The notes under the pieces: model-generated
Databases searched by the model: none
Told to the model about the DNA's origin: nothing
Seen by the model: only the letters and a program-made list of their open reading frames with translations
Made by a program: the position numbers and the translations under genes
In this document: in pieces, positions 1-64,000 of the stretch
Layout of the letters: each line of letters begins with the position of its first letter
Position numbering within the stretch: position 1 is the stretch's first letter
Source: an uncultured bacterium
Lineage (GTDB): Bacteria; Hydrothermota; Tepidihabitantia; Tepidihabitantales; DTDR01
NCBI GenBank assembly: GCA_938040315.1
Contig: CALHQW010000004.1
Location: forward strand, 32,700-96,699
Reading direction: 5' to 3'
Length of the DNA: 64,000 nucleotides

Positions 1-3
1 ATT

Positions 4-1134
4 GTGGAATATCCAGAGGGCGCAAAACCAAAAAGGGTTTTAAATTTTTGTGCGAATAATTATCTTGGTTTATCAAGTCATCCAAAAGTATTGGAAGCAG
101 CAAGAAAGGGTTTAGAATCTCATGGATTTGGTCTTTCTTCGGTGCGTTTTATCTGTGGAACTCAGGATATTCATAAAATTTTAGAAAGAAAAATTGCCCA
201 ATTTTTAGGAACCGAAGATGCAATTTTATATTCCTCTTGTTTTGATGCTAATGCTGGACTTTTTGAGCCCTTATTTAATGAACAGGATGCAATTATTTCT
301 GACCGATTAAATCATGCCTCAATTATTGATGGGATAAGAATGTGTAAGGCAGAAAGATTTATTTTTCAACACGGCGATATGAAAGATTTGGAAGAAAAAT
401 TAAAGGCGACGCAACATAAAAGATTCCGAATAATTGCTACTGATGGTGTCTTTTCAATGGATGGTGATATTGCTAATCTTTCGGCTATTTGTGAATTGGC
501 TGATAAATATGATGCCTTGGTGATGATTGATGATGCCCATGCCACTGGTTTTATTGGTAAAACCGGTAGAGGAACGCCAGAGTACCATAATGTAATGGGA
601 AGGGTTGATATAATTACCACAACTTTTGGTAAAGCAATGGGTGGTGCTTCTGGTGGTTGCACAGCCTCTCGTAAGGAGATTGTAGAAATTTTAAGACAAC
701 GTTCAAGACCTTATCTATTTTCTAATACTTTAAGTCCGGTAATTGTAAATGCCACAATTGCAGTAATTGATTTATTAACGGAAACAACCGAATTAAGAGA
801 TAAATTAGAGTGGAATACAAAATATTTCCGTGAGAAGATGATGGAACTGGGATTTGATATTAAACCAGGAATTCATCCAATAGTGCCAATAATGCTTTAT
901 AATGCTCGGTTATCCCAAGAATTTGCTCGGGATTTATATTATGAAGGAATTTATGTAGTAGGTTTCTTCTATCCGGTAGTTCCGCGTGGCGAAGCAAGAA
1001 TTCGGGTTCAACTTTCTGCTGCCCATGAAAAAGACCACATTGATCAAGCCTTAGAAGCCTTTAAGAAAGTTGGTGATAAATATAAAATCCGGGGTAAGAA
1101 AAAAGAAGAAATTATTGCAATGTATGGCGAATAA
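4..1134 (+). CDS. kbl: glycine C-acetyltransferase (2-amino-3-ketobutyrate CoA ligase), 5'-truncated by window edge
   Basis: Near-colinear with E. coli Kbl. PLP-lysine region [13 protein letters not shown] and [25 protein letters not shown] motif present. The ORF runs to the window start, so about 20 aa are missing. Confidence 0.85.
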
Positions 1135-1140
1135 ATTTTT

Positions 1141-2043
1141 TTAAAAATAGGTGAATAAATAACCAAAAATTAACGATAAAATAGCCACTAAAGAAATATA
1201 AATAATAAAGACTTTTAATCCAAATTCTTTTTTTATCACAAGTATTGTTCCATAACTGGTAATTGGACCAGCCATCAATAATACCATACCAGCGCCAATA
1301 TTTAAACCTTGGTTTAAAAAGGCAGCAACTAATGGAACAGAGGCAGTCGCACAGATATACATTAATAAACCAAAGATTATAGCAAATAAATATCCATAAG
1401 GACCGCTGAGATATTTCTTAATTAAAATTCCAATTGGTGAGATAGTGGCGACAATTACTGCTAAAATTATTCCAATAACCAATTCTAAACCAATCTCCTT
1501 TGGTAAATCAATAAAACTATATGTTAAGATTGAGATAATTCTCTTTCTAAAACTCTTTTGGTGATGCATATGAAAAAGATGGGAAGAAACTTCTTCACAC
1601 ATTGGGCAGATATCGCTCTCGTTTTTCATTCCATTTTTTACTTTTAAGAGATTGCCAATAATTCCAATAATAATTCCCATAAGAATAACTGCTAAACAGA
1701 GATAAATTGTAAATTTTAATCCTAAAAGTTTATAGGTTATTAAAATTGCTGAAATAGAAGTTGCTGGTGTAGTTGCTAAAAAGGCTAATATTGAACCTAA
1801 AGGCATTCCTTTTTTCTTAAAACCAACTGCTACCGGTAAAGAACCAAAACAACATAAAGGTAAAATAATCCCTATCAGAGATACTCTTAATAAACTCCAA
1901 ATATCCTTTTTCCCAAAATACTTATTCACCAAATTCTGAGGAACAAATTCATGGATAATTCCACTTAATAAAAAACCTAATAAAAGAGAAGGGATAATTT
2001 CAAGACCATATTGCTTTAGATTAAATAAAAATATTGAAATCAT
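1141..2043 (-). CDS. DUF318/YraQ-family predicted permease with cytoplasmic CPMC..HLFHMHHQ metal/redox motif
   Basis: Polytopic membrane protein with two hydrophobic halves separated by a Cys/His-rich loop (CPMCEEVSSHLFHMHHQK). Last gene of a coupled operon, with a 4-bp overlap with the upstream ABC ATPase. Confidence 0.6.
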   Translation of the reverse strand: MISIFLFNLKQYGLEIIPSLLLGFLLSGIIHEFVPQNLVNKYFGKKDIWSLLRVSLIGIILPLCCFGSLPVAVGFKKKGMPLGSILAFLATTPATSISAILITYKLLGLKFTIYLCLAVILMGIIIGIIGNLLKVKNGMKNESDICPMCEEVSSHLFHMHHQKSFRKRIISILTYSFIDLPKEIGLELVIGIILAVIVATISPIGILIKKYLSGPYGYLFAIIFGLLMYICATASVPLVAAFLNQGLNIGAGMVLLMAGPITSYGTILVIKKEFGLKVFIIYISLVAILSLIFGYLFTYF

Positions 2044-2711
2044 ACAATCTTTCCATCTTTTAAATTTATCTTTCTAACATTAAATTTACTTATTAATTCC
2101 CAATTATGGGTAACCACAACTACAGTATAACCTTCTTTTGAGAGAGTTTCAAATATTTTAAAGATATTAAAAGCATTTTCCGAATCCAAATTTCCCGTAG
2201 GTTCATCAGCAAAGAGAATTAAAGGTTCAATAATTAATGCCCGAGCAATTGCTACTTTTTGCATCTCTCCGCCACTTAATTGAGAAGGACGATGTTTTAA
2301 TCGGGAAATTAAAGAAAGTTTTTCGGCAATTTCATAAATTTTTTCTTTTTTGTCTTTTCTCTTATTAAAATAAAAGGGCAATGTAATATTTTCATAAACC
2401 GTTAAATGAGGAAAAAGGAGAAAATTTTGAAAAATAAATCCAACATATTTACTTCTAATTTTTTGCAATTCCTTTTCTTTCATTAAAGAAATCTCTTTAT
2501 CTAAAAAAATTATTTTACCACTGGTTGGTTTATCAAAACCACTTAATAGATTTAACAAAGTGGTTTTTCCGGAACCAGAAGGTCCAAGGATAGCAACAAA
2601 CTCTCCTTTTTTTATTGTTAAATCAATATCTTTTAATGCCCATACCCTCTCTTCTCCTCTTAGATAAATTTTGTTTAATTTTTCCGTTTTTAAAATAATT
2701 TCATTATTCAT
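2040..2711 (-). CDS. ABC transporter ATP-binding protein (LolD/MacB/FtsE-like)
   Basis: Walker [11 protein letters not shown]-loop, ABC signature [15 protein letters not shown], Walker [14 protein letters not shown]-loop VVVTHN. Confidence 0.9.
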
Positions 2712-3867
2712 CGCTACTCCTAATTGTCTCCATCGGTCGCAAATTGATTGCCTTTAAAATTGGGTAAATACTTGCCAAAATAGCAATTGTTAAAGAATAA
2801 AGAAAAATAGTAGCAGCAATTTTCCAATCAAAATTAATTTCAATCTTTTTTGGTGAATGGGTAATAATTTCCTTAATAAAGGTTTCAATAAATTTGTTTC
2901 CACCAATCGTTAAAATTATTCCCAAAAGAGCACCAAGAATTACTAAAATCAAGGTCTCAAAAAAAATTAGTTTTACTATATCCCAATTATTCGCACCAAT
3001 AACTTTTAATAAGCCAATCTCTCTTCTTCTTTCCAACACGGAAATCAACATTGTATTAATCACTCCTAAACTGCTGATAAATAATGCCAAAATAATAATT
3101 GTATAGATTAGAGAATTTGCTTGACCGATGAGGTTTAAAATAGTACCCAAAACTTGCGTCATGGTCACAACTTGTAAATCGGGAATTTCTTCTAACTTTT
3201 TTATTACCTCCTCAATTTTTTCTAAATTTTTTACTTTGATCCCGATTGCGGTGATTAGACTTTCTTTGTTAAATATTCTTTGTACTTCCTTTAAGGGAAG
3301 AAAATAAAAACCGTCATCTTGCCCACCGGTATATTCCAAAATTCCAACTACTTGATAGATTTTATTAAATTTACGAAAATAGATTTCATCGCCAACCGTT
3401 AATTTTTCTTGGAAGGCAACATCGCTACCAATAACTATTTTATCATTCTCATTATTTTCAAAGAATCTACCTTTAACTTTCCAATATTTCTTAACCTTTT
3501 TATAACTTTCAATATCAATCCCATAAATAATACTTATCCGATCATCCTCTACTAATTGGGCAAGAAAAATTGGTGTAGCAATTTCCACTTCTGGTATATT
3601 TTTAATGGTTTTTAAATCTTCTTCTTTTAAATATTTAGGAATTATTCCGCCATGAACAATTAAAGAAGCTGCCTCATAGGGACAGCCCTTTGGTACGGCT
3701 AACATATGAACACCAAGGAGATCAAGTTCTTTAATTAAGGAGTTTTTATAACCCTGATTAAAGGTTAATAAAGAAAAGAGTAAAAAGATAGCGACACCGA
3801 TACCGAGAACAGTCAAAAAGGTCCTAATTTTTCTTCGTAAAATATTCTTAATAATTAAAATTAGCAT
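2704..3867 (-). CDS. ABC transporter permease, FtsX/MacB-type (LolC/E-like) with large periplasmic domain
   Basis: N-terminal TM helix, about 220-aa extracytoplasmic domain, then a three-TM FtsX-like C-terminal bundle. Overlaps the ATPase gene by 8 bp. Confidence 0.8.
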   Translation of the reverse strand: MLILIIKNILRRKIRTFLTVLGIGVAIFLLFSLLTFNQGYKNSLIKELDLLGVHMLAVPKGCPYEAASLIVHGGIIPKYLKEEDLKTIKNIPEVEIATPIFLAQLVEDDRISIIYGIDIESYKKVKKYWKVKGRFFENNENDKIVIGSDVAFQEKLTVGDEIYFRKFNKIYQVVGILEYTGGQDDGFYFLPLKEVQRIFNKESLITAIGIKVKNLEKIEEVIKKLEEIPDLQVVTMTQVLGTILNLIGQANSLIYTIIILALFISSLGVINTMLISVLERRREIGLLKVIGANNWDIVKLIFFETLILVILGALLGIILTIGGNKFIETFIKEIITHSPKKIEINFDWKIAATIFLYSLTIAILASIYPILKAINLRPMETIRSSDE

Positions 3868-3868
3868 C

Positions 3869-4222
3869 TCATTTAAATTCTACTCCCTTACCAACAATTA
3901 TCGGCTCACCATTTTTTATTTCTACTTTACCATACACTACCGTTTTTCTGCCCCTTCTTTGAGGAATGGCAAATTTCGAGGGTGCCAAATCGACATAAAT
4001 TTGACCAGTTTCATCTTGAATAAAAAACCAGCAACCACTGCCACATTCCGCAGTAATTTCGCCAACAATTAAAATCTCTTTATTTTGATAATTAGTTGGC
4101 GAATTGAGAATCTCTTTAATTTTGATTGGTGAAAGGTTATTGGGTATCTCTTTTCCATATTTATCTTTTGTTCCACAAGAAAATAATAAAATAATAATTA
4201 CCAAAGGTATTAATTTTTTCAT
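3869..4222 (-). CDS. small lipoprotein (OB-fold-like) with CGSGC motif
   Basis: Signal peptide plus lipobox-like LLFSC. 117 aa. Has a conserved-looking ECGSGCWFF motif. Directly abuts the FtsX gene. Confidence 0.5.
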   Translation of the reverse strand: MKKLIPLVIIILLFSCGTKDKYGKEIPNNLSPIKIKEILNSPTNYQNKEILIVGEITAECGSGCWFFIQDETGQIYVDLAPSKFAIPQRRGRKTVVYGKVEIKNGEPIIVGKGVEFK

Positions 4223-4755
4223 TTTTCCTCCTTTAAAATTTCATAAATAATCAACATTTTTTTAACAGAAAAGGCGATACTTTTTGATGCCTTCTCGGCT
4301 CCTTTTATTGGTTTAATTGTTTTATTTATTTCAATAGTATCTTTGAAACTTTTCCCTTTAAACTGGTTTAAAAAATTTTCACTTCTCAACTCTTTACTTT
4401 TTATTTCTCGGTCTCTTTGAATTAAAACTTTTTGAACACGATTTAAACTATCTAAACCAATTACTACTTCAATTGCTCCATACTGTCCTTTTTCTGTATG
4501 GGTAAGAACCGTGCCAATCCTTTTTTTATTCATAAAAATCAGATAAAAGGTGAATTCGGTCTCATCCGGGTCTAACTCTTTATTGATAAGTTTTTCAATA
4601 ATTTCCTTTTCTTTCTTATTATATCTTCTAACAACACTTTTATAACCAGTGGCTTGAGGAAAAATTTTTTTAATATCTTTATCGGGATCCCGCCAAATAC
4701 AAACACCGGCAAAAAGGATTTCGGTTATTAATAAAAATAAAAACATCTTCTTCAT
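4219..4755 (-). CDS. secreted/periplasmic protein, possible FMN-binding (FMN_bind-like) domain
   Basis: N-terminal signal/anchor MKKMFLFLLITEILFAG. C-terminal GAEKASKS resembles the S/T-G-A-T-x-S/T flavinylation motif of NqrC/RnfG-type domains, a weak match. 4-bp overlaps on both sides. Confidence 0.35.
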   Translation of the reverse strand: MKKMFLFLLITEILFAGVCIWRDPDKDIKKIFPQATGYKSVVRRYNKKEKEIIEKLINKELDPDETEFTFYLIFMNKKRIGTVLTHTEKGQYGAIEVVIGLDSLNRVQKVLIQRDREIKSKELRSENFLNQFKGKSFKDTIEINKTIKPIKGAEKASKSIAFSVKKMLIIYEILKEEK

Positions 4756-5537
4756 ATTTTAAAATTGCCTTGGATTATTGGTTTAAATTCTTTTTTAAAT
4801 AAATAATTAAACCCTAATTTTAACTCCAAAAATCTCCAATTTTTTGTCAATTCTAAATTAAAATTATTTTCTTTTTCCCAATATTTATATCCCAGTTTTG
4901 TTTCTAATTCCCAAATCGGAATAAAAGTAAGGATTAAAAATATTCCTTTGCTTTTCTTTAAAGAATAAACTAATTCACTTTTGAAATCAAAGATAAGATA
5001 AATAAGGTTAAGATCCAAAGCAATAAATTTTTCTTTTTCTTTTAAGAAAGTAAAACCAAATTTACCTTTTTCTTTATCTAACCCAAATCTTAAAGTAAAA
5101 ATTGGCTCTTTTAATTCCCAATTTTTAAAGGAATAATTAAAATCAAAAAGAAAATCTTTTATATAGCCAAAAAAAGTGGCACCAATAGTTTTCTTATAAC
5201 TTAAGACATCTTCATATAAAGGTTGGAAGAAAAGAAAATGGGTATCATAATATTTTAAAAGGGAAAAGGGAATATCAAATCTACCTATTTTCAAATTTAA
5301 ATTTCCCATGGAATTTTTCAAGTAAAGATACTCGTCTCCATAATGCTGCCAAAAATGGTGGCTAAAATGGGAGGTAAAAGGGACTTGAAGAAAAATTATT
5401 AATCGGTCAAAATCTTCTCCTAAAATGAAACGGAAATTAATCTCAGAACCATGAAGATAAAGTTCTTTTTCATACCGCCAGGTAAAATAGCCATCAATTT
5501 TATAAGAAAAACTAAGTATCAAAAATAATAAAATCAT
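4752..5537 (-). CDS. putative outer-membrane beta-barrel protein
   Basis: Signal peptide, alternating aromatic/hydrophilic pattern throughout, C-terminal aromatic residue near the end (…QGNFKI). No recognisable enzyme motifs. Confidence 0.35.
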   Translation of the reverse strand: MILLFLILSFSYKIDGYFTWRYEKELYLHGSEINFRFILGEDFDRLIIFLQVPFTSHFSHHFWQHYGDEYLYLKNSMGNLNLKIGRFDIPFSLLKYYDTHFLFFQPLYEDVLSYKKTIGATFFGYIKDFLFDFNYSFKNWELKEPIFTLRFGLDKEKGKFGFTFLKEKEKFIALDLNLIYLIFDFKSELVYSLKKSKGIFLILTFIPIWELETKLGYKYWEKENNFNLELTKNWRFLELKLGFNYLFKKEFKPIIQGNFKI

Positions 5538-6088
5538 AGATATTTCAATATCTCTTTAATTATTAAAACTATCTCTTTTGGCTCTTTTCCTAAGACGACA
5601 AATAATGGCTCCTTTCCTAAGCCAGCCGTCTCATAAAATATTTGAGGAATCTCTTTAAATTTTTTATAAAGATAATCAATTTTCCAAGGCATTGAACTTT
5701 TCTCTTTCAATTGATATTTTTTGGGTTCTTTTCCTCTCTCAATTACACCGATAGTTATTTTTCTTTTCTTAGCAACTTTCTTAACTATTTTTAATATCTT
5801 TTTATCAAACTTAAAATTGATCGCGGACCGATATTTGGGATTATACTTCTTTACTGCTAACAATAACCGAGCAAGATGGTCAGAAGCACCAAATTTTACT
5901 TTTCCTGCCGGACAAGGTTTATTGTTGACGATTGTGATCCGACCATCAACACCGGCAATATCTTTTATACTCTTTGCTTCTTTCTTGGCATAAACAAAAT
6001 TTGTCCTCACTTCTGGTATTAAAAAACTGAACTTCTTTTCTCTTTTTAATTCGTTAATTGCTTTTGTTAATTCTTTTATTACATTCAT
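5534..6088 (-). CDS. ThiN-like (archaeal-type thiamine-phosphate synthase domain) protein
   Basis: 184-aa soluble protein. Resemblance to the ThiN family (PF10120) is from memory only, so the call is tentative. Coupled by a 4-bp overlap to the PurM-like gene. Confidence 0.35.
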   Translation of the reverse strand: MNVIKELTKAINELKREKKFSFLIPEVRTNFVYAKKEAKSIKDIAGVDGRITIVNNKPCPAGKVKFGASDHLARLLLAVKKYNPKYRSAINFKFDKKILKIVKKVAKKRKITIGVIERGKEPKKYQLKEKSSMPWKIDYLYKKFKEIPQIFYETAGLGKEPLFVVLGKEPKEIVLIIKEILKYL

Positions 6089-7101
6089 AAAGTGCTAAAA
6101 TAGGCATCCCAAAAGGGGTCAACTTTCACGGGCAGAAGTTTCTCTTCTTTTCCATCTTTTCTTATAAAAATTCTTTCTTTTTCAATTACCTCACCCACCT
6201 CCCAAGCCAAAATTCCATTCTCTTTTAGGTCTTTTATCAAACTCGCCACTTTTTCTTTTTGAACCGTAATTACTAATGTTCCTTCGCTTATGGAAATTAA
6301 GGGGTCAATTTTAAAATACTCGCAAATCGTTTTTACTTCTTCTAAAATAGGGATTTTCTCTTCATATACTATTACTCCTACCTTACTGGCTTCAGCAATC
6401 TCATAGATTCCATTTAGCAAGCCACCTTCCGTAGCGTCGTGCATCGCATTTGCATACTTTCTTGCAATCAACGCATCTTTCACTACGGTCATTTCCCAAA
6501 TTAATTTCTTTGCTTTATCAATGATTTTCTGACCAATAACTTCCTTTAATTTTTCCTCTGCTTGATAGGCTAAAATTGCCGCTGCTTCAATTGCCGGACC
6601 TTTAGTAACCACTATCTTATCACCAATTTTGGCATTACTGGCAGGAGTCAATTCTTCTTTTTTACCAATCCCAAATACAGTACAACCACCATTTAAAGGA
6701 TAGGCAATTCCGGGATAAACACCGGTATGTCCGCCAATAATTGAAATTCCTAATTTATTACATTCGGAAGATATCTGCTGCCAAATTTCCTCTAAGATTT
6801 TCATATCGCTCTGAGGTGGTAAAAGAAGAGAAATTGTCATATATTCTGGTTTTACACCTAAGACTGCAACATCACTTGCACAAATATGAACAATTGCCCA
6901 ACCAAAAAAAGGCATTATCACAGGCATTCCAAAAGTGGGATCACAAGCAACAACCATAACTTTATTTTCATCAATTTCTATTACTCCGGCATCCACTCCG
7001 TGCATCGGTTTAATAATTACTCTTGGGTCCGTTTTTCCTAAATTAGGAAAAATAATTCTCTCAAACACCTCTCTATCAATTTTTCCAATTCTTGGTAACA
7101 T
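6085..7101 (-). CDS. AIR-synthase-related (PurM/HypE/ThiL/SelD superfamily) protein
   Basis: N-domain GVDAGVI…VVACDP, central IIGGHTGV (GG-D/H-T motif), PurM-like C-domain with DATEGGL. Confidence 0.65.
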   Translation of the reverse strand: MLPRIGKIDREVFERIIFPNLGKTDPRVIIKPMHGVDAGVIEIDENKVMVVACDPTFGMPVIMPFFGWAIVHICASDVAVLGVKPEYMTISLLLPPQSDMKILEEIWQQISSECNKLGISIIGGHTGVYPGIAYPLNGGCTVFGIGKKEELTPASNAKIGDKIVVTKGPAIEAAAILAYQAEEKLKEVIGQKIIDKAKKLIWEMTVVKDALIARKYANAMHDATEGGLLNGIYEIAEASKVGVIVYEEKIPILEEVKTICEYFKIDPLISISEGTLVITVQKEKVASLIKDLKENGILAWEVGEVIEKERIFIRKDGKEEKLLPVKVDPFWDAYFSTL

Positions 7102-7507
7102 GATTACTTCCCTTTATTAAATCTTTTAATGTCAATCTGTTAAGAATTTTTTTCCAATTTTCGCTTAATAATTGCCACAATCTTCTTGCTTCACAATATT
7201 TTGCTCTTTTACAAATTTTTGGATTTAAAACACAATCCACCAAAGAGATTTCACCATCTAAGACTTTGAAAATATTTAACAATTTAATCTCCTTTGGTTT
7301 TAAAGCAAGTAAATACCCCCCCTCCTTCCCTCTAACGCTCCTTACCAAACCTCCTTTTAAAAGTAGATTAATAATCTTTTCAGCATACTTAATCGGAATT
7401 GTTTGTTTTTGGGCAATAGATTTTAATGATAAGGGTCCTTTTTTGTAATCCTTCCCCATTTGAATCATCAGTCTTAATCCGTAACGTAAAATTGTTGTAA
7501 CTTTCAT
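7076..7507 (-). CDS. Rrf2-family (IscR/NsrR-like) transcriptional regulator with Cys ligands
   Basis: N-terminal wHTH (LKSIAQKQTIPIKYAEKIINLLLKGGLVRSVRGKEGGYLLA) followed by the Cys cluster CVLNPKICKRAKYC. First gene of the minus-strand operon. Confidence 0.8.
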   Translation of the reverse strand: MKVTTILRYGLRLMIQMGKDYKKGPLSLKSIAQKQTIPIKYAEKIINLLLKGGLVRSVRGKEGGYLLALKPKEIKLLNIFKVLDGEISLVDCVLNPKICKRAKYCEARRLWQLLSENWKKILNRLTLKDLIKGSNHVTKNWKN

Positions 7508-7620
7508 TTCCTACTATTTCTATCTGAATAATTATAATTAAAATTTAAAAAAAAGTCAATAATTTATTTATGACCGAATTAAGAAAGAATAAATAGGAAC
7601 TTTTGGTTGCTTTTTCATTG

Positions 7621-7648
7621 TTGACTTTTATTTTTTATAAATTATAAT
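7621..7648 (+). promoter_or_regulatory. candidate sigma70-type promoter for the mreB operon (TTGACT, 16 nt, TATAAT)
   Basis: TTGACT at 7621-7626 and TATAAT at 7643-7648 with a 16-nt spacer. The predicted start codon (GTG at 7654) lies only 6 nt downstream of the -10 box, implying a leaderless transcript or a mis-set start. Confidence 0.3.
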
Positions 7649-7653
7649 AAATT

Positions 7654-8697
7654 GTGTTTGGATTTTTTGCTTCTCTAAAAGAAAGATTTAGTAATGAAAT
7701 TGCCATTGATTTAGGCACCTCTACTACGCTTATTTATGTAAAAGGTAAAGGAATAATGTTAAGGGAACCTTCCATTGTTACGGTTGATGAAAAAAATCAT
7801 ACACCCATTGCGGTTGGTTTGGAGGCAAAAAAAATGCTCGGTAGGACACCGGAAGGCTTAAAGGCGATAAGACCAATGAAAGACGGAGTTATTGCTGATT
7901 TTAGTTTGGTAGAAGTAATGTTAAGAACTTTTATTGAAAAAGTTCAAAGAAAGAAGTTATTGGTGAGACCCAAGGTAATTATTTGTGTTCCTTCTGGTGT
8001 TACCGAGGTAGAAAAAAGGGCGGTAAAAGATTCTGCTGAAGCCTGTGGTGCTCGGGAGGTATATTTAGTATCCGAACCCATTGCTGCGGCAGTTGGTGTT
8101 GGTTTACCGGTGGATGCACCAACTGGCAATATGATTATTGATATTGGTGGCGGAACGACCGAAATTGCGGTGGTGGCTCTTTCTGGAGTGGTTACCTGTA
8201 ATTCAATAAGAGTTGCTGGTGATGAAATGGATGAAGCAATTATCAATTATATCAAAAAGAATTATAATTTAGTAATTGGCGAACAAACTGCGGAAATGAT
8301 AAAAATTCAAATCGGTTCTGCCTATCCAACTGGGCAAGAAGAAGAAATGGAGGTTAAAGGTCGTGATTTAGTTTCGGGAATTCCTAAAACAATTAAACTT
8401 ACCTCTTTGAAGATTCGGGAAGCCTTGCAGGAACCGGTGTCGATAATTGTTAGTGCGGTAAAGAAAGCCTTAGAGAAAACACCGCCCGAATTAGCCGCTG
8501 ATATTGTTGATCATGGTATTTATATGACCGGCGGTGGCTCTTTATTAAAGGGACTTGATAAATTGATTAGCGAAGAAACAAATTTAAAGGTTAATGTTGC
8601 GGAAAACCCTATCGACTGTGTGGTATTAGGTGCCGGAAAAATTTTGGAAGATATAAAAAAGAATTCCAAATTATTACTAAAAACCGATTTTTTCTAA
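7654..8697 (+). CDS. mreB: rod shape-determining protein MreB
   Basis: Actin-like ATPase motifs: DLGTSTT, DIGGGTTE, GGGSLL. Colinear with E. coli MreB. Confidence 0.95.
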   Translation: MFGFFASLKERFSNEIAIDLGTSTTLIYVKGKGIMLREPSIVTVDEKNHTPIAVGLEAKKMLGRTPEGLKAIRPMKDGVIADFSLVEVMLRTFIEKVQRKKLLVRPKVIICVPSGVTEVEKRAVKDSAEACGAREVYLVSEPIAAAVGVGLPVDAPTGNMIIDIGGGTTEIAVVALSGVVTCNSIRVAGDEMDEAIINYIKKNYNLVIGEQTAEMIKIQIGSAYPTGQEEEMEVKGRDLVSGIPKTIKLTSLKIREALQEPVSIIVSAVKKALEKTPPELAADIVDHGIYMTGGGSLLKGLDKLISEETNLKVNVAENPIDCVVLGAGKILEDIKKNSKLLLKTDFF

Positions 8698-8700
8698 AAT

Positions 8701-9540
8701 TTGTTGATATCCAAAAAAAGAAGTGAAAAAAATAAATATCTTTCTTTTATCCCTATTTTATTGTCTTTAATTATCTTTTTTTCTCCAAGAGATTTTAAAT
8801 TAAAAATCTTCCTCTTGCCTAATTCTATTCTTTTAAAACCCTTGGTGATGGTTAAGCAATTTTTATTATCTTTAAAAAATTTTCAAAAGGAGAGAAATTA
8901 TCTTTACGAACTTACTTTAAAACAAAATTTAACTTTAGCCTACTTAAAAAAAATCGCTAATTTTTCTTCCTTCTCTTTGGAATCTTTAGAAAATGCTTAT
9001 ATTATAAGAAGAGCAAATATTATTAGTCGAGATAATTCTTTAAAAAAATATTTGATTATTGATAAAGGTTTAAAAGATTCAATAATGGTAAATTTTCCAG
9101 TGCTCACTCACCAAGGGGTTGTGGGAAAGGTTATTGCTTGTAGTGATGAAATAAGCGTAATAGAAACTTTTTATTCTCCCTATTTCAGAATTTCGGCAAA
9201 AGTTCAGAGAAATGGTTATCTCACTTGTGTTGGCTGTAAAGGCGATATTTTGTATTTAGACTATTTAGATGATAAATGTGATATTAAAGAAAATGATACA
9301 ATTGTCTCTACAGAAATTGGTGGAATTTTTCCTGAGGGATTGAAAATTGGTGTGGTAAAAAAAATTGAGAAAAAAGAAAATGGTGTGTTTAATGTGATAC
9401 TTGAACCAGCGGTTAACCTATTTGCCATTAATGATGTATATCTCTTACAAAAAAGAGTTAGTAAGATTAAAAAGGATGAATTGGAATTATTATTAAAACA
9501 GTTGGAATTAAAATTACCAGAAATAAAATTTATAAAATGA
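8701..9540 (+). CDS. mreC: rod shape-determining protein MreC
   Basis: Position directly after mreB. N-terminal TM, coiled-coil region and C-terminal beta domain. TTG start as in the ORF track. Confidence 0.7.
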   Translation: MLISKKRSEKNKYLSFIPILLSLIIFFSPRDFKLKIFLLPNSILLKPLVMVKQFLLSLKNFQKERNYLYELTLKQNLTLAYLKKIANFSSFSLESLENAYIIRRANIISRDNSLKKYLIIDKGLKDSIMVNFPVLTHQGVVGKVIACSDEISVIETFYSPYFRISAKVQRNGYLTCVGCKGDILYLDYLDDKCDIKENDTIVSTEIGGIFPEGLKIGVVKKIEKKENGVFNVILEPAVNLFAINDVYLLQKRVSKIKKDELELLLKQLELKLPEIKFIK

Positions 9541-9932
9541 AAAAGGTCTTTTTAATAATTTTGATTTATCTCTTTTTTCTTTTAGAAAATTTATCTCCTA
9601 ATATTTTTCCTAAGATTAGTATTACTCTTTTTGTTTTTAATGCTTTTTCTTCTTCTTTATTATTTTCTACTTTTTTAGGTTTTCTCTTAGGACTTTTATT
9701 TGATTTAAATAATCCAACGTTTTTTGGTCTTAATATGTTTATTTTTTCTGGTATTGGCTTTCTTATTCCCTATCTGCGTAACTTTATTTTACCAACAACC
9801 TATAATATTTTCTTTTCTTTAATTTTTATTCTCCTTCTCTTTTCTATTGTTAATCAAAATTTTTTCTTAATAAGTTTTCTTTTAACATTAATATTTTTCT
9901 TTTTAATTAAAAAATATGAAAAGAAAATTTAA
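9537..9932 (+). CDS. mreD: rod shape-determining protein MreD (small polytopic membrane protein)
   Basis: 131-aa, very hydrophobic, 4-5 TM. Conserved position between mreC and mrdA. 4-bp overlap with mreC. Confidence 0.5.
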   Translation: MKKVFLIILIYLFFLLENLSPNIFPKISITLFVFNAFSSSLLFSTFLGFLLGLLFDLNNPTFFGLNMFIFSGIGFLIPYLRNFILPTTYNIFFSLIFILLLFSIVNQNFFLISFLLTLIFFFLIKKYEKKI

Positions 9933-11712
9933 AAATTTCATCCTCTTTACCTCTCTGCTCTTTTTGATTATTTTTAGTAGGGTTTTTTATTTACAAGTTT
10001 TAAAAGGCGAAAGATATGAAAAATTGTCCTATAATCAAAGAATAAGAAAAGTTATTTTAAGAGCACCCCGAGGAAGAATATTTGATGCTCAAGGTTTTTT
10101 AATTGCGGATACTAAATTATCTTATAACTTATCTATCTTACCTCAAGAGATTGATACCAGTTTTATATTTCAATATATCTCCAAAATTCTTAATATTGAT
10201 ATTAATAATTTAAAAGAAAAAATAATAGAATATAAAAATTATCCTTATCCAATTTTAGTCAAAAGAAATTTATCAAAAGAAGAAATAATTAGATTAGAAG
10301 AAAATTTGATATTTAAACAGGGGATAAGAATTGAAATCAATCCTTCTCGATATTATCCTTTCAAAAATGTTTCTTCCCTGGCGATCGGCTATTTAAATGA
10401 AACTTCCAAAGAAGATCTAAACAAAGATACTCTTTATAATTTGGGTGATTTAATTGGCAGATATGGAATAGAAGGATATTACGAAAAGATTTTGAGAGGG
10501 AAAGATGGTCTTGCTTTAATTGAAGTAGATGCGCGAGGAAGAGAAATCCAACCTTTCTCTGAAGCAAAAGAGATTCCAGCGGTTTCCGGTGCTGATATTT
10601 ATCTCTCTTTAGATATAAATTTAAACTTGTTCTGTGATTCTTTGCTTAATAATTATTCGGCTGGTTTAATATTAGGTATAGAACCAAAGACAGGAAGAAT
10701 CATAATTTTTTCAGGAAAACCAAATTTTGATCCAAACATGTTTTTAAAATTAAACTATAAAGAATGGCAAAGGTTAATAAAAGATAAAGGAAAACCTTTG
10801 TTCTCTCGAATTGTTGCCGGACTTTATCCCCCGGGTTCTACTTTCAAACCCTTTATTGCTTTACAAGCCTTAAAGAAAGGATTAATTGACGAAAAATCCC
10901 TTTTTTCGCCTTGTTATGGACAATATAAAATCGGTAAAAAAAATTTTAAATGTTGGCAAAGTCACGGTTCTTTAAATTTGGTTGATGCCATTGCTTATTC
11001 CTGTAATATCTATTTTTATCAATTAGGAATAAAATTAGGATTGAAAGAAATTTTAAAATTAATGAAAGATTTAAATATTCCAAATAAAACCAATGTGGAT
11101 TTATTAGAAGAAACAAATTCTCGAATTCCTGAGTACCAAACTGCTCCCTTAGGGAAAATTGCTAACCTTGCTATTGGACAAGGTGAAATTGCTTTAACAC
11201 CAATTAAATTAGCAGAACTTTATTGTGGAATATTTAACAATGGTCTTATTCCTCAACTCCATTTTTTAGATTCAATAAAAAATGCCAAAATTTTCCATCG
11301 CGATTTCTTAGATTCTTTAATCAAAAAGAATATTATTAAAATGATTATTAACGATAAAAAGGAGACTCTTTATCAATATATAAATAAATTTTATCGAATT
11401 CCTTTTCCTTTAGAAGTGATAGAAACTATAAAAAAGGGTTTATTAGCAGTGGTGGAAAAAGGAACAGGTAGAAGTGCTGGTGTACCTGGTGTGAAAGTCT
11501 ACGGAAAAACTGGGACTGCTCAAAATCCTTTTGGTAAAGACCATGCCTGGTTTATTGGTTATGCGGAAAAAAGAGATAAGAATTTATTGTTAGTAATTCT
11601 TTTAGAAAATGTTGGTGCTGGTGGTGTCTATGCGACACCAATAGCAAGAAAAATTTTTGTCAAATATTTTTCTTCCTATGTGGCAGAAAGGGAAAACAAT
11701 TTTAATAATTAG
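9916..11712 (+). CDS. mrdA: penicillin-binding protein 2 (peptidoglycan D,D-transpeptidase MrdA)
   Basis: N-terminal TM, SxxK (GSTFKP), SxN (YSCN) and KTG (YGKTGTAQ) motifs. Confidence 0.9.
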   Translation: MKRKFKNFILFTSLLFLIIFSRVFYLQVLKGERYEKLSYNQRIRKVILRAPRGRIFDAQGFLIADTKLSYNLSILPQEIDTSFIFQYISKILNIDINNLKEKIIEYKNYPYPILVKRNLSKEEIIRLEENLIFKQGIRIEINPSRYYPFKNVSSLAIGYLNETSKEDLNKDTLYNLGDLIGRYGIEGYYEKILRGKDGLALIEVDARGREIQPFSEAKEIPAVSGADIYLSLDINLNLFCDSLLNNYSAGLILGIEPKTGRIIIFSGKPNFDPNMFLKLNYKEWQRLIKDKGKPLFSRIVAGLYPPGSTFKPFIALQALKKGLIDEKSLFSPCYGQYKIGKKNFKCWQSHGSLNLVDAIAYSCNIYFYQLGIKLGLKEILKLMKDLNIPNKTNVDLLEETNSRIPEYQTAPLGKIANLAIGQGEIALTPIKLAELYCGIFNNGLIPQLHFLDSIKNAKIFHRDFLDSLIKKNIIKMIINDKKETLYQYINKFYRIPFPLEVIETIKKGLLAVVEKGTGRSAGVPGVKVYGKTGTAQNPFGKDHAWFIGYAEKRDKNLLLVILLENVGAGGVYATPIARKIFVKYFSSYVAERENNFNN

Positions 11713-12844
11713 TTTAATTTTGATTATTTTGGGGTTTCTTAATATTTATTTTAGCGGTGGGAAAAAATATCTTTTTCGTCAAATTACTTTCTTCATAGTA
11801 GGAGTATTTCTTTTAATTTTATCAATGAGGGCTTCTTTAAAAATAATTTTTAATTTAAGTTTTTATTGGTATTTATTTTCCATCATCCTATTAATTTTAG
11901 TGTTATTTCTTTCTAAAAATAATGCCAAAAGATGGTTGGACTTATATCTCTTTACTTTTCAACCTTCGGAAATAACCAAAATTACGTATGTCTTATTCTT
12001 ATCATATTTTTTATCTGGCCAAAAAAAATTTGATTTTAACTTTAATTCCTTATTTTTACCGGTTTTAATAACTTTAATACCGACATTTTTAGTTTTAATT
12101 CAACCCGATTTAGGTTCAGCCTTTTCTTTCCTTTTTATCTTTGCTATTCTTTTATATTTTCGAGGTTTTTCCTTTTCCCAAATTTTTATTCTTTATTCAC
12201 CCTTATTTTCTTTTATCTTTGGATTTTCTTTATTAACTTGGATTACCTATTTTTTATTTCTGATTTTCATCGCTTTTAGAAAAAATACTATTTTTTACGG
12301 TTTTGGAGTTTTGGCAGTAAATAGTTTTTTTGGACTTTTAAATCCTTTAATCTGGCAAAATTTAAAAGAGTATCAAAGAGAAAGAATTATTGCCTTTTTA
12401 GCTCCTTATTTGGATCCCAAGGGTATTAGTTGGAGTAGTATTCAAGCACAAATTGCTATTGGTAGTGGAAGAATCTTCGGAAAGGGTTTTTCTCATCCTC
12501 CTCTAAGCAAATTAGATTTTATTCCCAACCCTCATACCGATTTTATTTTTACTACCCATTCAGAGAAATTTGGTTTAATTGGAGTAACCTTTTTAATTTT
12601 ATTATATTTCTTGTTTCTTTATCAGATTTACCATTATTTAATTAAGAATATTGATTTAAAATCCCAACTAACAATTGCTGGTTTGGGCGCTATTTTTCTT
12701 TACCACATTTTTGTAAATTTAGGAATGGTGTCGGGGATTTTACCGGTTACGGGTTTAACTCTACCGTTTATCTCTTACGGTGGAACTTCTTTAATTAGTA
12801 ATTTGATAACAATCGGTTTAATTTTAAACTTAATTAATCAATAA
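11657..12844 (+). CDS. rodA: peptidoglycan glycosyltransferase RodA (SEDS family)
   Basis: 10-TM FtsW/RodA/SpoVE pattern with conserved late periplasmic loop. Follows mrdA. The true start is possibly 11678; it overlaps the mrdA 3' end. Confidence 0.85.
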   Translation: MSNIFLPMWQKGKTILIISLILIILGFLNIYFSGGKKYLFRQITFFIVGVFLLILSMRASLKIIFNLSFYWYLFSIILLILVLFLSKNNAKRWLDLYLFTFQPSEITKITYVLFLSYFLSGQKKFDFNFNSLFLPVLITLIPTFLVLIQPDLGSAFSFLFIFAILLYFRGFSFSQIFILYSPLFSFIFGFSLLTWITYFLFLIFIAFRKNTIFYGFGVLAVNSFFGLLNPLIWQNLKEYQRERIIAFLAPYLDPKGISWSSIQAQIAIGSGRIFGKGFSHPPLSKLDFIPNPHTDFIFTTHSEKFGLIGVTFLILLYFLFLYQIYHYLIKNIDLKSQLTIAGLGAIFLYHIFVNLGMVSGILPVTGLTLPFISYGGTSLISNLITIGLILNLINQ

Positions 12845-13863
12845 TGGAAAATATAAAATCTTTTACTTTAAAAGAACTTAAAGAGTTAGTAGAAAATTTG
12901 AATTGGCCCGAATACAGTGCTTATCAAATATTTCAATGGCTTTGGCAAAAAAAAGTTAACGATTTCTCTTTGATGAGTAATCTTTCTAAATTAAAAAGAG
13001 AATATTTAAAAAATAATTATATAATTACTGAATTAAAAATTATTGGCAACAAAAAAGCAAAGGATGGTACAGAAAAATTTCTATTTGAACTTTATGATAA
13101 TAATAAAGTAGAGACAGTATTTATTCCGGAAGAAAAAAGAAAAACAGTGTGTGTTTCTTCCCAAATTGGTTGTCCTTTAAAATGTCTTTTTTGTAACAGC
13201 GGAAAGATATCTTTTAAAAGAAATTTATATTTTTATGAAATTTGTGACCAGATATTAATGATTGAAAAAAAATTAAATATAAAACCAACAAATATTGTTT
13301 TTATGGGAATTGGCGAACCTCTATTAAATTTGGAAGAAGTTTTAAAAGCAATCCAAGTAATAACCTCTCCTATTGGCTTTGGAATAAGTGCCCGTAAAAT
13401 TACTATTTCTACTGCGGGAATTGTTGAGGGTATTTATCGTTTAGCCGAAATAAAGAAGAAAGTGAAATTGGCTATTTCTTTAAATGCTACTAAAGACGAG
13501 ATTAGAGAATACTTAATGCCGATAAATAAAAAATATCCAATTTCTGAAATTTTAAAAGCCTGTGAGTATTATTGGCAGAAAAAAAGAGAAAGAATCACTT
13601 TTGAATATGTTTTAATAAGAGATATTAACGATAGCGAAGAGGATGCTTATTCTTTAAGTAGAATATTAAAAAAGATTCCTTGCAAAATTAACCTTATTCC
13701 ATTTAATTCTTTTCCCAGTATTTCTTTTCAGCCACCCTCTTTAAAAAGAATAGAAAAGTTTATGAAAATATTAGTCGAAGCTAATTACACAGTGACTCTA
13801 AGAAAAAGTCATGGTCAAGAAATTCTTGCTGGTTGTGGTCAACTTGCTTATCAAAATTATTAA
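12844..13863 (+). CDS. rlmN: 23S rRNA (adenine2503-C2)/tRNA methyltransferase RlmN (radical SAM)
   Basis: CPLKCLFCNSG radical-SAM CxxxCxxC. Colinear with RlmN/Cfr, including the C-terminal catalytic Cys region (AGCGQL). Confidence 0.85.
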   Translation: MENIKSFTLKELKELVENLNWPEYSAYQIFQWLWQKKVNDFSLMSNLSKLKREYLKNNYIITELKIIGNKKAKDGTEKFLFELYDNNKVETVFIPEEKRKTVCVSSQIGCPLKCLFCNSGKISFKRNLYFYEICDQILMIEKKLNIKPTNIVFMGIGEPLLNLEEVLKAIQVITSPIGFGISARKITISTAGIVEGIYRLAEIKKKVKLAISLNATKDEIREYLMPINKKYPISEILKACEYYWQKKRERITFEYVLIRDINDSEEDAYSLSRILKKIPCKINLIPFNSFPSISFQPPSLKRIEKFMKILVEANYTVTLRKSHGQEILAGCGQLAYQNY

Positions 13864-13867
13864 AATC

Positions 13868-13896
13868 TTGAAAAGAAAAATAAAATTTGATATAAT
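13868..13896 (+). promoter_or_regulatory. candidate promoter of the por operon (TTGAAA, 17 nt, extended -10 TGaTATAAT), followed by RBS AAGGAG
   Basis: TTGAAA at 13868-13873, TG at 13888-13889, TATAAT at 13891-13896, and AAGGAG 8 nt before the ATG at 13921. Confidence 0.35.
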
Positions 13897-13920
13897 TTTT
13901 GTTTATTAAAAGGAGTTAAT

Positions 13921-14508
13921 ATGGAAAAGGAGATTTTAGAAATTAGATGGCATGGTCGTGGAGGACAAGGAGCAAAAACTGCCGCCTTGCTTTTTGGCGA
14001 AGCTGCGCTAGAAACAGGAAAATACATCCAAGCCTTTCCGGAATATGGTCCGGAAAGAATGGGAGCTCCCGTAACTGCCTATAACCGAATTTCCTCTTCA
14101 GAAATTAAAATCCATTCGGGAATTAAAAATCCCGATATCCTAATAATATTAGATCCTACTCTTTTTGATACTTGTAATGTTTTAGAAGGATTGAAAGAAG
14201 ATGGAATTATTTTAGTAAACACTAAAGAATCTCCAGAAAGGATTAGAGAAAAATTATTTTTAAAAGAAAGTAAAATAAAAATATATACTGTTGATGCTTC
14301 AAAAATTGCTACGGAATCTTTAGGAAGAGACATTCCTAACACACCGATGTTAGGTGCTTTGGTGAAGATATTAGGTATTTTAGATTTTCAAAGTTTTTTT
14401 AATTCAGTCAAAAAAAGATTGCAGGAAAAATTTCGAGGAAAAGAAAGTTTTATTGAAAAAAATCTTGAAGCTATCAAAAGAGCCTATGAGGAGGTAAAAA
14501 GTGAGTAA
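13921..14508 (+). CDS. porG: pyruvate/2-oxoacid:ferredoxin oxidoreductase gamma subunit
   Basis: RWHGRGGQG…FPEYGPERMGAP, the hallmark of the PorC/gamma family. Confidence 0.85.
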   Translation: MEKEILEIRWHGRGGQGAKTAALLFGEAALETGKYIQAFPEYGPERMGAPVTAYNRISSSEIKIHSGIKNPDILIILDPTLFDTCNVLEGLKEDGIILVNTKESPERIREKLFLKESKIKIYTVDASKIATESLGRDIPNTPMLGALVKILGILDFQSFFNSVKKRLQEKFRGKESFIEKNLEAIKRAYEEVKSE

Positions 14509-14812
14509 TAAAGATAAAAAAGAGTGTTTGATTGTCAGTTGGAAAGATTTAACCTGCGGTGCTTTAATTAAAGATTTAAAAAGAATAAAGGAAAACAAAA
14601 CCGGAAGTTGGCGAAGCCAAAAACCAGTTTTTAATAAAGAAAAATGTATAAATTGCTATCGCTGCTGGATGTATTGTCCTGACTCAGCAATTTTAATTGA
14701 AAATGACAAAGTGGTTGGAATCAATTATGATTATTGTAAAGGATGCGGAATATGCGCTCAAGAATGCCCAAAGAAAGTTCAAGCAATTGTAATGGTAAGG
14801 GAGGAAAAATGA
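14501..14812 (+). CDS. porD: pyruvate/2-oxoacid:ferredoxin oxidoreductase delta subunit (2x[4Fe-4S] ferredoxin)
   Basis: Two CxxCxxCxxxCP motifs: CINCYRCWMYCP and CKGCGICAQECP. Confidence 0.85.
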   Translation: MSNKDKKECLIVSWKDLTCGALIKDLKRIKENKTGSWRSQKPVFNKEKCINCYRCWMYCPDSAILIENDKVVGINYDYCKGCGICAQECPKKVQAIVMVREEK

Positions 14813-15978
14813 TTTTGGCAAAAACCGGAAACGAAGCAATTGCTTATGCTATGAAACAGATAAATCCAGATGTTGTAGCTGCTTATCCAATTACTCCTGC
14901 CACCGAAATTGTTCAAATTTTTTCTTCTTATGTTGCTGATGGAATTGTTGATACAGAGTTTATTGCAGTAGAGAGCGAACATTCAGCAATGAGTGCTTGT
15001 ATTGCCGCAGCCGCTTCTGGAGCAAGGGCGATGACTGCCACATCTTCACAAGGATTAGCATTAATGCATGAAATGCTCTTTATTGCTTCCGGATTAAGAT
15101 TACCAATTGTGTTGTGTGTAGTAAATCGTTCACTTTCATCGCCATTGAATATTCATTGCGACCATACTGATTCACTGGCTTCTCGTGATTCAGGTTGGAT
15201 ACAAATTTTCTGTGAAGATGCTCAAGAAGCTTATGATACGACAATTTGCGCTGTAAAAATTGCCGAAAAAGCCTTATTACCAGTAATGATTACCATTGAT
15301 GGATTTATCATTTCTCACTGCATGCAAAAAATTGAGGTTCTTCCCGACGAAGAGGTAAAATCTTTTATTGGCGAATATAAACCAAATTATAATCTTTTAG
15401 ATGTCGAAAATCCGATAACTCTTGGACCTGCTTGTCTGCCAGATTCTTTTTTTGAACACAAAAGAGCCCAAGCTGAAGGTATGAACCAGGCTTTAACTTG
15501 CATTGAAAAAGTATTTAAAGAGTATAAAGAAAGATTTGATCGAGAATTACCTATTTTAGAAGAATACCAAACAGAAGATGCGGAAGTGGCTATTATTTGT
15601 ATGGGTTCTACCGCTGGAACAAGTAAAGTGGCAGTAAACAATTTGAGAAAAAAGGGTTACCGAGTAGGATTATTTAAATTAAGAGTTTTTCGTCCAATTG
15701 TTGTTAAATATCTTCAGAGAACTTTAAGAAATATAAAAATTTTAGGTATTTTAGAAAGAATGGAAGGATTAAGTGCTTTTGGTGGTCCTTTATTTAATGA
15801 AATACGTTCAGTTTTATATGATGAAATAAAAAGACCAATTACAGTATCTTATGTGTATGGATTAGGTGGTAGAGAGATAACTCCGGAAGAAATTGAAGAA
15901 ATTTTTTTAGAATTATTATCGTTAAAAAACAAAAAAAGAAAAAGTATCGAAAAATTTAAATATATTAATGTGAGGTGA
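14809..15978 (+). CDS. porA: pyruvate/2-oxoacid:ferredoxin oxidoreductase alpha subunit
   Basis: MILAKTGNEAIAYAMKQINPDVVAAYPITPATEIV. Start chosen at ATG 14809 (ATGA overlap with the porD stop); the longer ORF-track start at 14743 is in the same frame. Confidence 0.85.
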   Translation: MILAKTGNEAIAYAMKQINPDVVAAYPITPATEIVQIFSSYVADGIVDTEFIAVESEHSAMSACIAAAASGARAMTATSSQGLALMHEMLFIASGLRLPIVLCVVNRSLSSPLNIHCDHTDSLASRDSGWIQIFCEDAQEAYDTTICAVKIAEKALLPVMITIDGFIISHCMQKIEVLPDEEVKSFIGEYKPNYNLLDVENPITLGPACLPDSFFEHKRAQAEGMNQALTCIEKVFKEYKERFDRELPILEEYQTEDAEVAIICMGSTAGTSKVAVNNLRKKGYRVGLFKLRVFRPIVVKYLQRTLRNIKILGILERMEGLSAFGGPLFNEIRSVLYDEIKRPITVSYVYGLGGREITPEEIEEIFLELLSLKNKKRKSIEKFKYINVR

Positions 15979-15979
15979 G

Positions 15980-16909
15980 ATGAAAAATTTAAAGGATTTA
16001 TTAAAGGAAGAAGAACTTTTTAGTTCAGGACATCGGGCTTGTGCCGGCTGTGGCGAAGTTTTAGCTGCAAGACAAGTATTGTTGGCTAGTAAGAAACCAA
16101 TTGTCTGCGCAATGCCTACCGGTTGTTTAGAAATTGTCTCCACAATTTTTCCTCATACTGCCTGGCAAGTTCCTATGTTTCATTCTGCTTTTGAAAATGC
16201 TGCCGCAACTATCTCAGGAATAGAAGCTGCTTATCAAGTTTTATCAAGAAAAGGAAAAATAAATAAAAAAATTTATTTTATTGCTTTTGGTGGCGATGGT
16301 GGGACATATGATATTGGATTTCAGGCACTTTCCGGAGCAATTGAAAGAAGGCATAGTTTTTTATATGTGTGTACTGACAACCAGGCTTACATGAATACCG
16401 GCATCCAACGTTCCTCTGCTACTCCCCAATTTGCTCACACTACTACTTCTCCCAAAGGAGAGAAACTACCAGGGAAATTACAACCAAGGAAAGATATAAT
16501 GGAAATTATTATTGCTCACGAAGTACCTTACGCTGCTCAAACAACAGTCGCTTTTTTCCAAGATTTGGTGAGAAAAGTGGAAAAGGCTCAATCTTACGAT
16601 GGTCCTACTTTTATCAATATTTTAGTTCCTTGCCCATTGGGTTGGGGACATTTACCATCTTTAACAATTGAAATCTCTCGATTAGCAGTAGAAACAAATT
16701 TCTGGCCTCTTTATGAATATGAAAATGGAGTTTATCGATTAACTTACCAACCTTCTCAGTCTAAACCCCTAACTGAATGGCTAAAACTTCAAGGAAGATT
16801 TGCTCATCTTTTTGAAGAGAAAAATAAACATCTGTTAGAAGAATTCCAAAAATATGTAAATGAAAAATATCAAAAACTTCTTAAAAAATGTGAATTAAGT
16901 GCAAAGTAA
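15980..16909 (+). CDS. porB: pyruvate/2-oxoacid:ferredoxin oxidoreductase beta subunit (TPP-binding)
   Basis: CxGCG…TPP-binding GDGG…N motif (FGGDGGTYDIG). Confidence 0.85.
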   Translation: MKNLKDLLKEEELFSSGHRACAGCGEVLAARQVLLASKKPIVCAMPTGCLEIVSTIFPHTAWQVPMFHSAFENAAATISGIEAAYQVLSRKGKINKKIYFIAFGGDGGTYDIGFQALSGAIERRHSFLYVCTDNQAYMNTGIQRSSATPQFAHTTTSPKGEKLPGKLQPRKDIMEIIIAHEVPYAAQTTVAFFQDLVRKVEKAQSYDGPTFINILVPCPLGWGHLPSLTIEISRLAVETNFWPLYEYENGVYRLTYQPSQSKPLTEWLKLQGRFAHLFEEKNKHLLEEFQKYVNEKYQKLLKKCELSAK

Positions 16910-17420
16910 CCTCCTTCTCCATACTTGTTGTGCAATTTGTCTTTTAAATTTTTTAAATTCTTTAAGAGAAACTTTTAAAATAACTATTTTTTATTATAAT
17001 CCAAATATTCATCCTTTCCAGGAATATGAAAAAAGATTAAAAGCCGTTGAAAAACTTTCTTGGCTAAAAAATTTAGAATTAATTATTCCTATTTACACAC
17101 CTATTAGTTTTTTAAATAAAATAAAGGACTACCGAAAAGAGAAAGAGGGTGGAAAAAGATGTGAAATTTGTTTTCAAATTAGATTAGAAAAAACAGCCCA
17201 ATTTGCTAAAGATAATAATTTTCATTATTTTTCAACAACTTTAATTAGTAGTCCTCAGAAAAATAAAGATTTGATAGATGCTTTTGGTAATAAGATAGCT
17301 AAAGAGAAAAAAGTTAATTACTTCACTTTAAAAGAAATTTTTTTGGTAAAAAAAGAAGAAATTAAAAAATTAAATATTTATTCTCAAAAATATTGTGGCT
17401 GTATCTATTCTTTCTATTAA
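16899..17420 (+). CDS. queH: epoxyqueuosine reductase QueH (DUF208)
   Basis: LLHTCCAIC (HxCCxxC) plus downstream conserved Cys residues (CEICF, CGC). 173 aa. Confidence 0.65.
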   Translation: MQSNLLLHTCCAICLLNFLNSLRETFKITIFYYNPNIHPFQEYEKRLKAVEKLSWLKNLELIIPIYTPISFLNKIKDYRKEKEGGKRCEICFQIRLEKTAQFAKDNNFHYFSTTLISSPQKNKDLIDAFGNKIAKEKKVNYFTLKEIFLVKKEEIKKLNIYSQKYCGCIYSFY

Positions 17421-18009
17421 AAAATTAATAAATAAAATTAAAAAATGTAGAAAGTGTTCTCATTTAAAAAATTATAAACCAGTTTTTTCTCCGATAATAA
17501 ATGCAAATATTTTAATTATTGGTCAATCTCCAGGGAAAAAAGAAAAAGAAATAGGATTACCTTTTGTTGGGTCAGCAGGAAAAAAACTTTTTTCTTGGTT
17601 TAAAGAAATTGGTTTACAGGAAGAGAAAATAAGAAAAGAGTTTTATATAACTCAAGTAATAAAATGTTATTTGGGAAGCAATCGAACACCAAAAGAGATT
17701 GAATTAAGAAATTGCTTATCCTATCTTTATTCAGAAATAGAATTTTTAAATCCGCAGGTAATTATTCCCATTGGAATTGTAGCAATCAAAGTAATTTTAG
17801 GAGAAAAGAAAATTGACGAAGTAATTGGAAAAACTTTTAGATGGAAGAACTCCTTAGTAATTCCTCTTCCCCATCCTTCTGGTGCCAACGTTTGGTTAAA
17901 TAAAAAGAAAAATCAAAAGAAATTAAAAAAAGCCTTAAAAAAAATAAAAATTATTTTAAAGCAACAAACATTACCCTTAAAGAATCTCTCCGAGCTGGTA
18001 AAAAAGTAA
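17395..18009 (+). CDS. uracil-DNA glycosylase superfamily protein (family 4/5-like)
   Basis: KCRKCSHL, GQSPG (for GEAPG), and C-terminal HPSG motif. Confidence 0.7.
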   Translation: MAVSILSIKKLINKIKKCRKCSHLKNYKPVFSPIINANILIIGQSPGKKEKEIGLPFVGSAGKKLFSWFKEIGLQEEKIRKEFYITQVIKCYLGSNRTPKEIELRNCLSYLYSEIEFLNPQVIIPIGIVAIKVILGEKKIDEVIGKTFRWKNSLVIPLPHPSGANVWLNKKKNQKKLKKALKKIKIILKQQTLPLKNLSELVKK

Positions 18010-18736
18010 GATGTTGAAAAATTTTAATTTTTTTAAACCCAACTTTTTTCAAAATTTTAACTATTGTTTTATATTCATATCCTCTTTCTTGATGGAATTC
18101 AGTAAAAGATTCGTTGCTATTTTTAAGATAGCATTTTAAATAAAGAGTAGAAATTTTTAATTTTTTATCAAATTTATTTTCCCAAATTGTTTTTAAATTT
18201 TCGCTTTCTCTTATAAATTTGTTGTTAGCCCAAAATTTTTCTAAAACAAAAATAGTGTTCATATCAAAACTAAAAATTCCCTTTTCTTTCAAAAATTTAT
18301 AAATTAAAGAAAAACATCTCTCTATCTCGTCTTCGTTTAATAAATAATTAATACTGTCATAAAAGGATACCGCAGCATCAACTTGAATATTTAAATTAAA
18401 ATTAGTAATGTCACTTTCAATTATTGTTAAATTTTTTTTTAAATCTGGATAATTGTTTATTTTCTTTTTAAAAATATTAAGCATCTCTTTACTCTTATCA
18501 ATCCCAATAACTTGATAACCTTTCTTTAAAAGAATGATTGAAGGAATCCCTGTTCCGCAAGCCAGGTCTAAAATAATTTTTGGTTTAACATTAAAAAAAC
18601 TCCAAATATCAATTAAATACTCTACCCAGGCATCATAATTTACCAATTTCAACATAAATTCATCATAAAAGGGGGCAAATTTAGAAAAAGGCTTCTCCAT
18701 TAGGTATATTCTATAAGAAATAAAAATAATTTTCAA
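17951..18736 (-). CDS. class I SAM-dependent methyltransferase
   Basis: Motif I ILDLACGTG…VIGIDKSKEML. Confidence 0.7.
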   Translation of the reverse strand: MKIIFISYRIYLMEKPFSKFAPFYDEFMLKLVNYDAWVEYLIDIWSFFNVKPKIILDLACGTGIPSIILLKKGYQVIGIDKSKEMLNIFKKKINNYPDLKKNLTIIESDITNFNLNIQVDAAVSFYDSINYLLNEDEIERCFSLIYKFLKEKGIFSFDMNTIFVLEKFWANNKFIRESENLKTIWENKFDKKLKISTLYLKCYLKNSNESFTEFHQERGYEYKTIVKILKKVGFKKIKIFQHLTFLPARRDSLRVMFVALK

Positions 18737-18790
18737 TTTTATTGACTTTTTAAAAAGATTAAGTAAAATTAAAAAGATTAAATTTTAATA

Positions 18791-19069
18791 ATGACAAAAT
18801 TTGCTCAAAAAGTTTTAGCAATTGTGAAAAGGATCCCAAGGGGTAAAGTAATGACTTATAAAGAAATTGCTATAAAATTAGGAAATAAAAATTTAGCCCG
18901 AGCAATTGGTCAAGTATTAAAAAAAAATCCCTATCCAATAGTTATACCTTGTCATCGGGTAATAAGAAGTGATGGAAAAATTGGTGGTTATTCTTTAGGA
19001 ATAAAAAAGAAAAAAAGGTTATTAAGAAAAGAAGGGATTTTAATAATTGGTGACAAGGTGATTAGATGA
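18791..19069 (+). CDS. ogt: methylated-DNA-protein-cysteine methyltransferase, catalytic/DNA-binding domain only
   Basis: PCHRV active-site motif with Cys retained. 92 aa, with no N-terminal domain. Confidence 0.7.
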   Translation: MTKFAQKVLAIVKRIPRGKVMTYKEIAIKLGNKNLARAIGQVLKKNPYPIVIPCHRVIRSDGKIGGYSLGIKKKKRLLRKEGILIIGDKVIR

Positions 19070-19689
19070 ATGAAATTATTAGATTACAAGTAGGTGAGGT
19101 ACTTACTAACACTTATATTATAAAATCTAAAAACGAAATTATAGTAATTGACCCTGCTTTTGAAAGTGAAAGAATTATAAAAGAGATTAAGAATCTGAAA
19201 GGAGATATTAAATATATTATTAATACCCATGGACATATTGATCACATTAGCAGTAATAATGATTTATTAAAAGAATTTAATTGTCAATTATTAATTCATG
19301 AATTAGATAGCAAATTACTTATTTCACCTGAAAAAAACCTATCTCTTCTTTTTGGTTATTCTTATATTTCTCAGCAGGCTGATTTATTACTTAAAGACGG
19401 TGATAAAATAAAAATTGGTGACTTAGAATTAAAAGTAATTCATACGCCAGGACATACTGAAGGCAGTATTTCTTTATATGGCGATGGTTTTATTTTTACT
19501 GGTGATACACTTTTTTATGATTCTATTGGGCGCAGTGATTTTCCTGGTGGTGATGAAAAAAAACTTTTTGAATCATTAGAAAAATTAAATAAGATAATAA
19601 AAGAGGATCAAATAGTTTATCCTGGTCACGGAGATTTTGGTTATTTTTATGAAATTAAAAAAATTAACCCTTTTTTAAATATCATTTAA
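19066..19689 (+). CDS. MBL-fold metallo-hydrolase (glyoxalase II-like)
   Basis: HGHIDH motif with downstream His/Asp ligands. 4-bp overlap with ogt. Confidence 0.75.
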
Positions 19690-19699
19690 GGAGGAAAAT

Positions 19700-20788
19700 A
19701 TGCCAAAAATTAGGGTAGCAATTATTGGTGTAGGTAACTGTGCTTCCAGTTTAGTTCAAGGAGTGTATTATTATAAAAATGCTAAAGAGGGCGATTTTAT
19801 ACCAGGAATAATGCATGTTAATCTTGGTGGCTATCATATTTCTGATATTGAATTTACGGTTGGTATTGATATTGACAAAAGAAAAGTTGGAAAAGACCTA
19901 GCCCAAGCAATTTTTACTTATCCTAATAATACTTATAAATTTTGTGAGGTTCCAAAATTAAATGTAAAGGTAGTGCGCGGAATGACTCATGATGGTTTAG
20001 GATATTATCTTTCTCAAATTATTGAAAAGGCACCCGGTCCAACTGCTGACATTGTTAGAATCTTAAGAGAGACTAAGACTGATGTAGTGGTGAATTTTCT
20101 ACCGGTCGGAAGCGAAGAAGCAACAAAATGGTATGTGGAACAAACATTAAAAGCAAAGTGTGCTTTCGTCAATTGTATTCCGGTGTTTATTGCTTCAGAA
20201 AAATATTGGCAAAATCGTTTTAAAGAGGCCAAATTACCGGTTATTGGCGATGATATCAAATCCCAAGTGGGAGCCACTATCGTTCATCGGGTTTTGACCC
20301 ACCTTTTTATTGAAAGAGGAGTAAAAATTGAAAAAACAAGCCAATTAAATGTGGGTGGCAATACTGATTTTCTAAATATGTTAGAACGTTCCCGATTACA
20401 ATCTAAAAAAATTTCGAAGACCAAGGCAGTAACTTCTTTAATACCTTATGACATTGGTGAAGAGAATGTGTATATTGGACCCTCTGATTACGTTGCTTGG
20501 TTAAAAGATAGGAAATGGGCTTACATCCGAATAGAAGGAAGAACTTTTGGCGATGTACCTTTAAATTTAGAATTAAAATTAGAAGTTTGGGATTCACCAA
20601 ATTCTGCTGGTGTAGTAATTGATGCTATTCGGTGTGCAAAGTTAGCATTAGATAATAATCTTAGTGGTGCGATAATAGAACCCTCTTGTTATTTTATGAA
20701 AACTCCGCCAAGACAGATACCTGATCACATTGCTCGGGAAAAATTAGAACAATTTATTAAAAAATACGGTTTAAAATCTAAAAAATAA
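19700..20788 (+). CDS. inositol-3-phosphate synthase (myo-inositol-1-phosphate synthase), short archaeal/bacterial type
   Basis: N-terminal Rossmann [16 protein letters not shown], about 360 aa, colinear with MIPS. Confidence 0.75.
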
Positions 20789-20792
20789 AATA

Positions 20793-21425
20793 ATGACAGG
20801 CATTTTAATAACTTTTGAGGGAATTGAAAAATGTGGAAAGACAACGCAGGCAAAATTACTTTATGAATATCTAAAGGAAAAAGGAATTCCTTGTATATTG
20901 GTTCATGAGCCGGGAGGAACAAAAATTGGTGAGGAAATCAGAAAAATTCTTCTTGATAAAGAAAACACCAAAATGACTCCTAAAACTGAACTTTTTTTAT
21001 ATTTAGCTGCCCGTGCTCAATTATTAACTGAGGTCATTTTCCCTTCTCTTCAAGAAGGAAAAATAATAATTTGTGATCGATTTAGTGATTCTACTTTGGC
21101 CTATCAAGGCGGCGGAAGAAATTTAGAGTTAGAAAAAATAAATCAAATTAATAAATATGCTACTGATAAATTAAAGCCAAACCTTACTATTCTTATTGAT
21201 ATACCTGTTTCAATAAGTCAAGAAAGAATAAAAAAAGAAAAAAAAGATCGTTTAGAAAAAGAAAATGAAGAATTTCATAAAAGAGTAAGAGATACATATC
21301 TTTTTTTAGCAAAACGGGCACCAAAAAGAATAAAAATTTTTGAAGGAAACAAAAGTATCGAAGATTTACATTTGGAAATCAGAACAAAAGTAATACAATT
21401 TTTAACCCAAAAAGGAGTGATATGA
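20793..21425 (+). CDS. tmk: dTMP kinase (thymidylate kinase)
   Basis: ITFEGIEKCGKTTQ P-loop, DRF…S motif, lid region. Confidence 0.85.
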   Translation: MTGILITFEGIEKCGKTTQAKLLYEYLKEKGIPCILVHEPGGTKIGEEIRKILLDKENTKMTPKTELFLYLAARAQLLTEVIFPSLQEGKIIICDRFSDSTLAYQGGGRNLELEKINQINKYATDKLKPNLTILIDIPVSISQERIKKEKKDRLEKENEEFHKRVRDTYLFLAKRAPKRIKIFEGNKSIEDLHLEIRTKVIQFLTQKGVI

Positions 21426-22957
21426 ATAAAAATAAGAAAATTTTCATTATTTTAGTTATTTCTATTATTGCTTTAATATTTTCTTATTTAGGAACAAATC
21501 TGTGGGCACAAAAACAAAATGTTTTTCAATCTCTCCAAACTTTTTCTAAAATTCTTGATATTATCCTTAAAGATTATGTAGAGGAAACAAATGCGGAAGA
21601 TTTAATAAAATCAGCCATTGACGGAATGTTAAATTCTTTAGACCCTTATACACAATATTTAACGGAAGAAGAATATAAAGATTTAAGAATTAAAACAGAA
21701 GCCCAATTTGGCGGAATTGGAATTCAAATTGGTATTCAAGAAAATCAATTAACAGTAATTTCTCCCATTGAGGGAACCCCTGCTTATCGGGCGGGAATAA
21801 TTGCTGGAGATAAAATAATTAAGATTGATGATGTTTCCACTGAAGGGATTTCTTTAGAAGAGGCAGTAAAAAAATTAAGAGGTGAACCAGGAACTACCGT
21901 CAAGGTGACGATAAAAAGAGAAGGTGTAGAAGAAGAAATTAATTTTATTTTGACACGAGAAATTATTAAAATTCATGCAATTCCATACGCTGGAAAGATA
22001 AACGAAGAAATTGGTTATATCCGTTTAGCCGATTTTTCTAGTTTAGCAGAAGAAGAATTGAAAAACACTTTGGAATCTCTTTTTGGTAAAGAGAAAATAA
22101 AAAAATTAATTTTGGATTTAAGATCAAACTCTGGCGGTCTATTACAAGAAGGAGTTGGTGTCGGGAGTTTGTTTTTAGAAAAAAATAATCTGGTGGTAAA
22201 AGTAAAAGGAAGAAATCCGGAAAGTGAAAGAGATTTTTATGTGTGGGAAGAACCTAAATACAAAAACTACCCAATGATTGTCCTTGTTGACCGAGGAAGT
22301 GCTTCGGCTGCAGAAATTGTTGCTGGTGCTTTACAGGATTATGAACGAGCATTGATTATTGGTGAAACTACCTTTGGAAAAGGCTCTGTCCAAAATATTC
22401 GTCCCTTAGATAATAATACCGCCCTTAAAATTACTACTGCTTATTGGTATACTCCCAGTGGTCGTTGTATTCATAAAAGAATAAAAAAAGATTCTTTACA
22501 ACAAAGTGAAATTAAAAAAATTTATCGAACATTAGGTAAAATAAAAAGAGAAATTTATGGTGGCGGAGGAATTGCTCCAGATATTTATTTACCTTATACA
22601 ACCCTTTCTAAATTAACAACTAAATTACGCCAAGAAAATATTTTCTTTAAATTCGCTGTAAAGTATCATTCTGAAAATAAAGGATTAAAATTACCAATTG
22701 TCGTCACCAAGGATCTTATTCAAAAAGAATTTATACCTTATTTAAAAGCAAAGAAGATTGAATTTGAAGAAGAAGAAATATGGAAAAATGAAGAAGAGAT
22801 AAAAAGAGAGTTATCTATTGAGATTGCTGAGAAGTTTGGTGGGATCAAAGCAAGATATGAAACGCTTCTTAAATTTGATCCTCATGTAAAAAAAGCTTTT
22901 GAATTGTTGAAAAAAGCTTCTTCCCAAGAAGAACTTTTTAAAATTGCTTTAAAATAA
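21422..22957 (+). CDS. ctpA: carboxyl-terminal processing protease (S41) with PDZ domain
   Basis: N-terminal anchor, PDZ (GDKIIKIDD), S41 GSASAAEIVAGALQD and catalytic K region. Confidence 0.85.
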   Translation: MNKNKKIFIILVISIIALIFSYLGTNLWAQKQNVFQSLQTFSKILDIILKDYVEETNAEDLIKSAIDGMLNSLDPYTQYLTEEEYKDLRIKTEAQFGGIGIQIGIQENQLTVISPIEGTPAYRAGIIAGDKIIKIDDVSTEGISLEEAVKKLRGEPGTTVKVTIKREGVEEEINFILTREIIKIHAIPYAGKINEEIGYIRLADFSSLAEEELKNTLESLFGKEKIKKLILDLRSNSGGLLQEGVGVGSLFLEKNNLVVKVKGRNPESERDFYVWEEPKYKNYPMIVLVDRGSASAAEIVAGALQDYERALIIGETTFGKGSVQNIRPLDNNTALKITTAYWYTPSGRCIHKRIKKDSLQQSEIKKIYRTLGKIKREIYGGGGIAPDIYLPYTTLSKLTTKLRQENIFFKFAVKYHSENKGLKLPIVVTKDLIQKEFIPYLKAKKIEFEEEEIWKNEEEIKRELSIEIAEKFGGIKARYETLLKFDPHVKKAFELLKKASSQEELFKIALK

Positions 22958-24319
22958 ATAATTTTTTTTAACATAATTTATAGCATCTTCTTTATTTTTA
23001 ATTTTGCCTTCTAAATATAAATTTTCGATTTCTTGAAGAATTTTTTTAAAAATGGGACCTGGCTTTAATCCTAAATCAATTAGGTCATATCCATTAATTA
23101 ATCTTACTTTCTTTTTTTCCTCTTCTTCTTTTCTTTTTAACTCAATCATCCTTTTTATTACCTTTTCTAAATGCTTGGTATAACCAGCGGTAGCGTAACC
23201 ATCAGCATAAGTTAGAATCATTAGCCCAAAAGCATAATTTTTTAAATCATGAAAAAATCTTCTTATTGCCCGGTCAGTTAAAACTGGTGCGGAAGCTAAA
23301 AGATGAAGACGCATATGATAAAATATCAATTTGGTAATGTGGTGAATATCTTCGTTGGAGAATTTTAGATCCTTTAAAATTTTTTTTATAATTTTTGAAC
23401 CAACTGTTTCGTGACCATAAAAATGTATTTCACCATTTTCACTATTTTTCATTGTTAATGGTTTAGCCACATCGTGAAAAAAACCCGCCAATTTTAAAAC
23501 TTCTTTACTATGAGGTATTGAAAAATACTCTTCCCATTCTTTTTGAAACTGCCCAAAAAATTCTTTAGTATTGATAATTTCTTCAATTTTTTTATAAGTT
23601 TTTAAAGAATGGGTTACTAAATATTTTTCTTCAAAAAAGGAAAAATCCACAGGAAAAATTTGAGCCAAAAGTTTTATATCATAAAGTTTTTTAATATAAA
23701 AATAACTTTTATTCGTTGCTAAAATTCGTAAAAATTCATAACTTATTCTTTCTTTTGCTATGTTGACCAGTGAGATTTCTTTACCAATTTCAAAGATTTT
23801 TTTATCAATTTTAAAACCCAATTCACAAGCAAATCTTATTGCTCTCAATATTCTTAAGGGGTCCTGATGAAGAACCAAATTATTGGTTAAACGAATTTTT
23901 TTATTTTTTAAATCTTTTATTCCGTTAAAAGGGTCGATTAATTTCTTTTCTTTGAAAGAAAAAGCAATCGCATTTATAGTAAAATCTCTTTCTGATAAAT
24001 CATCAATAATTGTTTTTTGGTTAAGACCTTTAAAATCAAAAATGGTTTTATAAGCCACAACTCTTGCTTCATCATCTTTTTCTGATAAAATAATAAATTT
24101 GCCTTTTATTTTTTCTCCAAAAATTTTTGCTCCTCTTATTCCACTATTATTCACCACAAAATCAAAATCAAGAGGTTCCTTATTTAAAATAATATCTCGA
24201 ATAGTTCCGCCTACTAAATAAAAATCACTTTTTTTATAAATTTGGAAAAGAATTTTTACTCCTTTACTTAAAATTGGCTGTTTTTTTATATAGTCAATTA
24301 TTTTTTTAAGTTCTTCCAT
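22949..24319 (-). CDS. cca: CCA tRNA nucleotidyltransferase / poly(A) polymerase family protein with HD domain
   Basis: GGTIRDIIL…DFDFVV head motif, RDFTINA, and C-terminal HD (HDVAK). Confidence 0.75.
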   Translation of the reverse strand: MEELKKIIDYIKKQPILSKGVKILFQIYKKSDFYLVGGTIRDIILNKEPLDFDFVVNNSGIRGAKIFGEKIKGKFIILSEKDDEARVVAYKTIFDFKGLNQKTIIDDLSERDFTINAIAFSFKEKKLIDPFNGIKDLKNKKIRLTNNLVLHQDPLRILRAIRFACELGFKIDKKIFEIGKEISLVNIAKERISYEFLRILATNKSYFYIKKLYDIKLLAQIFPVDFSFFEEKYLVTHSLKTYKKIEEIINTKEFFGQFQKEWEEYFSIPHSKEVLKLAGFFHDVAKPLTMKNSENGEIHFYGHETVGSKIIKKILKDLKFSNEDIHHITKLIFYHMRLHLLASAPVLTDRAIRRFFHDLKNYAFGLMILTYADGYATAGYTKHLEKVIKRMIELKRKEEEEKKKVRLINGYDLIDLGLKPGPIFKKILQEIENLYLEGKIKNKEDAINYVKKNYLF

Positions 24320-25613
24320 ACCAATAAATTAAAGGCGGTAATTTAGGTTTTTTTTCTTTTATTAAAATTACCTCTTTTAATTTTTCTTTCACTTCCTTTA
24401 ATTTTACTTTGTCATTTGCATGAATTTCTAATAGTGGCTCCCCCTTTTTTACCTTTTCACCAAGTTTTTTAATAAAAATAAAACCAACAGAATAATCAAC
24501 TTCGTCTTCCCTTTTTGTTCGTCCACCTCCTAAAAAATTACAAAGAAATCCGATTTTTTTGGTATTAATAAAAAAAATATAACCTTTTTGAGGAGCAAAA
24601 TAATATTCTTGATACTTTGCTTTTGGTAATATGTTATAATTTTCAATTATTGCTTCTTCTCCACCCTGAGTTCTTATCGTTTCTTGAAATTTCCTTAAGC
24701 CCCTTCCTTCATTAATTACTTTATTAATTAACTCCTCTGCCCTTTTTTTACTTTTTATAAATTTAGTTCTTAAAAGAATTTCTTTTCCAAAGGTAAAAAC
24801 AATTTCTTTTAAATCTCTTGGTTGTTTTCCTTTTAAAAATTCAATTGCTTCTATAACCTCTAAACTATTTCCCACTGCTTTACCCAATGGTTGGTTCATA
24901 TCGGTAATAAAAACGCTCATTTTCTTTTTTATTAACTTTCCAATTTTTATTATCGTTTTAGCGAACTTTTTGGCTTCAGTAAATTTTTCTAAAAAGGCTC
25001 CGTTTCCGGTTTTTATGTCCAATAATAAAAAGTTTATCCCTTCTGCTAATTTTTTACTCATAATACTAGTAGCAATAAGGGGAATTGACTCAATAGTAGA
25101 TGTGGCGTCTCGAAGAGAATATAAATATCTGTCAGCAGGAACAAGTTCTTCGGTTTGTTCCGCAATAAAAAACCCAATATTTTTTATTGCTTCTTTACAT
25201 TGTTGATAAGTAAGATCCGTTCTAAAATTTGGTATAGAAGCTAACTTATCAATTGTACCACCGGTATGACCTAAGGCTCTACCGGCAATCATTGGAATTT
25301 TAAATCCTAAAGCTGCTAAAATTGGAGTTAAAATTAAAGAAACTTTATCACCTACTCCACCCGTAGAATGTTTATCAATCACATACTTTCCTTTAAATTT
25401 AAAAATTTTACCGGATTTCATCATTGCTAAAGTTAAATTGACAATCTCTTCAAAATTCAAACCTTGAAAATAGATCGCCATTAAGAAAGCAGCAATTTGA
25501 TAATCAGGAATTTTTTTATTTATTAAACCTTTGATGAAAAACTCAATTTCTTTTTTAGTTAATCCTTCGCCATCCCTTTTTTTTCTGATTAAAGAAAGAA
25601 AATCAATTTTCAT
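24306..25613 (-). CDS. thymidine/pyrimidine-nucleoside phosphorylase
   Basis: HSTGGVGDK phosphate-binding motif. Glycosyltransferase family 3 N-terminal domain plus C-terminal PYNP domain. Confidence 0.85.
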   Translation of the reverse strand: MKIDFLSLIRKKRDGEGLTKKEIEFFIKGLINKKIPDYQIAAFLMAIYFQGLNFEEIVNLTLAMMKSGKIFKFKGKYVIDKHSTGGVGDKVSLILTPILAALGFKIPMIAGRALGHTGGTIDKLASIPNFRTDLTYQQCKEAIKNIGFFIAEQTEELVPADRYLYSLRDATSTIESIPLIATSIMSKKLAEGINFLLLDIKTGNGAFLEKFTEAKKFAKTIIKIGKLIKKKMSVFITDMNQPLGKAVGNSLEVIEAIEFLKGKQPRDLKEIVFTFGKEILLRTKFIKSKKRAEELINKVINEGRGLRKFQETIRTQGGEEAIIENYNILPKAKYQEYYFAPQKGYIFFINTKKIGFLCNFLGGGRTKREDEVDYSVGFIFIKKLGEKVKKGEPLLEIHANDKVKLKEVKEKLKEVILIKEKKPKLPPLIYWYGRT

Positions 25614-25674
25614 TTTTATATTATAATTTAAGACCTATATTTTTTCAAATTTTGACATTTGGCAAATTTTTATT

Positions 25675-26145
25675 ATGATTAATAAAATAATGAAAAAAAA
25701 TAAAATATCTAAGAAACGATTGGAAAAAGGGCCGGTAGCAATTATTGAATGTCCAGAGAAAATACCATGCAATCCCTGTGTGAAAGCCTGCCCGAAAGAA
25801 GCAATTATTATTGAGGATTCTTTAATTGAAACTCCAAAAATTGATTACAAAAAATGTGTTGGCTGTTTTTTATGTATTCCTAAGTGTCCGGGATTAGCAA
25901 TTTTTGGGGTTTACTATAACTACACCAAAAATGAAAGTTTACTTTTTATACCTTATGAATTTTTGCCAAGACCAAAAAAAGGAGACATCCTCTGGGGACT
26001 TGACTGTAATGGTAAAAAAATCAGCAAGGTAATTGTTGAAAAAGTTACTGAAACTCCTAATTTTAATCATTGTGCAATTATCCAAATCAGAGTTAAAAAA
26101 AAATATTTTGATAAAATTCGGATGATTAGTTATGAAAAAAAATAA
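25675..26145 (+). CDS. 4Fe-4S dicluster ferredoxin-domain protein (gamma-like subunit of a sarcosine-oxidase-type dehydrogenase)
   Basis: CNPCVKACP and CVGCFLCIPKCP, plus an 80-aa C-terminal domain. Confidence 0.65.
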   Translation: MINKIMKKNKISKKRLEKGPVAIIECPEKIPCNPCVKACPKEAIIIEDSLIETPKIDYKKCVGCFLCIPKCPGLAIFGVYYNYTKNESLLFIPYEFLPRPKKGDILWGLDCNGKKISKVIVEKVTETPNFNHCAIIQIRVKKKYFDKIRMISYEKK

Positions 26146-26395
26146 TTTTATTATTTGTCGTTGCGAAGATATCTCTTGGCAAGATATCGATGGTTTAATT
26201 AGAAAAGGTTTTACTTTGGAAGAAATTAAAAAGTTGACACGCTGTGGAATGGGGTATTGCCAAGGAAGAACCTGTTTTAACATTCTTACTCGTTTATTAA
26301 AGATCCGTGAGCAAAATCTTATTCCTAAAAAAAGACCGCCTTTAAAACCAGTAATTATTAGAGATATTATAAAATATTTTGAAAATGAAGAATAA
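26132..26395 (+). CDS. BFD-like [2Fe-2S]-binding domain protein (HcnA / PDH delta-like)
   Basis: CRCEDIS…CGMGYCQGRTC four-Cys BFD-like pattern. 87 aa. Confidence 0.65.
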   Translation: MKKNNFIICRCEDISWQDIDGLIRKGFTLEEIKKLTRCGMGYCQGRTCFNILTRLLKIREQNLIPKKRPPLKPVIIRDIIKYFENEE

Positions 26396-27518
26396 TTTTG
26401 ATGCAATAATTATTGGTGCCGGAGTAATTGGTGCGGCTACCGGATATTATTTGAGTCAATTAGGATTAAAAGTAGCAATTATTGAAAAAGATTATCCTAC
26501 TGCTGGTTCTACCAGTAGATGCATCGGTGGTGTTCGCCAACAATTTGCCCATCCACCGACGATCCAATTAATGATTCAATCAGTAAAGTTATTAACTGAA
26601 TATCAAAATGATTTAAAATGGGATATTGAATGGTATCAAGGTGGATACCTCTTTTTAGCCCATTCTGAAGAAAAAAAGGAAAACTATTTAAAAACAATGG
26701 CTATCCAAAAAAAATTTAATTTACCAGTAAGTTTTTTATCTCCCGAGGAATGCCAAAAAATTGTTCCGGATCTAAATTTAGAAGGACTTTTCGGTGGGGT
26801 CTTCTGTCCAACGGATGGCCAAGTTAACCCTTTTAAATTAACTTTTAATTATTTAGAAGAAATAAAAAAGAAAAAGGGTAAACTTTTTAATTTCCAAAAG
26901 GTTATTAAGATCGAAATTAAAAATTCAAAAGTAATTGGTTTGAGGACCAATAAAAATGAATATTTTTCTTCACCAATAATTATTAATTGTGCTGGACCTT
27001 ATGCTAGAGAAGTTGGAAAGTTAGTAAATTTGAACATCCCTATAGAACCAGAGAGACACGAAGCAATTGTTACTGAAAAAATTGATAAATTTTTTTCTTG
27101 TATGATTGTTGATTATCGAGAAGATGGGTGTTATTTTGTTCAAAAACACACTACCGGAAATATTGTTGGTTGTTATACGCCAATACCCAATATTCCTGGT
27201 TATTCTTTAGATTCCTCTTTTGAATTTTTTATTGAAATGCCCAGAAGGATGGCAAGGGTAATCCCTAAATTGAAAGAGGTAAGAATCTTACGCCAATGGG
27301 CAGGTAGTTATGAAATGACTCCTGATGGTAATCCAATTGTTGGTGAAACGCCCATTGAAGGATTCTATCTAAATTGTGGAATGTGTGGACACGGTTTAAT
27401 GTTTGCACCAGCAATCGGTAAGGCTTTGGCTTATTATATTGTAAAAAGAGAAATGATATTGCCTTTAAAGGATTTTTCTCTTTTTAGAGATTTTTCTAAA
27501 AAAGAAATAATGAAATAA
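26379..27518 (+). CDS. FAD-dependent oxidoreductase (sarcosine oxidase beta / glycine oxidase / proline dehydrogenase beta-like)
   Basis: GAGVIGAATGYYL dinucleotide-binding motif. DAO-family length and C-terminal motifs. Confidence 0.8.
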   Translation: MKMKNNFDAIIIGAGVIGAATGYYLSQLGLKVAIIEKDYPTAGSTSRCIGGVRQQFAHPPTIQLMIQSVKLLTEYQNDLKWDIEWYQGGYLFLAHSEEKKENYLKTMAIQKKFNLPVSFLSPEECQKIVPDLNLEGLFGGVFCPTDGQVNPFKLTFNYLEEIKKKKGKLFNFQKVIKIEIKNSKVIGLRTNKNEYFSSPIIINCAGPYAREVGKLVNLNIPIEPERHEAIVTEKIDKFFSCMIVDYREDGCYFVQKHTTGNIVGCYTPIPNIPGYSLDSSFEFFIEMPRRMARVIPKLKEVRILRQWAGSYEMTPDGNPIVGETPIEGFYLNCGMCGHGLMFAPAIGKALAYYIVKREMILPLKDFSLFRDFSKKEIMK

Positions 27519-27566
27519 AATATTGATTTTTATGAGAAAATATTTAATATTTAAAAAAGGAAAAAA

Positions 27567-27854
27567 ATGCCTTATTATATTTTATTAACAAAATTAACTG
27601 ATGAGGGAAGAAAAACTTTAAAAGATTATCCTCAGAGATTAAAAGAGGTAAATGAAGAAGTAGAAGAGATGGGTACAAAGATTATTGCTCAGTACGCAAT
27701 TCTTGGCGATTACGATTTTATTAATATTTTGAAGGCACCGGATAACGAAACAATCGCCAAAATTTCTACTGAACTTGGTTCAAGAGGAACAATCCAAATA
27801 ACTGCTTATGTGGCAATCCCTATTGATGATTTTTTAAAGGCAATTAAAAAATAA
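27567..27854 (+). CDS. GYD-domain protein
   Basis: Diagnostic GDYDF motif. 95 aa. Confidence 0.7.
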   Translation: MPYYILLTKLTDEGRKTLKDYPQRLKEVNEEVEEMGTKIIAQYAILGDYDFINILKAPDNETIAKISTELGSRGTIQITAYVAIPIDDFLKAIKK

Positions 27855-27934
27855 AGAATTCTTATTCCTATACACTCTTTCTAACTAAGGGTTATTGAAA
27901 ATTAAAATTCTAAGAAATTTTTGATTTTTTATTA

Positions 27935-29242
27935 ATGGAAGAAATAAATAAAGCAAGAGAATTATTAAAAGGTATAAAAGATGGTAAAATTGATGAGATT
28001 CTTAAAAATATTAATTATTCTGATATACCGATTTTAGAAAAAGTTGGCATTCTTCTTAACATTTATTCTGATCCCCATTATGCCAAAAAAATATTTGAAA
28101 AAATTCTTGATTTAGATCCTGAAAATCTTTCGGCAAAATATTCATTAGGCTTTGCCTATTTGCGGTTAGAAAATTGGGATAAAGCCCTTTTTTATTTTCA
28201 AGAAGTTCTAAAAGAAGACCCCACAAATAGTTCTTGTTGGCAGGAATTAGGAATAATTCAAATGAAAAAGAGAGAATATGAAAAAGCAATTGAATCTTTT
28301 AGCAAAGCAATTGAATATTCTCCTTTTGATGGCCTTCCCTATTTTCTATTAGCCCAGGTTTTGTCACAATTACAAAATTATGAAGAGGCTTTAAAATATG
28401 TTAATAAAGCAATTGAATTGAGGCCAAAAGATGTAAAAATCCTTAAAGAAAAAGTAAATATTTTAATTAATTTACAAAAATATGAAGAAGCCCTTTCTAT
28501 TTCACAAGAAATAATCGAAGAAAATCCCAATGATATTGAAACTCTCTTAAATATTAGTTTTATCTTTTGTCAATTTAAAAAATATGATTTAGCATTAAAA
28601 TTAGTTAACCAAGCAGTAAAATTAGCACCAAATGATTCAAAAGTATTAGTAACAAAAGGTTATATCTTAGGTAAATTGGGAAGAATAAAAGAGGAGTTAA
28701 GATATTATGAAAGAGCAACGATCCTAAATCCCAATGATTGGCAAGCCCATTTTAATCAAGGTGTTTTATATTATGAACTTCAAGAAAAAAAGAAGGCATT
28801 AGAATCATTTGAAAAGGCATTAAAATTAAATCCTAATTCTTCGGAAATTCATCATAATATAGGAATTTTATATTTGGAAAAAAAAGAAGGAGAAAAGGCA
28901 TATTACCATTTATTAAAAGCTGTTCAACTAAATCCAAAAATTGGAAATTATTGGTACTCCTTAGGATTATTTTACTTAGAAATCGGAGATGCTAAAACCG
29001 CTTCTCAATGTTTTGATGAGGGTTTAAAATATGATATCAATTCCTATTTATTATTTTCTGGCAAAGCCTTAGCATTAAAAGAAATGAATCGTTTAGAAGA
29101 GGCATTAAGGTTTATTAATGAAGCAATTACGATTAATCCTAATAATTCTCAATTATGGTATGATAAAGGCGAAATTCTTGAAAAAATGGGAAAAAAAGAA
29201 GAGGCTCAGGAATGTTTCAAAAAGGGAAAAGAGTTAACATAA
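27935..29242 (+). CDS. tetratricopeptide-repeat protein
   Basis: About 10 consecutive 34-aa TPR units (W-LG-Y…A…F…A…P pattern). Confidence 0.8.
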   Translation: MEEINKARELLKGIKDGKIDEILKNINYSDIPILEKVGILLNIYSDPHYAKKIFEKILDLDPENLSAKYSLGFAYLRLENWDKALFYFQEVLKEDPTNSSCWQELGIIQMKKREYEKAIESFSKAIEYSPFDGLPYFLLAQVLSQLQNYEEALKYVNKAIELRPKDVKILKEKVNILINLQKYEEALSISQEIIEENPNDIETLLNISFIFCQFKKYDLALKLVNQAVKLAPNDSKVLVTKGYILGKLGRIKEELRYYERATILNPNDWQAHFNQGVLYYELQEKKKALESFEKALKLNPNSSEIHHNIGILYLEKKEGEKAYYHLLKAVQLNPKIGNYWYSLGLFYLEIGDAKTASQCFDEGLKYDINSYLLFSGKALALKEMNRLEEALRFINEAITINPNNSQLWYDKGEILEKMGKKEEAQECFKKGKELT

Positions 29243-29257
29243 TCTCTTTATATGTCA

Positions 29258-29911
29258 TTATATTTCGTAATATTTTCTTTTTCTTTTTCTAAAAAACAGA
29301 CCAATTATTAAACCAATTAAAAACCCACCAATATGAGCTGACCAAGCAACACCAGGAATTCCCATTGAACTATATAATAGTTGTAATAAGATCCAGAGAC
29401 CAAGGAAAAGAAAAGCAGGAACCAAAGCAATTCTTATAAATAAGCCAATTGGTATTAATGTTAATATCTGGGCATTAGGGAATAGAATTAAATAGGCACC
29501 AAGAATACCCGAGATTGCTCCAGAAGCACCAATCATTGGAACTTCTGAATGTAGGTTTCTTAAAATATGAAGAAATGAACCTGCTAAACCGCTTAAAAAA
29601 TACATAATAAAAAACCAAAAATGTCCCAATACATCTTCTACATTATCGCCAAATACCCACAAATAAAGCATATTCCCCAAAATATGCCAAAAATTGGCAT
29701 GGAGAAACATTCCCGTAAATAAAGTAAGAAGTCTTTCACCATTAATTATAGATACCGGAATTATTCCATATTCTAAGATAAAATCTTTTAAATAATTACC
29801 TAAAGTTAACTCATAAAAAAATATTAAGAAATTAATAATTAAAAGAAGATAAACAAGAATTGGTTTTTTTAACGAAGGAATATTATCTTTTAAGGGTATC
29901 ATTTTTTTCAA
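29258..29911 (-). CDS. rhomboid-family intramembrane serine protease
   Basis: GASGAISG catalytic Ser motif, His in a later TM (SAHIGG), six TM helices. Confidence 0.8.
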   Translation of the reverse strand: MKKMIPLKDNIPSLKKPILVYLLLIINFLIFFYELTLGNYLKDFILEYGIIPVSIINGERLLTLFTGMFLHANFWHILGNMLYLWVFGDNVEDVLGHFWFFIMYFLSGLAGSFLHILRNLHSEVPMIGASGAISGILGAYLILFPNAQILTLIPIGLFIRIALVPAFLFLGLWILLQLLYSSMGIPGVAWSAHIGGFLIGLIIGLFFRKRKRKYYEI

Positions 29912-30371
29912 TCAATACAACAGAAAAACAACTTGCTACCTTTTTAAAGTTAAAACCCTCCCAAGTTTTTACTTTAATTCCAATATTTCTTCTTTTTACA
30001 TTTAAGATTTTTGAAATATTTTTTTTCATCTCGGAAATATAAGGCATAATCTTTGGTTTGTCAATTATAATAATCACATCAATATTTTTTATTTTATAAC
30101 CTCTCTTTTTTACTTTTTGGTAAACTTCCTTTAAAATAATTGAAGAAGAAAGTCCTTTTATCTTTTCATTGTTATCTGGAAAATAATAACCAATATCATA
30201 TTCACCAATCGAACCTAACAGAGCATCGCTTAGCGAATGAAAAAGTATATCAGCATCTGAATGACCGAATAATCCATAAGAAAAAGGAATTTCAACACCA
30301 CCAATTATTAATCTCCTTCTCCTTTTTAATGGATGGGAATCAAAACCTAAACCAATTTTTATCTCTTTCAC
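29883..30371 (-). CDS. ispF: 2-C-methyl-D-erythritol 2,4-cyclodiphosphate synthase
   Basis: GLGFDSH…GHSDADIL…SD motifs. Confidence 0.9.
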   Translation of the reverse strand: MKEIKIGLGFDSHPLKRRRRLIIGGVEIPFSYGLFGHSDADILFHSLSDALLGSIGEYDIGYYFPDNNEKIKGLSSSIILKEVYQKVKKRGYKIKNIDVIIIIDKPKIMPYISEMKKNISKILNVKRRNIGIKVKTWEGFNFKKVASCFSVVLIEKNDTLKR

Positions 30372-31456
30372 ATAATTATTAATTTAAATAACTCCTCTTT
30401 TTCTTTATTTTTCATTTTTAAATAATAAATTCCCTTCTGGTATTTTTTATTATCTAAAATTATTTTTTCTTTTATAGTTTTTTTGTAAAGAATTTGACCA
30501 AGAGAATTGGTTAAAATAATTTCACCTTCTTTTTCTTTAAAATCAATTATTAAAGAATTTTGCCAAAGAAGAGTTTTAATTTTTGCATCCTCTTTTTCAA
30601 AAATTCCAGTAAAGATATCTTTTAAATAACCCTTTGACCTACGTCTTCCTTCAACTAATAGAATCCATGTCCCAATATTAAACCACATTCTTTCATTAAT
30701 ATAACTACTATCTTTTACCTGCCAGAGAGAATCTTTATACCATAAAATGCCATTCATTCTTGCTGTATCTCGCCAAAGAAAACTGCTATAAACGCCGGCT
30801 ACTCTTATTACTGTATAGTTTCTTATTTTATAAGCATTAGGAATGAGACCATAAGGAGTTTGGACATTTTCTATGCTAATTACTCGACAGGTGTCAGCCA
30901 AAAAAGTTATTGTGTCATTTAGGATTCCCTCACCATCTAAATCTAATATAAATAATCTTCCTCTTAAACCTAAACCCCACTTAAGATTTATTGAGAAAGG
31001 TGTTTTATAAAGAGTTTCTTGAATAATTATGGTATCAAAAAAAGTGCCATTCCAACATAAATAAGGTCCGTATTCAAAAAGAGTATCGTAAGATTCCTGA
31101 AATTTCCTTGGAGAAAATTTTTTCTTAGAAAAGATATTGAAGAATAATAAATTGAAATTAAAGATTTCTGAATAAGAAGTCTTTTGAAGATAGGCAATAT
31201 TTCCTTGCCACACTGTTTCTTTTACGATTGATTCGCGAGCAATTCCATCATAAAAATAGACTTCGGTAGTTTCCGAGGGATAAAAATAATGTATTGTATC
31301 ACAAATAGAAATAGTATCTAATGCCCATTTTCCTTGGAAGATGCCTAAATAAGATCCTACCGGTCCATTAAAGTTAATTAAAAAAATAATCAAATACACC
31401 ATTTTCTCCTCCTTTTTAATTATAAAAATTATAAACTTGATTTTACAAAAAGTCAA
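30368..31456 (-). CDS. hypothetical secreted protein with T9SS-type C-terminal sorting domain
   Basis: Hydrophobic N-terminus (probable start at the internal Met, MVYLIIFL…). C-terminal …KKYQKGIYYLKMKNKEKEELFKLIIM resembles a Por CTD. Confidence 0.4.
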   Translation of the reverse strand: MTFCKIKFIIFIIKKEEKMVYLIIFLINFNGPVGSYLGIFQGKWALDTISICDTIHYFYPSETTEVYFYDGIARESIVKETVWQGNIAYLQKTSYSEIFNFNLLFFNIFSKKKFSPRKFQESYDTLFEYGPYLCWNGTFFDTIIIQETLYKTPFSINLKWGLGLRGRLFILDLDGEGILNDTITFLADTCRVISIENVQTPYGLIPNAYKIRNYTVIRVAGVYSSFLWRDTARMNGILWYKDSLWQVKDSSYINERMWFNIGTWILLVEGRRRSKGYLKDIFTGIFEKEDAKIKTLLWQNSLIIDFKEKEGEIILTNSLGQILYKKTIKEKIILDNKKYQKGIYYLKMKNKEKEELFKLIIM

Positions 31457-31469
31457 GTTATAATATCTT

Positions 31470-32846
31470 ATGAGTGATTTAATAATTATTGGTGCTGGTC
31501 CGGGTGGCTATGTAGCAGCAATTCGGGCCTCCCAATTTGGTAAAAAAGTAATTTTAATTGAAGAAAAAGAAGTAGGTGGTGTCTGTTTAAATTCCGGTTG
31601 TATTCCAACAAAAACTTTATTACATTTGGCAAAGATGATAGAAGAAAGTAAGAACTTAAAAAATTATGGTATTGAATTTTCTTTAAACAGAGTTGATATT
31701 AAAAAAATAGGAGAATTTAAAGAGAGAGTTATTTTAAAATTAAGAAGAGGAATTGAGTTTCTTTTAAATAAATATAATATTGAACTAATAAAAGATAGAG
31801 CAATCTTTGAAAGTGAGAAAGAGGTAAGATTATTAAAAAGTAACAAAAAAATAAAAGGAGAAAAATTTATTATTGCTACTGGATCAAAATCATCCTTTCT
31901 GAAAAATATAAAGGGGAATAATGAAATTATTTGGACATCAGAAGAGGCATTAAATTTTGAAAAAATACCAGAAAAATTATTAATAATCGGTGCCGGAGTA
32001 ATTGGTTTAGAATTGGGAACAATTTATTCTTCCTTTGGCTCAAAAGTTATCTTTGTTGAAATTACCAATCAGATTTTACCAGGCATTGATTCAGAAATTG
32101 CTCATTATTTTAAAAATCTTTTAGAAAAAAGGGGAATTATCTTTTATTTGAATTCAATTTTAAAAGAAATAGATATTAATAAAAGAAAAGCAAAAATTGA
32201 GACAAAAGAGAAAGGTGAAATTGAGATTGATTTTGACAATATTTTATTAGCAATCGGCAGAAAACCGAGGAGTGATGAACTAAATTTAAATAATCTTCTT
32301 TTAGATAATTTTGGATATATAAAAACTGATAAAAAGATGATGACAAATATTTCCGGAATCTATGCAATTGGTGACATAAGAAAACCCCCTTTACTTGCTC
32401 ATAAAGCGATGTACGAAGGAAAAAAGGTTATTGAGACAATTTTTCAAGATATCGAAGAAGAAGATGTTTTTATTCCCAATTGTATTTACACCGAACCAGA
32501 AATTGCCACAATTGGCATAAATGAAGAAGAAGCAAAAATTAAGGGATTAGAAATTATTGTTATTAAAGTTCCTTTGTCAGTAAATGGTCGAGCTTTAACA
32601 ATGGGAAAGAACGAAGGCTTTGGAAAAATAATTTATGACAAAAATAAAAAAGAGATTTTGGGTCTTCATTTGATTATGCCTAATGCTTCAGAAATTATTG
32701 GTGAAGGAAGTATCTTCTTAAATTTGAAATTAAACTTAAAAAAAATAAAAAATGTTATTCACCCCCACCCAACATTATCAGAAATTATTGAAGAGATTTT
32801 TTTATCAGTCACAAAAGAGGCAATCCATAATTTACCTTATGAATAA
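31470..32846 (+). CDS. lpd: dihydrolipoyl dehydrogenase
   Basis: GAGPGGY FAD motif, redox-active disulfide GGVCLNSGCIPTK, NAD Rossmann GAGVIGLE, C-terminal HPHPTLSE. Confidence 0.85.
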   Translation: MSDLIIIGAGPGGYVAAIRASQFGKKVILIEEKEVGGVCLNSGCIPTKTLLHLAKMIEESKNLKNYGIEFSLNRVDIKKIGEFKERVILKLRRGIEFLLNKYNIELIKDRAIFESEKEVRLLKSNKKIKGEKFIIATGSKSSFLKNIKGNNEIIWTSEEALNFEKIPEKLLIIGAGVIGLELGTIYSSFGSKVIFVEITNQILPGIDSEIAHYFKNLLEKRGIIFYLNSILKEIDINKRKAKIETKEKGEIEIDFDNILLAIGRKPRSDELNLNNLLLDNFGYIKTDKKMMTNISGIYAIGDIRKPPLLAHKAMYEGKKVIETIFQDIEEEDVFIPNCIYTEPEIATIGINEEEAKIKGLEIIVIKVPLSVNGRALTMGKNEGFGKIIYDKNKKEILGLHLIMPNASEIIGEGSIFLNLKLNLKKIKNVIHPHPTLSEIIEEIFLSVTKEAIHNLPYE

Positions 32847-33717
32847 TTTGATTGAAAAATTTTTAGAATATTTAGAAAAAGAAAAAAACTATTCCCAAGA
32901 GACCGTTCGGGCATATAAAAATGATTTGCTCCAATTTAAAGAATATTTAGTTGACCGAGAAAAAGTTAATGACTTTTTAAAAGTTAATTATGAGAAGATT
33001 AGAAATTTTATTGGTTATCTTTTAAAATATGGCTATGATAAAAGAAGTACCGCTCGGAAATTGTCAGCGGTTAAATCTTTTTATAAATTTTTGAAGAATA
33101 TCAAACTAATTAAAAAAAACCCCACAATCGGAATTAAATCACCGAGATTAGAAAAAAAAATACCAGTTTTTCTAACAGAAGTGCAAGTAAAAGAAATTTT
33201 AGATTTACAACCACCAACAAAAATAAGTTTTCGGGACAAAGCAATGTTAGAACTTTTATATGCTTCGGGATTGAGAGTATCGGAATTGGTGAATTTAAAA
33301 ATAAGTGATGTGGATTTTGAAAATAAAATATTAAAAGTAAAGGGTAAAGGAGAAAAAGAAAGGATTGTGCCTTTTGGTAGTTATGCTTTCAACGCTTTAA
33401 AAAAATATTTAGAAGAAAGAAAGGATAATTCTCCTTATCTTTTTGTATCAAGATTTAATAAAAAATTAAGTAATCGACAAATCCAAAAAATTGTAAAAAA
33501 ATATTTAAGCAAAATTCCTAATCCTCCCGCAACTAATCCTCATATTTTTAGACATAGTTTTGCTACTCATCTTCTTGATAGAGGAGCTGATTTAAGGGTA
33601 GTTCAAGAACTTTTGGGTCATAGCAGTTTAGAAACAACACAGATTTATACCCATTTAACTATCGGTAAACTAAAAGAGATTTATAAAAAAACCCATCCCC
33701 GAGCAAAATTGAATTGA
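32839..33717 (+). CDS. xerC: tyrosine site-specific recombinase XerC/XerD family
   Basis: R…HxxR…Y catalytic set (LRVSEL, HIFRHSFATHLL, TQIYTH). Start set at ATG 32839. Confidence 0.8.
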   Translation: MNNLIEKFLEYLEKEKNYSQETVRAYKNDLLQFKEYLVDREKVNDFLKVNYEKIRNFIGYLLKYGYDKRSTARKLSAVKSFYKFLKNIKLIKKNPTIGIKSPRLEKKIPVFLTEVQVKEILDLQPPTKISFRDKAMLELLYASGLRVSELVNLKISDVDFENKILKVKGKGEKERIVPFGSYAFNALKKYLEERKDNSPYLFVSRFNKKLSNRQIQKIVKKYLSKIPNPPATNPHIFRHSFATHLLDRGADLRVVQELLGHSSLETTQIYTHLTIGKLKEIYKKTHPRAKLN

Positions 33718-33746
33718 TTTTTATTATATTTATGATATAATTTTCT

Positions 33747-35537
33747 ATGTTTAGTATATCAAAAATTAGGAAAAATATGCGCACTATTATGTTAATTGTC
33801 GCTATTGCCTTTGTGGGTGGATTTCTTATGTCCGAACTTTGGATAGTGTTAAAAGAAGGTCGTTTAGGAGGCCATCCAATAAGAAAAGGAATTTTAGGTT
33901 ACGTTGGCAAAAAGCCAATAAGATTAAATGAATATCAAAATATTTTAAATTATTTAACTTACCAATATTTAAGAACTAACCGACTAAAAGATGTTTCCGA
34001 AGAAGAAAAAATAAGATTACAAGAAGAAGCCTGGCGTTATCTGGTTGATAATAAAATTTGGGAGGATATTTATAAGAAAAATAATATTAGTGTAACTAAT
34101 GAAGAACTTTTTGAGATAATGAAAGCCAATCCTCCAGAAGAATTAAAAAATTCACCAGAATTAAAAGATAGTTTGGGAAATTTTGATTATCAAAAATATT
34201 ACCAAATTCTCACCAATCCGGAAAACCAACCTTATTTCGCTCTCTATGCCCAACAACTGTTAGAATTTTTACCAAAAGAGAAATTTCGTTTAGATTTACA
34301 AACCGCAATCCAAATTTCTAAGAAGGAGGCTGAATTTTTTACCGAATTACAAAGGACAAGAATGGTTGCCACTCATATTTTCGTTCCCCTTTTAACACCC
34401 GATGATACTATATCAATTTCTGAAAAGGAATTGAAAGCCTATTATGAAAAAAATAAAAAAAGGAATTTTAAAATTCCTAAAACCGCTAACCTTAAATACA
34501 TTGAAATTCCAATCACCTTAACAAGTAATGATAGTAATGAAGCAAAATCAATTATTGAGGATGTTTATAACGAATTAAAGAAAGGGGAAGATTTTGGTGT
34601 TTTAATGCTTGATTTCTCAGAATTCTTAGAAGATACTGGCGGTATTTGGTATGAATTTAAAAATTTAGATAGTTTAACCCAAAGGATTTTGAAAATTCTC
34701 AAACCAGATCAATTTTCCGCACCTTTTTTAAAAAGCGATACCTGGAAAATTATTCAATTGAGAGAAAAGAAAGGCGATAGTTTAAAACTGCGCTCAATCA
34801 GTGTTAGAATAAAAATTTCTACTGCTACTATTGAAGCAATTTTGGATACTTTGGAGAAATTTCGGGAAGCAGCAAAAGAAGAGAATTTTGATAGTATTGC
34901 TTTTAGATATTTTAATCAACACCCAAGACCGATTACCATTACTGAAGGTCGTCAACCATTTTGGTTAAGATTAGCCAGTCCTAATCAGATAGAAGATTTT
35001 GCTTTTAATTCTAAAATTGGTTCTATTTCGCCTCCTTTGCTGACAAGTACTTCTTATATTATTGCTTATTTAGAAAAAGTAAATAAAGAAGGTTATCAAC
35101 CTTTTGAAAGAATAAAGACTTCTTTGACTTACCAAATAAGAAGAGAAAAGTTAAAAGAAAAGAAAAGAAAAATTGCTGAAGAGATAAGAGTAATGTTATT
35201 AAGAAATGAAGATATTGATGTTATTCAAAATAAATATCTCTTTTGCCAAATTGGTCATAAGGAAGACTTTATGAGTTTTGATTTTTGTGTAACAAACCGG
35301 GGACCAGAATTTGCTGGAGCACTTTATTCTTTAAATCCGGGAGAGGTCTCGCCAATAATTGAATTAGATTGGGGGTTTTACATAATAAAATGTGAAGAAA
35401 GAAATCTTTTAGGAGAAATCTCGATTGATAATTATCGTAATCAAAAAACCAACCAGTTTATTCAATATTTTTGGGAAGAATTTACTAAAGAGGAGAAAGT
35501 AAAGGATTTTCGTTATCTTTTATATACCAAAGAATAA
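33747..35537 (+). CDS. periplasmic chaperone / peptidyl-prolyl isomerase, PpiD/SurA-like
   Basis: N-terminal TM anchor, SurA-N-like region and parvulin-like segments. Weak motif support. Confidence 0.45.
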   Translation: MFSISKIRKNMRTIMLIVAIAFVGGFLMSELWIVLKEGRLGGHPIRKGILGYVGKKPIRLNEYQNILNYLTYQYLRTNRLKDVSEEEKIRLQEEAWRYLVDNKIWEDIYKKNNISVTNEELFEIMKANPPEELKNSPELKDSLGNFDYQKYYQILTNPENQPYFALYAQQLLEFLPKEKFRLDLQTAIQISKKEAEFFTELQRTRMVATHIFVPLLTPDDTISISEKELKAYYEKNKKRNFKIPKTANLKYIEIPITLTSNDSNEAKSIIEDVYNELKKGEDFGVLMLDFSEFLEDTGGIWYEFKNLDSLTQRILKILKPDQFSAPFLKSDTWKIIQLREKKGDSLKLRSISVRIKISTATIEAILDTLEKFREAAKEENFDSIAFRYFNQHPRPITITEGRQPFWLRLASPNQIEDFAFNSKIGSISPPLLTSTSYIIAYLEKVNKEGYQPFERIKTSLTYQIRREKLKEKKRKIAEEIRVMLLRNEDIDVIQNKYLFCQIGHKEDFMSFDFCVTNRGPEFAGALYSLNPGEVSPIIELDWGFYIIKCEERNLLGEISIDNYRNQKTNQFIQYFWEEFTKEEKVKDFRYLLYTKE

Positions 35538-35542
35538 AATTT

Positions 35543-35614
<72 letters not shown>

Positions 35615-35673
35615 TATTATTGACTTTTTTATTTTTTTATTTATATTTTATTAATTAAAAAGGAGGTTAAAAG

Positions 35674-36852
35674 ATGGCCTATTTAGTAATTTTATTACAA
35701 ATAATTAATTTTAATACTAATTTAGATTTAACAATTGCTCGCCATGATACTGGTAATATAATCTTACAAGTTACTGACCGAGCCCATATTGGTGGTGAGA
35801 CTACTGGCACAGCCAATATCCCTTATGGGTTAAGATATCCAAGAACAGGAACCGACCATTTATTCTTTGGTGGATTTGTAATTACCAATTCGCGAACTTA
35901 TGTCGCTGATGGTCATTATGCTCCCAATTACCGAATTGACCGGGATTTTCGAATTCGTGATGTTATTCATCGAGTTTCAAGATACGGTCTTCAAGAATAT
36001 GAAGCAAGTTATATTGACTCTGGACATCCAACTCCTAAAAATATAAAAGTAACTCAATACACTTTAGCATCTCCTGAGCCGAATTATGATGATGGTGTAA
36101 TAATGATTTTCACTATCAAAAATGAAGGGAATACCTCTGTTGAAAGTCTTTATGCCGGAATTATATTAGATTTGGATCTTCCGGGAGGTTCTCCTTCAGA
36201 ATTAGCAAATACTGATACAATAAGAAGATGTGTGTATCAAAGAAGGTCGACAACAGAAAATCCCACAGTTGGAATAAAAATCTTATCGCCAAATTGGGCA
36301 AATCTTGCTTGCCTTTATAATCCAACTTATGTTCATCCTTATTATGGATTACCCGATACTTTTAAATATAAATTTCTGAGAGGAATGATAAGACAATATG
36401 CCGGTGTGACTGCAAGTGATTGGTCAAGTGTTGCCTCTGTCGGTCCTTTTAATTTAGAGCCACAACAAGAATATGTATGTGCCTTTGCTATTTTGGGCGG
36501 AACTTCAATAAATGATTTTCTTACAAACGCTGATAGTATTCAGGCGTTTTATGACCGACTTGTTGGCATAAACGAAAATAAAAAAGATAAAAAAGATAAA
36601 AAAGTGATCCTTTTAATAAGCCCAATAATTTTAAGTTCAAAATCTAAATTACAATTAAAAGTGAATACTGATGAAGAATTCCAAATAAACCTCTATGATC
36701 TTTGTGGAAAATTGGTCCACTCTTTTGGAAAAATAAAAGGAAAGAAGATTTATACCCTAACTTTAGATAAAAAATATTCTAAAGGAGTTTATTTTTTAAG
36801 GATAGAAGGAAAGGAGAATTACTTAACTAAAAAACTAGTTTATTTAAAGTAA
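35674..36852 (+). CDS. hypothetical protein with T9SS (Por) C-terminal sorting domain
   Basis: Strong RBS AAAGGAGG. C-terminal …KGKKIYTLTLDKKYSKGVYFLRIEGKENYLTKKLVYLK is a classical CTD. The N-terminus lacks a typical signal peptide. Confidence 0.5.
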   Translation: MAYLVILLQIINFNTNLDLTIARHDTGNIILQVTDRAHIGGETTGTANIPYGLRYPRTGTDHLFFGGFVITNSRTYVADGHYAPNYRIDRDFRIRDVIHRVSRYGLQEYEASYIDSGHPTPKNIKVTQYTLASPEPNYDDGVIMIFTIKNEGNTSVESLYAGIILDLDLPGGSPSELANTDTIRRCVYQRRSTTENPTVGIKILSPNWANLACLYNPTYVHPYYGLPDTFKYKFLRGMIRQYAGVTASDWSSVASVGPFNLEPQQEYVCAFAILGGTSINDFLTNADSIQAFYDRLVGINENKKDKKDKKVILLISPIILSSKSKLQLKVNTDEEFQINLYDLCGKLVHSFGKIKGKKIYTLTLDKKYSKGVYFLRIEGKENYLTKKLVYLK

Positions 36853-36856
36853 TTTA

Positions 36857-37552
36857 CTAAATTCTACTTCCAAAAATTAAAGTTCCAATTCTAAGGATAT
36901 TTGCTCCTTCTTCTATGGCAACTTCAAAATCACTACTCATTCCCATTGAAAGAAAGGGCAAAGATATTTTAAATTTATCTTGAATTTTTTCTCTTAATTC
37001 ATAAAGAAGACGAAAGGATTTGCGAGAATTTTCTTTATTCTCAATCGCACTAATTGGACCTAAGGTCATAAGTCCTTCCAATTTTAAATGGGGTTGATTT
37101 AAAACATATTCTACCAATCTCTCTAAATCTTCCGGCGAAACACCAAATTTAGTATTTTCAAAGGATGTATTAACTTGAATAAATACGCGGATAATTTTAT
37201 TTTCTTTTTCACATAATTTTTCTAATTCTTCAGCAAGTTCAATTCTATCCAAAGATTGAATACAAGAAAAATATTGAAGTGCTTTTTTAACCTTATTAGT
37301 TTGTAAATGACCAACAAAATGCCATTCAATATTTTTAAACTCATTATTAATTAAAGGAATTTTTTTAATTGCCTCTTGAACTCGGTTTTCACCAATTTTA
37401 TTTAGACCACAATTTATCGCTTCTTTTATCCTTTCAGTATTAACACCTTTACTAACTGCCACTATTTCTATCTCCTCTTTTTTTCTACCCACTTTATTAC
37501 AAACCTCCTCAATTCTTCTCCATAAATTTTCAATATTTTTCTTTATATCCAT
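36857..37552 (-). CDS. yggS: YggS-family pyridoxal-phosphate homeostasis protein
   Basis: Alanine-racemase N-domain fold, VAVSK PLP-lysine motif, 231 aa. Confidence 0.85.
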   Translation of the reverse strand: MDIKKNIENLWRRIEEVCNKVGRKKEEIEIVAVSKGVNTERIKEAINCGLNKIGENRVQEAIKKIPLINNEFKNIEWHFVGHLQTNKVKKALQYFSCIQSLDRIELAEELEKLCEKENKIIRVFIQVNTSFENTKFGVSPEDLERLVEYVLNQPHLKLEGLMTLGPISAIENKENSRKSFRLLYELREKIQDKFKISLPFLSMGMSSDFEVAIEEGANILRIGTLIFGSRI

Positions 37553-37590
37553 TATAACATAATATAAATAAATCTTATTTTATTTTCAAG

Positions 37591-37700
37591 ATGATAGGGG
37601 AAGGGGGTATATAGGTAGAGGTTATTGATAGATAAAGATTTTTTGAGGTATAGGGATAACCCTATGATGGTATAGAAAGATAGTACAAAATATAATTGAT
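37591..37700. repeat. G-containing (T/G)ATAG(G/A) motif array with palindrome TAGGGATAACCCTA in the 233-bp yggS/phoH divergent intergenic region
   Basis: GATAGGGG, TATAGGTAGAGG, GATAGATAAAG, TATAGGGATAACCCTATGATGGTATAGAAAGATAGTAC. Stands out against roughly 80% AT surroundings. Confidence 0.4.
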
Positions 37701-37785
37701 TAGTAATTTGACTTTTCATTTTATTTTACTATAATTATTTAGATATTAGATTTAATGCTCGAATTATTCCTAAATATTTTTTCGT

Positions 37786-38772
37786 ATGAAAAAAAGGGAA
37801 GAGAATTTAATTAAAATTTCTGTTCCTTTTAAAGGAATTGACCCAATTAAAATTCTTGGTTTTCAAGATGAATACCTTAATTATATTTCTAAATTTTTCG
37901 GTTCTCAAATTATTGCTCGCAAAGATCGGATAAGAATATTAGGACCCCAAGAAGAGGTTTATAAAATTCGTGAGCTCTTTTTGAATCTTATGAGACATAT
38001 TAAAAAGAACAATTTTTTAACAAGGGAATTAATTAATGAAGAAATTAAATTGGTAAAAAGTGGAGAGTTTCCTAAGGAAGAGAAAAAAGAAAAGACAACA
38101 GAAAAAAGAAAAGCCGAATATGCTATTACTACTCCTAAAAAAATTATTTCTCCCCAAACAAAACATCAAGAGGAATATTTAAAAGCCATCGATGAGGCTG
38201 AGATAGTAATTTGTATCGGACCTGCAGGAACAGGAAAAACTTATTTAGCGGTAGCTAAGGCGGTATCTTATCTCTTAAATGGTAAAGTAGCAAGAATAAT
38301 TTTAACCCGACCGGCAGTAGAGGCGGGTGAACAACTGGGTTATTTACCCGGTGATTTAAAAGAAAAAGTTGCTCCTTATTTAAGACCTCTTTATGATGCC
38401 CTTTATGATATGATACCAATAGAAAAAGTAAAAAGAATGATTGAGGAAGAGATAATTGAAATTGCTCCTTTAGCCTATATGCGAGGAAGAACTTTATCCG
38501 ATGCTTTTATCATTTTAGATGAAGGACAAAATACTACTAAAACCCAAATGAAAATGTTTCTCACCCGTTTGGGTTGGAATTCTAAGGCAGTGGTAACTGG
38601 TGATGTTACCCAAATTGATTTAAGTTCTAAATACTCTTCTGGTCTCATTGATTGTGAAAAAAGATTAAAAAATATCAATGGTGTCAAAATTATTTATTTT
38701 GACAAAGGAGATGTCACCCGGCCAACAATTGTTTCCGAAATTATTAAAGCCTACGAGGAAGAAGAAAGTTAA
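37786..38772 (+). CDS. phoH: PhoH-family ATPase (YbeZ-like) with N-terminal KH-like domain
   Basis: Walker A GPAGTGKT, Walker B ILDEGQN, PhoH C-terminal region. Confidence 0.9.
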   Translation: MKKREENLIKISVPFKGIDPIKILGFQDEYLNYISKFFGSQIIARKDRIRILGPQEEVYKIRELFLNLMRHIKKNNFLTRELINEEIKLVKSGEFPKEEKKEKTTEKRKAEYAITTPKKIISPQTKHQEEYLKAIDEAEIVICIGPAGTGKTYLAVAKAVSYLLNGKVARIILTRPAVEAGEQLGYLPGDLKEKVAPYLRPLYDALYDMIPIEKVKRMIEEEIIEIAPLAYMRGRTLSDAFIILDEGQNTTKTQMKMFLTRLGWNSKAVVTGDVTQIDLSSKYSSGLIDCEKRLKNINGVKIIYFDKGDVTRPTIVSEIIKAYEEEES

Positions 38773-39139
38773 AGTTAATATCTTTGGTGTTAAAAATTTA
38801 AAGTTAAAAAAAGAAATTAAAGAAGTAGTTAAAGAGGTTTTAAAGGATGAAAATATAAAAACTTCAGAATTAAATATTATTGTCTGTGATGATCGATTTA
38901 TTAAAAAGTTAAATAAAAAATTCCTAAAAAGAGATTACTCAACCGATGTTTTAGCTTTCAATTTTGATGAAAATTTTCTTGGTGAAATATATGTTTCAAA
39001 GAATCAGACATTAAAACAGGCAAAAGAAGATAAAGTAAAATATGGTTATCGTCTGAAATATTTAATTCTTCATGGACTTTTTCATCTTTTATCTTATTCC
39101 CATTCAGAAATGGCAAAATTAATAACAAAATATTTATAA
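38678..39139 (+). CDS. ybeY: rRNA maturation endoribonuclease YbeY
   Basis: HxxxHxxxxxH zinc motif HGLFHLLSYSH. Conserved phoH-ybeY-corC order. Start is ambiguous (ATG 38678 or 38711), and both overlap the phoH 3' end. Confidence 0.8.
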   Translation: MVSKLFILTKEMSPGQQLFPKLLKPTRKKKVKVNIFGVKNLKLKKEIKEVVKEVLKDENIKTSELNIIVCDDRFIKKLNKKFLKRDYSTDVLAFNFDENFLGEIYVSKNQTLKQAKEDKVKYGYRLKYLILHGLFHLLSYSHSEMAKLITKYL

Positions 39140-40363
39140 ATGGGATATTTAATTATTCTTCTTTTAATCCTATTATTATTCTCCGCTTTATTTTCCGCCT
39201 CAGAAACTGCCTATTTTTCTCTTTCCGCTGAAGATTTTAAAAAATTAAATCTTGAAGAATTAAAAAAAAATGAGCATTCCTTTCTTTTAACAATTTTATT
39301 ATCTAACCTATTAGTGAATATTTCTTTTGCTTCTTTAACAACCCTTTTTAGTCTCAATCTTTTTTTAAATAAATTTGACCATTCTTTACTTTTGACCTTC
39401 ACTTCCCTAATATCAACTTTTATTATTCTTCTCTTTGGTGAAATTTTACCTAAAATTTATGCTACTAATTTTCCTTTAAAATTTGGTAGTTTCCCTCTTT
39501 CCTATTTTAAAAAAATCTCTTCTTTCTTTAATCCTTTTGTTCAATATTTTCAAAAAATATTTCTCTTTCGCTTTCTTCCCAAAAGCGAGCCCTTTCCTAA
39601 TAAAGAAGAATTAAAAAGTCTAATCAATTTTGGTATTGAAAATAAAGAACTTACTAAAGAAGAAGGTGAAATTCTTTATAACCTGATTGAATTAGAAGAA
39701 AGAAGAGTAAACGAAATTATGACACCCCGGAATAAAATATTTGCTCTTGACAAAGAACTATCTTTAAAAGAAGCAATAGAAAAAATTAAAGAAAATCCTA
39801 AATCAAGAATTCCTATTTATGAAAATAATATTGATAATATTATTGGGGTGGTATATTTAAAAGATATTTTAGAAATATTTTTCTCTTATAATTTTAACCC
39901 TCCAGAAGATTTAAAATTAGAAAATATCAAAAAACCAATTAATTTTGTTTCGGAAGTTCAAAGATTACCAGTAGTTTTTGAAGAATTAAGAAAAAAAGGA
40001 GCACACATTGCCCTAGTTATTGATGAATTTGGTCAAATTTCTGGGTTGGTAACTTTAGAAGATTTTTTGGAAACAATCTTTGGAGAAATAACCGATGAAT
40101 ATGATTTTCAGGAAGAGTTACCTTATATAAAAATAAGTGAAAATAGTTATTTAGTTATTGGTGACATTGATTTAGCCACTGTTAACCGATTAACCAAGGA
40201 TGCATTAAAGGAAGTTAATTTTCCTCGGCTTTCTGTCTATCTTATTGAAAAATTAGGAAGATTGCCAGAAGTGGGTGATGTAATAAGAGAGAAAAACTTA
40301 CTATTTGAAATAAAAGAGGTTAAAAAAAGAAAGATTGAAAAAGTATTATTAAAAATTTTATAA
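39140..40363 (+). CDS. corC: DUF21-CBS pair-CorC_HlyC transporter-associated protein (CorC/TlyC/YbeX family)
   Basis: N-terminal 4-TM DUF21, tandem CBS domains, C-terminal CorC_HlyC domain. Confidence 0.8.
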   Translation: MGYLIILLLILLLFSALFSASETAYFSLSAEDFKKLNLEELKKNEHSFLLTILLSNLLVNISFASLTTLFSLNLFLNKFDHSLLLTFTSLISTFIILLFGEILPKIYATNFPLKFGSFPLSYFKKISSFFNPFVQYFQKIFLFRFLPKSEPFPNKEELKSLINFGIENKELTKEEGEILYNLIELEERRVNEIMTPRNKIFALDKELSLKEAIEKIKENPKSRIPIYENNIDNIIGVVYLKDILEIFFSYNFNPPEDLKLENIKKPINFVSEVQRLPVVFEELRKKGAHIALVIDEFGQISGLVTLEDFLETIFGEITDEYDFQEELPYIKISENSYLVIGDIDLATVNRLTKDALKEVNFPRLSVYLIEKLGRLPEVGDVIREKNLLFEIKEVKKRKIEKVLLKIL

Positions 40364-41283
40364 TGGAATTTTTATTAGCAACAATTTTTATATTATTTCA
40401 AGGAATTTTAAGTGGCACCGAGACAGCAGTTGTTCGAACTAATTGGTTAAGATTAAAATTAAAAGCAAAAGAAAAGGGAATAAGTGAAAAGAAAATAAGG
40501 TTCTTAGAAAATAAAGAAGAAAATTTAATCATTACTTTAATTGGTACTAATATTTTTATCATTTTTGCTGCCTCTTTCTATTCCAGTTTTTTCATCCAAA
40601 ATTTAGGTAAAAATTTTGTTTTCCTTGCCATTATTTTTTCAACAACCTTTTCTTTTTTTATTGGTGAACTCATACCTAAAATTCTGGCTAGCAATTATCC
40701 AGAAAGTTGGTTATTACTCTTTTCTTCTTTTTATCGTTTCTTTTATTACTTCTTACAAATAGTTAGTCAACCTATTTATTTCCTATTAAAAGTTATTTTT
40801 TTATCAATAATAAAAAAGAGGAAAAATCTTCCTCTTCTTCAAAGAGATTTATTAACCTATCTTCAAAAATTTAAAAAAAGTAAGTTTATTGCTCAACAAG
40901 TATTAGCAGCAAAAAATATAAAAGTGAAAGAGATAATGATACCAATAGAATTAACTGTTGCTATTCCCGTGGATGCTGATATTTCTAAAATTTTAGAGAT
41001 AATGAAAGAATATCGTTATTCCCGCTATCCAATATATCAAAATAATAAAAATAATATTATTAAAATAATAACTTTAAAAGATTTATTATTTTTCCCACAA
41101 ATAAAATATCGTTCCCCCCTGTTTGTCCAGGAAACTCTTCGGATCACGGAAGTCTTTTCGGAAATGCGAAAAAAAAGAGAACATTTAGCCATTGTTATTG
41201 ACAAAAATAATAAGCCGATGGGCATAGTAACCTTAGAAGACATTATTGAAGAAATGGTTGGTGAAATAAGAAGGGAAGGTTAA
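40363..41283 (+). CDS. DUF21-CBS domain membrane protein (paralog, lacks CorC_HlyC C-terminus)
   Basis: Same DUF21 plus CBS architecture. 306 aa. ATGA-type coupling to corC. Confidence 0.7.
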   Translation: MEFLLATIFILFQGILSGTETAVVRTNWLRLKLKAKEKGISEKKIRFLENKEENLIITLIGTNIFIIFAASFYSSFFIQNLGKNFVFLAIIFSTTFSFFIGELIPKILASNYPESWLLLFSSFYRFFYYFLQIVSQPIYFLLKVIFLSIIKKRKNLPLLQRDLLTYLQKFKKSKFIAQQVLAAKNIKVKEIMIPIELTVAIPVDADISKILEIMKEYRYSRYPIYQNNKNNIIKIITLKDLLFFPQIKYRSPLFVQETLRITEVFSEMRKKREHLAIVIDKNNKPMGIVTLEDIIEEMVGEIRREG

Positions 41284-41333
41284 TTTAAATTGGTTGACTT
41301 AAAAAATTTTTTTAATTATAATAAGCAAACTTT

Positions 41334-42797
41334 TTGAATAAGGAGGAGAAAATGATTTTAAAGTTATCTAATGGAAAAGAGATTCCGATAGATATGTATA
41401 AAGCAAGAGTAGTTCAAAAGATTCATCTACCCAATGTTGAAGAGCGATTAAAAGCGATTGAAGAAGCCGGTTATAACACTTTTCAATTGAAAACCAAAGA
41501 TGTGTTTTTAGATATGTTAACTGATAGTGGAGTAAATGCTATGTCCCAGGAGCAATGGGCGGGTTGGATTGCTACCGATGATGCTTATGCGGGTAGTATG
41601 ACCTTTTATAAATTTGCTGAAATTGTAGAAGAAATTTTAGGTTATAAATATGTGATGAATGTTCACCAAGGAAGGGCGGCTGAACATCTTTTGGCAAAGG
41701 TTTTTATTAAGCCAGGAATGGTTGTTGCTACCAATTATCATTTCACCACTACCAAAGCCCATATTGAATTAGCCGGTGCCGAATGTATCGAAATTTATAT
41801 TGATGAAGCATTAAAAACAAAAAGTAATTTTCCTTTTAAAGGAAATATGGATCCAGAAAAATTGAAGGCACTAATTAAAAAGTACGGTAGAGAAAAAATT
41901 GCCTATGTGCGAATGGAGGCTACTACTAATCTTCTTGGTGGTCAACCTTTTTCAATGGAAAATTTAAGAGAAATAAGAAAAATATGTGATGAACACAAGT
42001 TGTTATTGGTATTAGACGGTAGTCTGGTCGCAGAAAATGCCTATCTAATTAAAAAAAGAGAACCGGGATATGCAAATAAAACCGTCGCTCAAATTGTAAA
42101 AGAGATTTGTGCTCTACCAGATTTATTTTATTTAAGCGGCAGAAAGAATACCTGTGTAAGAGGTGGTTTTATTGCTACAAATAACAAAGAATTATTTGAA
42201 ATGATTCAACCTTGGCTACCAGTCTACGAGGGATTCTTTACTTATGGAGGTATGTCAATGAGAGAGATTGGTGCCATGGCCGAAGGATTAAAGGAAATGG
42301 TCGAAGAAGATGTTGCTGGTTGTGCAATTGAACAAATTAAATACTTTGTTGGAAAATTAGAGGAATTAGGAATTCCCGTGGTTACTCCGCCGGGTGGCCT
42401 TGCGTGTCATTTAGATGCTGAAAAATTTTTACCCCATATTCCAAAAAGTGAATATATTGCTGGTGCTCTTACTGCTGCTTTATACCTTGCTTCGGGAATA
42501 AGAGCAATGGAACGGGGTACGATTTCTATGGATAGAGATAAAGAAGGTAAAGAGGTATTTGCCGATTTAGAACTGACAAGAATTGCTTTACCTCGTCGGG
42601 TTTTTAATCTTTCCCACATTGAATACGCAATTGATCGAATACTTTGGCTTTATAAACACCGAGATTTAATTAAGGGTTTAAGATTTATATATGAACCACC
42701 GGTGCTTAGATTTTTTTTAGGAAAATTAGAGGCAATAAATAATTGGGGAAGAGATTTATGTGAAGCCTTTAAAAAAGATTTTGGGAAAGAATTATAA
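41334..42797 (+). CDS. tnaA: tryptophanase / tyrosine phenol-lyase family (beta-eliminating lyase)
   Basis: Colinear with TnaA/TPL, including N-terminal FLDMLTDSG and PLP-lysine region. Confidence 0.8.
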   Translation: MNKEEKMILKLSNGKEIPIDMYKARVVQKIHLPNVEERLKAIEEAGYNTFQLKTKDVFLDMLTDSGVNAMSQEQWAGWIATDDAYAGSMTFYKFAEIVEEILGYKYVMNVHQGRAAEHLLAKVFIKPGMVVATNYHFTTTKAHIELAGAECIEIYIDEALKTKSNFPFKGNMDPEKLKALIKKYGREKIAYVRMEATTNLLGGQPFSMENLREIRKICDEHKLLLVLDGSLVAENAYLIKKREPGYANKTVAQIVKEICALPDLFYLSGRKNTCVRGGFIATNNKELFEMIQPWLPVYEGFFTYGGMSMREIGAMAEGLKEMVEEDVAGCAIEQIKYFVGKLEELGIPVVTPPGGLACHLDAEKFLPHIPKSEYIAGALTAALYLASGIRAMERGTISMDRDKEGKEVFADLELTRIALPRRVFNLSHIEYAIDRILWLYKHRDLIKGLRFIYEPPVLRFFLGKLEAINNWGRDLCEAFKKDFGKEL

Positions 42798-42802
42798 TTA
42801 AT

Positions 42803-43618
42803 TTACCAACGACTACCAAAAGCGATAAATTGCCAATCATCATTTTCCTTTTTAAAAAACATTTCTACTCCTCTTATTCTAAAATGGGAATTTTTTTGAA
42901 ATTCATAAATAATTGGAATAATATCAATATAACCTTTAGCAAAATTGTCAAATATTCGGATAGTGCCAAAATCAATATAATATTTTAATTTTAAACGATA
43001 AGCATTTTTTTTAATCTCTTCTAAAGTAAGCCATTTTATTCGCATATTAGGAAAAGAAATATTATGTTCTAATTCTCTTTCTTTTTTTAAGATCACTAAA
43101 TAACTTTCTTTTCTAAATTTTGGGATTATTTTGCTAATTTTATTCTCATAAAAAGCTATTTCGATCATTTTTTTTAAAATCTTTTTCAATTCTTCTTTAT
43201 TTTTATTACCATAATTAAATTTATTATAATCTAATATCTTAGAAATCCAAACTAAACGCCAAGTATCTTTTAAATTAAGCCAATTAGTAGCAATATAATA
43301 GTAATCTTTACTTTTTTCAAAATATATATAAATGGATACAATTGCTGAATACTTTGTTGGATTTATATATCTTGTTCTTACAGCAGCAATTTTCCTATCT
43401 TTTAACCATTCTCTCATAGCCTTGACAAAACTATCGTAACTAATCTCTTTACGGAAAGTGGAATTGAAAAGTTGATAAATCGTTAAAAAATTAGATTTTC
43501 TAAGGGCCTGATTAAATTTTGAAGATTTTTCTAAAAGTTGTAAGAAATCCGATTTTTTACTATTATTTTCGCAATTAATTAAAAGATTTATTAAAAAAGA
43601 GATTATTAAAAAGTTCAT
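42803..43618 (-). CDS. hypothetical exported protein / lipoprotein
   Basis: N-terminal signal (MNFLIISFLINLLINC). No recognisable motifs. Confidence 0.35.
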   Translation of the reverse strand: MNFLIISFLINLLINCENNSKKSDFLQLLEKSSKFNQALRKSNFLTIYQLFNSTFRKEISYDSFVKAMREWLKDRKIAAVRTRYINPTKYSAIVSIYIYFEKSKDYYYIATNWLNLKDTWRLVWISKILDYNKFNYGNKNKEELKKILKKMIEIAFYENKISKIIPKFRKESYLVILKKERELEHNISFPNMRIKWLTLEEIKKNAYRLKLKYYIDFGTIRIFDNFAKGYIDIIPIIYEFQKNSHFRIRGVEMFFKKENDDWQFIAFGSRW

Positions 43619-43625
43619 ACGTAAT

Positions 43626-43701
43626 CGGGCCCGACCGGATTTGAACCGGCGCTCTTCGCCGTGACAGGGCGACGTGTTTATCCAGGCTACACTACGGGCC
43701 C
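43626..43701 (-). tRNA. tRNA-Asp (anticodon GUC)
   Basis: Reverse complement folds as GGGCCCG acceptor, anticodon loop CTGTCAC, T-loop GGTTCAAATCC. Confidence 0.85.
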
Positions 43702-43735
43702 TTTTTATATTATTATAAAAATTCTCTTTTTAAAG

Positions 43736-46555
43736 TCAATTACTATAGAAAATAGTAAATTTTTTGATACTTCTATTAAAACCGGTTTCTAATACAACAA
43801 AATATAAGCCCGAAACAACTAATCTTCCTTTTTTATCTTTTCCTTCCCAATAAGCACCGATTTCTTCCAAAATTTCTTTTTTTTCGTATCTTCCGGGAGT
43901 AGTCAATTTCTTAGTATTTAACTCTTTCTCAAAAATCAATTTACCCTTTAAATTATAAATTTTCAAATTTGCCCATCGAGAAGGGTTTTTTAATCTCAAA
44001 GGAAAATAAACTTTTTCACTCTCCGTTTTTTTAATAAAAGGTTGAGGATAGATATCACCAATTTCGTCTTCCTGGTAGGAAACAAATTTTTCGGGATAAA
44101 TTTTTAATAAAGAATCAATATTAGGAATTCCATAACCTAAGGTACAAGAAGGAATACTTTCACTGGCTGTTTTGAATAACGCTTCTCTCACTTCTTCTAT
44201 TTTCCAATGTGGATGGGCTTCCAAAATTAAAGCACAGAGTCCAGCAACCAAAGCAGTAGCGGAAGAAGTTCCGATTGAATATTCAAAGGCACCATCTTCA
44301 TCAGGTTTGGCAACAACCGCATTATATGCTAAAGCAACTAAATCGGGTTTAATTTTACCATATTTAGCAGTTGGACCAGCACCACTTCCACGCCAACAAG
44401 AGGAATCAGGCATAACTCCACCAATTGTAAGAACTCCTTCTGCATCACCAGGTGCTACTAAATAAGGTTTGGGCCAAGGATATTTTAAACTATCAGAACC
44501 ACGATTTCCCATTGCGGTTACAATTATTAATCCTCTTTGAGCAGCAATGTTTGCGGCTAAAGAGGTTATTGCTGTCCTACCATCAAACATACTATCTTCA
44601 TACCAACCTCGGTATCCCAAAGAAGAAGAAATTATTTGGGCACCATTTTTTTCACACCATTCTAATCCTTTTACCCAATTATCCTCTTCAATAATATATT
44701 CGTAATATTCACCGGTTTTGTATTTATATTCTTCAGTTTTGGCAATTAAAAATTCAGCAGCCGGAGCCACTCCAATTAAATATCGAGGTGCATAACCAGC
44801 AATCAATGAAACCATTCGAGTCCCATGATAAGGCTGCTCTTTGAAATCCTCTTCTTCTTCATAATCGGTATTATCATCTCCCTGAGAATTGTAAATTAAC
44901 CAAATATCGTTATTAAATTCGTAAAGAATTGGATTATAAAGAAATTCGTTAGTATCATTAAACAAAATATTTTTACTATCAAAATCTAAGAGATAAATAT
45001 TTGAATCCATTTCATAAATTAAATAAATTTTATTTTTTATTAAAAAATCAAAATTACCTAAAAAAGCTCTATCTTTTAAAATTACTTCTTTTTCTTTCCA
45101 CCTTTCTCCAAAATTAGTTGAATAAGAATAAACTAAATTAATTAAAGGTGGATTCTCGCATTCCTTTACTAAAAGATAAATAGTATCCTTATTATTTTTG
45201 ATTTGAAAATCAGAAACATTGGAAAAAGAATTTAAACTATCTAAACGATAATTTTCTCCATCATTAGTTTTTAAATAATAAATCTTACCTTCTTTGGATA
45301 AACAAAAGATATAATAATTTAAACTATCTTTAAAAAGAATGACGGGCTTCTTTATCTTTTGATTAAAGGAATGAACCGTTTTTGTCTTTTGCCAAATAAT
45401 TTCTAAACCAATAATATTTGCTTTTTTAATCTTTAATATTGAATCTTTATATATAAAGGCAAGATACAATTTATCATCAGAATAAAATAAATAAGGTTGA
45501 CTACCGTTTTCTATTTTGAATGCATTTTGAAAATCGGTATAATAAAAATAACTAAAGTATATTTCTTTATTTTTTTCATAAGAATCTGAGCCATCAAAGG
45601 CAATAAAAGTCATATTGGTTTGGTTATTGGTGAGGGAAAAATTATGAAAAACTATCTGAGGTAAATAATAAGAAATTGATTTTATTGGTTGCCAATTATC
45701 TCTTTGGTGATAAGTATAAACGAGAGTTCTTTTTGGTATCCCTAAATATTGAGTGTCAGTTATAAAAAAGAGCGAAGGTAACTTTTCACCATTAACATTA
45801 AAAAGATAATCTACTTTTGGATTTTCTATCATTCGAAAATTTCTTAAATTTGGAATACTCTCCTTTTGAAAATTCTTAGATTTTTTAGCAAGAAAAAAAT
45901 CACCACCAGCAAGAAAATCATGCTCTTTTATTACTTTAATACCTTCTACTGCTCTATTGACCGTAGTATCGTCTGAACTTTTTCTTTTCCTTTTTAAACC
46001 GGTATCTAATAAACCTATTCTCACATTAGACCCATATATTCCTTTTTTGTGAACCTTATCTACTCCCAGCATAGCAATTTGACGATAAGAATATCCATAA
46101 AAGACAGTATCTTTATTTTCTTTTTCTAATTTTATACTTTTTGGTACTTGAAAAGTTATTGCTTTTAAAGGGCGAATATCATAGATAAAAGGTAAATTTT
46201 TTAACGAAGATAAGACCTCTTTGGGAATTTCGCAACTTACACCATTTATCCAATTAGAAACATATCTTATCTTTATCCCTAAATTTTTTAATTCTTCTAT
46301 ATATTTTTCATAAACTGGTAGATCATAAAAATCAGAAATCTTTCCTAAAGTATTTAATCTTCTTTCAATTGTTTTGGGATGAAACTTACAATCAAATTTT
46401 TCTAAAATATTATTATATTCTTTCTCAGTAAAAAAACCTTTATCAGTAAAAAGCACCCAATATCTTTCATTATTTAAATTCATCAATTTTTTATAATCCA
46501 GATTTAAAGGAGGACGATAAAAATTATAATAAAAAAATAAGAAAAATATTAACAT
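43736..46555 (-). CDS. subtilisin-like serine protease (S8) with ~400-aa BNR/sialidase-like insertion and T9SS C-terminal domain
   Basis: Asp IGLLDTGL, His HGTRMVSLIAGY, Ser GTSSATALVAGL. Region between Asp and His has repeated Y/W-rich strands and a STNFGERW (BNR-like SxDxGxTW) motif. C-terminal …GLYFVVLETG…FTIFYSN is a Por CTD. Confidence 0.85.
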   Translation of the reverse strand: MLIFFLFFYYNFYRPPLNLDYKKLMNLNNERYWVLFTDKGFFTEKEYNNILEKFDCKFHPKTIERRLNTLGKISDFYDLPVYEKYIEELKNLGIKIRYVSNWINGVSCEIPKEVLSSLKNLPFIYDIRPLKAITFQVPKSIKLEKENKDTVFYGYSYRQIAMLGVDKVHKKGIYGSNVRIGLLDTGLKRKRKSSDDTTVNRAVEGIKVIKEHDFLAGGDFFLAKKSKNFQKESIPNLRNFRMIENPKVDYLFNVNGEKLPSLFFITDTQYLGIPKRTLVYTYHQRDNWQPIKSISYYLPQIVFHNFSLTNNQTNMTFIAFDGSDSYEKNKEIYFSYFYYTDFQNAFKIENGSQPYLFYSDDKLYLAFIYKDSILKIKKANIIGLEIIWQKTKTVHSFNQKIKKPVILFKDSLNYYIFCLSKEGKIYYLKTNDGENYRLDSLNSFSNVSDFQIKNNKDTIYLLVKECENPPLINLVYSYSTNFGERWKEKEVILKDRAFLGNFDFLIKNKIYLIYEMDSNIYLLDFDSKNILFNDTNEFLYNPILYEFNNDIWLIYNSQGDDNTDYEEEEDFKEQPYHGTRMVSLIAGYAPRYLIGVAPAAEFLIAKTEEYKYKTGEYYEYIIEEDNWVKGLEWCEKNGAQIISSSLGYRGWYEDSMFDGRTAITSLAANIAAQRGLIIVTAMGNRGSDSLKYPWPKPYLVAPGDAEGVLTIGGVMPDSSCWRGSGAGPTAKYGKIKPDLVALAYNAVVAKPDEDGAFEYSIGTSSATALVAGLCALILEAHPHWKIEEVREALFKTASESIPSCTLGYGIPNIDSLLKIYPEKFVSYQEDEIGDIYPQPFIKKTESEKVYFPLRLKNPSRWANLKIYNLKGKLIFEKELNTKKLTTPGRYEKKEILEEIGAYWEGKDKKGRLVVSGLYFVVLETGFNRSIKKFTIFYSN

Positions 46556-46573
46556 TTTATTAATCCTTTTATA

Positions 46574-46855
46574 TTAATAACTTAATCCTCTCCAAAAAGA
46601 AAACCAACGAGTACCAAGAAAAACACTGATAAATATTATTCCAATTATTAAACCAACGATACCTAAAATTAGATATAACTGACCGATTTTTTTAATTTTT
46701 GTTTTTTTCAAAGAAAGAAAAACAATTCCTAAAAGAATTCCAATAATTGGACAAAAAAAAGATAAGAAGGCACCATAAATAATTCCCATTAAAGTAAAAA
46801 AATCAATAAAGAAATTAAGTTTTTCAAAATTAATTTGATTATTCTCGTTATTCAT
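46574..46855 (-). CDS. small two-TM membrane protein, hypothetical
   Basis: 93 aa with two hydrophobic helices. Lies between the tRNA cluster and the S8 protease gene. Confidence 0.35.
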   Translation of the reverse strand: MNNENNQINFEKLNFFIDFFTLMGIIYGAFLSFFCPIIGILLGIVFLSLKKTKIKKIGQLYLILGIVGLIIGIIFISVFLGTRWFSFWRGLSY

Positions 46856-46884
46856 TTTTCCTCCGTTTTTTATTATTTTTTTCT

Positions 46885-46957
46885 ACCCCGCGCAGGAGTC
46901 GAACCTGCAGCCCTCGGATTAAGAATCCGATGCTCTACCAATTTGAGCTAGCGGGGC
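46885..46957 (-). tRNA. tRNA-Lys (anticodon CUU)
   Basis: Reverse complement GCCCCGC…anticodon loop TTCTTAA…GGTTCGACTCC. Confidence 0.8.
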
Positions 46958-46968
46958 AGTAATTTAAA

Positions 46969-47042
46969 TGCGCCCGGCGCGACTCGAACGCGCAACCTAC
47001 GGGTTCGAAGCCCGGCGCTCTTTCCAATTGAGCTACGGGCGC
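46969..47042 (-). tRNA. tRNA-Arg (anticodon UCG)
   Basis: Reverse complement GCGCCCG…loop CTTCGAA…GCGTTCGAGTCGC. Confidence 0.8.
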
Positions 47043-47047
47043 AAATA

Positions 47048-47121
47048 GGTGAGCGACGGGAGTCGAACCCGCAACCCGTGGAGCCACAGTCCACTGCTCT
47101 ACCAATTGAGCTACGCTCACC
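47048..47121 (-). tRNA. tRNA-His (anticodon GUG) with encoded G-1
   Basis: Reverse complement G-GTGAGCG…loop CTGTGGC…GGTTCGACTCC…CGCTCAC-C. The G-1:C73 pair is typical of tRNA-His. Confidence 0.85.
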
Positions 47122-47131
47122 ATAAAATAAT

Positions 47132-47205
47132 CGCGCCTGGAGGGATTCGAACCCCCGACCGTCGGATTAGAAATCCGATGCTCTCTCCAACTGAGCTACA
47201 GGCGC
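47132..47205 (-). tRNA. tRNA-Arg (anticodon UCU)
   Basis: Reverse complement GCGCCTG…loop TTTCTAA…GGTTCGAATCC. Confidence 0.8.
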
Positions 47206-47208
47206 CTA

Positions 47209-47283
47209 TCGGGGAGACTGGATTTGAACCAGCGACCCCCTCGTCCCAAGCGAGGTGCGCTTGCCAGGCTGCGCTACTCCCCG
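47209..47283 (-). tRNA. tRNA-Pro (anticodon UGG)
   Basis: Reverse complement CGGGGAG…loop CTTGGGA…GGTTCAAATCC…CTCCCCG. Confidence 0.85.
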
Positions 47284-47340
47284 ATTTATATTATAAATAT
47301 AAAAAAATTTATCTTTTAGTCAAGTTGAAAATTAAACAGT

Positions 47341-47378
47341 TAAGAGGTTATATAAAGATTGAGGTTATATAAAGATTG
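47341..47378. repeat. perfect 19-bp tandem direct repeat (GAGGTTATATAAAGATTGA x2) upstream of the M14 carboxypeptidase gene
   Basis: Read directly: aagaGGTTATATAAAGATTGAGGTTATATAAAGATTGAatt. Confidence 0.6.
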
Positions 47379-47439
47379 AATTAAAATAAAAATTTGAATA
47401 TAATTTATAATGTATGAAATTTTTAATTAGGAGGAAAAA

Positions 47440-49230
47440 ATGAAAAAAATTAATTTTATATTATTTTTTTGCCTCTTTCTTATCTCCTCTTTTTTAAAAA
47501 GTGAAGAAACAAAAATGGAAGCCAAAGTATATTTCAAAACCGCCGATGAACTTTTTACTAAAATGGGAAAATTATTCTCCCAATTAGATATTGTTACTGT
47601 TGGTGAAGAAGAGGAAAGTTATTTCCTTACAATTATTACTAACCAAAAACAAATTGAAGAAATAAAAGAAAAAGGATTTAAAATAGAAATAACTTACTAT
47701 AATATTAAAGATAAATTTAAAGAAATGACTGGAGTTGATCCAGATGATCCTGAACTCCTTAGAGACTTTGGTTATTTCTTCACTTATTGGGAAATGATTG
47801 ACACCATTCAGAGATTAGCAAATAATTTTCCTCATTTAGTAAGAATTTATGAAATTGGCAGAAGTCATCAAAATCGTCCTTTATGGTGTGTAAAAATCAG
47901 TGATTACCCTGATTCTAACGAAAATGAACCGGCTGTATTTTTCAATGCCGCTACCCATGCCCGAGAACCAATGGGAGTTTCTATACTTATTTACTATATG
48001 ACTTATCTTTTAAATAATTATGATCCAACCAACAGCAATAATTTAATAACTTGGCTTATTAACAATCGTGAAATCTATTTTGTACCTGTTATGAACCCCG
48101 ATGGCTATGTTTATAATTCCGATTCTGGGGGTGCTGCGGCTAATTGGCGAAAAAATAGAAGAATTATTCAATCTCCATATGTCGGTGTTGATTTAAATAG
48201 AAATTATGGTTATAAATGGGCATATGATAACATCGGCTCTTCACCTAATCCAAGTAGTGAAACCTACCGAGGACCGGAAAGATTTTCTGAACCAGAAACA
48301 AGAGTTGTAAGAGATTTTATGCTTTCTAAAAAAATAAGAGCCCAGATTGATTATCATACTTATGGTAGATATAATATGTATCCCTGGGGATACGACACCT
48401 TTACTCCGCCTGATGTGCGAACTTTAAGAGAGGTTGTTGATTCTTTTAGATTATACAATAATTATTCTGCCTCTCGAACTGGACAAATTGCTAAAGTTTT
48501 ATATACTGCCAATGGAAGTTCGGTCGATTGGGAATATGCTGATACTTTATGGGAAGGTGAAAGAAAATTCATTACTTATGCTTTCACAATTGAAGCTTCT
48601 ATCAACGATTTCTGGTACGGCTGGAATGATAGTGCCTTTATTAGACAAGAATGTGAAAGAAATTTAGGAGTAAATCTCTATCTTACTAAAGTTAGTGGTG
48701 CTTTTTTAGAAGTGAAAAATATAAAGATTTATGACTTTTTTGGTAATCAAGATAGTATTTTAAATCCAAATGAATCTGCTTATATTTATCTTACGATTAA
48801 AAACCGAGCAATTCATCCTCTCGATTCTGTTTATAATCTATTTATCAAACCAACTACCGAAAATCCTTATTTGATTATTATTGATACTATCTTTAATTTC
48901 CCAAATATTATAAGAAATGATACCCAAATTGGTCTCTTTAAAGTTTATGTTAAAGAAGAAATTCCATCAGAAAGTGTGATGATAAATCTTAACTGTAATT
49001 ATTTAAACGATAGTTATTTTATAAATCAAATATTAAAATTTAAAATTTTTGTCCAATCTTCTCAATTAGTAAAAGAAAAAAGAAATATTAAAAATATTAT
49101 TTCTTCTGATTTCTGTGAAAAATATTCTTTTTATTTGCCCACTGGTCAGAAATACAAAGGCAAACTTAAAAAGGGAGTCTATTTCTTTTTAAAAGAAAAT
49201 AAAGGATATAAAATTTTGATAATAAAATAG
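47440..49230 (+). CDS. M14-family zinc carboxypeptidase with T9SS C-terminal domain
   Basis: Signal peptide. HxxE zinc motif (ATHAREPMG), carboxypeptidase A-like core. C-terminal …KGKLKKGVYFFLKENKGYKILIIK is a CTD. Confidence 0.8.
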   Translation: MKKINFILFFCLFLISSFLKSEETKMEAKVYFKTADELFTKMGKLFSQLDIVTVGEEEESYFLTIITNQKQIEEIKEKGFKIEITYYNIKDKFKEMTGVDPDDPELLRDFGYFFTYWEMIDTIQRLANNFPHLVRIYEIGRSHQNRPLWCVKISDYPDSNENEPAVFFNAATHAREPMGVSILIYYMTYLLNNYDPTNSNNLITWLINNREIYFVPVMNPDGYVYNSDSGGAAANWRKNRRIIQSPYVGVDLNRNYGYKWAYDNIGSSPNPSSETYRGPERFSEPETRVVRDFMLSKKIRAQIDYHTYGRYNMYPWGYDTFTPPDVRTLREVVDSFRLYNNYSASRTGQIAKVLYTANGSSVDWEYADTLWEGERKFITYAFTIEASINDFWYGWNDSAFIRQECERNLGVNLYLTKVSGAFLEVKNIKIYDFFGNQDSILNPNESAYIYLTIKNRAIHPLDSVYNLFIKPTTENPYLIIIDTIFNFPNIIRNDTQIGLFKVYVKEEIPSESVMINLNCNYLNDSYFINQILKFKIFVQSSQLVKEKRNIKNIISSDFCEKYSFYLPTGQKYKGKLKKGVYFFLKENKGYKILIIK

Positions 49231-50681
49231 AAAAGAACAATTAGAGTAGAAAGATAGATAAACCAATCACCGAACTGACGATATATAGTATTTTTTAAAG
49301 GCATTTTTGCATAACCGAAAATTATTTCTTCTTTAAATAAATCTGACTTCTGATAAACCCGCCCAAAAGGGTCACAAAATAGACTAATTCCATTATTGGC
49401 ACATCTTACCAAAGGCACTCCATTTTCAACTGCCCGAGCAATTGCCAATTCATAATGTTGATAAGGACCAAAAGTCTTTCCAAACCAGCCGTCATTTGTA
49501 ATATTGACAATCATTTTTGCACCTCTTTTTACAAACTCTCTTATTAAATCAGGAAAAATTGATTCAAAGCAAATTGCACAACTAAAAGAAATTTTATCTG
49601 TTTGAAAAACTGTGTAATTCTTTCCCTTGGAGTAATTTCCCATATCTTCCGTTTCAATTAATTTAAAAATTTTTATTTTCTCACGATAAGGAATTCTTTC
49701 AGAAAAAGGAACGAGCCGCATTTTTCGATACTCACTAATTATTCCTCTTTGGGGAGCAAATAACACTGCTCCATTATAATACCTAAACCCCTTTTCGTCC
49801 TTTTCATAACGAGGAGTACCGATAAAAAGATAGCAATTATAAGTATCGGCAATACTTTTTAAAAATTCTTTATAAGGAGAATCAATAGTAATATCAATCA
49901 AAGAAGCAGTTTCTGGATAAATTATTAAATAAGGTTTTTCTTTCACAGCCTTTTTAGTCATAAATACTAATTGAGTTAATAACTTAATTTGCTCTTCTTT
50001 TGTGCCTTTTTCTTGAGGTGAAACGTTTGGTTGCAAAAGAGCTATTTTAAAGTAATCAGGCAATATTTTGAGACGCGAAAAATAATAAAAAGTGGATAAA
50101 CCGACAACCAGAATTATTAACCAAAAAAAGAGTTTCCTATTATTAATAAATATTACTTTGTAAATCATAAAATTAATAAAAATCACCAAAGCCGAAACTC
50201 CGTAAATCCCCCAAAAAGAAGCAGTATTTAAAAAAATCAAATTATTTGTTTGAGTATAACCAATTAAACCCCAAGGAAACCCGATTTCAGATTTTGTTCT
50301 AATAAACTCTAAAATTGGTAAAATAAGAGGAGCAAAATAAAGAGAAGTTATTTTTGTTAAATAAGAAAATAAAGCAAAATATAAAGCCAGATAAAAAAAA
50401 AGAACTATAATTCCGATAAATAATAAAATTTTTGTTAAAGAAGTAATTTGTGGTCTCAAAAAATAAAGCCACCAAAGATGAGCAATAGAAAATAAAAAAC
50501 CATAGATAAAACCATAAATAAAAGTTTTTTTGGGAGATAATTTTTCAATATAATAAAATAAAGGTATAAAAGAAAAATAAGCGACAAAAAATAAGCTTAT
50601 GGGTGCATATCCCAAATTAAGAATTAAAGGAGATAAAAAAAAGACTAACTTATTGAAGAATTTTGACTCTTTTCCCTTCAA
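49179..50681 (-). CDS. lnt: apolipoprotein N-acyltransferase
   Basis: N-terminal multi-TM domain plus CN-hydrolase domain with E/K/C triad (Cys in FSCAICFES). C-terminal TM helix. Confidence 0.8.
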   Translation of the reverse strand: MKGKESKFFNKLVFFLSPLILNLGYAPISLFFVAYFSFIPLFYYIEKLSPKKTFIYGFIYGFLFSIAHLWWLYFLRPQITSLTKILLFIGIIVLFFYLALYFALFSYLTKITSLYFAPLILPILEFIRTKSEIGFPWGLIGYTQTNNLIFLNTASFWGIYGVSALVIFINFMIYKVIFINNRKLFFWLIILVVGLSTFYYFSRLKILPDYFKIALLQPNVSPQEKGTKEEQIKLLTQLVFMTKKAVKEKPYLIIYPETASLIDITIDSPYKEFLKSIADTYNCYLFIGTPRYEKDEKGFRYYNGAVLFAPQRGIISEYRKMRLVPFSERIPYREKIKIFKLIETEDMGNYSKGKNYTVFQTDKISFSCAICFESIFPDLIREFVKRGAKMIVNITNDGWFGKTFGPYQHYELAIARAVENGVPLVRCANNGISLFCDPFGRVYQKSDLFKEEIIFGYAKMPLKNTIYRQFGDWFIYLSTLIVLFYFIIKILYPLFSFKKK

Positions 50682-51261
50682 TTTTTAATCTACCTTCAGC
50701 AAAGAGTCTAATTGCCATTGGATAGGCAATATGTTCTTCTTTCAAAACTTTTTTTGCTAATGTTTCCGGGGTATCTTCATCTTCTACCGGAACTATTCTT
50801 TGGATAATAATTGGTCCACCATCAACATCCTCAGTAACAAAATGAACGGTACAGCCGGAAAATTTTGCTCCACTTTCTATTACTGCCTGATGAACTTTTT
50901 CACCGTATAAGCCTTTAAATGCTGGTAATAAGGCTGGATGAATATTCATAATTCGGTTTTGATAATATTTTATAAAATAAGGAGTTAAAATTCTCATAAA
51001 TCCAGCTAAACAAATTAAATCTGGTTTAAATTCTTCTAATTTTTTAATTATCTCTTTTTCAAATTCTACTCGGTTTTTATTTTTGTGTGAGATTACAAAA
51101 TTAGGGATATTATACCTTTGAGCCCTTTCTAAAGCATAAACTTTTTCCACATTACTAATTACACAAACAACTTTGCCTGGAATAAAACCGTTCTCACAAG
51201 CATCAATAATCGCCTGTAAGTTTGTTCCCCGACCAGAAACTAAAACAGCAATTCTAATCAT
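50650..51261 (-). CDS. purN: phosphoribosylglycinamide formyltransferase
   Basis: IAVLVSGRGTNL N-terminus, formyltransferase HPSLLP-type motif (NIHPALLPAFKG), catalytic Asp region. Confidence 0.85.
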   Translation of the reverse strand: MIRIAVLVSGRGTNLQAIIDACENGFIPGKVVCVISNVEKVYALERAQRYNIPNFVISHKNKNRVEFEKEIIKKLEEFKPDLICLAGFMRILTPYFIKYYQNRIMNIHPALLPAFKGLYGEKVHQAVIESGAKFSGCTVHFVTEDVDGGPIIIQRIVPVEDEDTPETLAKKVLKEEHIAYPMAIRLFAEGRLKIEGKRVKILQ

Positions 51262-51265
51262 TAAA

Positions 51266-51895
51266 CTAAATTTTTTTAATTTCTTCTATTAACTTTTTAA
51301 CATCTAAAAAATTAATTAAACCAGTTTCAATTCTTAAAGAATGATTAACAACACTAATACCAACGTTAGCACTAATTATTTCAATACTTTTAATATTTTT
51401 TTCTTTTAATAAAAAAATTATCTCGGAGTTCAAAAGTTCGTAAAGATTTTTGTATCCTTTAGAATTTAACTTTGTTAGAGCACCTCGAATAAGAATATTT
51501 AACTTTTTCGCTAAATTGGGAATAGCATCACGGTAATAATTTACTATTGCTAACTTATTCGTTGGTTCTGAAATAAAATAAGCAATTTTCTTTTCTTCAT
51601 CAACAATTAAATTAATATCTTGATTAAGAAAAGACATTCGGAAATTGTGTCGTAAAGGAATTTTATTCACTAAAGCGTTGGAACAAAAGGGGCCAACAAT
51701 TTCTTCTTTTTGTAAAATTTTCTGAGCTTGTTTATCAGCACGCACTTCATTAATTCCATAATTTTTAAACGCTTGACAAAGACCGACAATTTCATGAAAA
51801 ATAGGAATATTTTTTAAAATTGCTCCGCAACCAATTTTTTCGTTTAAATATTGAGAAGAAATAATTAAAAATTTTTCTTCTTCTCTTTTAATCAT
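51266..51895 (-). CDS. hypothetical protein
   Basis: 209-aa soluble ORF with no recognisable motifs. Coupled (8-bp overlap) to the upstream GNAT gene. Confidence 0.3.
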   Translation of the reverse strand: MIKREEEKFLIISSQYLNEKIGCGAILKNIPIFHEIVGLCQAFKNYGINEVRADKQAQKILQKEEIVGPFCSNALVNKIPLRHNFRMSFLNQDINLIVDEEKKIAYFISEPTNKLAIVNYYRDAIPNLAKKLNILIRGALTKLNSKGYKNLYELLNSEIIFLLKEKNIKSIEIISANVGISVVNHSLRIETGLINFLDVKKLIEEIKKI

Positions 51896-52514
51896 TTTTC
51901 ATTTCTAAAAAATTATAAAATTTTTCTTTATTCTCCTCTTTTAAATAATAATTCACATTGCCCAGAATTAATTTATTCTCTAAAACCCATTCAATTAAAT
52001 TTTTATGAGAAATAAAACGGTAATAAAACTTTTCAGGCTGAGGTTTTTGAAATAAATTATCAATAACCATCGCCGTTAAAATATAAGGAGCACTATTGAG
52101 AGTAATCTGATAACCTGCAGGATAAATATCTTTTTCCGGAATTATTTCAATATTCTTAATGTTTCCTTCAGAAAAAAGTTGATAAGGATCAATTTGAGGT
52201 AAAAAACCAATTTTATAAGCCAAAATTCCTATTCCAGCATTTTCTAAAAGATTATCTTTCTGCCCTCCTTTCATTACCATTCTAATTAAAAAGTTCTTTA
52301 CTTTAAATTTTTTTATTAACTCTTTAAAAACCTCTTTAACCAAAATCTTTCCAAAACCTTTTCTTTGATATTCTTTGAAAACATACACATCGTAAAGAAT
52401 TCCTTTATTGCCTTCCACTTCGCCAAAACTCTCACCAATTAATTTTTCATTCAAAAATAAAGAAATTTTTACGCCTTTTTTAAGTTCCAAAATTTTTAAT
52501 TCATAATTATTCAT
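51888..52514 (-). CDS. GNAT-family N-acetyltransferase, two-domain
   Basis: Acetyl-CoA-binding motif A (QRKGFGKILV). 4-bp overlap with the upstream TPR gene. Confidence 0.55.
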   Translation of the reverse strand: MNNYELKILELKKGVKISLFLNEKLIGESFGEVEGNKGILYDVYVFKEYQRKGFGKILVKEVFKELIKKFKVKNFLIRMVMKGGQKDNLLENAGIGILAYKIGFLPQIDPYQLFSEGNIKNIEIIPEKDIYPAGYQITLNSAPYILTAMVIDNLFQKPQPEKFYYRFISHKNLIEWVLENKLILGNVNYYLKEENKEKFYNFLEMKND

Positions 52515-54013
52515 TTCCCTAAATTAGGGTTTAATCTTATTGCTTTTTCTAAACATTCTGCTGCTTCTTCTTTTTTTCCTAAATCCCGATACAAAAGTCC
52601 TAAATTGTATAAACCAATATAATTATTAGGCTGCAGACTTATCAATTTTTTATAATATTGAATTGCTTTTTCTTTTTTGTTCCATTCAGTATAAAGTCTT
52701 CCTAATTGAAAATAAAGTAAAGGGTTTTTTTTATTTAATTTTAACGCGCTAAGGTAATTTTTTTCTGCTAAAGGAAAATTTTTTTTCTGGAGGTAAGCAT
52801 TTCCTAAGTTAAAATAGGCTTCAAAATAATTTGGTTTTAACTCTAATGCCTTTTGAAAATTTTCAATTGCTTCAGATATTTTATTAAGATTCAAATAAAT
52901 ATATCCTTGATTACAATATACCTGTGGTAAAACATTTTCTTTCTCTTCTTTAAGAAGATCAAAATTTAAAATTTTTTCATATATTTTTAAAGCCTCTTCA
53001 TATTCTTGTTTTTTTGCCAAAATATTTCCTAGCAAAAGATAATTTTCATAAGAATCAGAGTCAATTTCACATAAAATTTTAGCTATTTTTTTAGCATTTA
53101 CCAAATCTTCCTTTGAAAAATAAAGTGAGGAAAGATTTCTTAAAGTTAGAAGATATTCGTTTTTTAATGACTTTTTACCTTCTAAAATTTTTCTTAAAAA
53201 TTCTAAATTTCTAATTGCCAAATTATAATCATTTATTTTACCGGAATAAAAATTAACATAATAACTAAAAAATTGTAAAAAAGAAATCGTTAATCCAAAA
53301 TCTATTGGAACATAAGAAAGGGGTGAAGAATAAGAGATCTCCCAATAGAGTAATCTATTATTTACTTTTATTGCTAAAAGAAAATCCTTTTCCCTTTTGA
53401 TAAAATTTATTAAATAATTAAACCTTTTTAAAATATAGGCTTCAATAATTAGAAGATATAAAAAAGGTATTTTTCTTTTCATTTGGTAATAGAACATCGC
53501 CTCTTTAAAATTTATAAAATTTTCTGTTATTTGAGGCCGTAATTCTAATAAAGTATCTCTTAATGCCATAAGAGAGTTTAATCGATAATTTTTTTCTTTA
53601 TTAATTTTACCAAAATTTTTTTCAAATTTTTCTTTAACCCCAAAATAAATCTTACTGATTTCTAAACTGATCTCTAAAGCATCATTAAGATTTAGAGAAG
53701 ATATAATTATTAAAGGATAAATAAAACCAGAAGCCTCTCCAATTATTTTTTCGATTGCAATAATTTTTTCTTCACAAAATTCTGGTTCTTTTAAAAATTC
53801 TTCGTAAGAAAAAGAGGAAAACCTAAAAATTTCTTCCATTTTTTCTTTCTCATCTTCTGAAAAAAATTTCTCTCCTATGGTTATTTTTTTTAATTCTTCT
53901 TTTTCTTTTTCATTCAATAGAATTAATCCCTCTTTTTCTTTATTAAGTAAACTAACGGCCTCTTTTCTTCTTTTTTCTATCTCTTTTTTTAAAAATAAAA
54001 TATAATTTTCCAT
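52511..54013 (-). CDS. tetratricopeptide-repeat protein
   Basis: C-terminal half contains about 6 canonical TPR units (AxxxYxxALxLxPN…). Confidence 0.75.
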   Translation of the reverse strand: MENYILFLKKEIEKRRKEAVSLLNKEKEGLILLNEKEKEELKKITIGEKFFSEDEKEKMEEIFRFSSFSYEEFLKEPEFCEEKIIAIEKIIGEASGFIYPLIIISSLNLNDALEISLEISKIYFGVKEKFEKNFGKINKEKNYRLNSLMALRDTLLELRPQITENFINFKEAMFYYQMKRKIPFLYLLIIEAYILKRFNYLINFIKREKDFLLAIKVNNRLLYWEISYSSPLSYVPIDFGLTISFLQFFSYYVNFYSGKINDYNLAIRNLEFLRKILEGKKSLKNEYLLTLRNLSSLYFSKEDLVNAKKIAKILCEIDSDSYENYLLLGNILAKKQEYEEALKIYEKILNFDLLKEEKENVLPQVYCNQGYIYLNLNKISEAIENFQKALELKPNYFEAYFNLGNAYLQKKNFPLAEKNYLSALKLNKKNPLLYFQLGRLYTEWNKKEKAIQYYKKLISLQPNNYIGLYNLGLLYRDLGKKEEAAECLEKAIRLNPNLGK

Positions 54014-54115
54014 AAGTTATTAATTATAAATTAAATCTTCAAAAAATCAAATTATTTTTAAAATCTAATAAATCTTGAAAAATTGAAATTATTAAGTAAA
54101 ATATATTGAAAACAT

Positions 54116-54189
54116 GCGCCCGTAGCTCAATTGGAAAGAGCGACGGACTACGAATCCGTAGGCTGGAGGTTCGAGTCCTCTCGGGCGCA
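54116..54189 (+). tRNA. tRNA-Arg (anticodon ACG, the A34-to-inosine substrate of TadA)
   Basis: GCGCCCG acceptor, anticodon loop CTACGAA, T-loop GGTTCGAGTCC. Confidence 0.85.
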
Positions 54190-54197
54190 AAAATTTT

Positions 54198-54647
54198 ATG
54201 AAATTTAAAGATATTTCTTTTATGGAAGAAGCAATTAAAGAAGCCGAAGTTGCTTTAAAAGAAAATGAAGTGCCGGTGGGAGCAGTAATAGTATATAAAA
54301 ACAAAATAATTGGGAGAGGATATAATCAAATGGAAAAATTGAAAGATCCAACTGCTCATGCTGAAATGATAGCAATTTCTTCGGCTTGTAATTATTTAAA
54401 AAACTGGCGATTAGAAGAGACAACAATCTATATTACCTGTGAACCCTGTTTAATGTGTATGGGAGCGATTTTATTATCACGAATAAAAAGAATTGTTTAC
54501 GGGACCAAAGAAGAGAATTTTGGTTTTTTCTCTAATTATCCTAATTTTTATAAAGCTATTAAAGAAAAAATTGAAATAATCAATGGAGTAAAAGAAGAAA
54601 AGACAAGAGAGTTGTTGAAAAAATTTTTTGAAGAAAAAAGAAAATGA
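54198..54647 (+). CDS. tadA: tRNA-specific adenosine deaminase
   Basis: CMP/dCMP deaminase zinc motifs HAEMIAI and CEPCLMC. 149 aa. Starts 9 nt after tRNA-Arg(ACG). Confidence 0.9.
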   Translation: MKFKDISFMEEAIKEAEVALKENEVPVGAVIVYKNKIIGRGYNQMEKLKDPTAHAEMIAISSACNYLKNWRLEETTIYITCEPCLMCMGAILLSRIKRIVYGTKEENFGFFSNYPNFYKAIKEKIEIINGVKEEKTRELLKKFFEEKRK

Positions 54648-54656
54648 TAAAAAATT

Positions 54657-54745
54657 GGAGAGGTGGCCGAGTGGACGAAGGCACGCGACTCGAAATCGCG
54701 AACCCACAAAAAAGTGGGTCGGGGGTTCGAATCCCTCCCTCTCCG
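54657..54745 (+). tRNA. tRNA-Ser (anticodon CGA), long variable arm
   Basis: GGAGAGG acceptor, D-loop GCCGAGTGG, anticodon loop CTCGAAA, long extra arm, T-loop GGTTCGAATCC. Confidence 0.85.
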
Positions 54746-54883
54746 TTTTTTATATTTATAATTTTTAATTTTCTTTTTAGTGAATCCTATGTCATAAAAA
54801 AGAAGGAAATTTTAAAAGAACCAAAATTCTATCAACAAGTAATCAGAAAATTTTCTAAATATAAATCCCGAAGAAATAAAAAT

Positions 54884-57874
54884 GTGTACTCCTTGTCTAA
54901 AAAAGTTATTTCTGGCAAAAGAAATATTGATACAATTAAAGTACTAGCACTCCGAGTAGAATTTTTAGAAGATGATGATACTTTAACAACCGGCAACGGG
55001 AAAATGGATTTAATGGGGTTTTTGAGCGAAGAAGATGGCCTTTATTACGATCCGCCTCATACCAAAAAATATTTTGAAAATCTTCTATTAGGATTAAGAA
55101 ATTATTTTTGGTATAATTCTTTGGGAAAATTACATATTGAATTTAAAGTAATGCCAGAAGGAGTATTAGAGGCTTATCAATTACCTCATCCTATAAAATA
55201 TTATGGCGATACTATGTGGAAATGGCCTAATTATGATTTTCGGGGAGTGGAAATGGGATTGTGTCGGTTAATGGAAGATGTTTTTACTATTGCTGATCAA
55301 GATACAAATATTAATTTTAGTGACTATGATTATTTTATAATTTTCCACGCTGGTTCATGTGCCCAAACTGATATAAAAGAAAATTCGCCTTTTGATTTAT
55401 GGGCGGCAACAATTAATGGTGAGGCATTAGAATATTATTTAGGAAAATCTTACATTGAAGTAGATAATGGGAAGAAAAAAATTGATATTTGTTGTATTTT
55501 ACCAGAAATGACCCGACAAGATACTTTGTATAACGGAATAATAAATTATGGTGGTATGATGGGAATGCTGGGACTTCTTGCTCATGAATTTGTGCATCTT
55601 CTCGGTGGGTATGATTTATATGATGTGAGTGGTTATTCTATGGGAGTTGGTGGTTGGAGTTTAATGGGATATGGAGGTTGGCTTGGTAGTTATGATTGCC
55701 CGCCAGGAATTATTCCTTCTTATCTTGATCCATTCCACAAAATTTTATTTGGTTTTATAGAGCCCAAGATTATTAATTTATCAACAGAGAGTTTATCGTG
55801 TTTTACAATGTGTATGGATTCTCTTTTGTTTTCCCAAAAAGAATCTTTGCCTTTTATTTACAAAATTCCAATTTCTGAAGAAGAATATTTTCTTATTGAA
55901 AATCGCCAAACTGACGTTCGTAAAAAAGATACAATTGTTGTTAAAAGAGACCATGGTATTGTTATCGGTGTTGAAGATGGTGAATATGATTTCTTTCTAC
56001 CGGGCAGCGGGATATTAATTTGGCATATTGATGAAAAAATTATTAGAGAATACGGTCCTTATAATGCAATAAATATAAATCCTGCTCATAAAGGTGTTGA
56101 TCTGATAGAAGCAGATGGAATTCAAGATTTCGATAAATTTATTTATAGGGATTATTATGAAATAGTTGGTTCTAAATATGACCCATTTTTTAAAGGTGGT
56201 TTTTTAGATAGTTTAACAGAAAATACAGAGCCTAATAGTGATAGTTATTATGGAAAAACTTATTACCGTTTTTATATCCATTCTGAACCCGATACTATTA
56301 TGTATTTCTCTTTTCAAAACAAATTATTAATAAAAGAATTGACAAAAAAATTTTCTGAACCTTTATTGTCTCCTATAGCAATAGATTTAAATTGTGATGG
56401 AAAAAAAGAAGTAATTATCCCTTGTTCAACGGGTGTAATCTATGCATACGAACCTGATGGTACTCCTTATTTGGGTTATGAAATTCTTTGCCAATTACCT
56501 TCAGAAATAACCATAGATTTATCGGTGAGTGACATTACCGGTGATAGTTTATTAGAAATTATAATTGCCTCTTATGATCGTATTGTTGTTTTGGATGCTT
56601 ATGGAAATTTTCTTTTTGATTTATTTTTAAATGGCGAAATAAAAAGTGAAGCATTACTTTATGATATTGATAACGATAATAAAAAAGAGATTATTTTGGG
56701 AACCGAGAAAGGTTATCTATATGTAATTAATAGGGATGGAAGAATAAAAGAAAATTTTCCTATAAAACTTATGGGGAAAATAAAATTAACACCGGCAATT
56801 TGTGACTCTCAAATTGTTGTTCTTACAGATGATAATCGATTATATTTAATATCTTTTGATGGGAATATAAAAACGGGCTTTCCGATTTCTCTTTCCAATT
56901 CTCCTTTCTCCTCTCCTTCATCTCCAATTGTTTTTGATTTTGATAGCGACGGAAATAAAGAAGTTCTTTTATTAATTCCCATTAATTTAAATTATAAATT
57001 ATTTATTATCACAGGGGAAGGAAATATAAAATATTCTTCAAAAGAAATTATGGAATATCCCTCTTTCTCCTCTTTAGCAATTGGCGATATAAATGATGAT
57101 GGAAATTATGATATCATTGTTTTTAGTAAAAATAAAATATTTGCCTTCAATTATAATCTTACTTTGATAAACAATTTTCCCATTGTTTTTGATTCTACCT
57201 ATCTAAAAGAAATCATTTTAGATGGTTATCTTTTTTATGAAAAAATACCTTTCTATTTCTATACTTCCCCAATTCTTAGTGATTTTGATGGTGATGAAAT
57301 ATGTGACATTTTTATTGGACTTCCTAACTTTGGTTTTTCTATAAATAATCGGCAGAAATTATTTACTAGCGGAGGAATAAAAACCGTTCCCTTTGTTACT
57401 GATTTAGATAATGATTCTTTTGTTGAATTGATTTTAACCACTAATAATAATCATTTATATGTTTATAAAACTTTTGGCAAAGAAAATGATATATTTTGGC
57501 AAACAAAATTAGCAACTACTGAAAGAGATGGCAGAGTTTTAAAGAAATTAGAAAAAAAAGTTTCTACTCCTAATAAATCAATTATTAATGATATTTATAT
57601 CTATCCTAATCCCATTACTATTAACGATGAAAGGGGTTATTTAAGATTTCGTCCAACTGTTGAAATAAAAGAAGCAAAAATTGAAATTTATGATTTTTCT
57701 TTCAAAAAGGTATGGGAAAATAAGATAAATAATTTAAAAATTACAAATCTTGAAGAAGAAGTTGAAATTGATATAAAAAAGTTTAAGACAGGCGTATATC
57801 TTTTGAAATTGGAAGTAAATTCTCAAAATAATAAAAAAGAAATAAAGTATTATAAATTTAGTGTTGTAAAATGA
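54884..57874 (+). CDS. M6-like (HExxHxxGxxD) zinc metalloprotease fused to FG-GAP beta-propeller repeats and a T9SS C-terminal domain
   Basis: HEFVHLLGGYD zinc motif. Six or more FG-GAP-like units (LNCDGKKEVII, YDIDNDNKKEIIL, DFDSDGNKEVLL, GDINDDGNYDIIV, SDFDGDEICDIFI, TDLDNDSFVELIL). C-terminal KTGVYLLKLEV… is a CTD. The start is uncertain: the ORF-track start at 54644 lies inside tRNA-Ser, and the first plausible in-frame starts are GTG 54884 or TTG 54893. No clear signal peptide is found. Confidence 0.7.
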   Translation: MYSLSKKVISGKRNIDTIKVLALRVEFLEDDDTLTTGNGKMDLMGFLSEEDGLYYDPPHTKKYFENLLLGLRNYFWYNSLGKLHIEFKVMPEGVLEAYQLPHPIKYYGDTMWKWPNYDFRGVEMGLCRLMEDVFTIADQDTNINFSDYDYFIIFHAGSCAQTDIKENSPFDLWAATINGEALEYYLGKSYIEVDNGKKKIDICCILPEMTRQDTLYNGIINYGGMMGMLGLLAHEFVHLLGGYDLYDVSGYSMGVGGWSLMGYGGWLGSYDCPPGIIPSYLDPFHKILFGFIEPKIINLSTESLSCFTMCMDSLLFSQKESLPFIYKIPISEEEYFLIENRQTDVRKKDTIVVKRDHGIVIGVEDGEYDFFLPGSGILIWHIDEKIIREYGPYNAININPAHKGVDLIEADGIQDFDKFIYRDYYEIVGSKYDPFFKGGFLDSLTENTEPNSDSYYGKTYYRFYIHSEPDTIMYFSFQNKLLIKELTKKFSEPLLSPIAIDLNCDGKKEVIIPCSTGVIYAYEPDGTPYLGYEILCQLPSEITIDLSVSDITGDSLLEIIIASYDRIVVLDAYGNFLFDLFLNGEIKSEALLYDIDNDNKKEIILGTEKGYLYVINRDGRIKENFPIKLMGKIKLTPAICDSQIVVLTDDNRLYLISFDGNIKTGFPISLSNSPFSSPSSPIVFDFDSDGNKEVLLLIPINLNYKLFIITGEGNIKYSSKEIMEYPSFSSLAIGDINDDGNYDIIVFSKNKIFAFNYNLTLINNFPIVFDSTYLKEIILDGYLFYEKIPFYFYTSPILSDFDGDEICDIFIGLPNFGFSINNRQKLFTSGGIKTVPFVTDLDNDSFVELILTTNNNHLYVYKTFGKENDIFWQTKLATTERDGRVLKKLEKKVSTPNKSIINDIYIYPNPITINDERGYLRFRPTVEIKEAKIEIYDFSFKKVWENKINNLKITNLEEEVEIDIKKFKTGVYLLKLEVNSQNNKKEIKYYKFSVVK

Positions 57875-60348
57875 ATTTTCTTTTAACAATCTTAATAATT
57901 TTTTATTTTGGACAAGGAATAAAAGATTCAATTATTAGAAATGATTTTTTAATTAATGACGATGATATTGGTGGTGCTATTCAAGAAATTCCTAAAGGTG
58001 CTTCTTATGGTGGGAAAATAGCAATTACTTTTGGTGATTTTCGAGATGGTAATTGTTCACCTTATTTTTTAATTCTTAACTTAAATGGTGAAAGATTAAT
58101 TGAGGAGAAAAGAATCAGCGACGATGGTGGATTAAGATGGAAAGGTGAACCTGCCGTTGCTTTTTTTAATAACCGAATTGTAATTAGTTGGGAAGATAGA
58201 AGAAATTGTAATTCTGATATTTATTATCAGGTTTATGATTCCTTGGGAAATGAAATTTCTAATAACCGAAAGGCAAACGATGATAATACTCAAAAAGACC
58301 AAAGAGGAGTATCAATAGCCTTCTTACCCGACAGAAAATTTGTAATTGTTTGGGAAGATTGGCGAAATGATTACGGTGATATTTATGCCCAAATCTTCGA
58401 TGAAAACGGCAATAAAATTGGTAATAATTTTCGAGTTAATGATGACCCTATTGGATTTGCTTGGCAATATTCGGCACATATTGGTGTAAAAACTAACGGA
58501 GAGTTTATTGTTGTTTGGGAAGATGGTAGAAACGGCAACTGGGATATTTATTGCCAAATCTTTGATTTTAATGGAAATCCTATCGGTAGTAATTTTAAGA
58601 TTAATGATGATAATACTCCTTCTTGGCAATTTTCTCCACGAATTTATGTTAATAAAAATAATTATTGGTTAGTTGTATGGGAAGATGAAAGAAACAATAA
58701 TTGGGATATTTATGGTCAAATTTTCGATTCTTTAAATAGAAGGGTAGGTAGCAATTTTATTATCAATGATGATAATACTTCGAGTAACCAAAATTTACCA
58801 AGTTGTGCAGCTGATACTTTTGGTAACTTTATTATTACCTTTGTTTGTAATCGAAGGAGCAATCCCGATATTTACAAACAAAGAATAACCCAAGAAGGAA
58901 TAAGGATTGGAAATAATGAATTAGTAAATGATGATGCTTCTAACTCTCTTCAAACTTCACCTTGGGTAGTTTATCTTTCTAATAACCATCATCTAATTGT
59001 GTGGCAAGATAAAAGAGAAGGAAATTATGATATTTTTGCCCAATTTTATGATGGAAATAATATAAAAATCGGTAACAATTTTAAAATCAATAGTGATATA
59101 TTTTCCTCTCACCAAAGGTGCCCATTTATTTCCGCAAATCAGGAATTCTTCGGAGTCTGTTGGGAAGATGAACGTGAAGAAAATTGTCATATCTATGCTA
59201 CCTTTTTTGATACATTAGGGAATTTTTTAACCACTAATAAGAAAATCAGTGAAAGTAATTATAACTTTTTTCCTTGTTTAGCAATTAATTCTTATAACAA
59301 AGCCATTATAAGTTGGGTAACTGTAAGAGGAGCAGATACTGATATCTATGGCCAAATAATAACTCCTTTCGGGAATGTAATCGGTAATAATTTTAAAATA
59401 AATGATGATACCAATAACAGTTTTCAAGATTGGCCTATTGTGGCAAGTTCTCAAGATGAAAAATTTTTAGTAATTTGGACCGATTACCGTGAAGGAAGAG
59501 GAAAAATTTATGGGCAATTTATCGATTCTCTCGGCAACAAAATTGGGAATAATTTTAAAATAAGTGACAATAATGAAGGAAATGCTTTGTATGGATTTGT
59601 AACTTTTGCTTTTACCATTCCAATATATGTTTGGATGGATAACCGATTAGGTGAGTATAATATTTATTTAAAAATTGATAATAACCCAAGTATTTTGGTA
59701 AACGAAGAAACAAATGGTTTTCAAGGTTATCCTACTTGTGCCTTTAAAGATTCAATAATTGTGGTTAGTTGGGAAGATGAAAAAAATGGAAATACTGATA
59801 TTTATTGCCAAATTTTTAAAATTAATGGTGAACGGGTCGGTAGAAATATCTTAGTAAATGACGATAATACTAACTATGATCAATACTCACCTTCCGTCAC
59901 TTTTACTAACGATGGTGAATTTATTATTACCTTTTCTGATTTTAGAAAAGGATACGGCGATGTCGACATTTATGCTCAGAGATTTGATTATTATGGCAAT
60001 AAGATTGGTAATAATCGATTAGTTCATGTACCTGATTTGTTTTTTGGGAATAACCAATGGACGTTATCCCAAAGTGTTTCAATAATAAATGATAATATTT
60101 CTTTTTGTTGGGTAGATAATAGAAGACATAAAGGTTGGGATATTTATGCAAAAATTGTAAAGAAGAATTATTTATTTTTACAAGAAAATAAGAAAACGGA
60201 AATTATTTCCCGATTAGATTTTCAAAAGAAAGAAATTTTTTCAATAATTGGAAAGGTTGATAAAAAAAATTTAAAAAGTGGTATCTATTTTATAAAAAAA
60301 GGTAAGGAGTTTAAAAAAGTTATTTATTTAAAAGGAGAAAAAAAATGA
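57871..60348 (+). CDS. secreted tandem-repeat protein (about 13 copies of a ~55-aa WEDxRNGNxDIYxQxFDxxGNxIGxNFxVNDD unit) with T9SS C-terminal domain
   Basis: Signal peptide MNFLLTILIIFYFGQG. Repeat units read directly in the translation. C-terminal …KSGIYFIKKGKEFKKVIYLKGEKK is a CTD. ATGA overlap with the upstream metalloprotease gene. Confidence 0.65.
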   Translation: MNFLLTILIIFYFGQGIKDSIIRNDFLINDDDIGGAIQEIPKGASYGGKIAITFGDFRDGNCSPYFLILNLNGERLIEEKRISDDGGLRWKGEPAVAFFNNRIVISWEDRRNCNSDIYYQVYDSLGNEISNNRKANDDNTQKDQRGVSIAFLPDRKFVIVWEDWRNDYGDIYAQIFDENGNKIGNNFRVNDDPIGFAWQYSAHIGVKTNGEFIVVWEDGRNGNWDIYCQIFDFNGNPIGSNFKINDDNTPSWQFSPRIYVNKNNYWLVVWEDERNNNWDIYGQIFDSLNRRVGSNFIINDDNTSSNQNLPSCAADTFGNFIITFVCNRRSNPDIYKQRITQEGIRIGNNELVNDDASNSLQTSPWVVYLSNNHHLIVWQDKREGNYDIFAQFYDGNNIKIGNNFKINSDIFSSHQRCPFISANQEFFGVCWEDEREENCHIYATFFDTLGNFLTTNKKISESNYNFFPCLAINSYNKAIISWVTVRGADTDIYGQIITPFGNVIGNNFKINDDTNNSFQDWPIVASSQDEKFLVIWTDYREGRGKIYGQFIDSLGNKIGNNFKISDNNEGNALYGFVTFAFTIPIYVWMDNRLGEYNIYLKIDNNPSILVNEETNGFQGYPTCAFKDSIIVVSWEDEKNGNTDIYCQIFKINGERVGRNILVNDDNTNYDQYSPSVTFTNDGEFIITFSDFRKGYGDVDIYAQRFDYYGNKIGNNRLVHVPDLFFGNNQWTLSQSVSIINDNISFCWVDNRRHKGWDIYAKIVKKNYLFLQENKKTEIISRLDFQKKEIFSIIGKVDKKNLKSGIYFIKKGKEFKKVIYLKGEKK

Positions 60349-60938
60349 TTTTTCCTTTGGTTACTTATATTTTTAGTTTAAAATTTCAATTTTTTGCCTT
60401 ATCTTCATTAATCGTTCCTGGTAGCGGTGAATTATTTTTGAAAGAAAAGAAAGGTGAATATTTTATCTATCCTGACATATTATTTCTCTCTTTTTATAGG
60501 GTCTTTAATTTCTTAGCAAAAAGAGATAATCAAAACGCCAAAATTTTTGCCTGTCAGTATGCAAAAGCAAATTTTTCCCAAGAGGAAAAATATTTTAATC
60601 TTTTAGAAATTTATTCTTCTAACGAAGAATATAACGAAGACGTTTTAAGGGATGCACGAAATCTTTTTCCTGATGATCCAGAAAAACAGAAAGAGTATTG
60701 GAGGAAAAATGGTTATTTTGGTAATAATGCTTGGCATTGGGAAAATGATTCTTTAAGACTTAATTATTTTAGAAAAAGAAGAGAGGTAAGAAATAAAAAA
60801 ATGATTTCTTCTTTTTTTCTTTCTGGTTCGATTTTATTAAGGATTAGTTCTTTTTTCAACTGTTTATTTCTTAATAAAAATAAAAATCTCTCGTTAGAAT
60901 TTCTTCCTTGGGCTTTTAAAATAAGTTATAATTTTTAA
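60345..60938 (+). CDS. hypothetical protein
   Basis: 197 aa with hydrophobic N- and C-terminal segments, no motifs. 4-bp overlap with the repeat-protein gene. Confidence 0.3.
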   Translation: MIFPLVTYIFSLKFQFFALSSLIVPGSGELFLKEKKGEYFIYPDILFLSFYRVFNFLAKRDNQNAKIFACQYAKANFSQEEKYFNLLEIYSSNEEYNEDVLRDARNLFPDDPEKQKEYWRKNGYFGNNAWHWENDSLRLNYFRKRREVRNKKMISSFFLSGSILLRISSFFNCLFLNKNKNLSLEFLPWAFKISYNF

Positions 60939-60939
60939 T

Positions 60940-62523
60940 ATGGAAACTTTAAAAACCGATATTTTAGTCATTGGTAGTGGTATTGCTGGCTTGTGGTATG
61001 CCTATAAAATTGCTGATTTTGGTAGTGTTTTATTAATTACTAAAAAAGAGAGTAGCGAAAGTAATACCAATTATGCTCAAGGTGGAATTGCGGCAGCCAT
61101 TGGGGAAGATGATTCACCAATTATCCATTATGAAGATACAATCAAAGCAGGAGAAGGTTTAGCAAAAGAGAACGTTGTTAAAATTGTGTGTGAAGAGGGG
61201 CCGAGACTTGTTTATGAATTATATAATTTAGGTGTAGAATTTCTCACTTATTATAATTCTTTCGGTAAATTAAGATTTGAATTAGGAAGAGAAGGTGGCC
61301 ATTCGCGAAAAAGAATTGTTCACGCAAGAGATTATACCGGTTATGCAATTGAAAAAGTATTAATAAATAAAGTTAAGCAAAAGAATGTTAAAATAATAGA
61401 AAATTGTTTTCTTGTTGACTTATTAGTAAAAGATAACACCTGTTTTGGTGCCTATACTATATATCAAAAAGAAAAGAAATTTATAAAAATATTATCCCAT
61501 CTCACTTTACTAGCAACTGGTGGTTTAGGACAAATTTATCTTCATACAACTAACCCACCAATTGCTACCGGTGATGGAATTGCCATTGCTTTTGAAAAAG
61601 GAGCAAAAATAGCCAATATGGAGTTCATTCAATTTCATCCTACTTCTCTCTATGGCAGAAGAATTAATGGCCGTTCTTTTTTAATTTCGGAGGCAGTAAG
61701 AGGTGAAGGTGGAATTTTAAAAACCATTGATGGCAAAACGTTTATGGAAAAATATCATCCCTTAGGTTGTCTAGCTCCCAGAGATATAGTTGCCAGAGCA
61801 ATTGATAATGAATTAAAGGAAAGAAAAGAAAGTTACGTTTTGTTAGACCTCACCCATTTAAATCCTCAAAAAATAAAATCCCGTTTTCCTAGGATATATC
61901 AAACCTGTTTAGAATTTGGAATTGATATAACGAAAGAACCAATTCCAGTTGTACCGGCTGCTCATTATATCTGTGGTGGTATTTTGATAAATGAATACGG
62001 AGAAACTAGTATTAAAAATTTATTATCCGCTGGCGAGACTTCCTGCTCAGGAATGCACGGTGCTAATCGTTTGGCATCCAATTCTTTATTAGAATCGTTG
62101 GTATTCGCCGAAAGGGCATATTTAAGATCTCAGGAATTATTAAAAGGAAAAATAGAATTTAAAAATTTTAAATGGAAGATTAAAAATCTCATTGCGGAGA
62201 ATAAAAAGACGGAAGAATTGGTAAAGGAATTAAAGAAAATAATGTGGGACAAAGTAGGAATTGTTCGCAATGATAGAGATTTAAAACAGGCAATAGAAGA
62301 GTTGTATCAATTAAAAGAGGAGATTTATAAAATTTTAGAAAAAGGGATTAACATCTCTTCTTTAGAAGCAAAAAATATGATTATCAGTGGTTTATTAATT
62401 GCTTATTCAGCAAATGTCAGAAAAGAATCCCGAGGACTTCATTATAATATCGACCATCCAGAGAAAGACGATATCAATTTTAAGAAAGATACAATTTTAA
62501 CAAAAAATGAAATCTTTAGATAA
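60940..62523 (+). CDS. nadB: L-aspartate oxidase
   Basis: FAD motif VIGSGIAGL, succinate-DH/fumarate-reductase flavoprotein-family core, C-terminal HGANRLASNSLLE. Confidence 0.85.
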   Translation: METLKTDILVIGSGIAGLWYAYKIADFGSVLLITKKESSESNTNYAQGGIAAAIGEDDSPIIHYEDTIKAGEGLAKENVVKIVCEEGPRLVYELYNLGVEFLTYYNSFGKLRFELGREGGHSRKRIVHARDYTGYAIEKVLINKVKQKNVKIIENCFLVDLLVKDNTCFGAYTIYQKEKKFIKILSHLTLLATGGLGQIYLHTTNPPIATGDGIAIAFEKGAKIANMEFIQFHPTSLYGRRINGRSFLISEAVRGEGGILKTIDGKTFMEKYHPLGCLAPRDIVARAIDNELKERKESYVLLDLTHLNPQKIKSRFPRIYQTCLEFGIDITKEPIPVVPAAHYICGGILINEYGETSIKNLLSAGETSCSGMHGANRLASNSLLESLVFAERAYLRSQELLKGKIEFKNFKWKIKNLIAENKKTEELVKELKKIMWDKVGIVRNDRDLKQAIEELYQLKEEIYKILEKGINISSLEAKNMIISGLLIAYSANVRKESRGLHYNIDHPEKDDINFKKDTILTKNEIFR

Positions 62524-63400
62524 TTTAATTAAAGATTTTTATTATTATCTTTTATTAGAAAGGAAATTAAGTAAAACTTCTTCAGAATTTTATTTAAAGG
62601 ATACTCAAGAATTTTTAGATTGGATAAAAAAAGATTTAAATGAGATTTTTGAAGAAGATATAAAAAGATTTATCTCTCATTTAAGAGCAAAAAAAAGAAA
62701 CCCCTCCACAGTTGCCCGAAAACTTTCTTCATTAAGATCTTTTTTTTACTTCTTAAATAAAGAAGAAATAGTACCACAAAATCCTTTAGAAGATATTGAA
62801 ACTCCTAAGATAAAAAGGAAACTGCCCCAGGTATTAACTATTGGAGAAGTAGAGAAATTACTTAATACTATAGAAACAAAAAAGGACAACGAAAGTATTA
62901 GAGCAAAAGCAATGTTTGAATTGCTTTATGCAACTGGTATGAGAGTTTCAGAGGTTCTAAATTTAAAAATTAATGACTTAAACTTAGAAGAAGGATTTGT
63001 TAGAGTAATTGGTAAAAGAAATAAAGAAAGGATTGTTCCGATTGGTGAACCAGCCATATTAGCAATAAAAGAATATCTAAATTTTGTACGACCTTCCTTT
63101 TTGAATAAGAAAGATATATCAAATCCTTATCTCTTTTTAAACCAAAAAGGGGGGAAACTTACCCGTATGGGTTTTTGGAAGATCTTAAAAAGATATGTAA
63201 AATTAGCCGGTATTGAGAAAAAAATCACTCCTCACACTTTTCGTCACACCTTTGCGACCCATCTATTAGAAGGCGGTGCTAATTTACGAATTGTCCAAGA
63301 ATTATTGGGTCATTCCAATATTTCAACAACCCAAATCTATACTAAACTAAATAAAGAATATTTAAAACAAATCTATAACATTTTTCACCCAAGAAGATAG
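62507..63400 (+). CDS. xerD: tyrosine site-specific recombinase XerD/XerC family
   Basis: Catalytic residues in MRVSEVLNL (R), HTFRHTFATHLL (HxxR), TQIYT (Y). Overlaps the nadB 3' end. Confidence 0.8.
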   Translation: MKSLDNLIKDFYYYLLLERKLSKTSSEFYLKDTQEFLDWIKKDLNEIFEEDIKRFISHLRAKKRNPSTVARKLSSLRSFFYFLNKEEIVPQNPLEDIETPKIKRKLPQVLTIGEVEKLLNTIETKKDNESIRAKAMFELLYATGMRVSEVLNLKINDLNLEEGFVRVIGKRNKERIVPIGEPAILAIKEYLNFVRPSFLNKKDISNPYLFLNQKGGKLTRMGFWKILKRYVKLAGIEKKITPHTFRHTFATHLLEGGANLRIVQELLGHSNISTTQIYTKLNKEYLKQIYNIFHPRR

Positions 63401-63401
63401 G

Positions 63402-64000
63402 ATGGGGAAAATCTGCCCCTATTTTAATAAATGTGGAGGTTGTGATTTACAAGATCTACCGTACGAAGAGCAGTTAAAAAGAAAAATAAATTTAGTGAAA
63501 GAATATTTAAATACTGATATTAATGAAGTATTTCCTTCTACTTATTTTCACTATCGCAACCGTATGGATTTTGCTTTTTTTAGAAATGGCATTGGTTTAA
63601 GAGAAAAAGGAAAATGGTATAAATTTGTTGATATTGAATATTGTTTAATTGCTAAAGAGAAGATAAATAATCTTTTAAAAGAAATAAGAGAATTTTTTAA
63701 AGAAGTTGATAGTTTTGATATCAAAAAACATCTCGGTACTTTTCGTTACGCAGTAATTAGAAGTTCTTTAAATTCTACTATTTCTATTGTTATTAACCAA
63801 AATAGTCCCTATAAAGAAAAAGCAATAGAACTAATTAAAAATTTTGCTTTTATAACTTCCGCTGATAATCTTTTAGTTTGTGAAGTACCTCCCAACACTG
63901 ATGTTAGTATAAGCGAAAATTATCATGTTATTAAAGGAATCGATTTACTATATACGAAAATAAAAGAAAAGGAGTTTTATTTTCATTCTCAGACATTTTT
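63402..64000 (+). CDS. 23S rRNA/tRNA (uracil-5)-methyltransferase RumA/RlmD/TrmA family, 3'-truncated by window edge
   Basis: N-terminal CPYFNKCGGCDLQDL Fe-S Cys cluster typical of RumA-type enzymes. The ORF continues past position 64000. Confidence 0.6.
   Translation, partial: MGKICPYFNKCGGCDLQDLPYEEQLKRKINLVKEYLNTDINEVFPSTYFHYRNRMDFAFFRNGIGLREKGKWYKFVDIEYCLIAKEKINNLLKEIREFFKEVDSFDIKKHLGTFRYAVIRSSLNSTISIVINQNSPYKEKAIELIKNFAFITSADNLLVCEVPPNTDVSISENYHVIKGIDLLYTKIKEKEFYFHSQTF

Follow-up and report, generated by a model that had tools for sequence, protein, structure and literature searches.

ABC systems of type VII, such as MacAB-TolC, LolCDE-LolA, FtsEX-EnvC and YbbAP-TesA, share an ATPase and a permease with the MacB_PCD domain between TM1 and TM2 and the FtsX 4-TM domain, and mechanotransmission to periplasmic partners is common to those which have been characterised. 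Some type VII systems have links to metals, namely FetBCD/Fls and PA4063-PA4066/Zrg. FetMP-FetABCDEF and FetMP-Fls (Campylobacter, E. coli and Salmonella plasmids), as well as SifABCDE, combine one or more FtsX-type permeases and an ABC ATPase with small extracytoplasmic proteins of the NqrC/RnfG and/or thioredoxin fold and with YHS and Cys-rich domains. In PA4063-PA4066 of P. aeruginosa and ZrgABCDE of Vibrio, which act in metal homeostasis, the ATPase and permease are likewise separate proteins, co-encoded with small soluble periplasmic proteins, one of them a metal chaperone. From the ArsP_1 superfamily of permeases, SO_0444 is required under Zn or Cu stress, as found in work that included complementation (PMC3219624), and a gene of the same family in Nitratiruptor is induced by Cd and Cu (PMC10092412). 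In this work, we are presenting a computational analysis of a nine-gene operon located in a 64,000-nt stretch of DNA from an uncultured bacterium (the window). The operon is a composite of three separate units under one predicted promoter: five envelope genes (unit A, the module), a set of Rrf2, PurM-like and ThiN genes (unit B) and an ArsP_1 permease gene (unit C). The module is an undescribed five-protein envelope machine, which elsewhere lies within heavy-metal resistance islands.

The ORF list contains nine minus-strand ORFs running from 7507 down to 1141, exactly as placed in an earlier note on this DNA, and because homologues were retrieved for 9/9 of them we regard all as real genes. 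Read from 7507 downward, adjacent genes overlap by 26, 4, 4, 4 and 4 nt, are then set apart by a 1-nt spacer (position 3868, between the lipoprotein and FtsX genes), and overlap again by 8 and 4 nt. The claim that all junctions overlap by 4-26 bp holds as regards tight coupling in a single orientation and for seven of the eight junctions, but not at 3868. The long start of the FtsX ORF is supported by N8, R12 and R15, conserved in the homologue alignment. The 146-bp gap 5' of the Rrf2 gene contains a predicted sigma-70-like promoter, TTGACT-17-TATAAT (7559-7531, minus strand), recognised by consensus match; it is the sole strong site of this type and the sole 11/12 match on the minus strand of the region, where promoter-like sites are no commoner than in shuffles (26 observed vs 32 expected). 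At the opposite end, 6 bp separate the operon from the convergent ORF 4-1134. No riboswitch, including that for TPP, or other Rfam family was found in the region. The nine genes are presumably read as one transcript.

Unit B starts with an Rrf2-family regulator (7076-7507; PF02082 114.8 bits, TIGR00738 121.9 bits), which scores under the equivalog cut-offs of CymR, IscR, NsrR and RirA. Its conserved cysteines C92, C99 and C105 (Cx6Cx5C) are present in 20/20 Rrf2 proteins that have a link with the module or the PurM-like gene, and judging by this sequence signature it belongs to the Fe-S-cluster-binding class. The next product is an ATP-utilising enzyme of the PurM superfamily (AIRS/AIRS_C; 6085-7101; PF00586 and PF02769) of unassigned subfamily. 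Its identity as ThiL, HypE or SelD was rejected, with scores of 120 for thiL (cut-off 184), 112 for hypE (252) and 94 for selD (125); HypE and ThiL are its top relatives in the PDB (E about 1e-17). Homologues of this enzyme adjoin ThiN or ThiE and, in locus L073, a canonical ThiL (276 bits). The third gene encodes a stand-alone ThiN-domain protein of the thiamine-phosphate-synthase type (5534-6088; PF10120 173 bits; PDB 2pb9 E 1e-39; MJ0236 E 5e-24), which adjoins the PurM-like gene in 37/80 metagenome loci. The three genes mostly occur without the module, beside NifS, CysK/E, NadA, TtuA-like or ThiE/ThiD/TenA genes (NifS and NadA in L053), and elsewhere also with MoeB/ThiF and NcsA/TtuA-like genes; a module-type FtsX is present in only 3/80 PurM-like loci. 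Rrf2, PurM-like and ThiN form a different conserved thiamine/sulfur-cofactor unit, and the idea of a single nine-gene unit is not supported.

It is very improbable that the whole set of nine genes exports or salvages a metabolite related to thiamine or flavin, another option of the earlier note. Such a role would account for ThiN, for the genomic bond of the PurM-like enzyme to ThiN, ThiE, ThiD and TenA, for the repeated co-location of PurM-like and ThiN genes with the OB, FtsX and ABC genes of the module (L010, L019, L027, L043, L053/54) and for the RnfG/NqrC fold of one partner. However, thiamine genes are missing from most module loci, which elsewhere are metal resistance islands and give no pointer to export of this kind; the region has no TPP riboswitch and the module no flavinylation motif, and type VII ABC transporters have no known role in import through the inner membrane.

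The first protein of unit A is a 16-strand porin-fold barrel of the outer membrane (4752-5537). Its AF2 model (pLDDT 82) has 16 strands, and Foldseek against the PDB returned OmpU, OmpF, OmpC and the Rhodobacter blastica porin (query-normalised TM 0.66-0.75, E down to 2e-9), in agreement with the earlier proposal that this aromatic-rich secreted protein may be an outer-membrane barrel. Porin_4 or Porin_O_P was matched by 5/23 members of the family, in which the long loop after strand 5 carries an invariant G-x-F-x-x-P-F...D-T-H...Q and H65, H100, D175 and E188 are invariant as well (alignments A2 and A6). The second protein (4219-4755, 178 aa) is secreted and has the RnfG/NqrC (FMN_bind-like) fold: its AF2 model (pLDDT 90) retrieved RnfG and NqrC in Foldseek (E 3e-7 to 1e-3), and TIGR01947 (rnfG) was matched only at E 3e-5. 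Invariant C19-x-W21 lies right behind the signal peptide, at the mature N-terminus; D62 and E65 are invariant and H86 nearly so (alignment A1). The description of this protein as flavin-like is correct for the fold but not for the flavinylation motif, in which the Thr of SGAT is replaced by E, D, N or P throughout this small family (40 representatives at E<=1e-30 among 1.84 billion).

The third protein is a small lipoprotein (3869-4222; lipobox LFSC) with a predicted OB fold, whose matches are weak but consistent (YgiW/BOF, RPA14, aaRS N-terminal domains). Its motif E-C-x-S-G-C-W reads ECGSGCWF in the window; C60 (its first Cys), G63 and D70 do not vary among the homologues, whereas its second Cys does (alignment A3). 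It accompanies the module in nearly all loci, with a TM anchor in place of lipidation in Armatimonadota. The remaining two genes encode an FtsX/MacB-type (type VII ABC) permease (2704-3867; PF02687 84.9 bits, PF12704 79.4 bits) and its partner ABC ATPase (2040-2711; PF00005 127 bits), in whose translation a Walker motif, the signature LSGGEMQ and Walker B LFADEPT were read. The periplasmic domain of the permease bears H54 and an invariant Cys62 in P-x-G-C-P-x-E-A-A, kept in 47/47 homologues. All three periplasm-exposed parts, FtsX, OB and RnfG-like, bear an invariant Cys.

The top NCBIfam names, LolD and FtsE for the ATPase and LolC/E for the permease, and the frequency of overlapping genes in small genomes could suggest no dedicated system at all, just a housekeeping LolCDE or FtsEX with unrelated genes packed around it. 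We consider this scarcely credible, and it is contradicted by several observations. The scores stay far under the curated cut-offs (LolD 222 bits vs 308, FtsE 213 vs 265, lolCE 83 vs 362), the FtsX clade has a Cys motif of its own, and the five genes are found together in at least seven lineages, in shuffled order and also on a plasmid.

Conservation of the module was surveyed in 30 GTDB-species loci, recruited via the RnfG-like protein. The five genes were together wherever the contig was long enough, in WOR-3, Armatimonadota, Zipacnadia, Kofleriaceae and Acidobacteriota/Bacillota MAGs, with the order shuffled: the barrel gene is upstream, downstream or between the others, and FtsX/ABC are single or duplicated. 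Among 106 proteins encoded on either side, no other family is seen more than twice. The proposal of a dedicated envelope system is sustained in this narrower form, for five genes which co-travel across phyla and not for all nine. Like the earlier note, we know of no described counterpart of this composition, and the module itself was found in neither Pfam, NCBIfam nor the searchable literature.

Across lineages, the neighbours are ArsR/SmtB regulators with the ELCVCD site, P1B-ATPases, HMA, YHS, CzcBA, CDF and thioredoxin-fold proteins. On plasmid NZ_CP019036 of Massilia putida from wolfram mine tailings, the module (barrel, RnfG-like, OB, FtsX, ABC) stands between genes for ArsR/SmtB and a DsbD-N-domain protein, is bordered by transposase and recombinase genes, and shares the plasmid with dmeF, an RcnR-type repressor, RND plus TolC and a second CDF; its presence in a cultured isolate makes it open to experimental testing there. 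In locus L123 it is preceded by CzcB, an RND pump, HMA-CDF, ArsR (ELCVCD), an ECF sigma/anti-sigma pair and a redoxin, in L022 (Kofleriaceae) by an HMA P1B-ATPase immediately 5', and L001 has a divergent HMA lipoprotein gene; a YHS protein accompanies the module in L011 and an AhpC/TSA-YHS fusion in L023. The nearest FtsX relatives are plasmid-borne too: in Vibrio campbellii with ArsR (ELCVCD), an OB-like protein, ABC, TlpA and a P-type ATPase, the FtsX Cys being kept, and in Pelobacter propionicus with a P1B-ATPase, HMA, DUF2318 and ABC.

Unit C is an inner-membrane permease of the ArsP_1 family, DUF318-type (1141-2043; PF03773 140 bits), with a Cys/His-rich loop CPMCEEVSSHLFHMHH (CPMC...HLFHMHH) and a PLCC motif. 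It accompanies the module solely in WOR-3-type loci (L006, L009, L043). With this protein, the domain calls made earlier (Rrf2, PurM superfamily, ThiN, MacB_PCD plus FtsX, ABC ATPase, DUF318-type/ArsP_1) are all backed by profile matches, and the motifs quoted for the lipoprotein (ECGSGCWF, LFSC) and the permease (CPMC...HLFHMHH) are present.

Among the options of the earlier note we prefer metal delivery, because the gene-neighbourhood evidence favours it over the others. We propose, tentatively and as a possibility which may well prove right, that the module uses ATP to handle a thiophilic metal(loid) of the periplasm or to extrude it from there. The conserved module, its invariant Cys residues and the metal contexts in independent lineages speak for this, and ArsR-type derepression is typical for efflux or detoxification genes. 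Unit A would be self-contained, with a split type VII (MacB/FtsX-type) ABC transporter, two periplasmic partners and a dedicated porin-fold outer-membrane channel. The thiolates of FtsX, OB and RnfG-like proteins may bind a periplasmic soft metal(loid) (Cu/Ag, Zn/Cd/Pb or As/Sb class). Cytoplasmic ATP hydrolysis, coupled mechanically via FtsX in the manner of other type VII ABC systems, would drive transfer of the metal(loid) from partner to partner and then its release to the porin, which is lined by His, Asp and Gln, or through this channel, so that the periplasm is cleared. In the WOR-3 genome the cytoplasm-to-periplasm step would fall to the SO_0444-like permease of unit C. Units A and B probably share an operon because both answer to one Rrf2 signal, Fe-S/thiol damage by soft metals. 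What we infer from the evidence above is the direction of transport, the class of substrate, the relay by thiolates, the part played by the porin loop and this regulatory logic.

Several points weigh against this proposal. The regulator in the window is an Rrf2 and not a metal sensor, the second Cys of the OB motif varies, the recurrent PurM-like/ThiN linkage is explained only indirectly, and the ArsP_1 permease is under the SO_0444 family cut-off. A porin is a passive channel which would serve entry equally well, and the module has no membrane-fusion adaptor or TolC-type duct, so we know of no precedent for energised outer-membrane extrusion in such a form. The closest architectural analogues, Fet/Fls and Sif, serve iron uptake. 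The module could work in acquisition: Fe(II) or a scarce soft metal would enter by the porin, be captured by the Cys proteins and, aided by the ABC part, be handed over to an inner-membrane permease (here ArsP_1), in parallel with FetBCD, which together with FMN-binding or thioredoxin proteins aids FetMP iron uptake, with Bifidobacterium SifABCDE and with Vibrio ZrgABCDE. The architecture is Fet/Fls-like (the E. coli IncF cluster has NqrC-like, FTR1, P19, DUF2318/YHS, two FtsX, ATPase and TlpA; in Sif an ATPase and two permeases of the FtsX type go with an FMN-binding protein), there are YHS and thioredoxin-fold neighbours (L011, L023), and the Fe-S-type Rrf2 with NifS/NadA in L053 fits an iron or Fe-S regulon. 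Nevertheless, we find acquisition unlikely. FTR1, P19 or EfeUOB-type genes are in none of about 35 module loci, a permease is missing beside the module in most lineages, and in lineages other than WOR-3 the module has ArsR/SmtB and ECF sigma factors as regulators, not Fur or Zur, and efflux pumps as neighbours. The GCP motif is absent from FlsA and FlsB, which reach just 68-72 bits, and the Fls NqrC-like protein, with canonical SGAT, has no detectable similarity to the RnfG-like protein of the window.

The same cysteines could instead carry persulfide/polysulfide or exchange disulfides, in a periplasmic thiol-redox or reactive-sulfur system that acquires or detoxifies sulfur species and feeds or protects the cysteine, thiamine and Fe-S metabolism of unit B. 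They are invariant singly, not as full metal sites; thioredoxin-fold, TlpA and DsbD-N partners recur, a TauE-family gene follows the module in L004, and unit B, to which the module is tied, is elsewhere near NifS, CysK, CysE, MoeB/ThiF and NcsA/TtuA-like genes. Some ArsR-family members sense persulfides, but those near the module and its relatives bear ELCVCD, a metal(loid) site, the genes nearby are for HMA, YHS, P1B-ATPase, Czc and CDF and not sqr, pdo or rhodanese, and thioredoxin-fold partners are equally explained by keeping metal-binding thiols reduced in aerobes. We hold this to be rather improbable.

Returning to metal clearance, CusF invites comparison: this small OB-fold protein of the periplasm, whose ligands have a Trp beside them, passes soft metal to an energised pump that clears the periplasm. 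The likeness of CusCFBA/CusF to the module would be a functional analogy only: proton-motive force powers Cus, which is of the RND/MFP/TolC type, and the CusF ligands are Met2His plus Trp, not Cys. The unit C permease resembles SO_0444 and SaoE in full-length model matches and in Cys-/His-rich motifs, but it is under the curated cut-offs (NF033936, SO_0444 family, 216.6 bits vs 300; SaoE 144 vs 325), it has PLCC in place of their described CSC motif, and the remaining SAO genes are all absent here. PA4063-PA4066/ZrgABCDE, by description, have other partners, Zur control under Zn limitation and a proposed pyochelin-Co substrate, with no dedicated porin and no Cys motif. From Fet/Fls/Sif the module differs in lacking FTR1, P19 and DUF2318, in having a porin and an OB-fold Cys protein, and, as against Fls, in an RnfG-like protein without the SGAT site; Fet serves iron uptake under Fur control, the module accompanies ArsR and efflux genes. 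With MacAB-TolC, LolCDE-LolA, FtsEX-EnvC and YbbAP-TesA it shares the domain architecture, and mechanotransmission is the expected mode here too, yet it scores far under the Lol, MacB and FtsX equivalog cut-offs, and in place of an HlyD-type adaptor, TolC, LolA/B, EnvC or TesA it has one OB-fold and one RnfG-fold partner, with a porin-fold barrel as its outer-membrane part.

An ORF listing of the window returned the nine minus-strand reading frames (7507-1141) where the earlier note had placed them. The overlap at every junction, which it had also described, was found at seven of the eight: in the 5' to 3' direction along the operon the genes overlap by 26, 4, 4, 4 and 4 nt, then a 1-nt spacer occurs at position 3868, after which overlaps of 8 and 4 nt follow, so that tight coupling stands. 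The sole strong sigma-70-like match, TTGACT-17-TATAAT (7559-7531, minus strand), lies in the 146-bp gap toward the divergent mreB cluster, and promoter-like matches within the operon were no more frequent than in shuffled sequence; a single transcript for nine genes may reasonably be inferred from the sequence. No Rfam family, the TPP riboswitch included, was matched in the operon region, and the search of the intergenic region for an Rrf2 operator palindrome gave only uninformative low-complexity AT palindromes. Close homologues carry the name candidate division WOR-3, and a Logan contig with identical gene order was found.

The surroundings of the operon were recorded as well. The divergent genes (7654-13863, plus strand) form a cell-shape cluster of mreB, mreC, a small mreD-like membrane ORF, PBP2 and RodA, with a radical SAM gene of the RlmN type coming next, the names being Pfam tags of the identical Logan contig. 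A convergent ORF (4-1134, plus strand), 6 bp from the operon end, looks by eye like a PLP-dependent acyltransferase, putatively of the 2-amino-3-ketobutyrate CoA ligase / 8-amino-7-oxononanoate synthase type. The window also contains a tight array of five tRNA genes (46884-47283, minus strand) and four further single tRNA genes at 35543, 43626, 54116 and 54657.

The earlier note took all nine genes for one dedicated envelope-spanning system; its observation is confirmed and its reading is borne out in part. In the operon three units are fused, in a way specific to this lineage. Five envelope genes stay together across lineages, while the nine genes do not behave as one unit. This five-gene module is a mobile envelope system of five components, widely scattered and so far undescribed, and soft-metal handling is its most probable role.

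The FtsX permease (2704-3867) matches PF12704 (MacB_PCD, a family named in the earlier note) with 79.4 bits over residues 16-227 and PF02687 with 84.9 bits over residues 256-376, both above the gathering score; TM1 and TM2 flank the MacB_PCD domain, which is large and periplasmic, and the FtsX domain is C-terminal. The ATPase (2040-2711) matches PF00005 with 127 bits, and in its translation the Walker A and signature motifs are intact, as is Walker B (LFADEPT). By architecture, as judged from sequence, the pair is a type VII (MacB/FtsX-type) ABC transporter. Transporters of this type act by mechanotransmission on periplasmic partners or substrates. A motif P-x-G-C-P-x-E-A-A is located just past TM1 in 47/47 aligned FtsX sequences, with a near-invariant His eight residues earlier. 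FtsX genes near PurM-like genes at two other loci (L070 and L080) were considered as module members and rejected, being without the Cys motif and of a different clade. Identity with LolCDE was rejected by the equivalog models (lolCE 82.9 against a cut-off of 362, LolD 222 against 308), and permease and ATPase scores were far under the cut-offs for MacB and FtsEX. A tripartite pump of the MacAB-TolC type was rejected too, no HlyD-family adaptor or TolC-family factor being found in the operon or among the conserved module genes; the fold of the outer-membrane component is that of a 16-strand porin.

That component is the 261-aa product of 4752-5537, which has no family assignment in Pfam or NCBIfam and which the earlier note had guessed to be an outer-membrane beta-barrel. 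The guess is supported: the AlphaFold (AF2) model, built from an alignment of 40 homologues (pLDDT 82), contains 16 strands, and Foldseek matched it to OmpU, OmpF, OmpC and the Rhodobacter blastica porin with a query TM of about 0.7, nearly all of the top 50 PDB matches being porins. The sequence profile found no match in the PDB, and the Pfam families Porin_4 / Porin_O_P were matched by only 5/23 relatives, at weak E-values. The model suggests a general porin architecture. Alignments of the family contain invariant His, Asp, Glu and Gln residues. The loop that joins strand 5 to strand 6 in the model is 27 residues long and has two short helices, and it contains the invariant G-x-F-x-x-P-F...D-T-H...Q. 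This is where porins have their constriction loop, and we infer that the motif would lie in the lumen.

The next protein (4219-4755, 178 aa) had been described as having a possible FMN_bind-like flavinylation motif. The fold stands: the AF2 model (pLDDT 90) matched RnfG/NqrC chains with E-values of 3e-7 to 1e-3 and query-normalised TM of 0.44-0.64 in Foldseek. The motif does not, because the acceptor Thr/Ser of SGAT is replaced by E, D, N or P in 23/23 aligned members, the window protein reading G-A-E-K-A-S at this place. The proposed Pfam check gave no match to PF04205, and ApbE is absent among the top 25 families listed for 106 proteins flanking the module. The family has instead C19-x-W21 immediately past an AxA-type signal-peptide site, with the Cys invariant; C19 is outside any lipobox, as position -1 is V or L. 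The family is small: of 1.84 billion representatives, 40 match at E<=1e-30, and weaker matches grade into ordinary FMN_bind proteins. The profile also finds very long proteins (P0150-P0180), the largest of 1636 aa, in which 4-13 FMN_bind-like stretches are arranged in tandem and which are presumably the multi-flavinylated proteins known from the literature.

The small lipoprotein (3869-4222, 117 aa, lipobox LFSC) gave consistent but weak OB-fold matches in NCBIfam and PDB profile searches. Its family motif is E-C-x-x-G-C-W, of which the first Cys is invariant, as are one Gly and one Asp, the second Cys being missing in a few lineages. An invariant Cys is present in each of the periplasm-exposed components (RnfG-like, OB and FtsX).

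Spread of the module was followed with the RnfG-like profile in one genome per GTDB species, which gave 30 loci whose ORFs were all scored with the nine window proteins. Barrel, RnfG-like and OB genes, along with FtsX and ABC genes that are each single or double, were together in all loci on sufficiently long contigs, including three that seemed to be without the barrel until a closer search. The barrel gene may lie upstream, downstream or amid the other module genes; such co-occurrence in shuffled order looks like selection for co-inheritance and not like frozen synteny. Lineages with the module include WOR-3, Armatimonadota with Chthonomonadales, Candidatus Zipacnadia and Kofleriaceae, as well as one Acidobacteriota MAG and two Bacillota-labelled MAGs. 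No extra neighbour was recurrent: clustering recovered only further barrel genes, and the Pfam census of the 106 flanking proteins counted at most two per family. No model or paper for the barrel, OB or RnfG-like protein or for the whole module was found in Pfam, NCBIfam and the searchable literature (which lacks most subscription journals), and the literature search on DUF2318/FtsX/ArsR gave nothing relevant.

Searching plasmids with the window FtsX (tblastn) gave one strong match, on the 78-kb mobilizable plasmid NZ_CP019036 of Massilia putida 6NM-7, a strain from wolfram mine tailings; the module is therefore mobile. The operon there encodes an ArsR/SmtB regulator, proteins of 313, 190 and 127 aa, permease, ATPase and a DsbD-N-domain protein, in this order, and is bordered by transposase and recombinase genes. 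The three hypothetical proteins were identified by phmmer as barrel, RnfG-like and OB, respectively. Elsewhere on the plasmid lie dmeF together with a repressor of the RcnR type, genes for an RND pump and TolC, and a second CDF gene; no paper on this plasmid was found. It also contains mnmH, encoding tRNA 2-selenouridine synthase (L118:32386-33465), adjoining type IV secretion genes.

Other loci have comparable neighbours. On one metagenome contig (L123) CzcB, RND pump, HMA-CDF, ArsR (ELCVCD), an ECF sigma/anti-sigma pair and a redoxin precede the module, which has two OB genes. Directly adjoining the module we found an HMA P1B-ATPase (L022), an HMA lipoprotein (L001), a YHS protein (L011) and an AhpC/TSA-YHS fusion (L023). 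Of the next-closest FtsX proteins on plasmids, that of Vibrio campbellii (NZ_CP092684, L121:3673-7061) keeps the Cys at the module position and lies in the order ArsR (ELCVCD), OB-like protein, FtsX, ABC and TlpA, followed by two SMR genes and a P-type ATPase, with a Tn3 transposase adjoining. This locus, from a cultured organism, is related to the module more distantly and through three genes, and its OB-like protein has 162 aa, a TM anchor and a CxxxxC motif. On a Pelobacter propionicus plasmid the neighbourhood of FtsX consists of P1B-ATPase, HMA, DUF2318, FtsX and ABC genes. Such gene context points to metals.

The last gene of the operon (1141-2043) encodes an ArsP_1 permease, and the superfamily expected in the earlier note (DUF318) was matched (PF03773, 140 bits); the nearest model is the SO_0444 Cu/Zn efflux family NF033936, with 216.6 bits below the cut-off of 300. 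SO_0444, of the same superfamily, is needed by Shewanella under Zn or Cu stress (PMC3219624), and a gene of this type is induced by Cd and Cu in Nitratiruptor (PMC10092412). Matches to the SaoE and SaoA models first suggested the selenocysteine-assisted organometallic (SAO) system, whose locus encodes the MerB-like SaoL, the SaoP/SaoB/SaoA importer and SaoC/T/D (Haft preprint). The operon shares with it only the permease superfamily and generic ABC ATPase similarity, and this reading was rejected.

The promoter-proximal genes belong to a different unit. The Rrf2 protein (7076-7507) matches PF02082 with 114.8 bits, below the equivalog cut-offs of IscR, CymR, NsrR and RirA, and its C92, C99 and C105 are kept in 20/20 related Rrf2 proteins; by its wHTH and three Cys it would belong to the Fe-S-cluster class (IscR/NsrR/RirA type), with a putative cluster. 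The ThiN assignment of 5534-6088 was confirmed by PF10120 far above the gathering score (173 against 25 bits) and by PDB 2pb9 (E 1e-39). The PurM-like protein (6085-7101) contains AIRS and AIRS_C domains, remains under the ThiL, HypE and SelD cut-offs and has HypE and ThiL as the nearest solved structures, at E about 1e-17. As its identity, ThiL was rejected. The window protein scores 120 bits against the TIGR01379 cut-off of 184, and ten of ten scanned subfamily members are under it (seven with 74-108 bits, three under the 1e-20 listing limit). Moreover, one member coexists with a canonical ThiL of 276 bits in a TenA-like, PurM-like, TenA, ThiE, ThiL, ThiD cluster (L073:9303-14432), and the window protein is only 25% identical to this ThiL. 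The subfamily is thus not ThiL. PurM-like genes occur also in thiamine salvage/synthesis clusters at L114:9986-13186 and L095:5025-7597. From their presence in thiamine clusters, an ATP-dependent step connected with thiamine may have gone unrecognised.

A profile scan of metagenomes gave at least 586 confirmed matches to the PurM-like protein, and the best 80 loci were analysed. Among these, ThiN adjoins the PurM-like gene in 37 (downstream in 23, upstream in 14), an Rrf2 gene is within 4 kb in 13, and only 3 have an FtsX of the module type. Further neighbours in the same 80 are NifS (15), an NcsA/TtuA-like thiolation enzyme (13), CysK (9), NadA (8), CysE (7), MoeB/ThiF (5) and, in a few loci, ThiD and ThiE. 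Such recurrent linkage, together with the three conserved Cys of Rrf2, makes Rrf2, PurM-like and ThiN a separate conserved unit, and on gene context the PurM-like enzyme is tied to thiamine and sulfur relay. A small ferredoxin above the cut-off for HgcB, the mercury methylation ferredoxin, was seen no more than about 1 kb from the PurM-like gene at L094:12110-12439 and at L045, L069, L082 and L096. Literature searches on COG2144/COG1992 and on AIR-synthase-related proteins with ThiN gave nothing relevant.

The two units meet repeatedly. All nine genes are present at L043 in an order different from that of the window, and both units at L010, L019 and L027. At L053:7546-13889 and L054:7524-11620 a minimal OB, FtsX and ABC set is followed by PurM-like and ThiN genes (in L053 also by NadA and NifS); both Cys motifs are present (OB ECPxGCWF, FtsX PKGCPYEAAS) and the porin and RnfG-like genes are absent, and this minimal variant may come from a monoderm organism. 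We read the repeated meeting as co-regulation, since soft metals destroy Fe-S enzymes, on which thiamine and NAD synthesis depend; a direct biochemical link is the other option.

Substrate class, direction, relay and porin role of the module are what we infer. In the mechanism that we propose, thiolates of FtsX, OB and the RnfG-fold protein would bind a thiophilic metal(loid), and ATP-driven motion of the FtsX periplasmic domain would pass it on and release it toward the dedicated porin. In WOR-3 the ArsP_1 permease could bring metal out of the cytoplasm. Aerobes may keep the thiols reduced by means of the partners with a thioredoxin fold, TlpA or DsbD-N. A bolder and still doubtful possibility is that the module is a new Cys hand-over architecture, driven mechanically by the type VII ABC transporter, which would expel soft metals or metalloids from the periplasm in the Cys-to-Cys order FtsX, OB, RnfG-fold protein and finally the ligand-lined porin. 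The RnfG fold would then be re-used as a metal carrier instead of a flavoprotein. In this bolder reading the PurM-like protein (with ThiN or ThiE, NifS and the Fe-S Rrf2) would catalyse an unrecognised ATP-dependent thiamine or sulfur-cofactor step and be co-regulated with the module, soft metals ruining Fe-S enzymes of its pathway. For the proposed mechanism, the outward direction is argued from ArsR-type regulation and efflux-gene neighbours; the main weakness of the extrusion model is that a porin is passive and that adaptor and TolC are absent. Massilia putida 6NM-7, whose plasmid bears the module, is an aerobic betaproteobacterium in culture, so that standard genetics can address the hypothesis directly there, which is impossible in uncultured WOR-3.

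To clear metals from their envelope, Gram-negative bacteria are known to use RND pumps (Cus, Czc), P1B-ATPases along with chaperones, CDF transporters and multicopper oxidases. If the proposal is true, a conserved mobile type VII ABC system would represent a different solution, one that combines an RnfG-fold protein lacking flavinylation with an OB-fold Cys protein and a dedicated porin. The PurM-like subfamily (at least 586 matches) is an unassigned enzyme in thiamine and sulfur-relay gene clusters.

The module belongs with type VII ABC envelope machines and, most probably, with metal homeostasis. By model scores and composition, none of the Lol, MacAB-TolC, FtsEX and SAO systems fits. PA4063-66 / Zrg is likewise a metal-linked split MacB system with periplasmic chaperones. 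The closest architecture is that of Fet/Fls/Sif, the accessory set of FetMP (P19) iron uptake, with two FtsX permeases, ATPase, NqrC-like flavoprotein or thioredoxins and a DUF2318/YHS protein. In contrast to it, the module is without FTR1 (FetM) and P19 (FetP), which are absent from the operon and are not recurrent neighbours of the module at some 35 loci. With FlsA and FlsB of the E. coli IncF plasmid taken for comparison, the window FtsX scores 68 and 72 bits (E about 1e-22), similarity of a generic family level, and both Fls proteins lack the GCP motif, while the Fls-linked NqrC-like protein has DGISGATLTS and is a true SGAT flavoprotein, unlike the RnfG-like protein of the module. A direct relationship was not borne out, the similarity being at family level only. 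Should the proposed role be true, it would offer by analogy a function for the ABC part of the long-unexplained Fet/Fls/Sif-type clusters.

Follow-up and report, generated by a model that had tools for sequence, protein, structure and literature searches.

Related Propeller Systems

In PorZ from Porphyromonas gingivalis (PDB 5M11), whose plan resembles that of the protein analysed here, propeller 2 obtains the missing strand of its last blade from the N-terminus (PMC5121618). A signal peptide, two seven-bladed propellers, a T9SS C-terminal domain (CTD) and the chain topology are common to both, these features being predicted in the present case. In contrast, the propellers of PorZ are built from a different repeat type and bear no sequence similarity to those described below. 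PorZ is furthermore a single-copy component of the T9SS attachment complex, whereas the family here is multi-copy and also occurs outside T9SS organisms. PorZ was not found among the best 50 structural matches of the full-length model, and the NCBIfam model NF052228 (T9SS_PorZ) gave no hit in this protein and, in one homologue (P0024), matched nothing but the CTD.

At the level of the fold, the best global matches of the full-length model are double-propeller proteins, headed by the GH74 xyloglucanases (7kn8, 6mgl), in which two seven-bladed propellers lie side by side (TM 0.47-0.53 over ~850 columns), and followed by DDB1, Elp2 and EMC1. The identity to GH74 is 8-10% and the rmsd is ~8.7 Å, from which it follows that the angle between the propellers differs; sequence searches of Pfam, NCBIfam and the PDB did not connect the protein to GH74, and the likeness is one of fold (TM ~0.5). 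For blades 1-7 modelled separately, the best single-propeller matches are the seven-bladed CV39L lectin (6gxs) and the CylK propeller (7roo), with TM 0.74-0.76, rmsd 3.9-4.6 Å and 9-12% identity, so that a lectin-like function would be only an analogy. Enzymes are also represented among the nearest structural neighbours, namely PL24/25/42, GH145, GH74 and CylK.

The Gene and Its 54-Residue Repeat

The propeller ORF is located at positions 57871..60348 of the forward strand of the 64-kb window, that is, the whole stretch of DNA that was analysed, and it encodes 825 aa. These coordinates, given in the first-pass annotation, were reproduced exactly in the ORF list, and the periodicity of ~54 residues was likewise borne out, the lag-54 identity being 0.205, a value that in 200 shuffles never rose above 0.106. 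Two non-adjacent two-unit segments align with each other in BLASTP (E=1.6e-21), and an HMM of the unit detected eleven strong units, three degenerate ones and an N-terminal half-unit. The earlier count of about 13 copies is correct for full units, to which must be added one whose two parts lie at residues 20-35 and 742-766, so that the blades number 14; the homologues likewise contain 13-15 units.

The family consensus unit, GNFVIVWxDxRNGNxDIYAQRYDxxGxPxGxNFxVNDDxxxxxQxxPxVAxD, comprises 54 residues and four strands. The triplets thought to recur in every unit are far more regular in this consensus than in the protein itself, where WED is present in 6/14 units, W.D in 10/14, DIY in 9/14 and NDD in 7/14. 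A search of the gene for tandem repeats or recent amplification at the DNA level found none, which implies that the units are old and diverged. No paralogues of the propeller protein were found within the window, and the promoter and terminator scans returned matches no better than chance.

Fold and Chain Architecture

The full-length AlphaFold2 model (pLDDT 93.1, pTM 0.86) displays four strands per unit, and blades 1-7 modelled alone form a closed seven-bladed propeller (pLDDT 92.7, pTM 0.92). Of the two folds initially proposed, a blade-type propeller and a beta-solenoid, the former is retained, while the latter is ruled out by the confidently modelled four-stranded blades and by the structural matches to propellers. 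A single 14-bladed ring was also rejected, because half of the protein suffices to form a closed seven-bladed propeller; the double-propeller global matches and the unit numbers of relatives, which fall in multiples of seven, further argue against it. The models thus show the fold as two tandem seven-bladed beta-propellers with velcro closure.

The chain opens with a putative Sec signal peptide (57871..57927, + strand; aa 1-19, MNFLLTILIIFYFGQGIKD) with a hydrophobic segment at residues 2-13. This region is a helix of low pLDDT at residues 2-18 in the AF2 model and the homologues begin with MK...hydrophobic N-termini, so that an N-terminal signal peptide is plausible. It is followed by the N-terminal half-unit or 'velcro' strand (57928..57975, + strand; aa 20-35, SIIRNDFLINDDDIGG), which aligns to the second half of the unit HMM, forms a strand at residues 21-27 in the model, and is predicted to be the outermost strand of blade 14. 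Its residues D25, F26 and N29 are nearly invariant across the family. Propeller 1, consisting of blades 1-7 (57976..59103, + strand; aa 36-411), is delimited by its separate fold and the seven-bladed structural matches. Propeller 2, consisting of blades 8-14 (59104..60168, + strand; aa 412-766), is defined by the unit HMM hits and the full-length model; its blades 8, 10 and 11 are degenerate, and its blade 14 becomes complete only with the N-terminal strand. The remainder (60169..60348, + strand; aa 767-825 and the stop codon) corresponds to a short C-terminal beta domain with pLDDT 58-85, which resembles a reduced T9SS type-A CTD.

Affiliation of the Repeat

The repeat had been reported as unrecognised, and it is true that no Pfam family covers it; none of WD40, YD, FG-GAP, BNR, Kelch and NHL gave a Pfam hit at E<=1 in this protein, as had been stated. 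A near-match exists, however, in the NCBIfam 'beta-propeller repeat' TIGR04275 (beta_prop_Msarc), which scored 84.4 bits over seven stretches of the protein, just under its curated cut-off of 85. Among ten homologues, six pass (109.5-171.7 bits) and four fall below (32.8-83.9 bits), and up to 13 stretches are covered. The core hhhhWxDxRxGxxDIY, representing strands B and C, is common to both, while the alignment is confined to positions ~8-35 or 20-35 of the 40 in the model and is hence partial; the unit here has a period of 54 and possesses an additional GxNFxVNDDxxxxxQ strand plus loop. Because the TIGR04275 entry is without assigned function, this match does not place the repeats in a named family of known function, and a literature search for publications on TIGR04275 or beta_prop_Msarc found none.

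A second, weaker relationship is provided by PD40 (PF07676; gathering threshold 20.9 bits), which gave no hit at E<=1 in this protein and passes in two of the ten homologues, P0009 (29.6 bits) and P0072 (27.2 bits), while BNR_4 (PF15892) passes in P0072 and P0044. TolB (NCBIfam NF002183) yielded weak hits, and TolB structures are present among the fold matches. The PD40/TolB pattern P..(S/A).DG..hhF.s.R.G...iY..d.dG parallels PSVAxDxxGNFVIVWxDxRNGNxDIYAQRYDxxG here, albeit with 38 model positions against a period of ~54 residues. TolB propellers are six-bladed and periplasmic. PDB sequences were searched with three queries (the protein itself, a profile of the whole family and a profile of the unit), none of which linked the propeller part to a solved structure; the CTD alone was matched. 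On these profile comparisons, the repeat is a divergent form of a catalogued propeller repeat (TIGR04275/PD40 class) and not a new kind of protein.

C-Terminal Domain and Export

The Por-type C-terminal domain noted earlier proved weaker than claimed. PF18962 reached 15.7 bits against a cut-off of 27 and matched profile positions 47-65 only, and TIGR04183 (cut-off 23 bits) had no hit in the propeller protein. The domain spans ~50 aa, compared with ~75 residues in the complete beta-sandwich, and falls short of T9SS type A; in the alignment, this copy and its closest orthologues (P0001-P0003) are without the PNP strand and a loop of ~17 residues of the canonical CTD. The family profile nevertheless matches solved T9SS CTDs, for instance 8glk_D (E=2e-4), and most homologues pass the CTD models. 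This copy has a CTD-type end, but since it is shortened and below threshold, export through the T9SS, as first proposed, is uncertain here. The scanned ORFs of the window included no identified T9SS machinery genes, and a literature search on WOR-3 together with T9SS retrieved general T9SS papers only.

The M6-Like Neighbour and the Gene Cluster

The gene upstream (54644..57874, + strand; true start downstream of 54746) is joined to the propeller ORF by an ATGA stop/start overlap. It encodes an M6-like metallopeptidase (HEFVHLLGGYD), an FG-GAP propeller and a T9SS CTD, with Pfam matches to Peptidase_M6, FG-GAP_3 and Por_Secre_tail; TIGR04183 passes in this protein, and NF052323 stays under its cut-off of 600 with 335.7 bits. 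An inactivated M6 neighbour can be ruled out for the WOR-3 clade, as the zinc motif HExxHxxGxxD is kept in 12/12 full-length M6 orthologues. Downstream, a 197-aa ORF (60345..60938, + strand), whose start shares a 4-nt overlap with the stop of the propeller ORF, constitutes a conserved third gene; it has no Pfam or NCBIfam hit, and 12 syntenic loci have a homologue of it in the corresponding place (E 1e-32 to 1e-107).

The block tadA / tRNA-Ser / M6 / propeller / small ORF / nadB is kept in all orthologues at >=38% identity, and the M6 gene either ends 0-3 nt before the propeller gene begins or overlaps it by 4 nt, down to 38-43% identity. The synteny extends to the housekeeping genes tadA, tRNA-Ser, nadB and xerC, so that conservation of the block may partly be plain collinearity. 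Relatives from Calditrichota, Zixibacteria and other lineages have unrelated neighbours and are devoid of the M6 pairing. For the WOR-3 clade, the suggestion that the two proteins act together is favoured by the tight syntenic junctions and by FG-GAP fusions in other lineages; the M6 pairing does not extend to the family as a whole.

Distribution and Fusion Partners

The repeat is highly frequent in uncultured bacteria. It is present in ~46,000 representative protein clusters, of which 10,263 match at E<=1e-30; these come from many bacterial phyla and some archaea, and the repeat often lies within giant surface proteins. The numbers of units per relative concentrate at 7, 14, 21 and 28 and reach 56. 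The modules fused to it are confined to sorting or anchor elements, comprising T9SS CTDs of types A and B, dockerin and RTX/T1SS signals, as well as cadherin, the Ig-like Big_5/Big_13/fn3/TIG, and FG-GAP and BNR propellers. In P0144 and P0174, which derive from lineages other than WOR-3, the 14-unit module is fused to FG-GAP propellers, which is also the kind of propeller found in the M6-like neighbour. No catalytic domain was found fused to the repeat among the domain architectures examined. Across 119 orthologues, the conservation is dominated by the repeat framework, and no single catalytic-looking constellation of residues emerged from it. A genome scan with an alignment of 14 closer sequences revealed at least three copies of the family in the closest genome.

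Proposed Role and Alternatives

Taken together, the protein is most likely a non-catalytic extracellular binding platform, located on the surface of the cell or in the surrounding medium, a role suggested by the export, anchor and Ig-like fusions that lack a catalytic domain and by the framework-dominated conservation. In the account that we propose, a candidate-division WOR-3 bacterium would export a chain running from the signal peptide through the blade-closing strand, propeller 1 and propeller 2 to the shortened T9SS-type CTD. Judging from strand topology alone, every blade would turn its B-to-C loop (xRNGNx) and its D-to-A linker (NDDxxxxxQ) towards the same 'entry' face, and each propeller would thereby present conserved Asp/Asn/Arg framework residues in a ring, with variable five-residue loops between them. 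Such a layout would lend itself to recognising a polymer as ligand, be it a glycan or a protein. Within the WOR-3 clade, the propeller probably works with the co-transcribed and probably translationally coupled M6-like metallopeptidase/FG-GAP protein, whereby it might capture or present the substrate or hold the enzyme at the surface. The whole account, that is, an exported 2x7 propeller of WOR-3 acting as a non-catalytic multivalent binding platform partnered with the M6-like protein, is given roughly even credence.

The pairing is the element at stake if the protein acts by itself as an adhesin or coat protein of the surface and its adjacency to the M6-like gene reflects clade-wide collinearity only. 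The housekeeping genes within the synteny, the unrelated genes flanking distant homologues and the adhesin-typical fusion partners of the module are all compatible with this reading, which is nonetheless considered unlikely given that the tight junctions with the M6 gene survive to 38-43% identity and that FG-GAP propeller fusions are found elsewhere. A catalytic function, for instance as a polysaccharide lyase or hydrolase with its site in the inter-propeller cleft (as GH74) or on the entry face (as PL25, PL42, GH145 and CylK), could be envisaged from the GH74 xyloglucanases as nearest neighbours of the whole protein, from the single-propeller neighbours CylK, PL25 ulvan lyase, PL42, GH145 and GH93 (TM 0.56-0.76), and from the blade-specific conserved residues EDRRxCNSD (blade 2), WEDERN (blade 8), DNRRHKGW (blade 14) and N715. 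Similar fold matches are, however, expected from any seven-bladed propeller, the identity to these enzymes is 8-12% with no sequence-profile link to any solved enzyme, and the blade-specific residues gather where the ring closes and where the two propellers join; 7 to 56 units per protein in giant adhesin-like proteins would also be unusual for catalytic domains, and we regard an enzymatic role as unlikely.

It appears highly improbable that the protein is a functional analogue of PorZ, serving as the part of the T9SS attachment complex that carries a glycolipid of the cell surface to the sortase, in lineages for which sequence comparison has identified no PorZ. The identical domain plan and chain topology (an N-terminal strand acting as beta4 of the last propeller-2 blade, 7 + 7 blades and a CTD) and the conserved, syntenic orthologue inside the clade speak for such a role. 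So does the atypical CTD, as PorZ retains its CTD uncleaved. Against these stand the missing profile and structural matches of the propeller part to PorZ, the multiple copies in the closest genome, the pairing of the module with dockerins and RTX/T1SS signals in organisms without T9SS, and the lack of adjacent T9SS machinery genes at the examined loci. The binding platform partnered with the M6-like protein remains the preferred reading. A bolder reading seems quite unlikely, in which the 54-residue unit would define a very large propeller family whose conserved acidic framework on the entry face, together with the variable loops, would act as a programmable multivalent recognition surface, and the WOR-3 double propeller would either serve a two-protein surface peptidase system as its dedicated subunit for capturing substrate or be a PorZ-like T9SS glycolipid carrier outside Bacteroidota.

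Significance

The findings overturn nothing known, since both the fold and the export system are familiar and only this branch of them is uncharacterised. The repeat occurs in its tens of thousands of clusters without a Pfam model or a solved structure, and a clean definition of it (54-residue unit, seven-blade module and PorZ-like 2x7 topology) would aid annotation in uncultured lineages, where many entries that are now 'hypothetical' or 'T9SS sorting domain-containing' stand to gain. Meanwhile, the M6-like peptidase appears to be active, as judged from its sequence, and its conserved pairing with the propeller offers a concrete hypothesis for how extracellular proteolysis may be organised in protein-degrading WOR-3 bacteria.

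Gene and repeat units

The propeller gene, the ORF under study, lies exactly at 57871..60348 (+) and encodes 825 aa, as the first-pass annotation had placed it, and it starts at an ATG shared in part with the stop codon of the M6-like gene upstream (…AAATGAAT…), as had likewise been described. The end of the gene is overlapped in the same manner (start/stop, 4 nt) by an ORF at 60345..60938. The encoded protein is strongly periodic: identity at lag 54 reaches 0.205 against a shuffle maximum of 0.106 (200 shuffles), and an alignment of two-unit segments that are not adjacent reaches E=1.6e-21. A unit HMM, seeded with nine copies and rebuilt on 824 units from 120 homologues, revealed an N-terminal half-unit (residues 20-35) and 14 further units, of which eleven are strong and three degenerate (48-100, 583-627, and 742-766, the last a half-unit). 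The earlier count of about 13 copies with a period of ~55 residues thus holds for the full units, while one further unit, split between both ends of the repeat region, brings the number of blades to 14. The triplets WED, DIY, and NDD, formerly assigned to every unit, occur in 6, 9, and 7 of the 14 units, respectively, but are much better kept in the family consensus, FVIxWxDxRxGNxDIYAQRYDxxGxPxGxNFxVNDDxxxxxQxxPxxA. No DNA-level repetition was found in the gene, which indicates that the units are ancient. An antisense ORF of 101 aa inside the gene (58324-58629, -) is most likely a by-product of the repeat codon pattern and not a gene.

Repeat class

The repeat had been regarded as unrecognised, which is correct insofar as no Pfam model covers it in this protein (the sole match being a sub-threshold Por_Secre_tail) and no solved structure related by sequence was found in single-sequence, family-profile, and unit-profile searches. 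It is nevertheless recognised, marginally in this protein, by NCBIfam TIGR04275 ('beta_prop_Msarc', beta-propeller repeat), on which a literature search returned nothing: the score here is 84.4 bits over seven stretches, just below the cut-off of 85, whereas six out of ten diverse homologues reach 109-172 bits, the alignment always being confined to model positions ~8-35 of 40, namely the shared core hhhhWxDxRxGxxDIY. Weaker links agree with this: PD40 exceeded its threshold in two of these ten homologues and BNR_4 in two others, and TolB, the delta-60 repeat, and PDIAV_lipo gave matches below cut-off. In our side-by-side reading, the unit appears to follow the PD40 pattern P..S.DG..hhF.S.R.G...IY..D.DG and to extend it by one strand, the fourth, and by a long linker, NDDxxxxxQ. 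These matches mark the repeat as an extended and divergent form of a propeller-repeat class that is already catalogued but has no known function, and the feature is a real, well-defined TIGR04275/PD40-class propeller-repeat protein.

Predicted fold

The full-length AlphaFold2 model, computed with 119 sequences in the input, has a pLDDT of 93.1, a pTM of 0.86, and four beta-strands per unit, which follow one another in the structural blade as QxxPxhA, hhhhWxD, DIYxQxh, and xGxNFxh. Strand 21-27, at the N-terminus, is modelled as the fourth type, and the last strands of the repeat region as the second (742-749) and third (757-764), so that the N-terminal strand is predicted to close blade 14. 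When residues 36-411 (blades 1-7) were modelled alone, the pLDDT was 92.7 and the pTM 0.92, and this half-model matched seven-bladed propellers, among them CylK (TM 0.76, rmsd 4.6 Å) and the CV39L lectin (TM 0.74-0.76, rmsd 3.9 Å). The best global matches of the full model were double-propeller proteins, first GH74 xyloglucanases (TM 0.47-0.53, ~850 columns) and then DDB1, Elp2, and EMC1. Unit counts in the relatives lie at about 7, 14, 21, and 28 and reach 56. Taken together, the modelled strand pattern, the half-model, the double-propeller matches, and the multiples of seven show a predicted architecture of two tandem seven-bladed propellers. The alternative of propeller or solenoid left by the first-pass annotation is thereby settled in favor of the blade-like form, since a beta-solenoid is ruled out by the model strands, propeller matches, and unit counts. 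A single giant ring is also ruled out, by closure of the half-model, the double-propeller matches, and the multiples of seven.

Export signals

The N-terminus of the protein is hydrophobic and would fit a Sec signal peptide. The previously proposed Por-type C-terminal domain (CTD) was borne out in part: the last 59 residues (60169-60345, +) keep the terminal part of a type-A CTD, …G…GIYFh…KKhIh, but the match is sub-threshold and the domain (~50 aa) has neither the PNP strand nor a loop of ~17 residues, a trait shared by the three closest orthologues, P0001-P0003. Orthologues at ~43% identity possess a full CTD, and the shortened form of this sub-clade is either a minimal functional CTD or a decaying export signal. 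For this copy, export by the T9SS is thus plausible, though unproven, and the protein is a probable T9SS cargo.

Genomic neighborhood

The M6-like gene (54644..57874, +) encodes a metallopeptidase that also carries FG-GAP repeats and a bona fide T9SS CTD. The NCBIfam family closest to it, 'T9SS-dependent M6-like inactivated metalloprotease', is matched below cut-off (335.7 versus 600 bits); despite this family name, the protein looks catalytically competent in this clade, as the zinc-binding motif HExxHxxGxxD is complete both here (HEFVHLLGGYD) and in 12 of 12 full-length syntenic orthologues. A tRNA-Ser(CGA) gene (54656-54746, +) falls within the first ~100 nt of the called ORF, whose N-terminal 'GGRVDEGTRLEIANPQKSGSGVRIPPSP' is tRNA read as protein, so the real start must be later; right after the tRNA lies a hydrophobic, signal-like FFIFIIFNFLF with no in-frame ATG/GTG/TTG nearby. 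On the other side, the 197-aa ORF (60345-60938, +), whose ends are hydrophobic and which matches no Pfam or NCBIfam family, has homologues in the corresponding place at 12 syntenic loci (E 1e-32 to 1e-107) and is probably a third member of the operon. Two further large peptidases are encoded nearby, an S8 subtilase (938 aa; 43736-46555, -) and an M14 carboxypeptidase (596 aa; 47440-49230, +), which would fit a lifestyle of protein degradation. Five tRNA genes (Lys, Arg, His, Arg, Pro) are clustered at 46883-47284 (-), and a 107-aa ORF-finder entry overlapping them on the opposite strand (47049..47372, +) is probably spurious.

Distribution of relatives

The indexed search returned 1,956 full-length matches; nearly all of the 120 listed measure 820-1,060 aa with query coverage >80%, their named sources include candidate division WOR-3, Calditrichota, and Zixibacteria, and the best are WOR-3 MAG proteins (81-83% identity). 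In an exhaustive unit-profile search, 45,984 representative clusters passed E<=1e-3, and 10,263 of them passed E<=1e-30 as well. Reference genomes with relatives include those of WOR-3, Latescibacterota, Gemmatimonadota, Calditrichota, Zixibacteria, Ignavibacteria, Bacteroidales, KSB1, Cloacimonadota, Poribacteria, Planctomycetota, Chloroflexota, Cyanobacteria, Pseudomonas, and Thermoplasmata archaea, with three copies in the closest WOR-3 genome and one in the window. The largest multiple of seven is found in P0121 (56 units, 7,213 aa), and a cyanobacterial 4,204-aa ORF (L062 1-12612) holds ~30 units. One WOR-3 locus (L051 4957-8088) bears two adjacent 7-unit ORFs (523 and 520 aa), which represent either a double propeller in two pieces or the outcome of a frameshift.

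The repeat is accompanied by export or anchoring signals (T9SS type A and type B CTDs, dockerin, RTX/T1SS), by Ig-like spacers (Big_5, Big_13, fn3, TIG, cadherin, He_PIG, PKD), and by other propellers (FG-GAP, BNR/sortilin). In Pseudomonas fluorescens (L057 34-5970) and Kuenenia (L079) it resides in giant adhesin-like proteins of the RTX/T1SS kind that also contain cadherin and He_PIG domains, which implies that the module has moved between secretion systems.

Function and significance

The best-supported reading, to which we give about even odds, is a non-catalytic extracellular binding platform. Judged from strand topology, the B-to-C loops (xRNGNx) and D-to-A linkers (NDDxxxxxQ) would share one entry face, where conserved acidic and amide residues of the framework may form a ring on each propeller, interspersed with variable loops, a layout that would suit multivalent recognition of a polymer. 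In WOR-3, the probable partner of the protein is the co-expressed M6-like peptidase. No fused catalytic domain was seen among the homologues and loci examined, and conservation across orthologues is mostly that of the repeat framework. Blade-specific conserved residues lie mainly in blades 2-4, 8, 13, and 14, close to where the ring closes and where the two propellers meet. A catalytic propeller is rather improbable, although the half-model also resembles GH145, PL25, and PL42 (TM 0.60-0.67).

A stand-alone adhesin whose synteny is coincidental seems somewhat less improbable, though still unlikely. Distant homologues (Calditrichota, Zixibacteria, an unclassified bacterium, and a dockerin-bearing form) have unrelated neighbors; the block tadA / tRNA-Ser / M6 / propeller / ~200-aa ORF / nadB is kept in every orthologue at >=38% identity, with M6-to-propeller junctions overlapping or a few bases apart. 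P0144 and P0174, two other proteins that join the 14-unit module to FG-GAP propellers and to a T9SS or related tail, hint in Rosetta-stone fashion that both propeller types work together. In PorZ of P. gingivalis, the N-terminal strand is beta4 of the last blade of propeller 2 and is followed by propeller 1, propeller 2, and the CTD (PMC5121618), and the predicted chain topology here is exactly the same; a PorZ-like T9SS accessory role is nonetheless the least probable, a very slim prospect. For a very large family without a Pfam model, structure, or function, the value of these results lies mainly in annotation, and the peptidase-partner idea offers a testable hypothesis.
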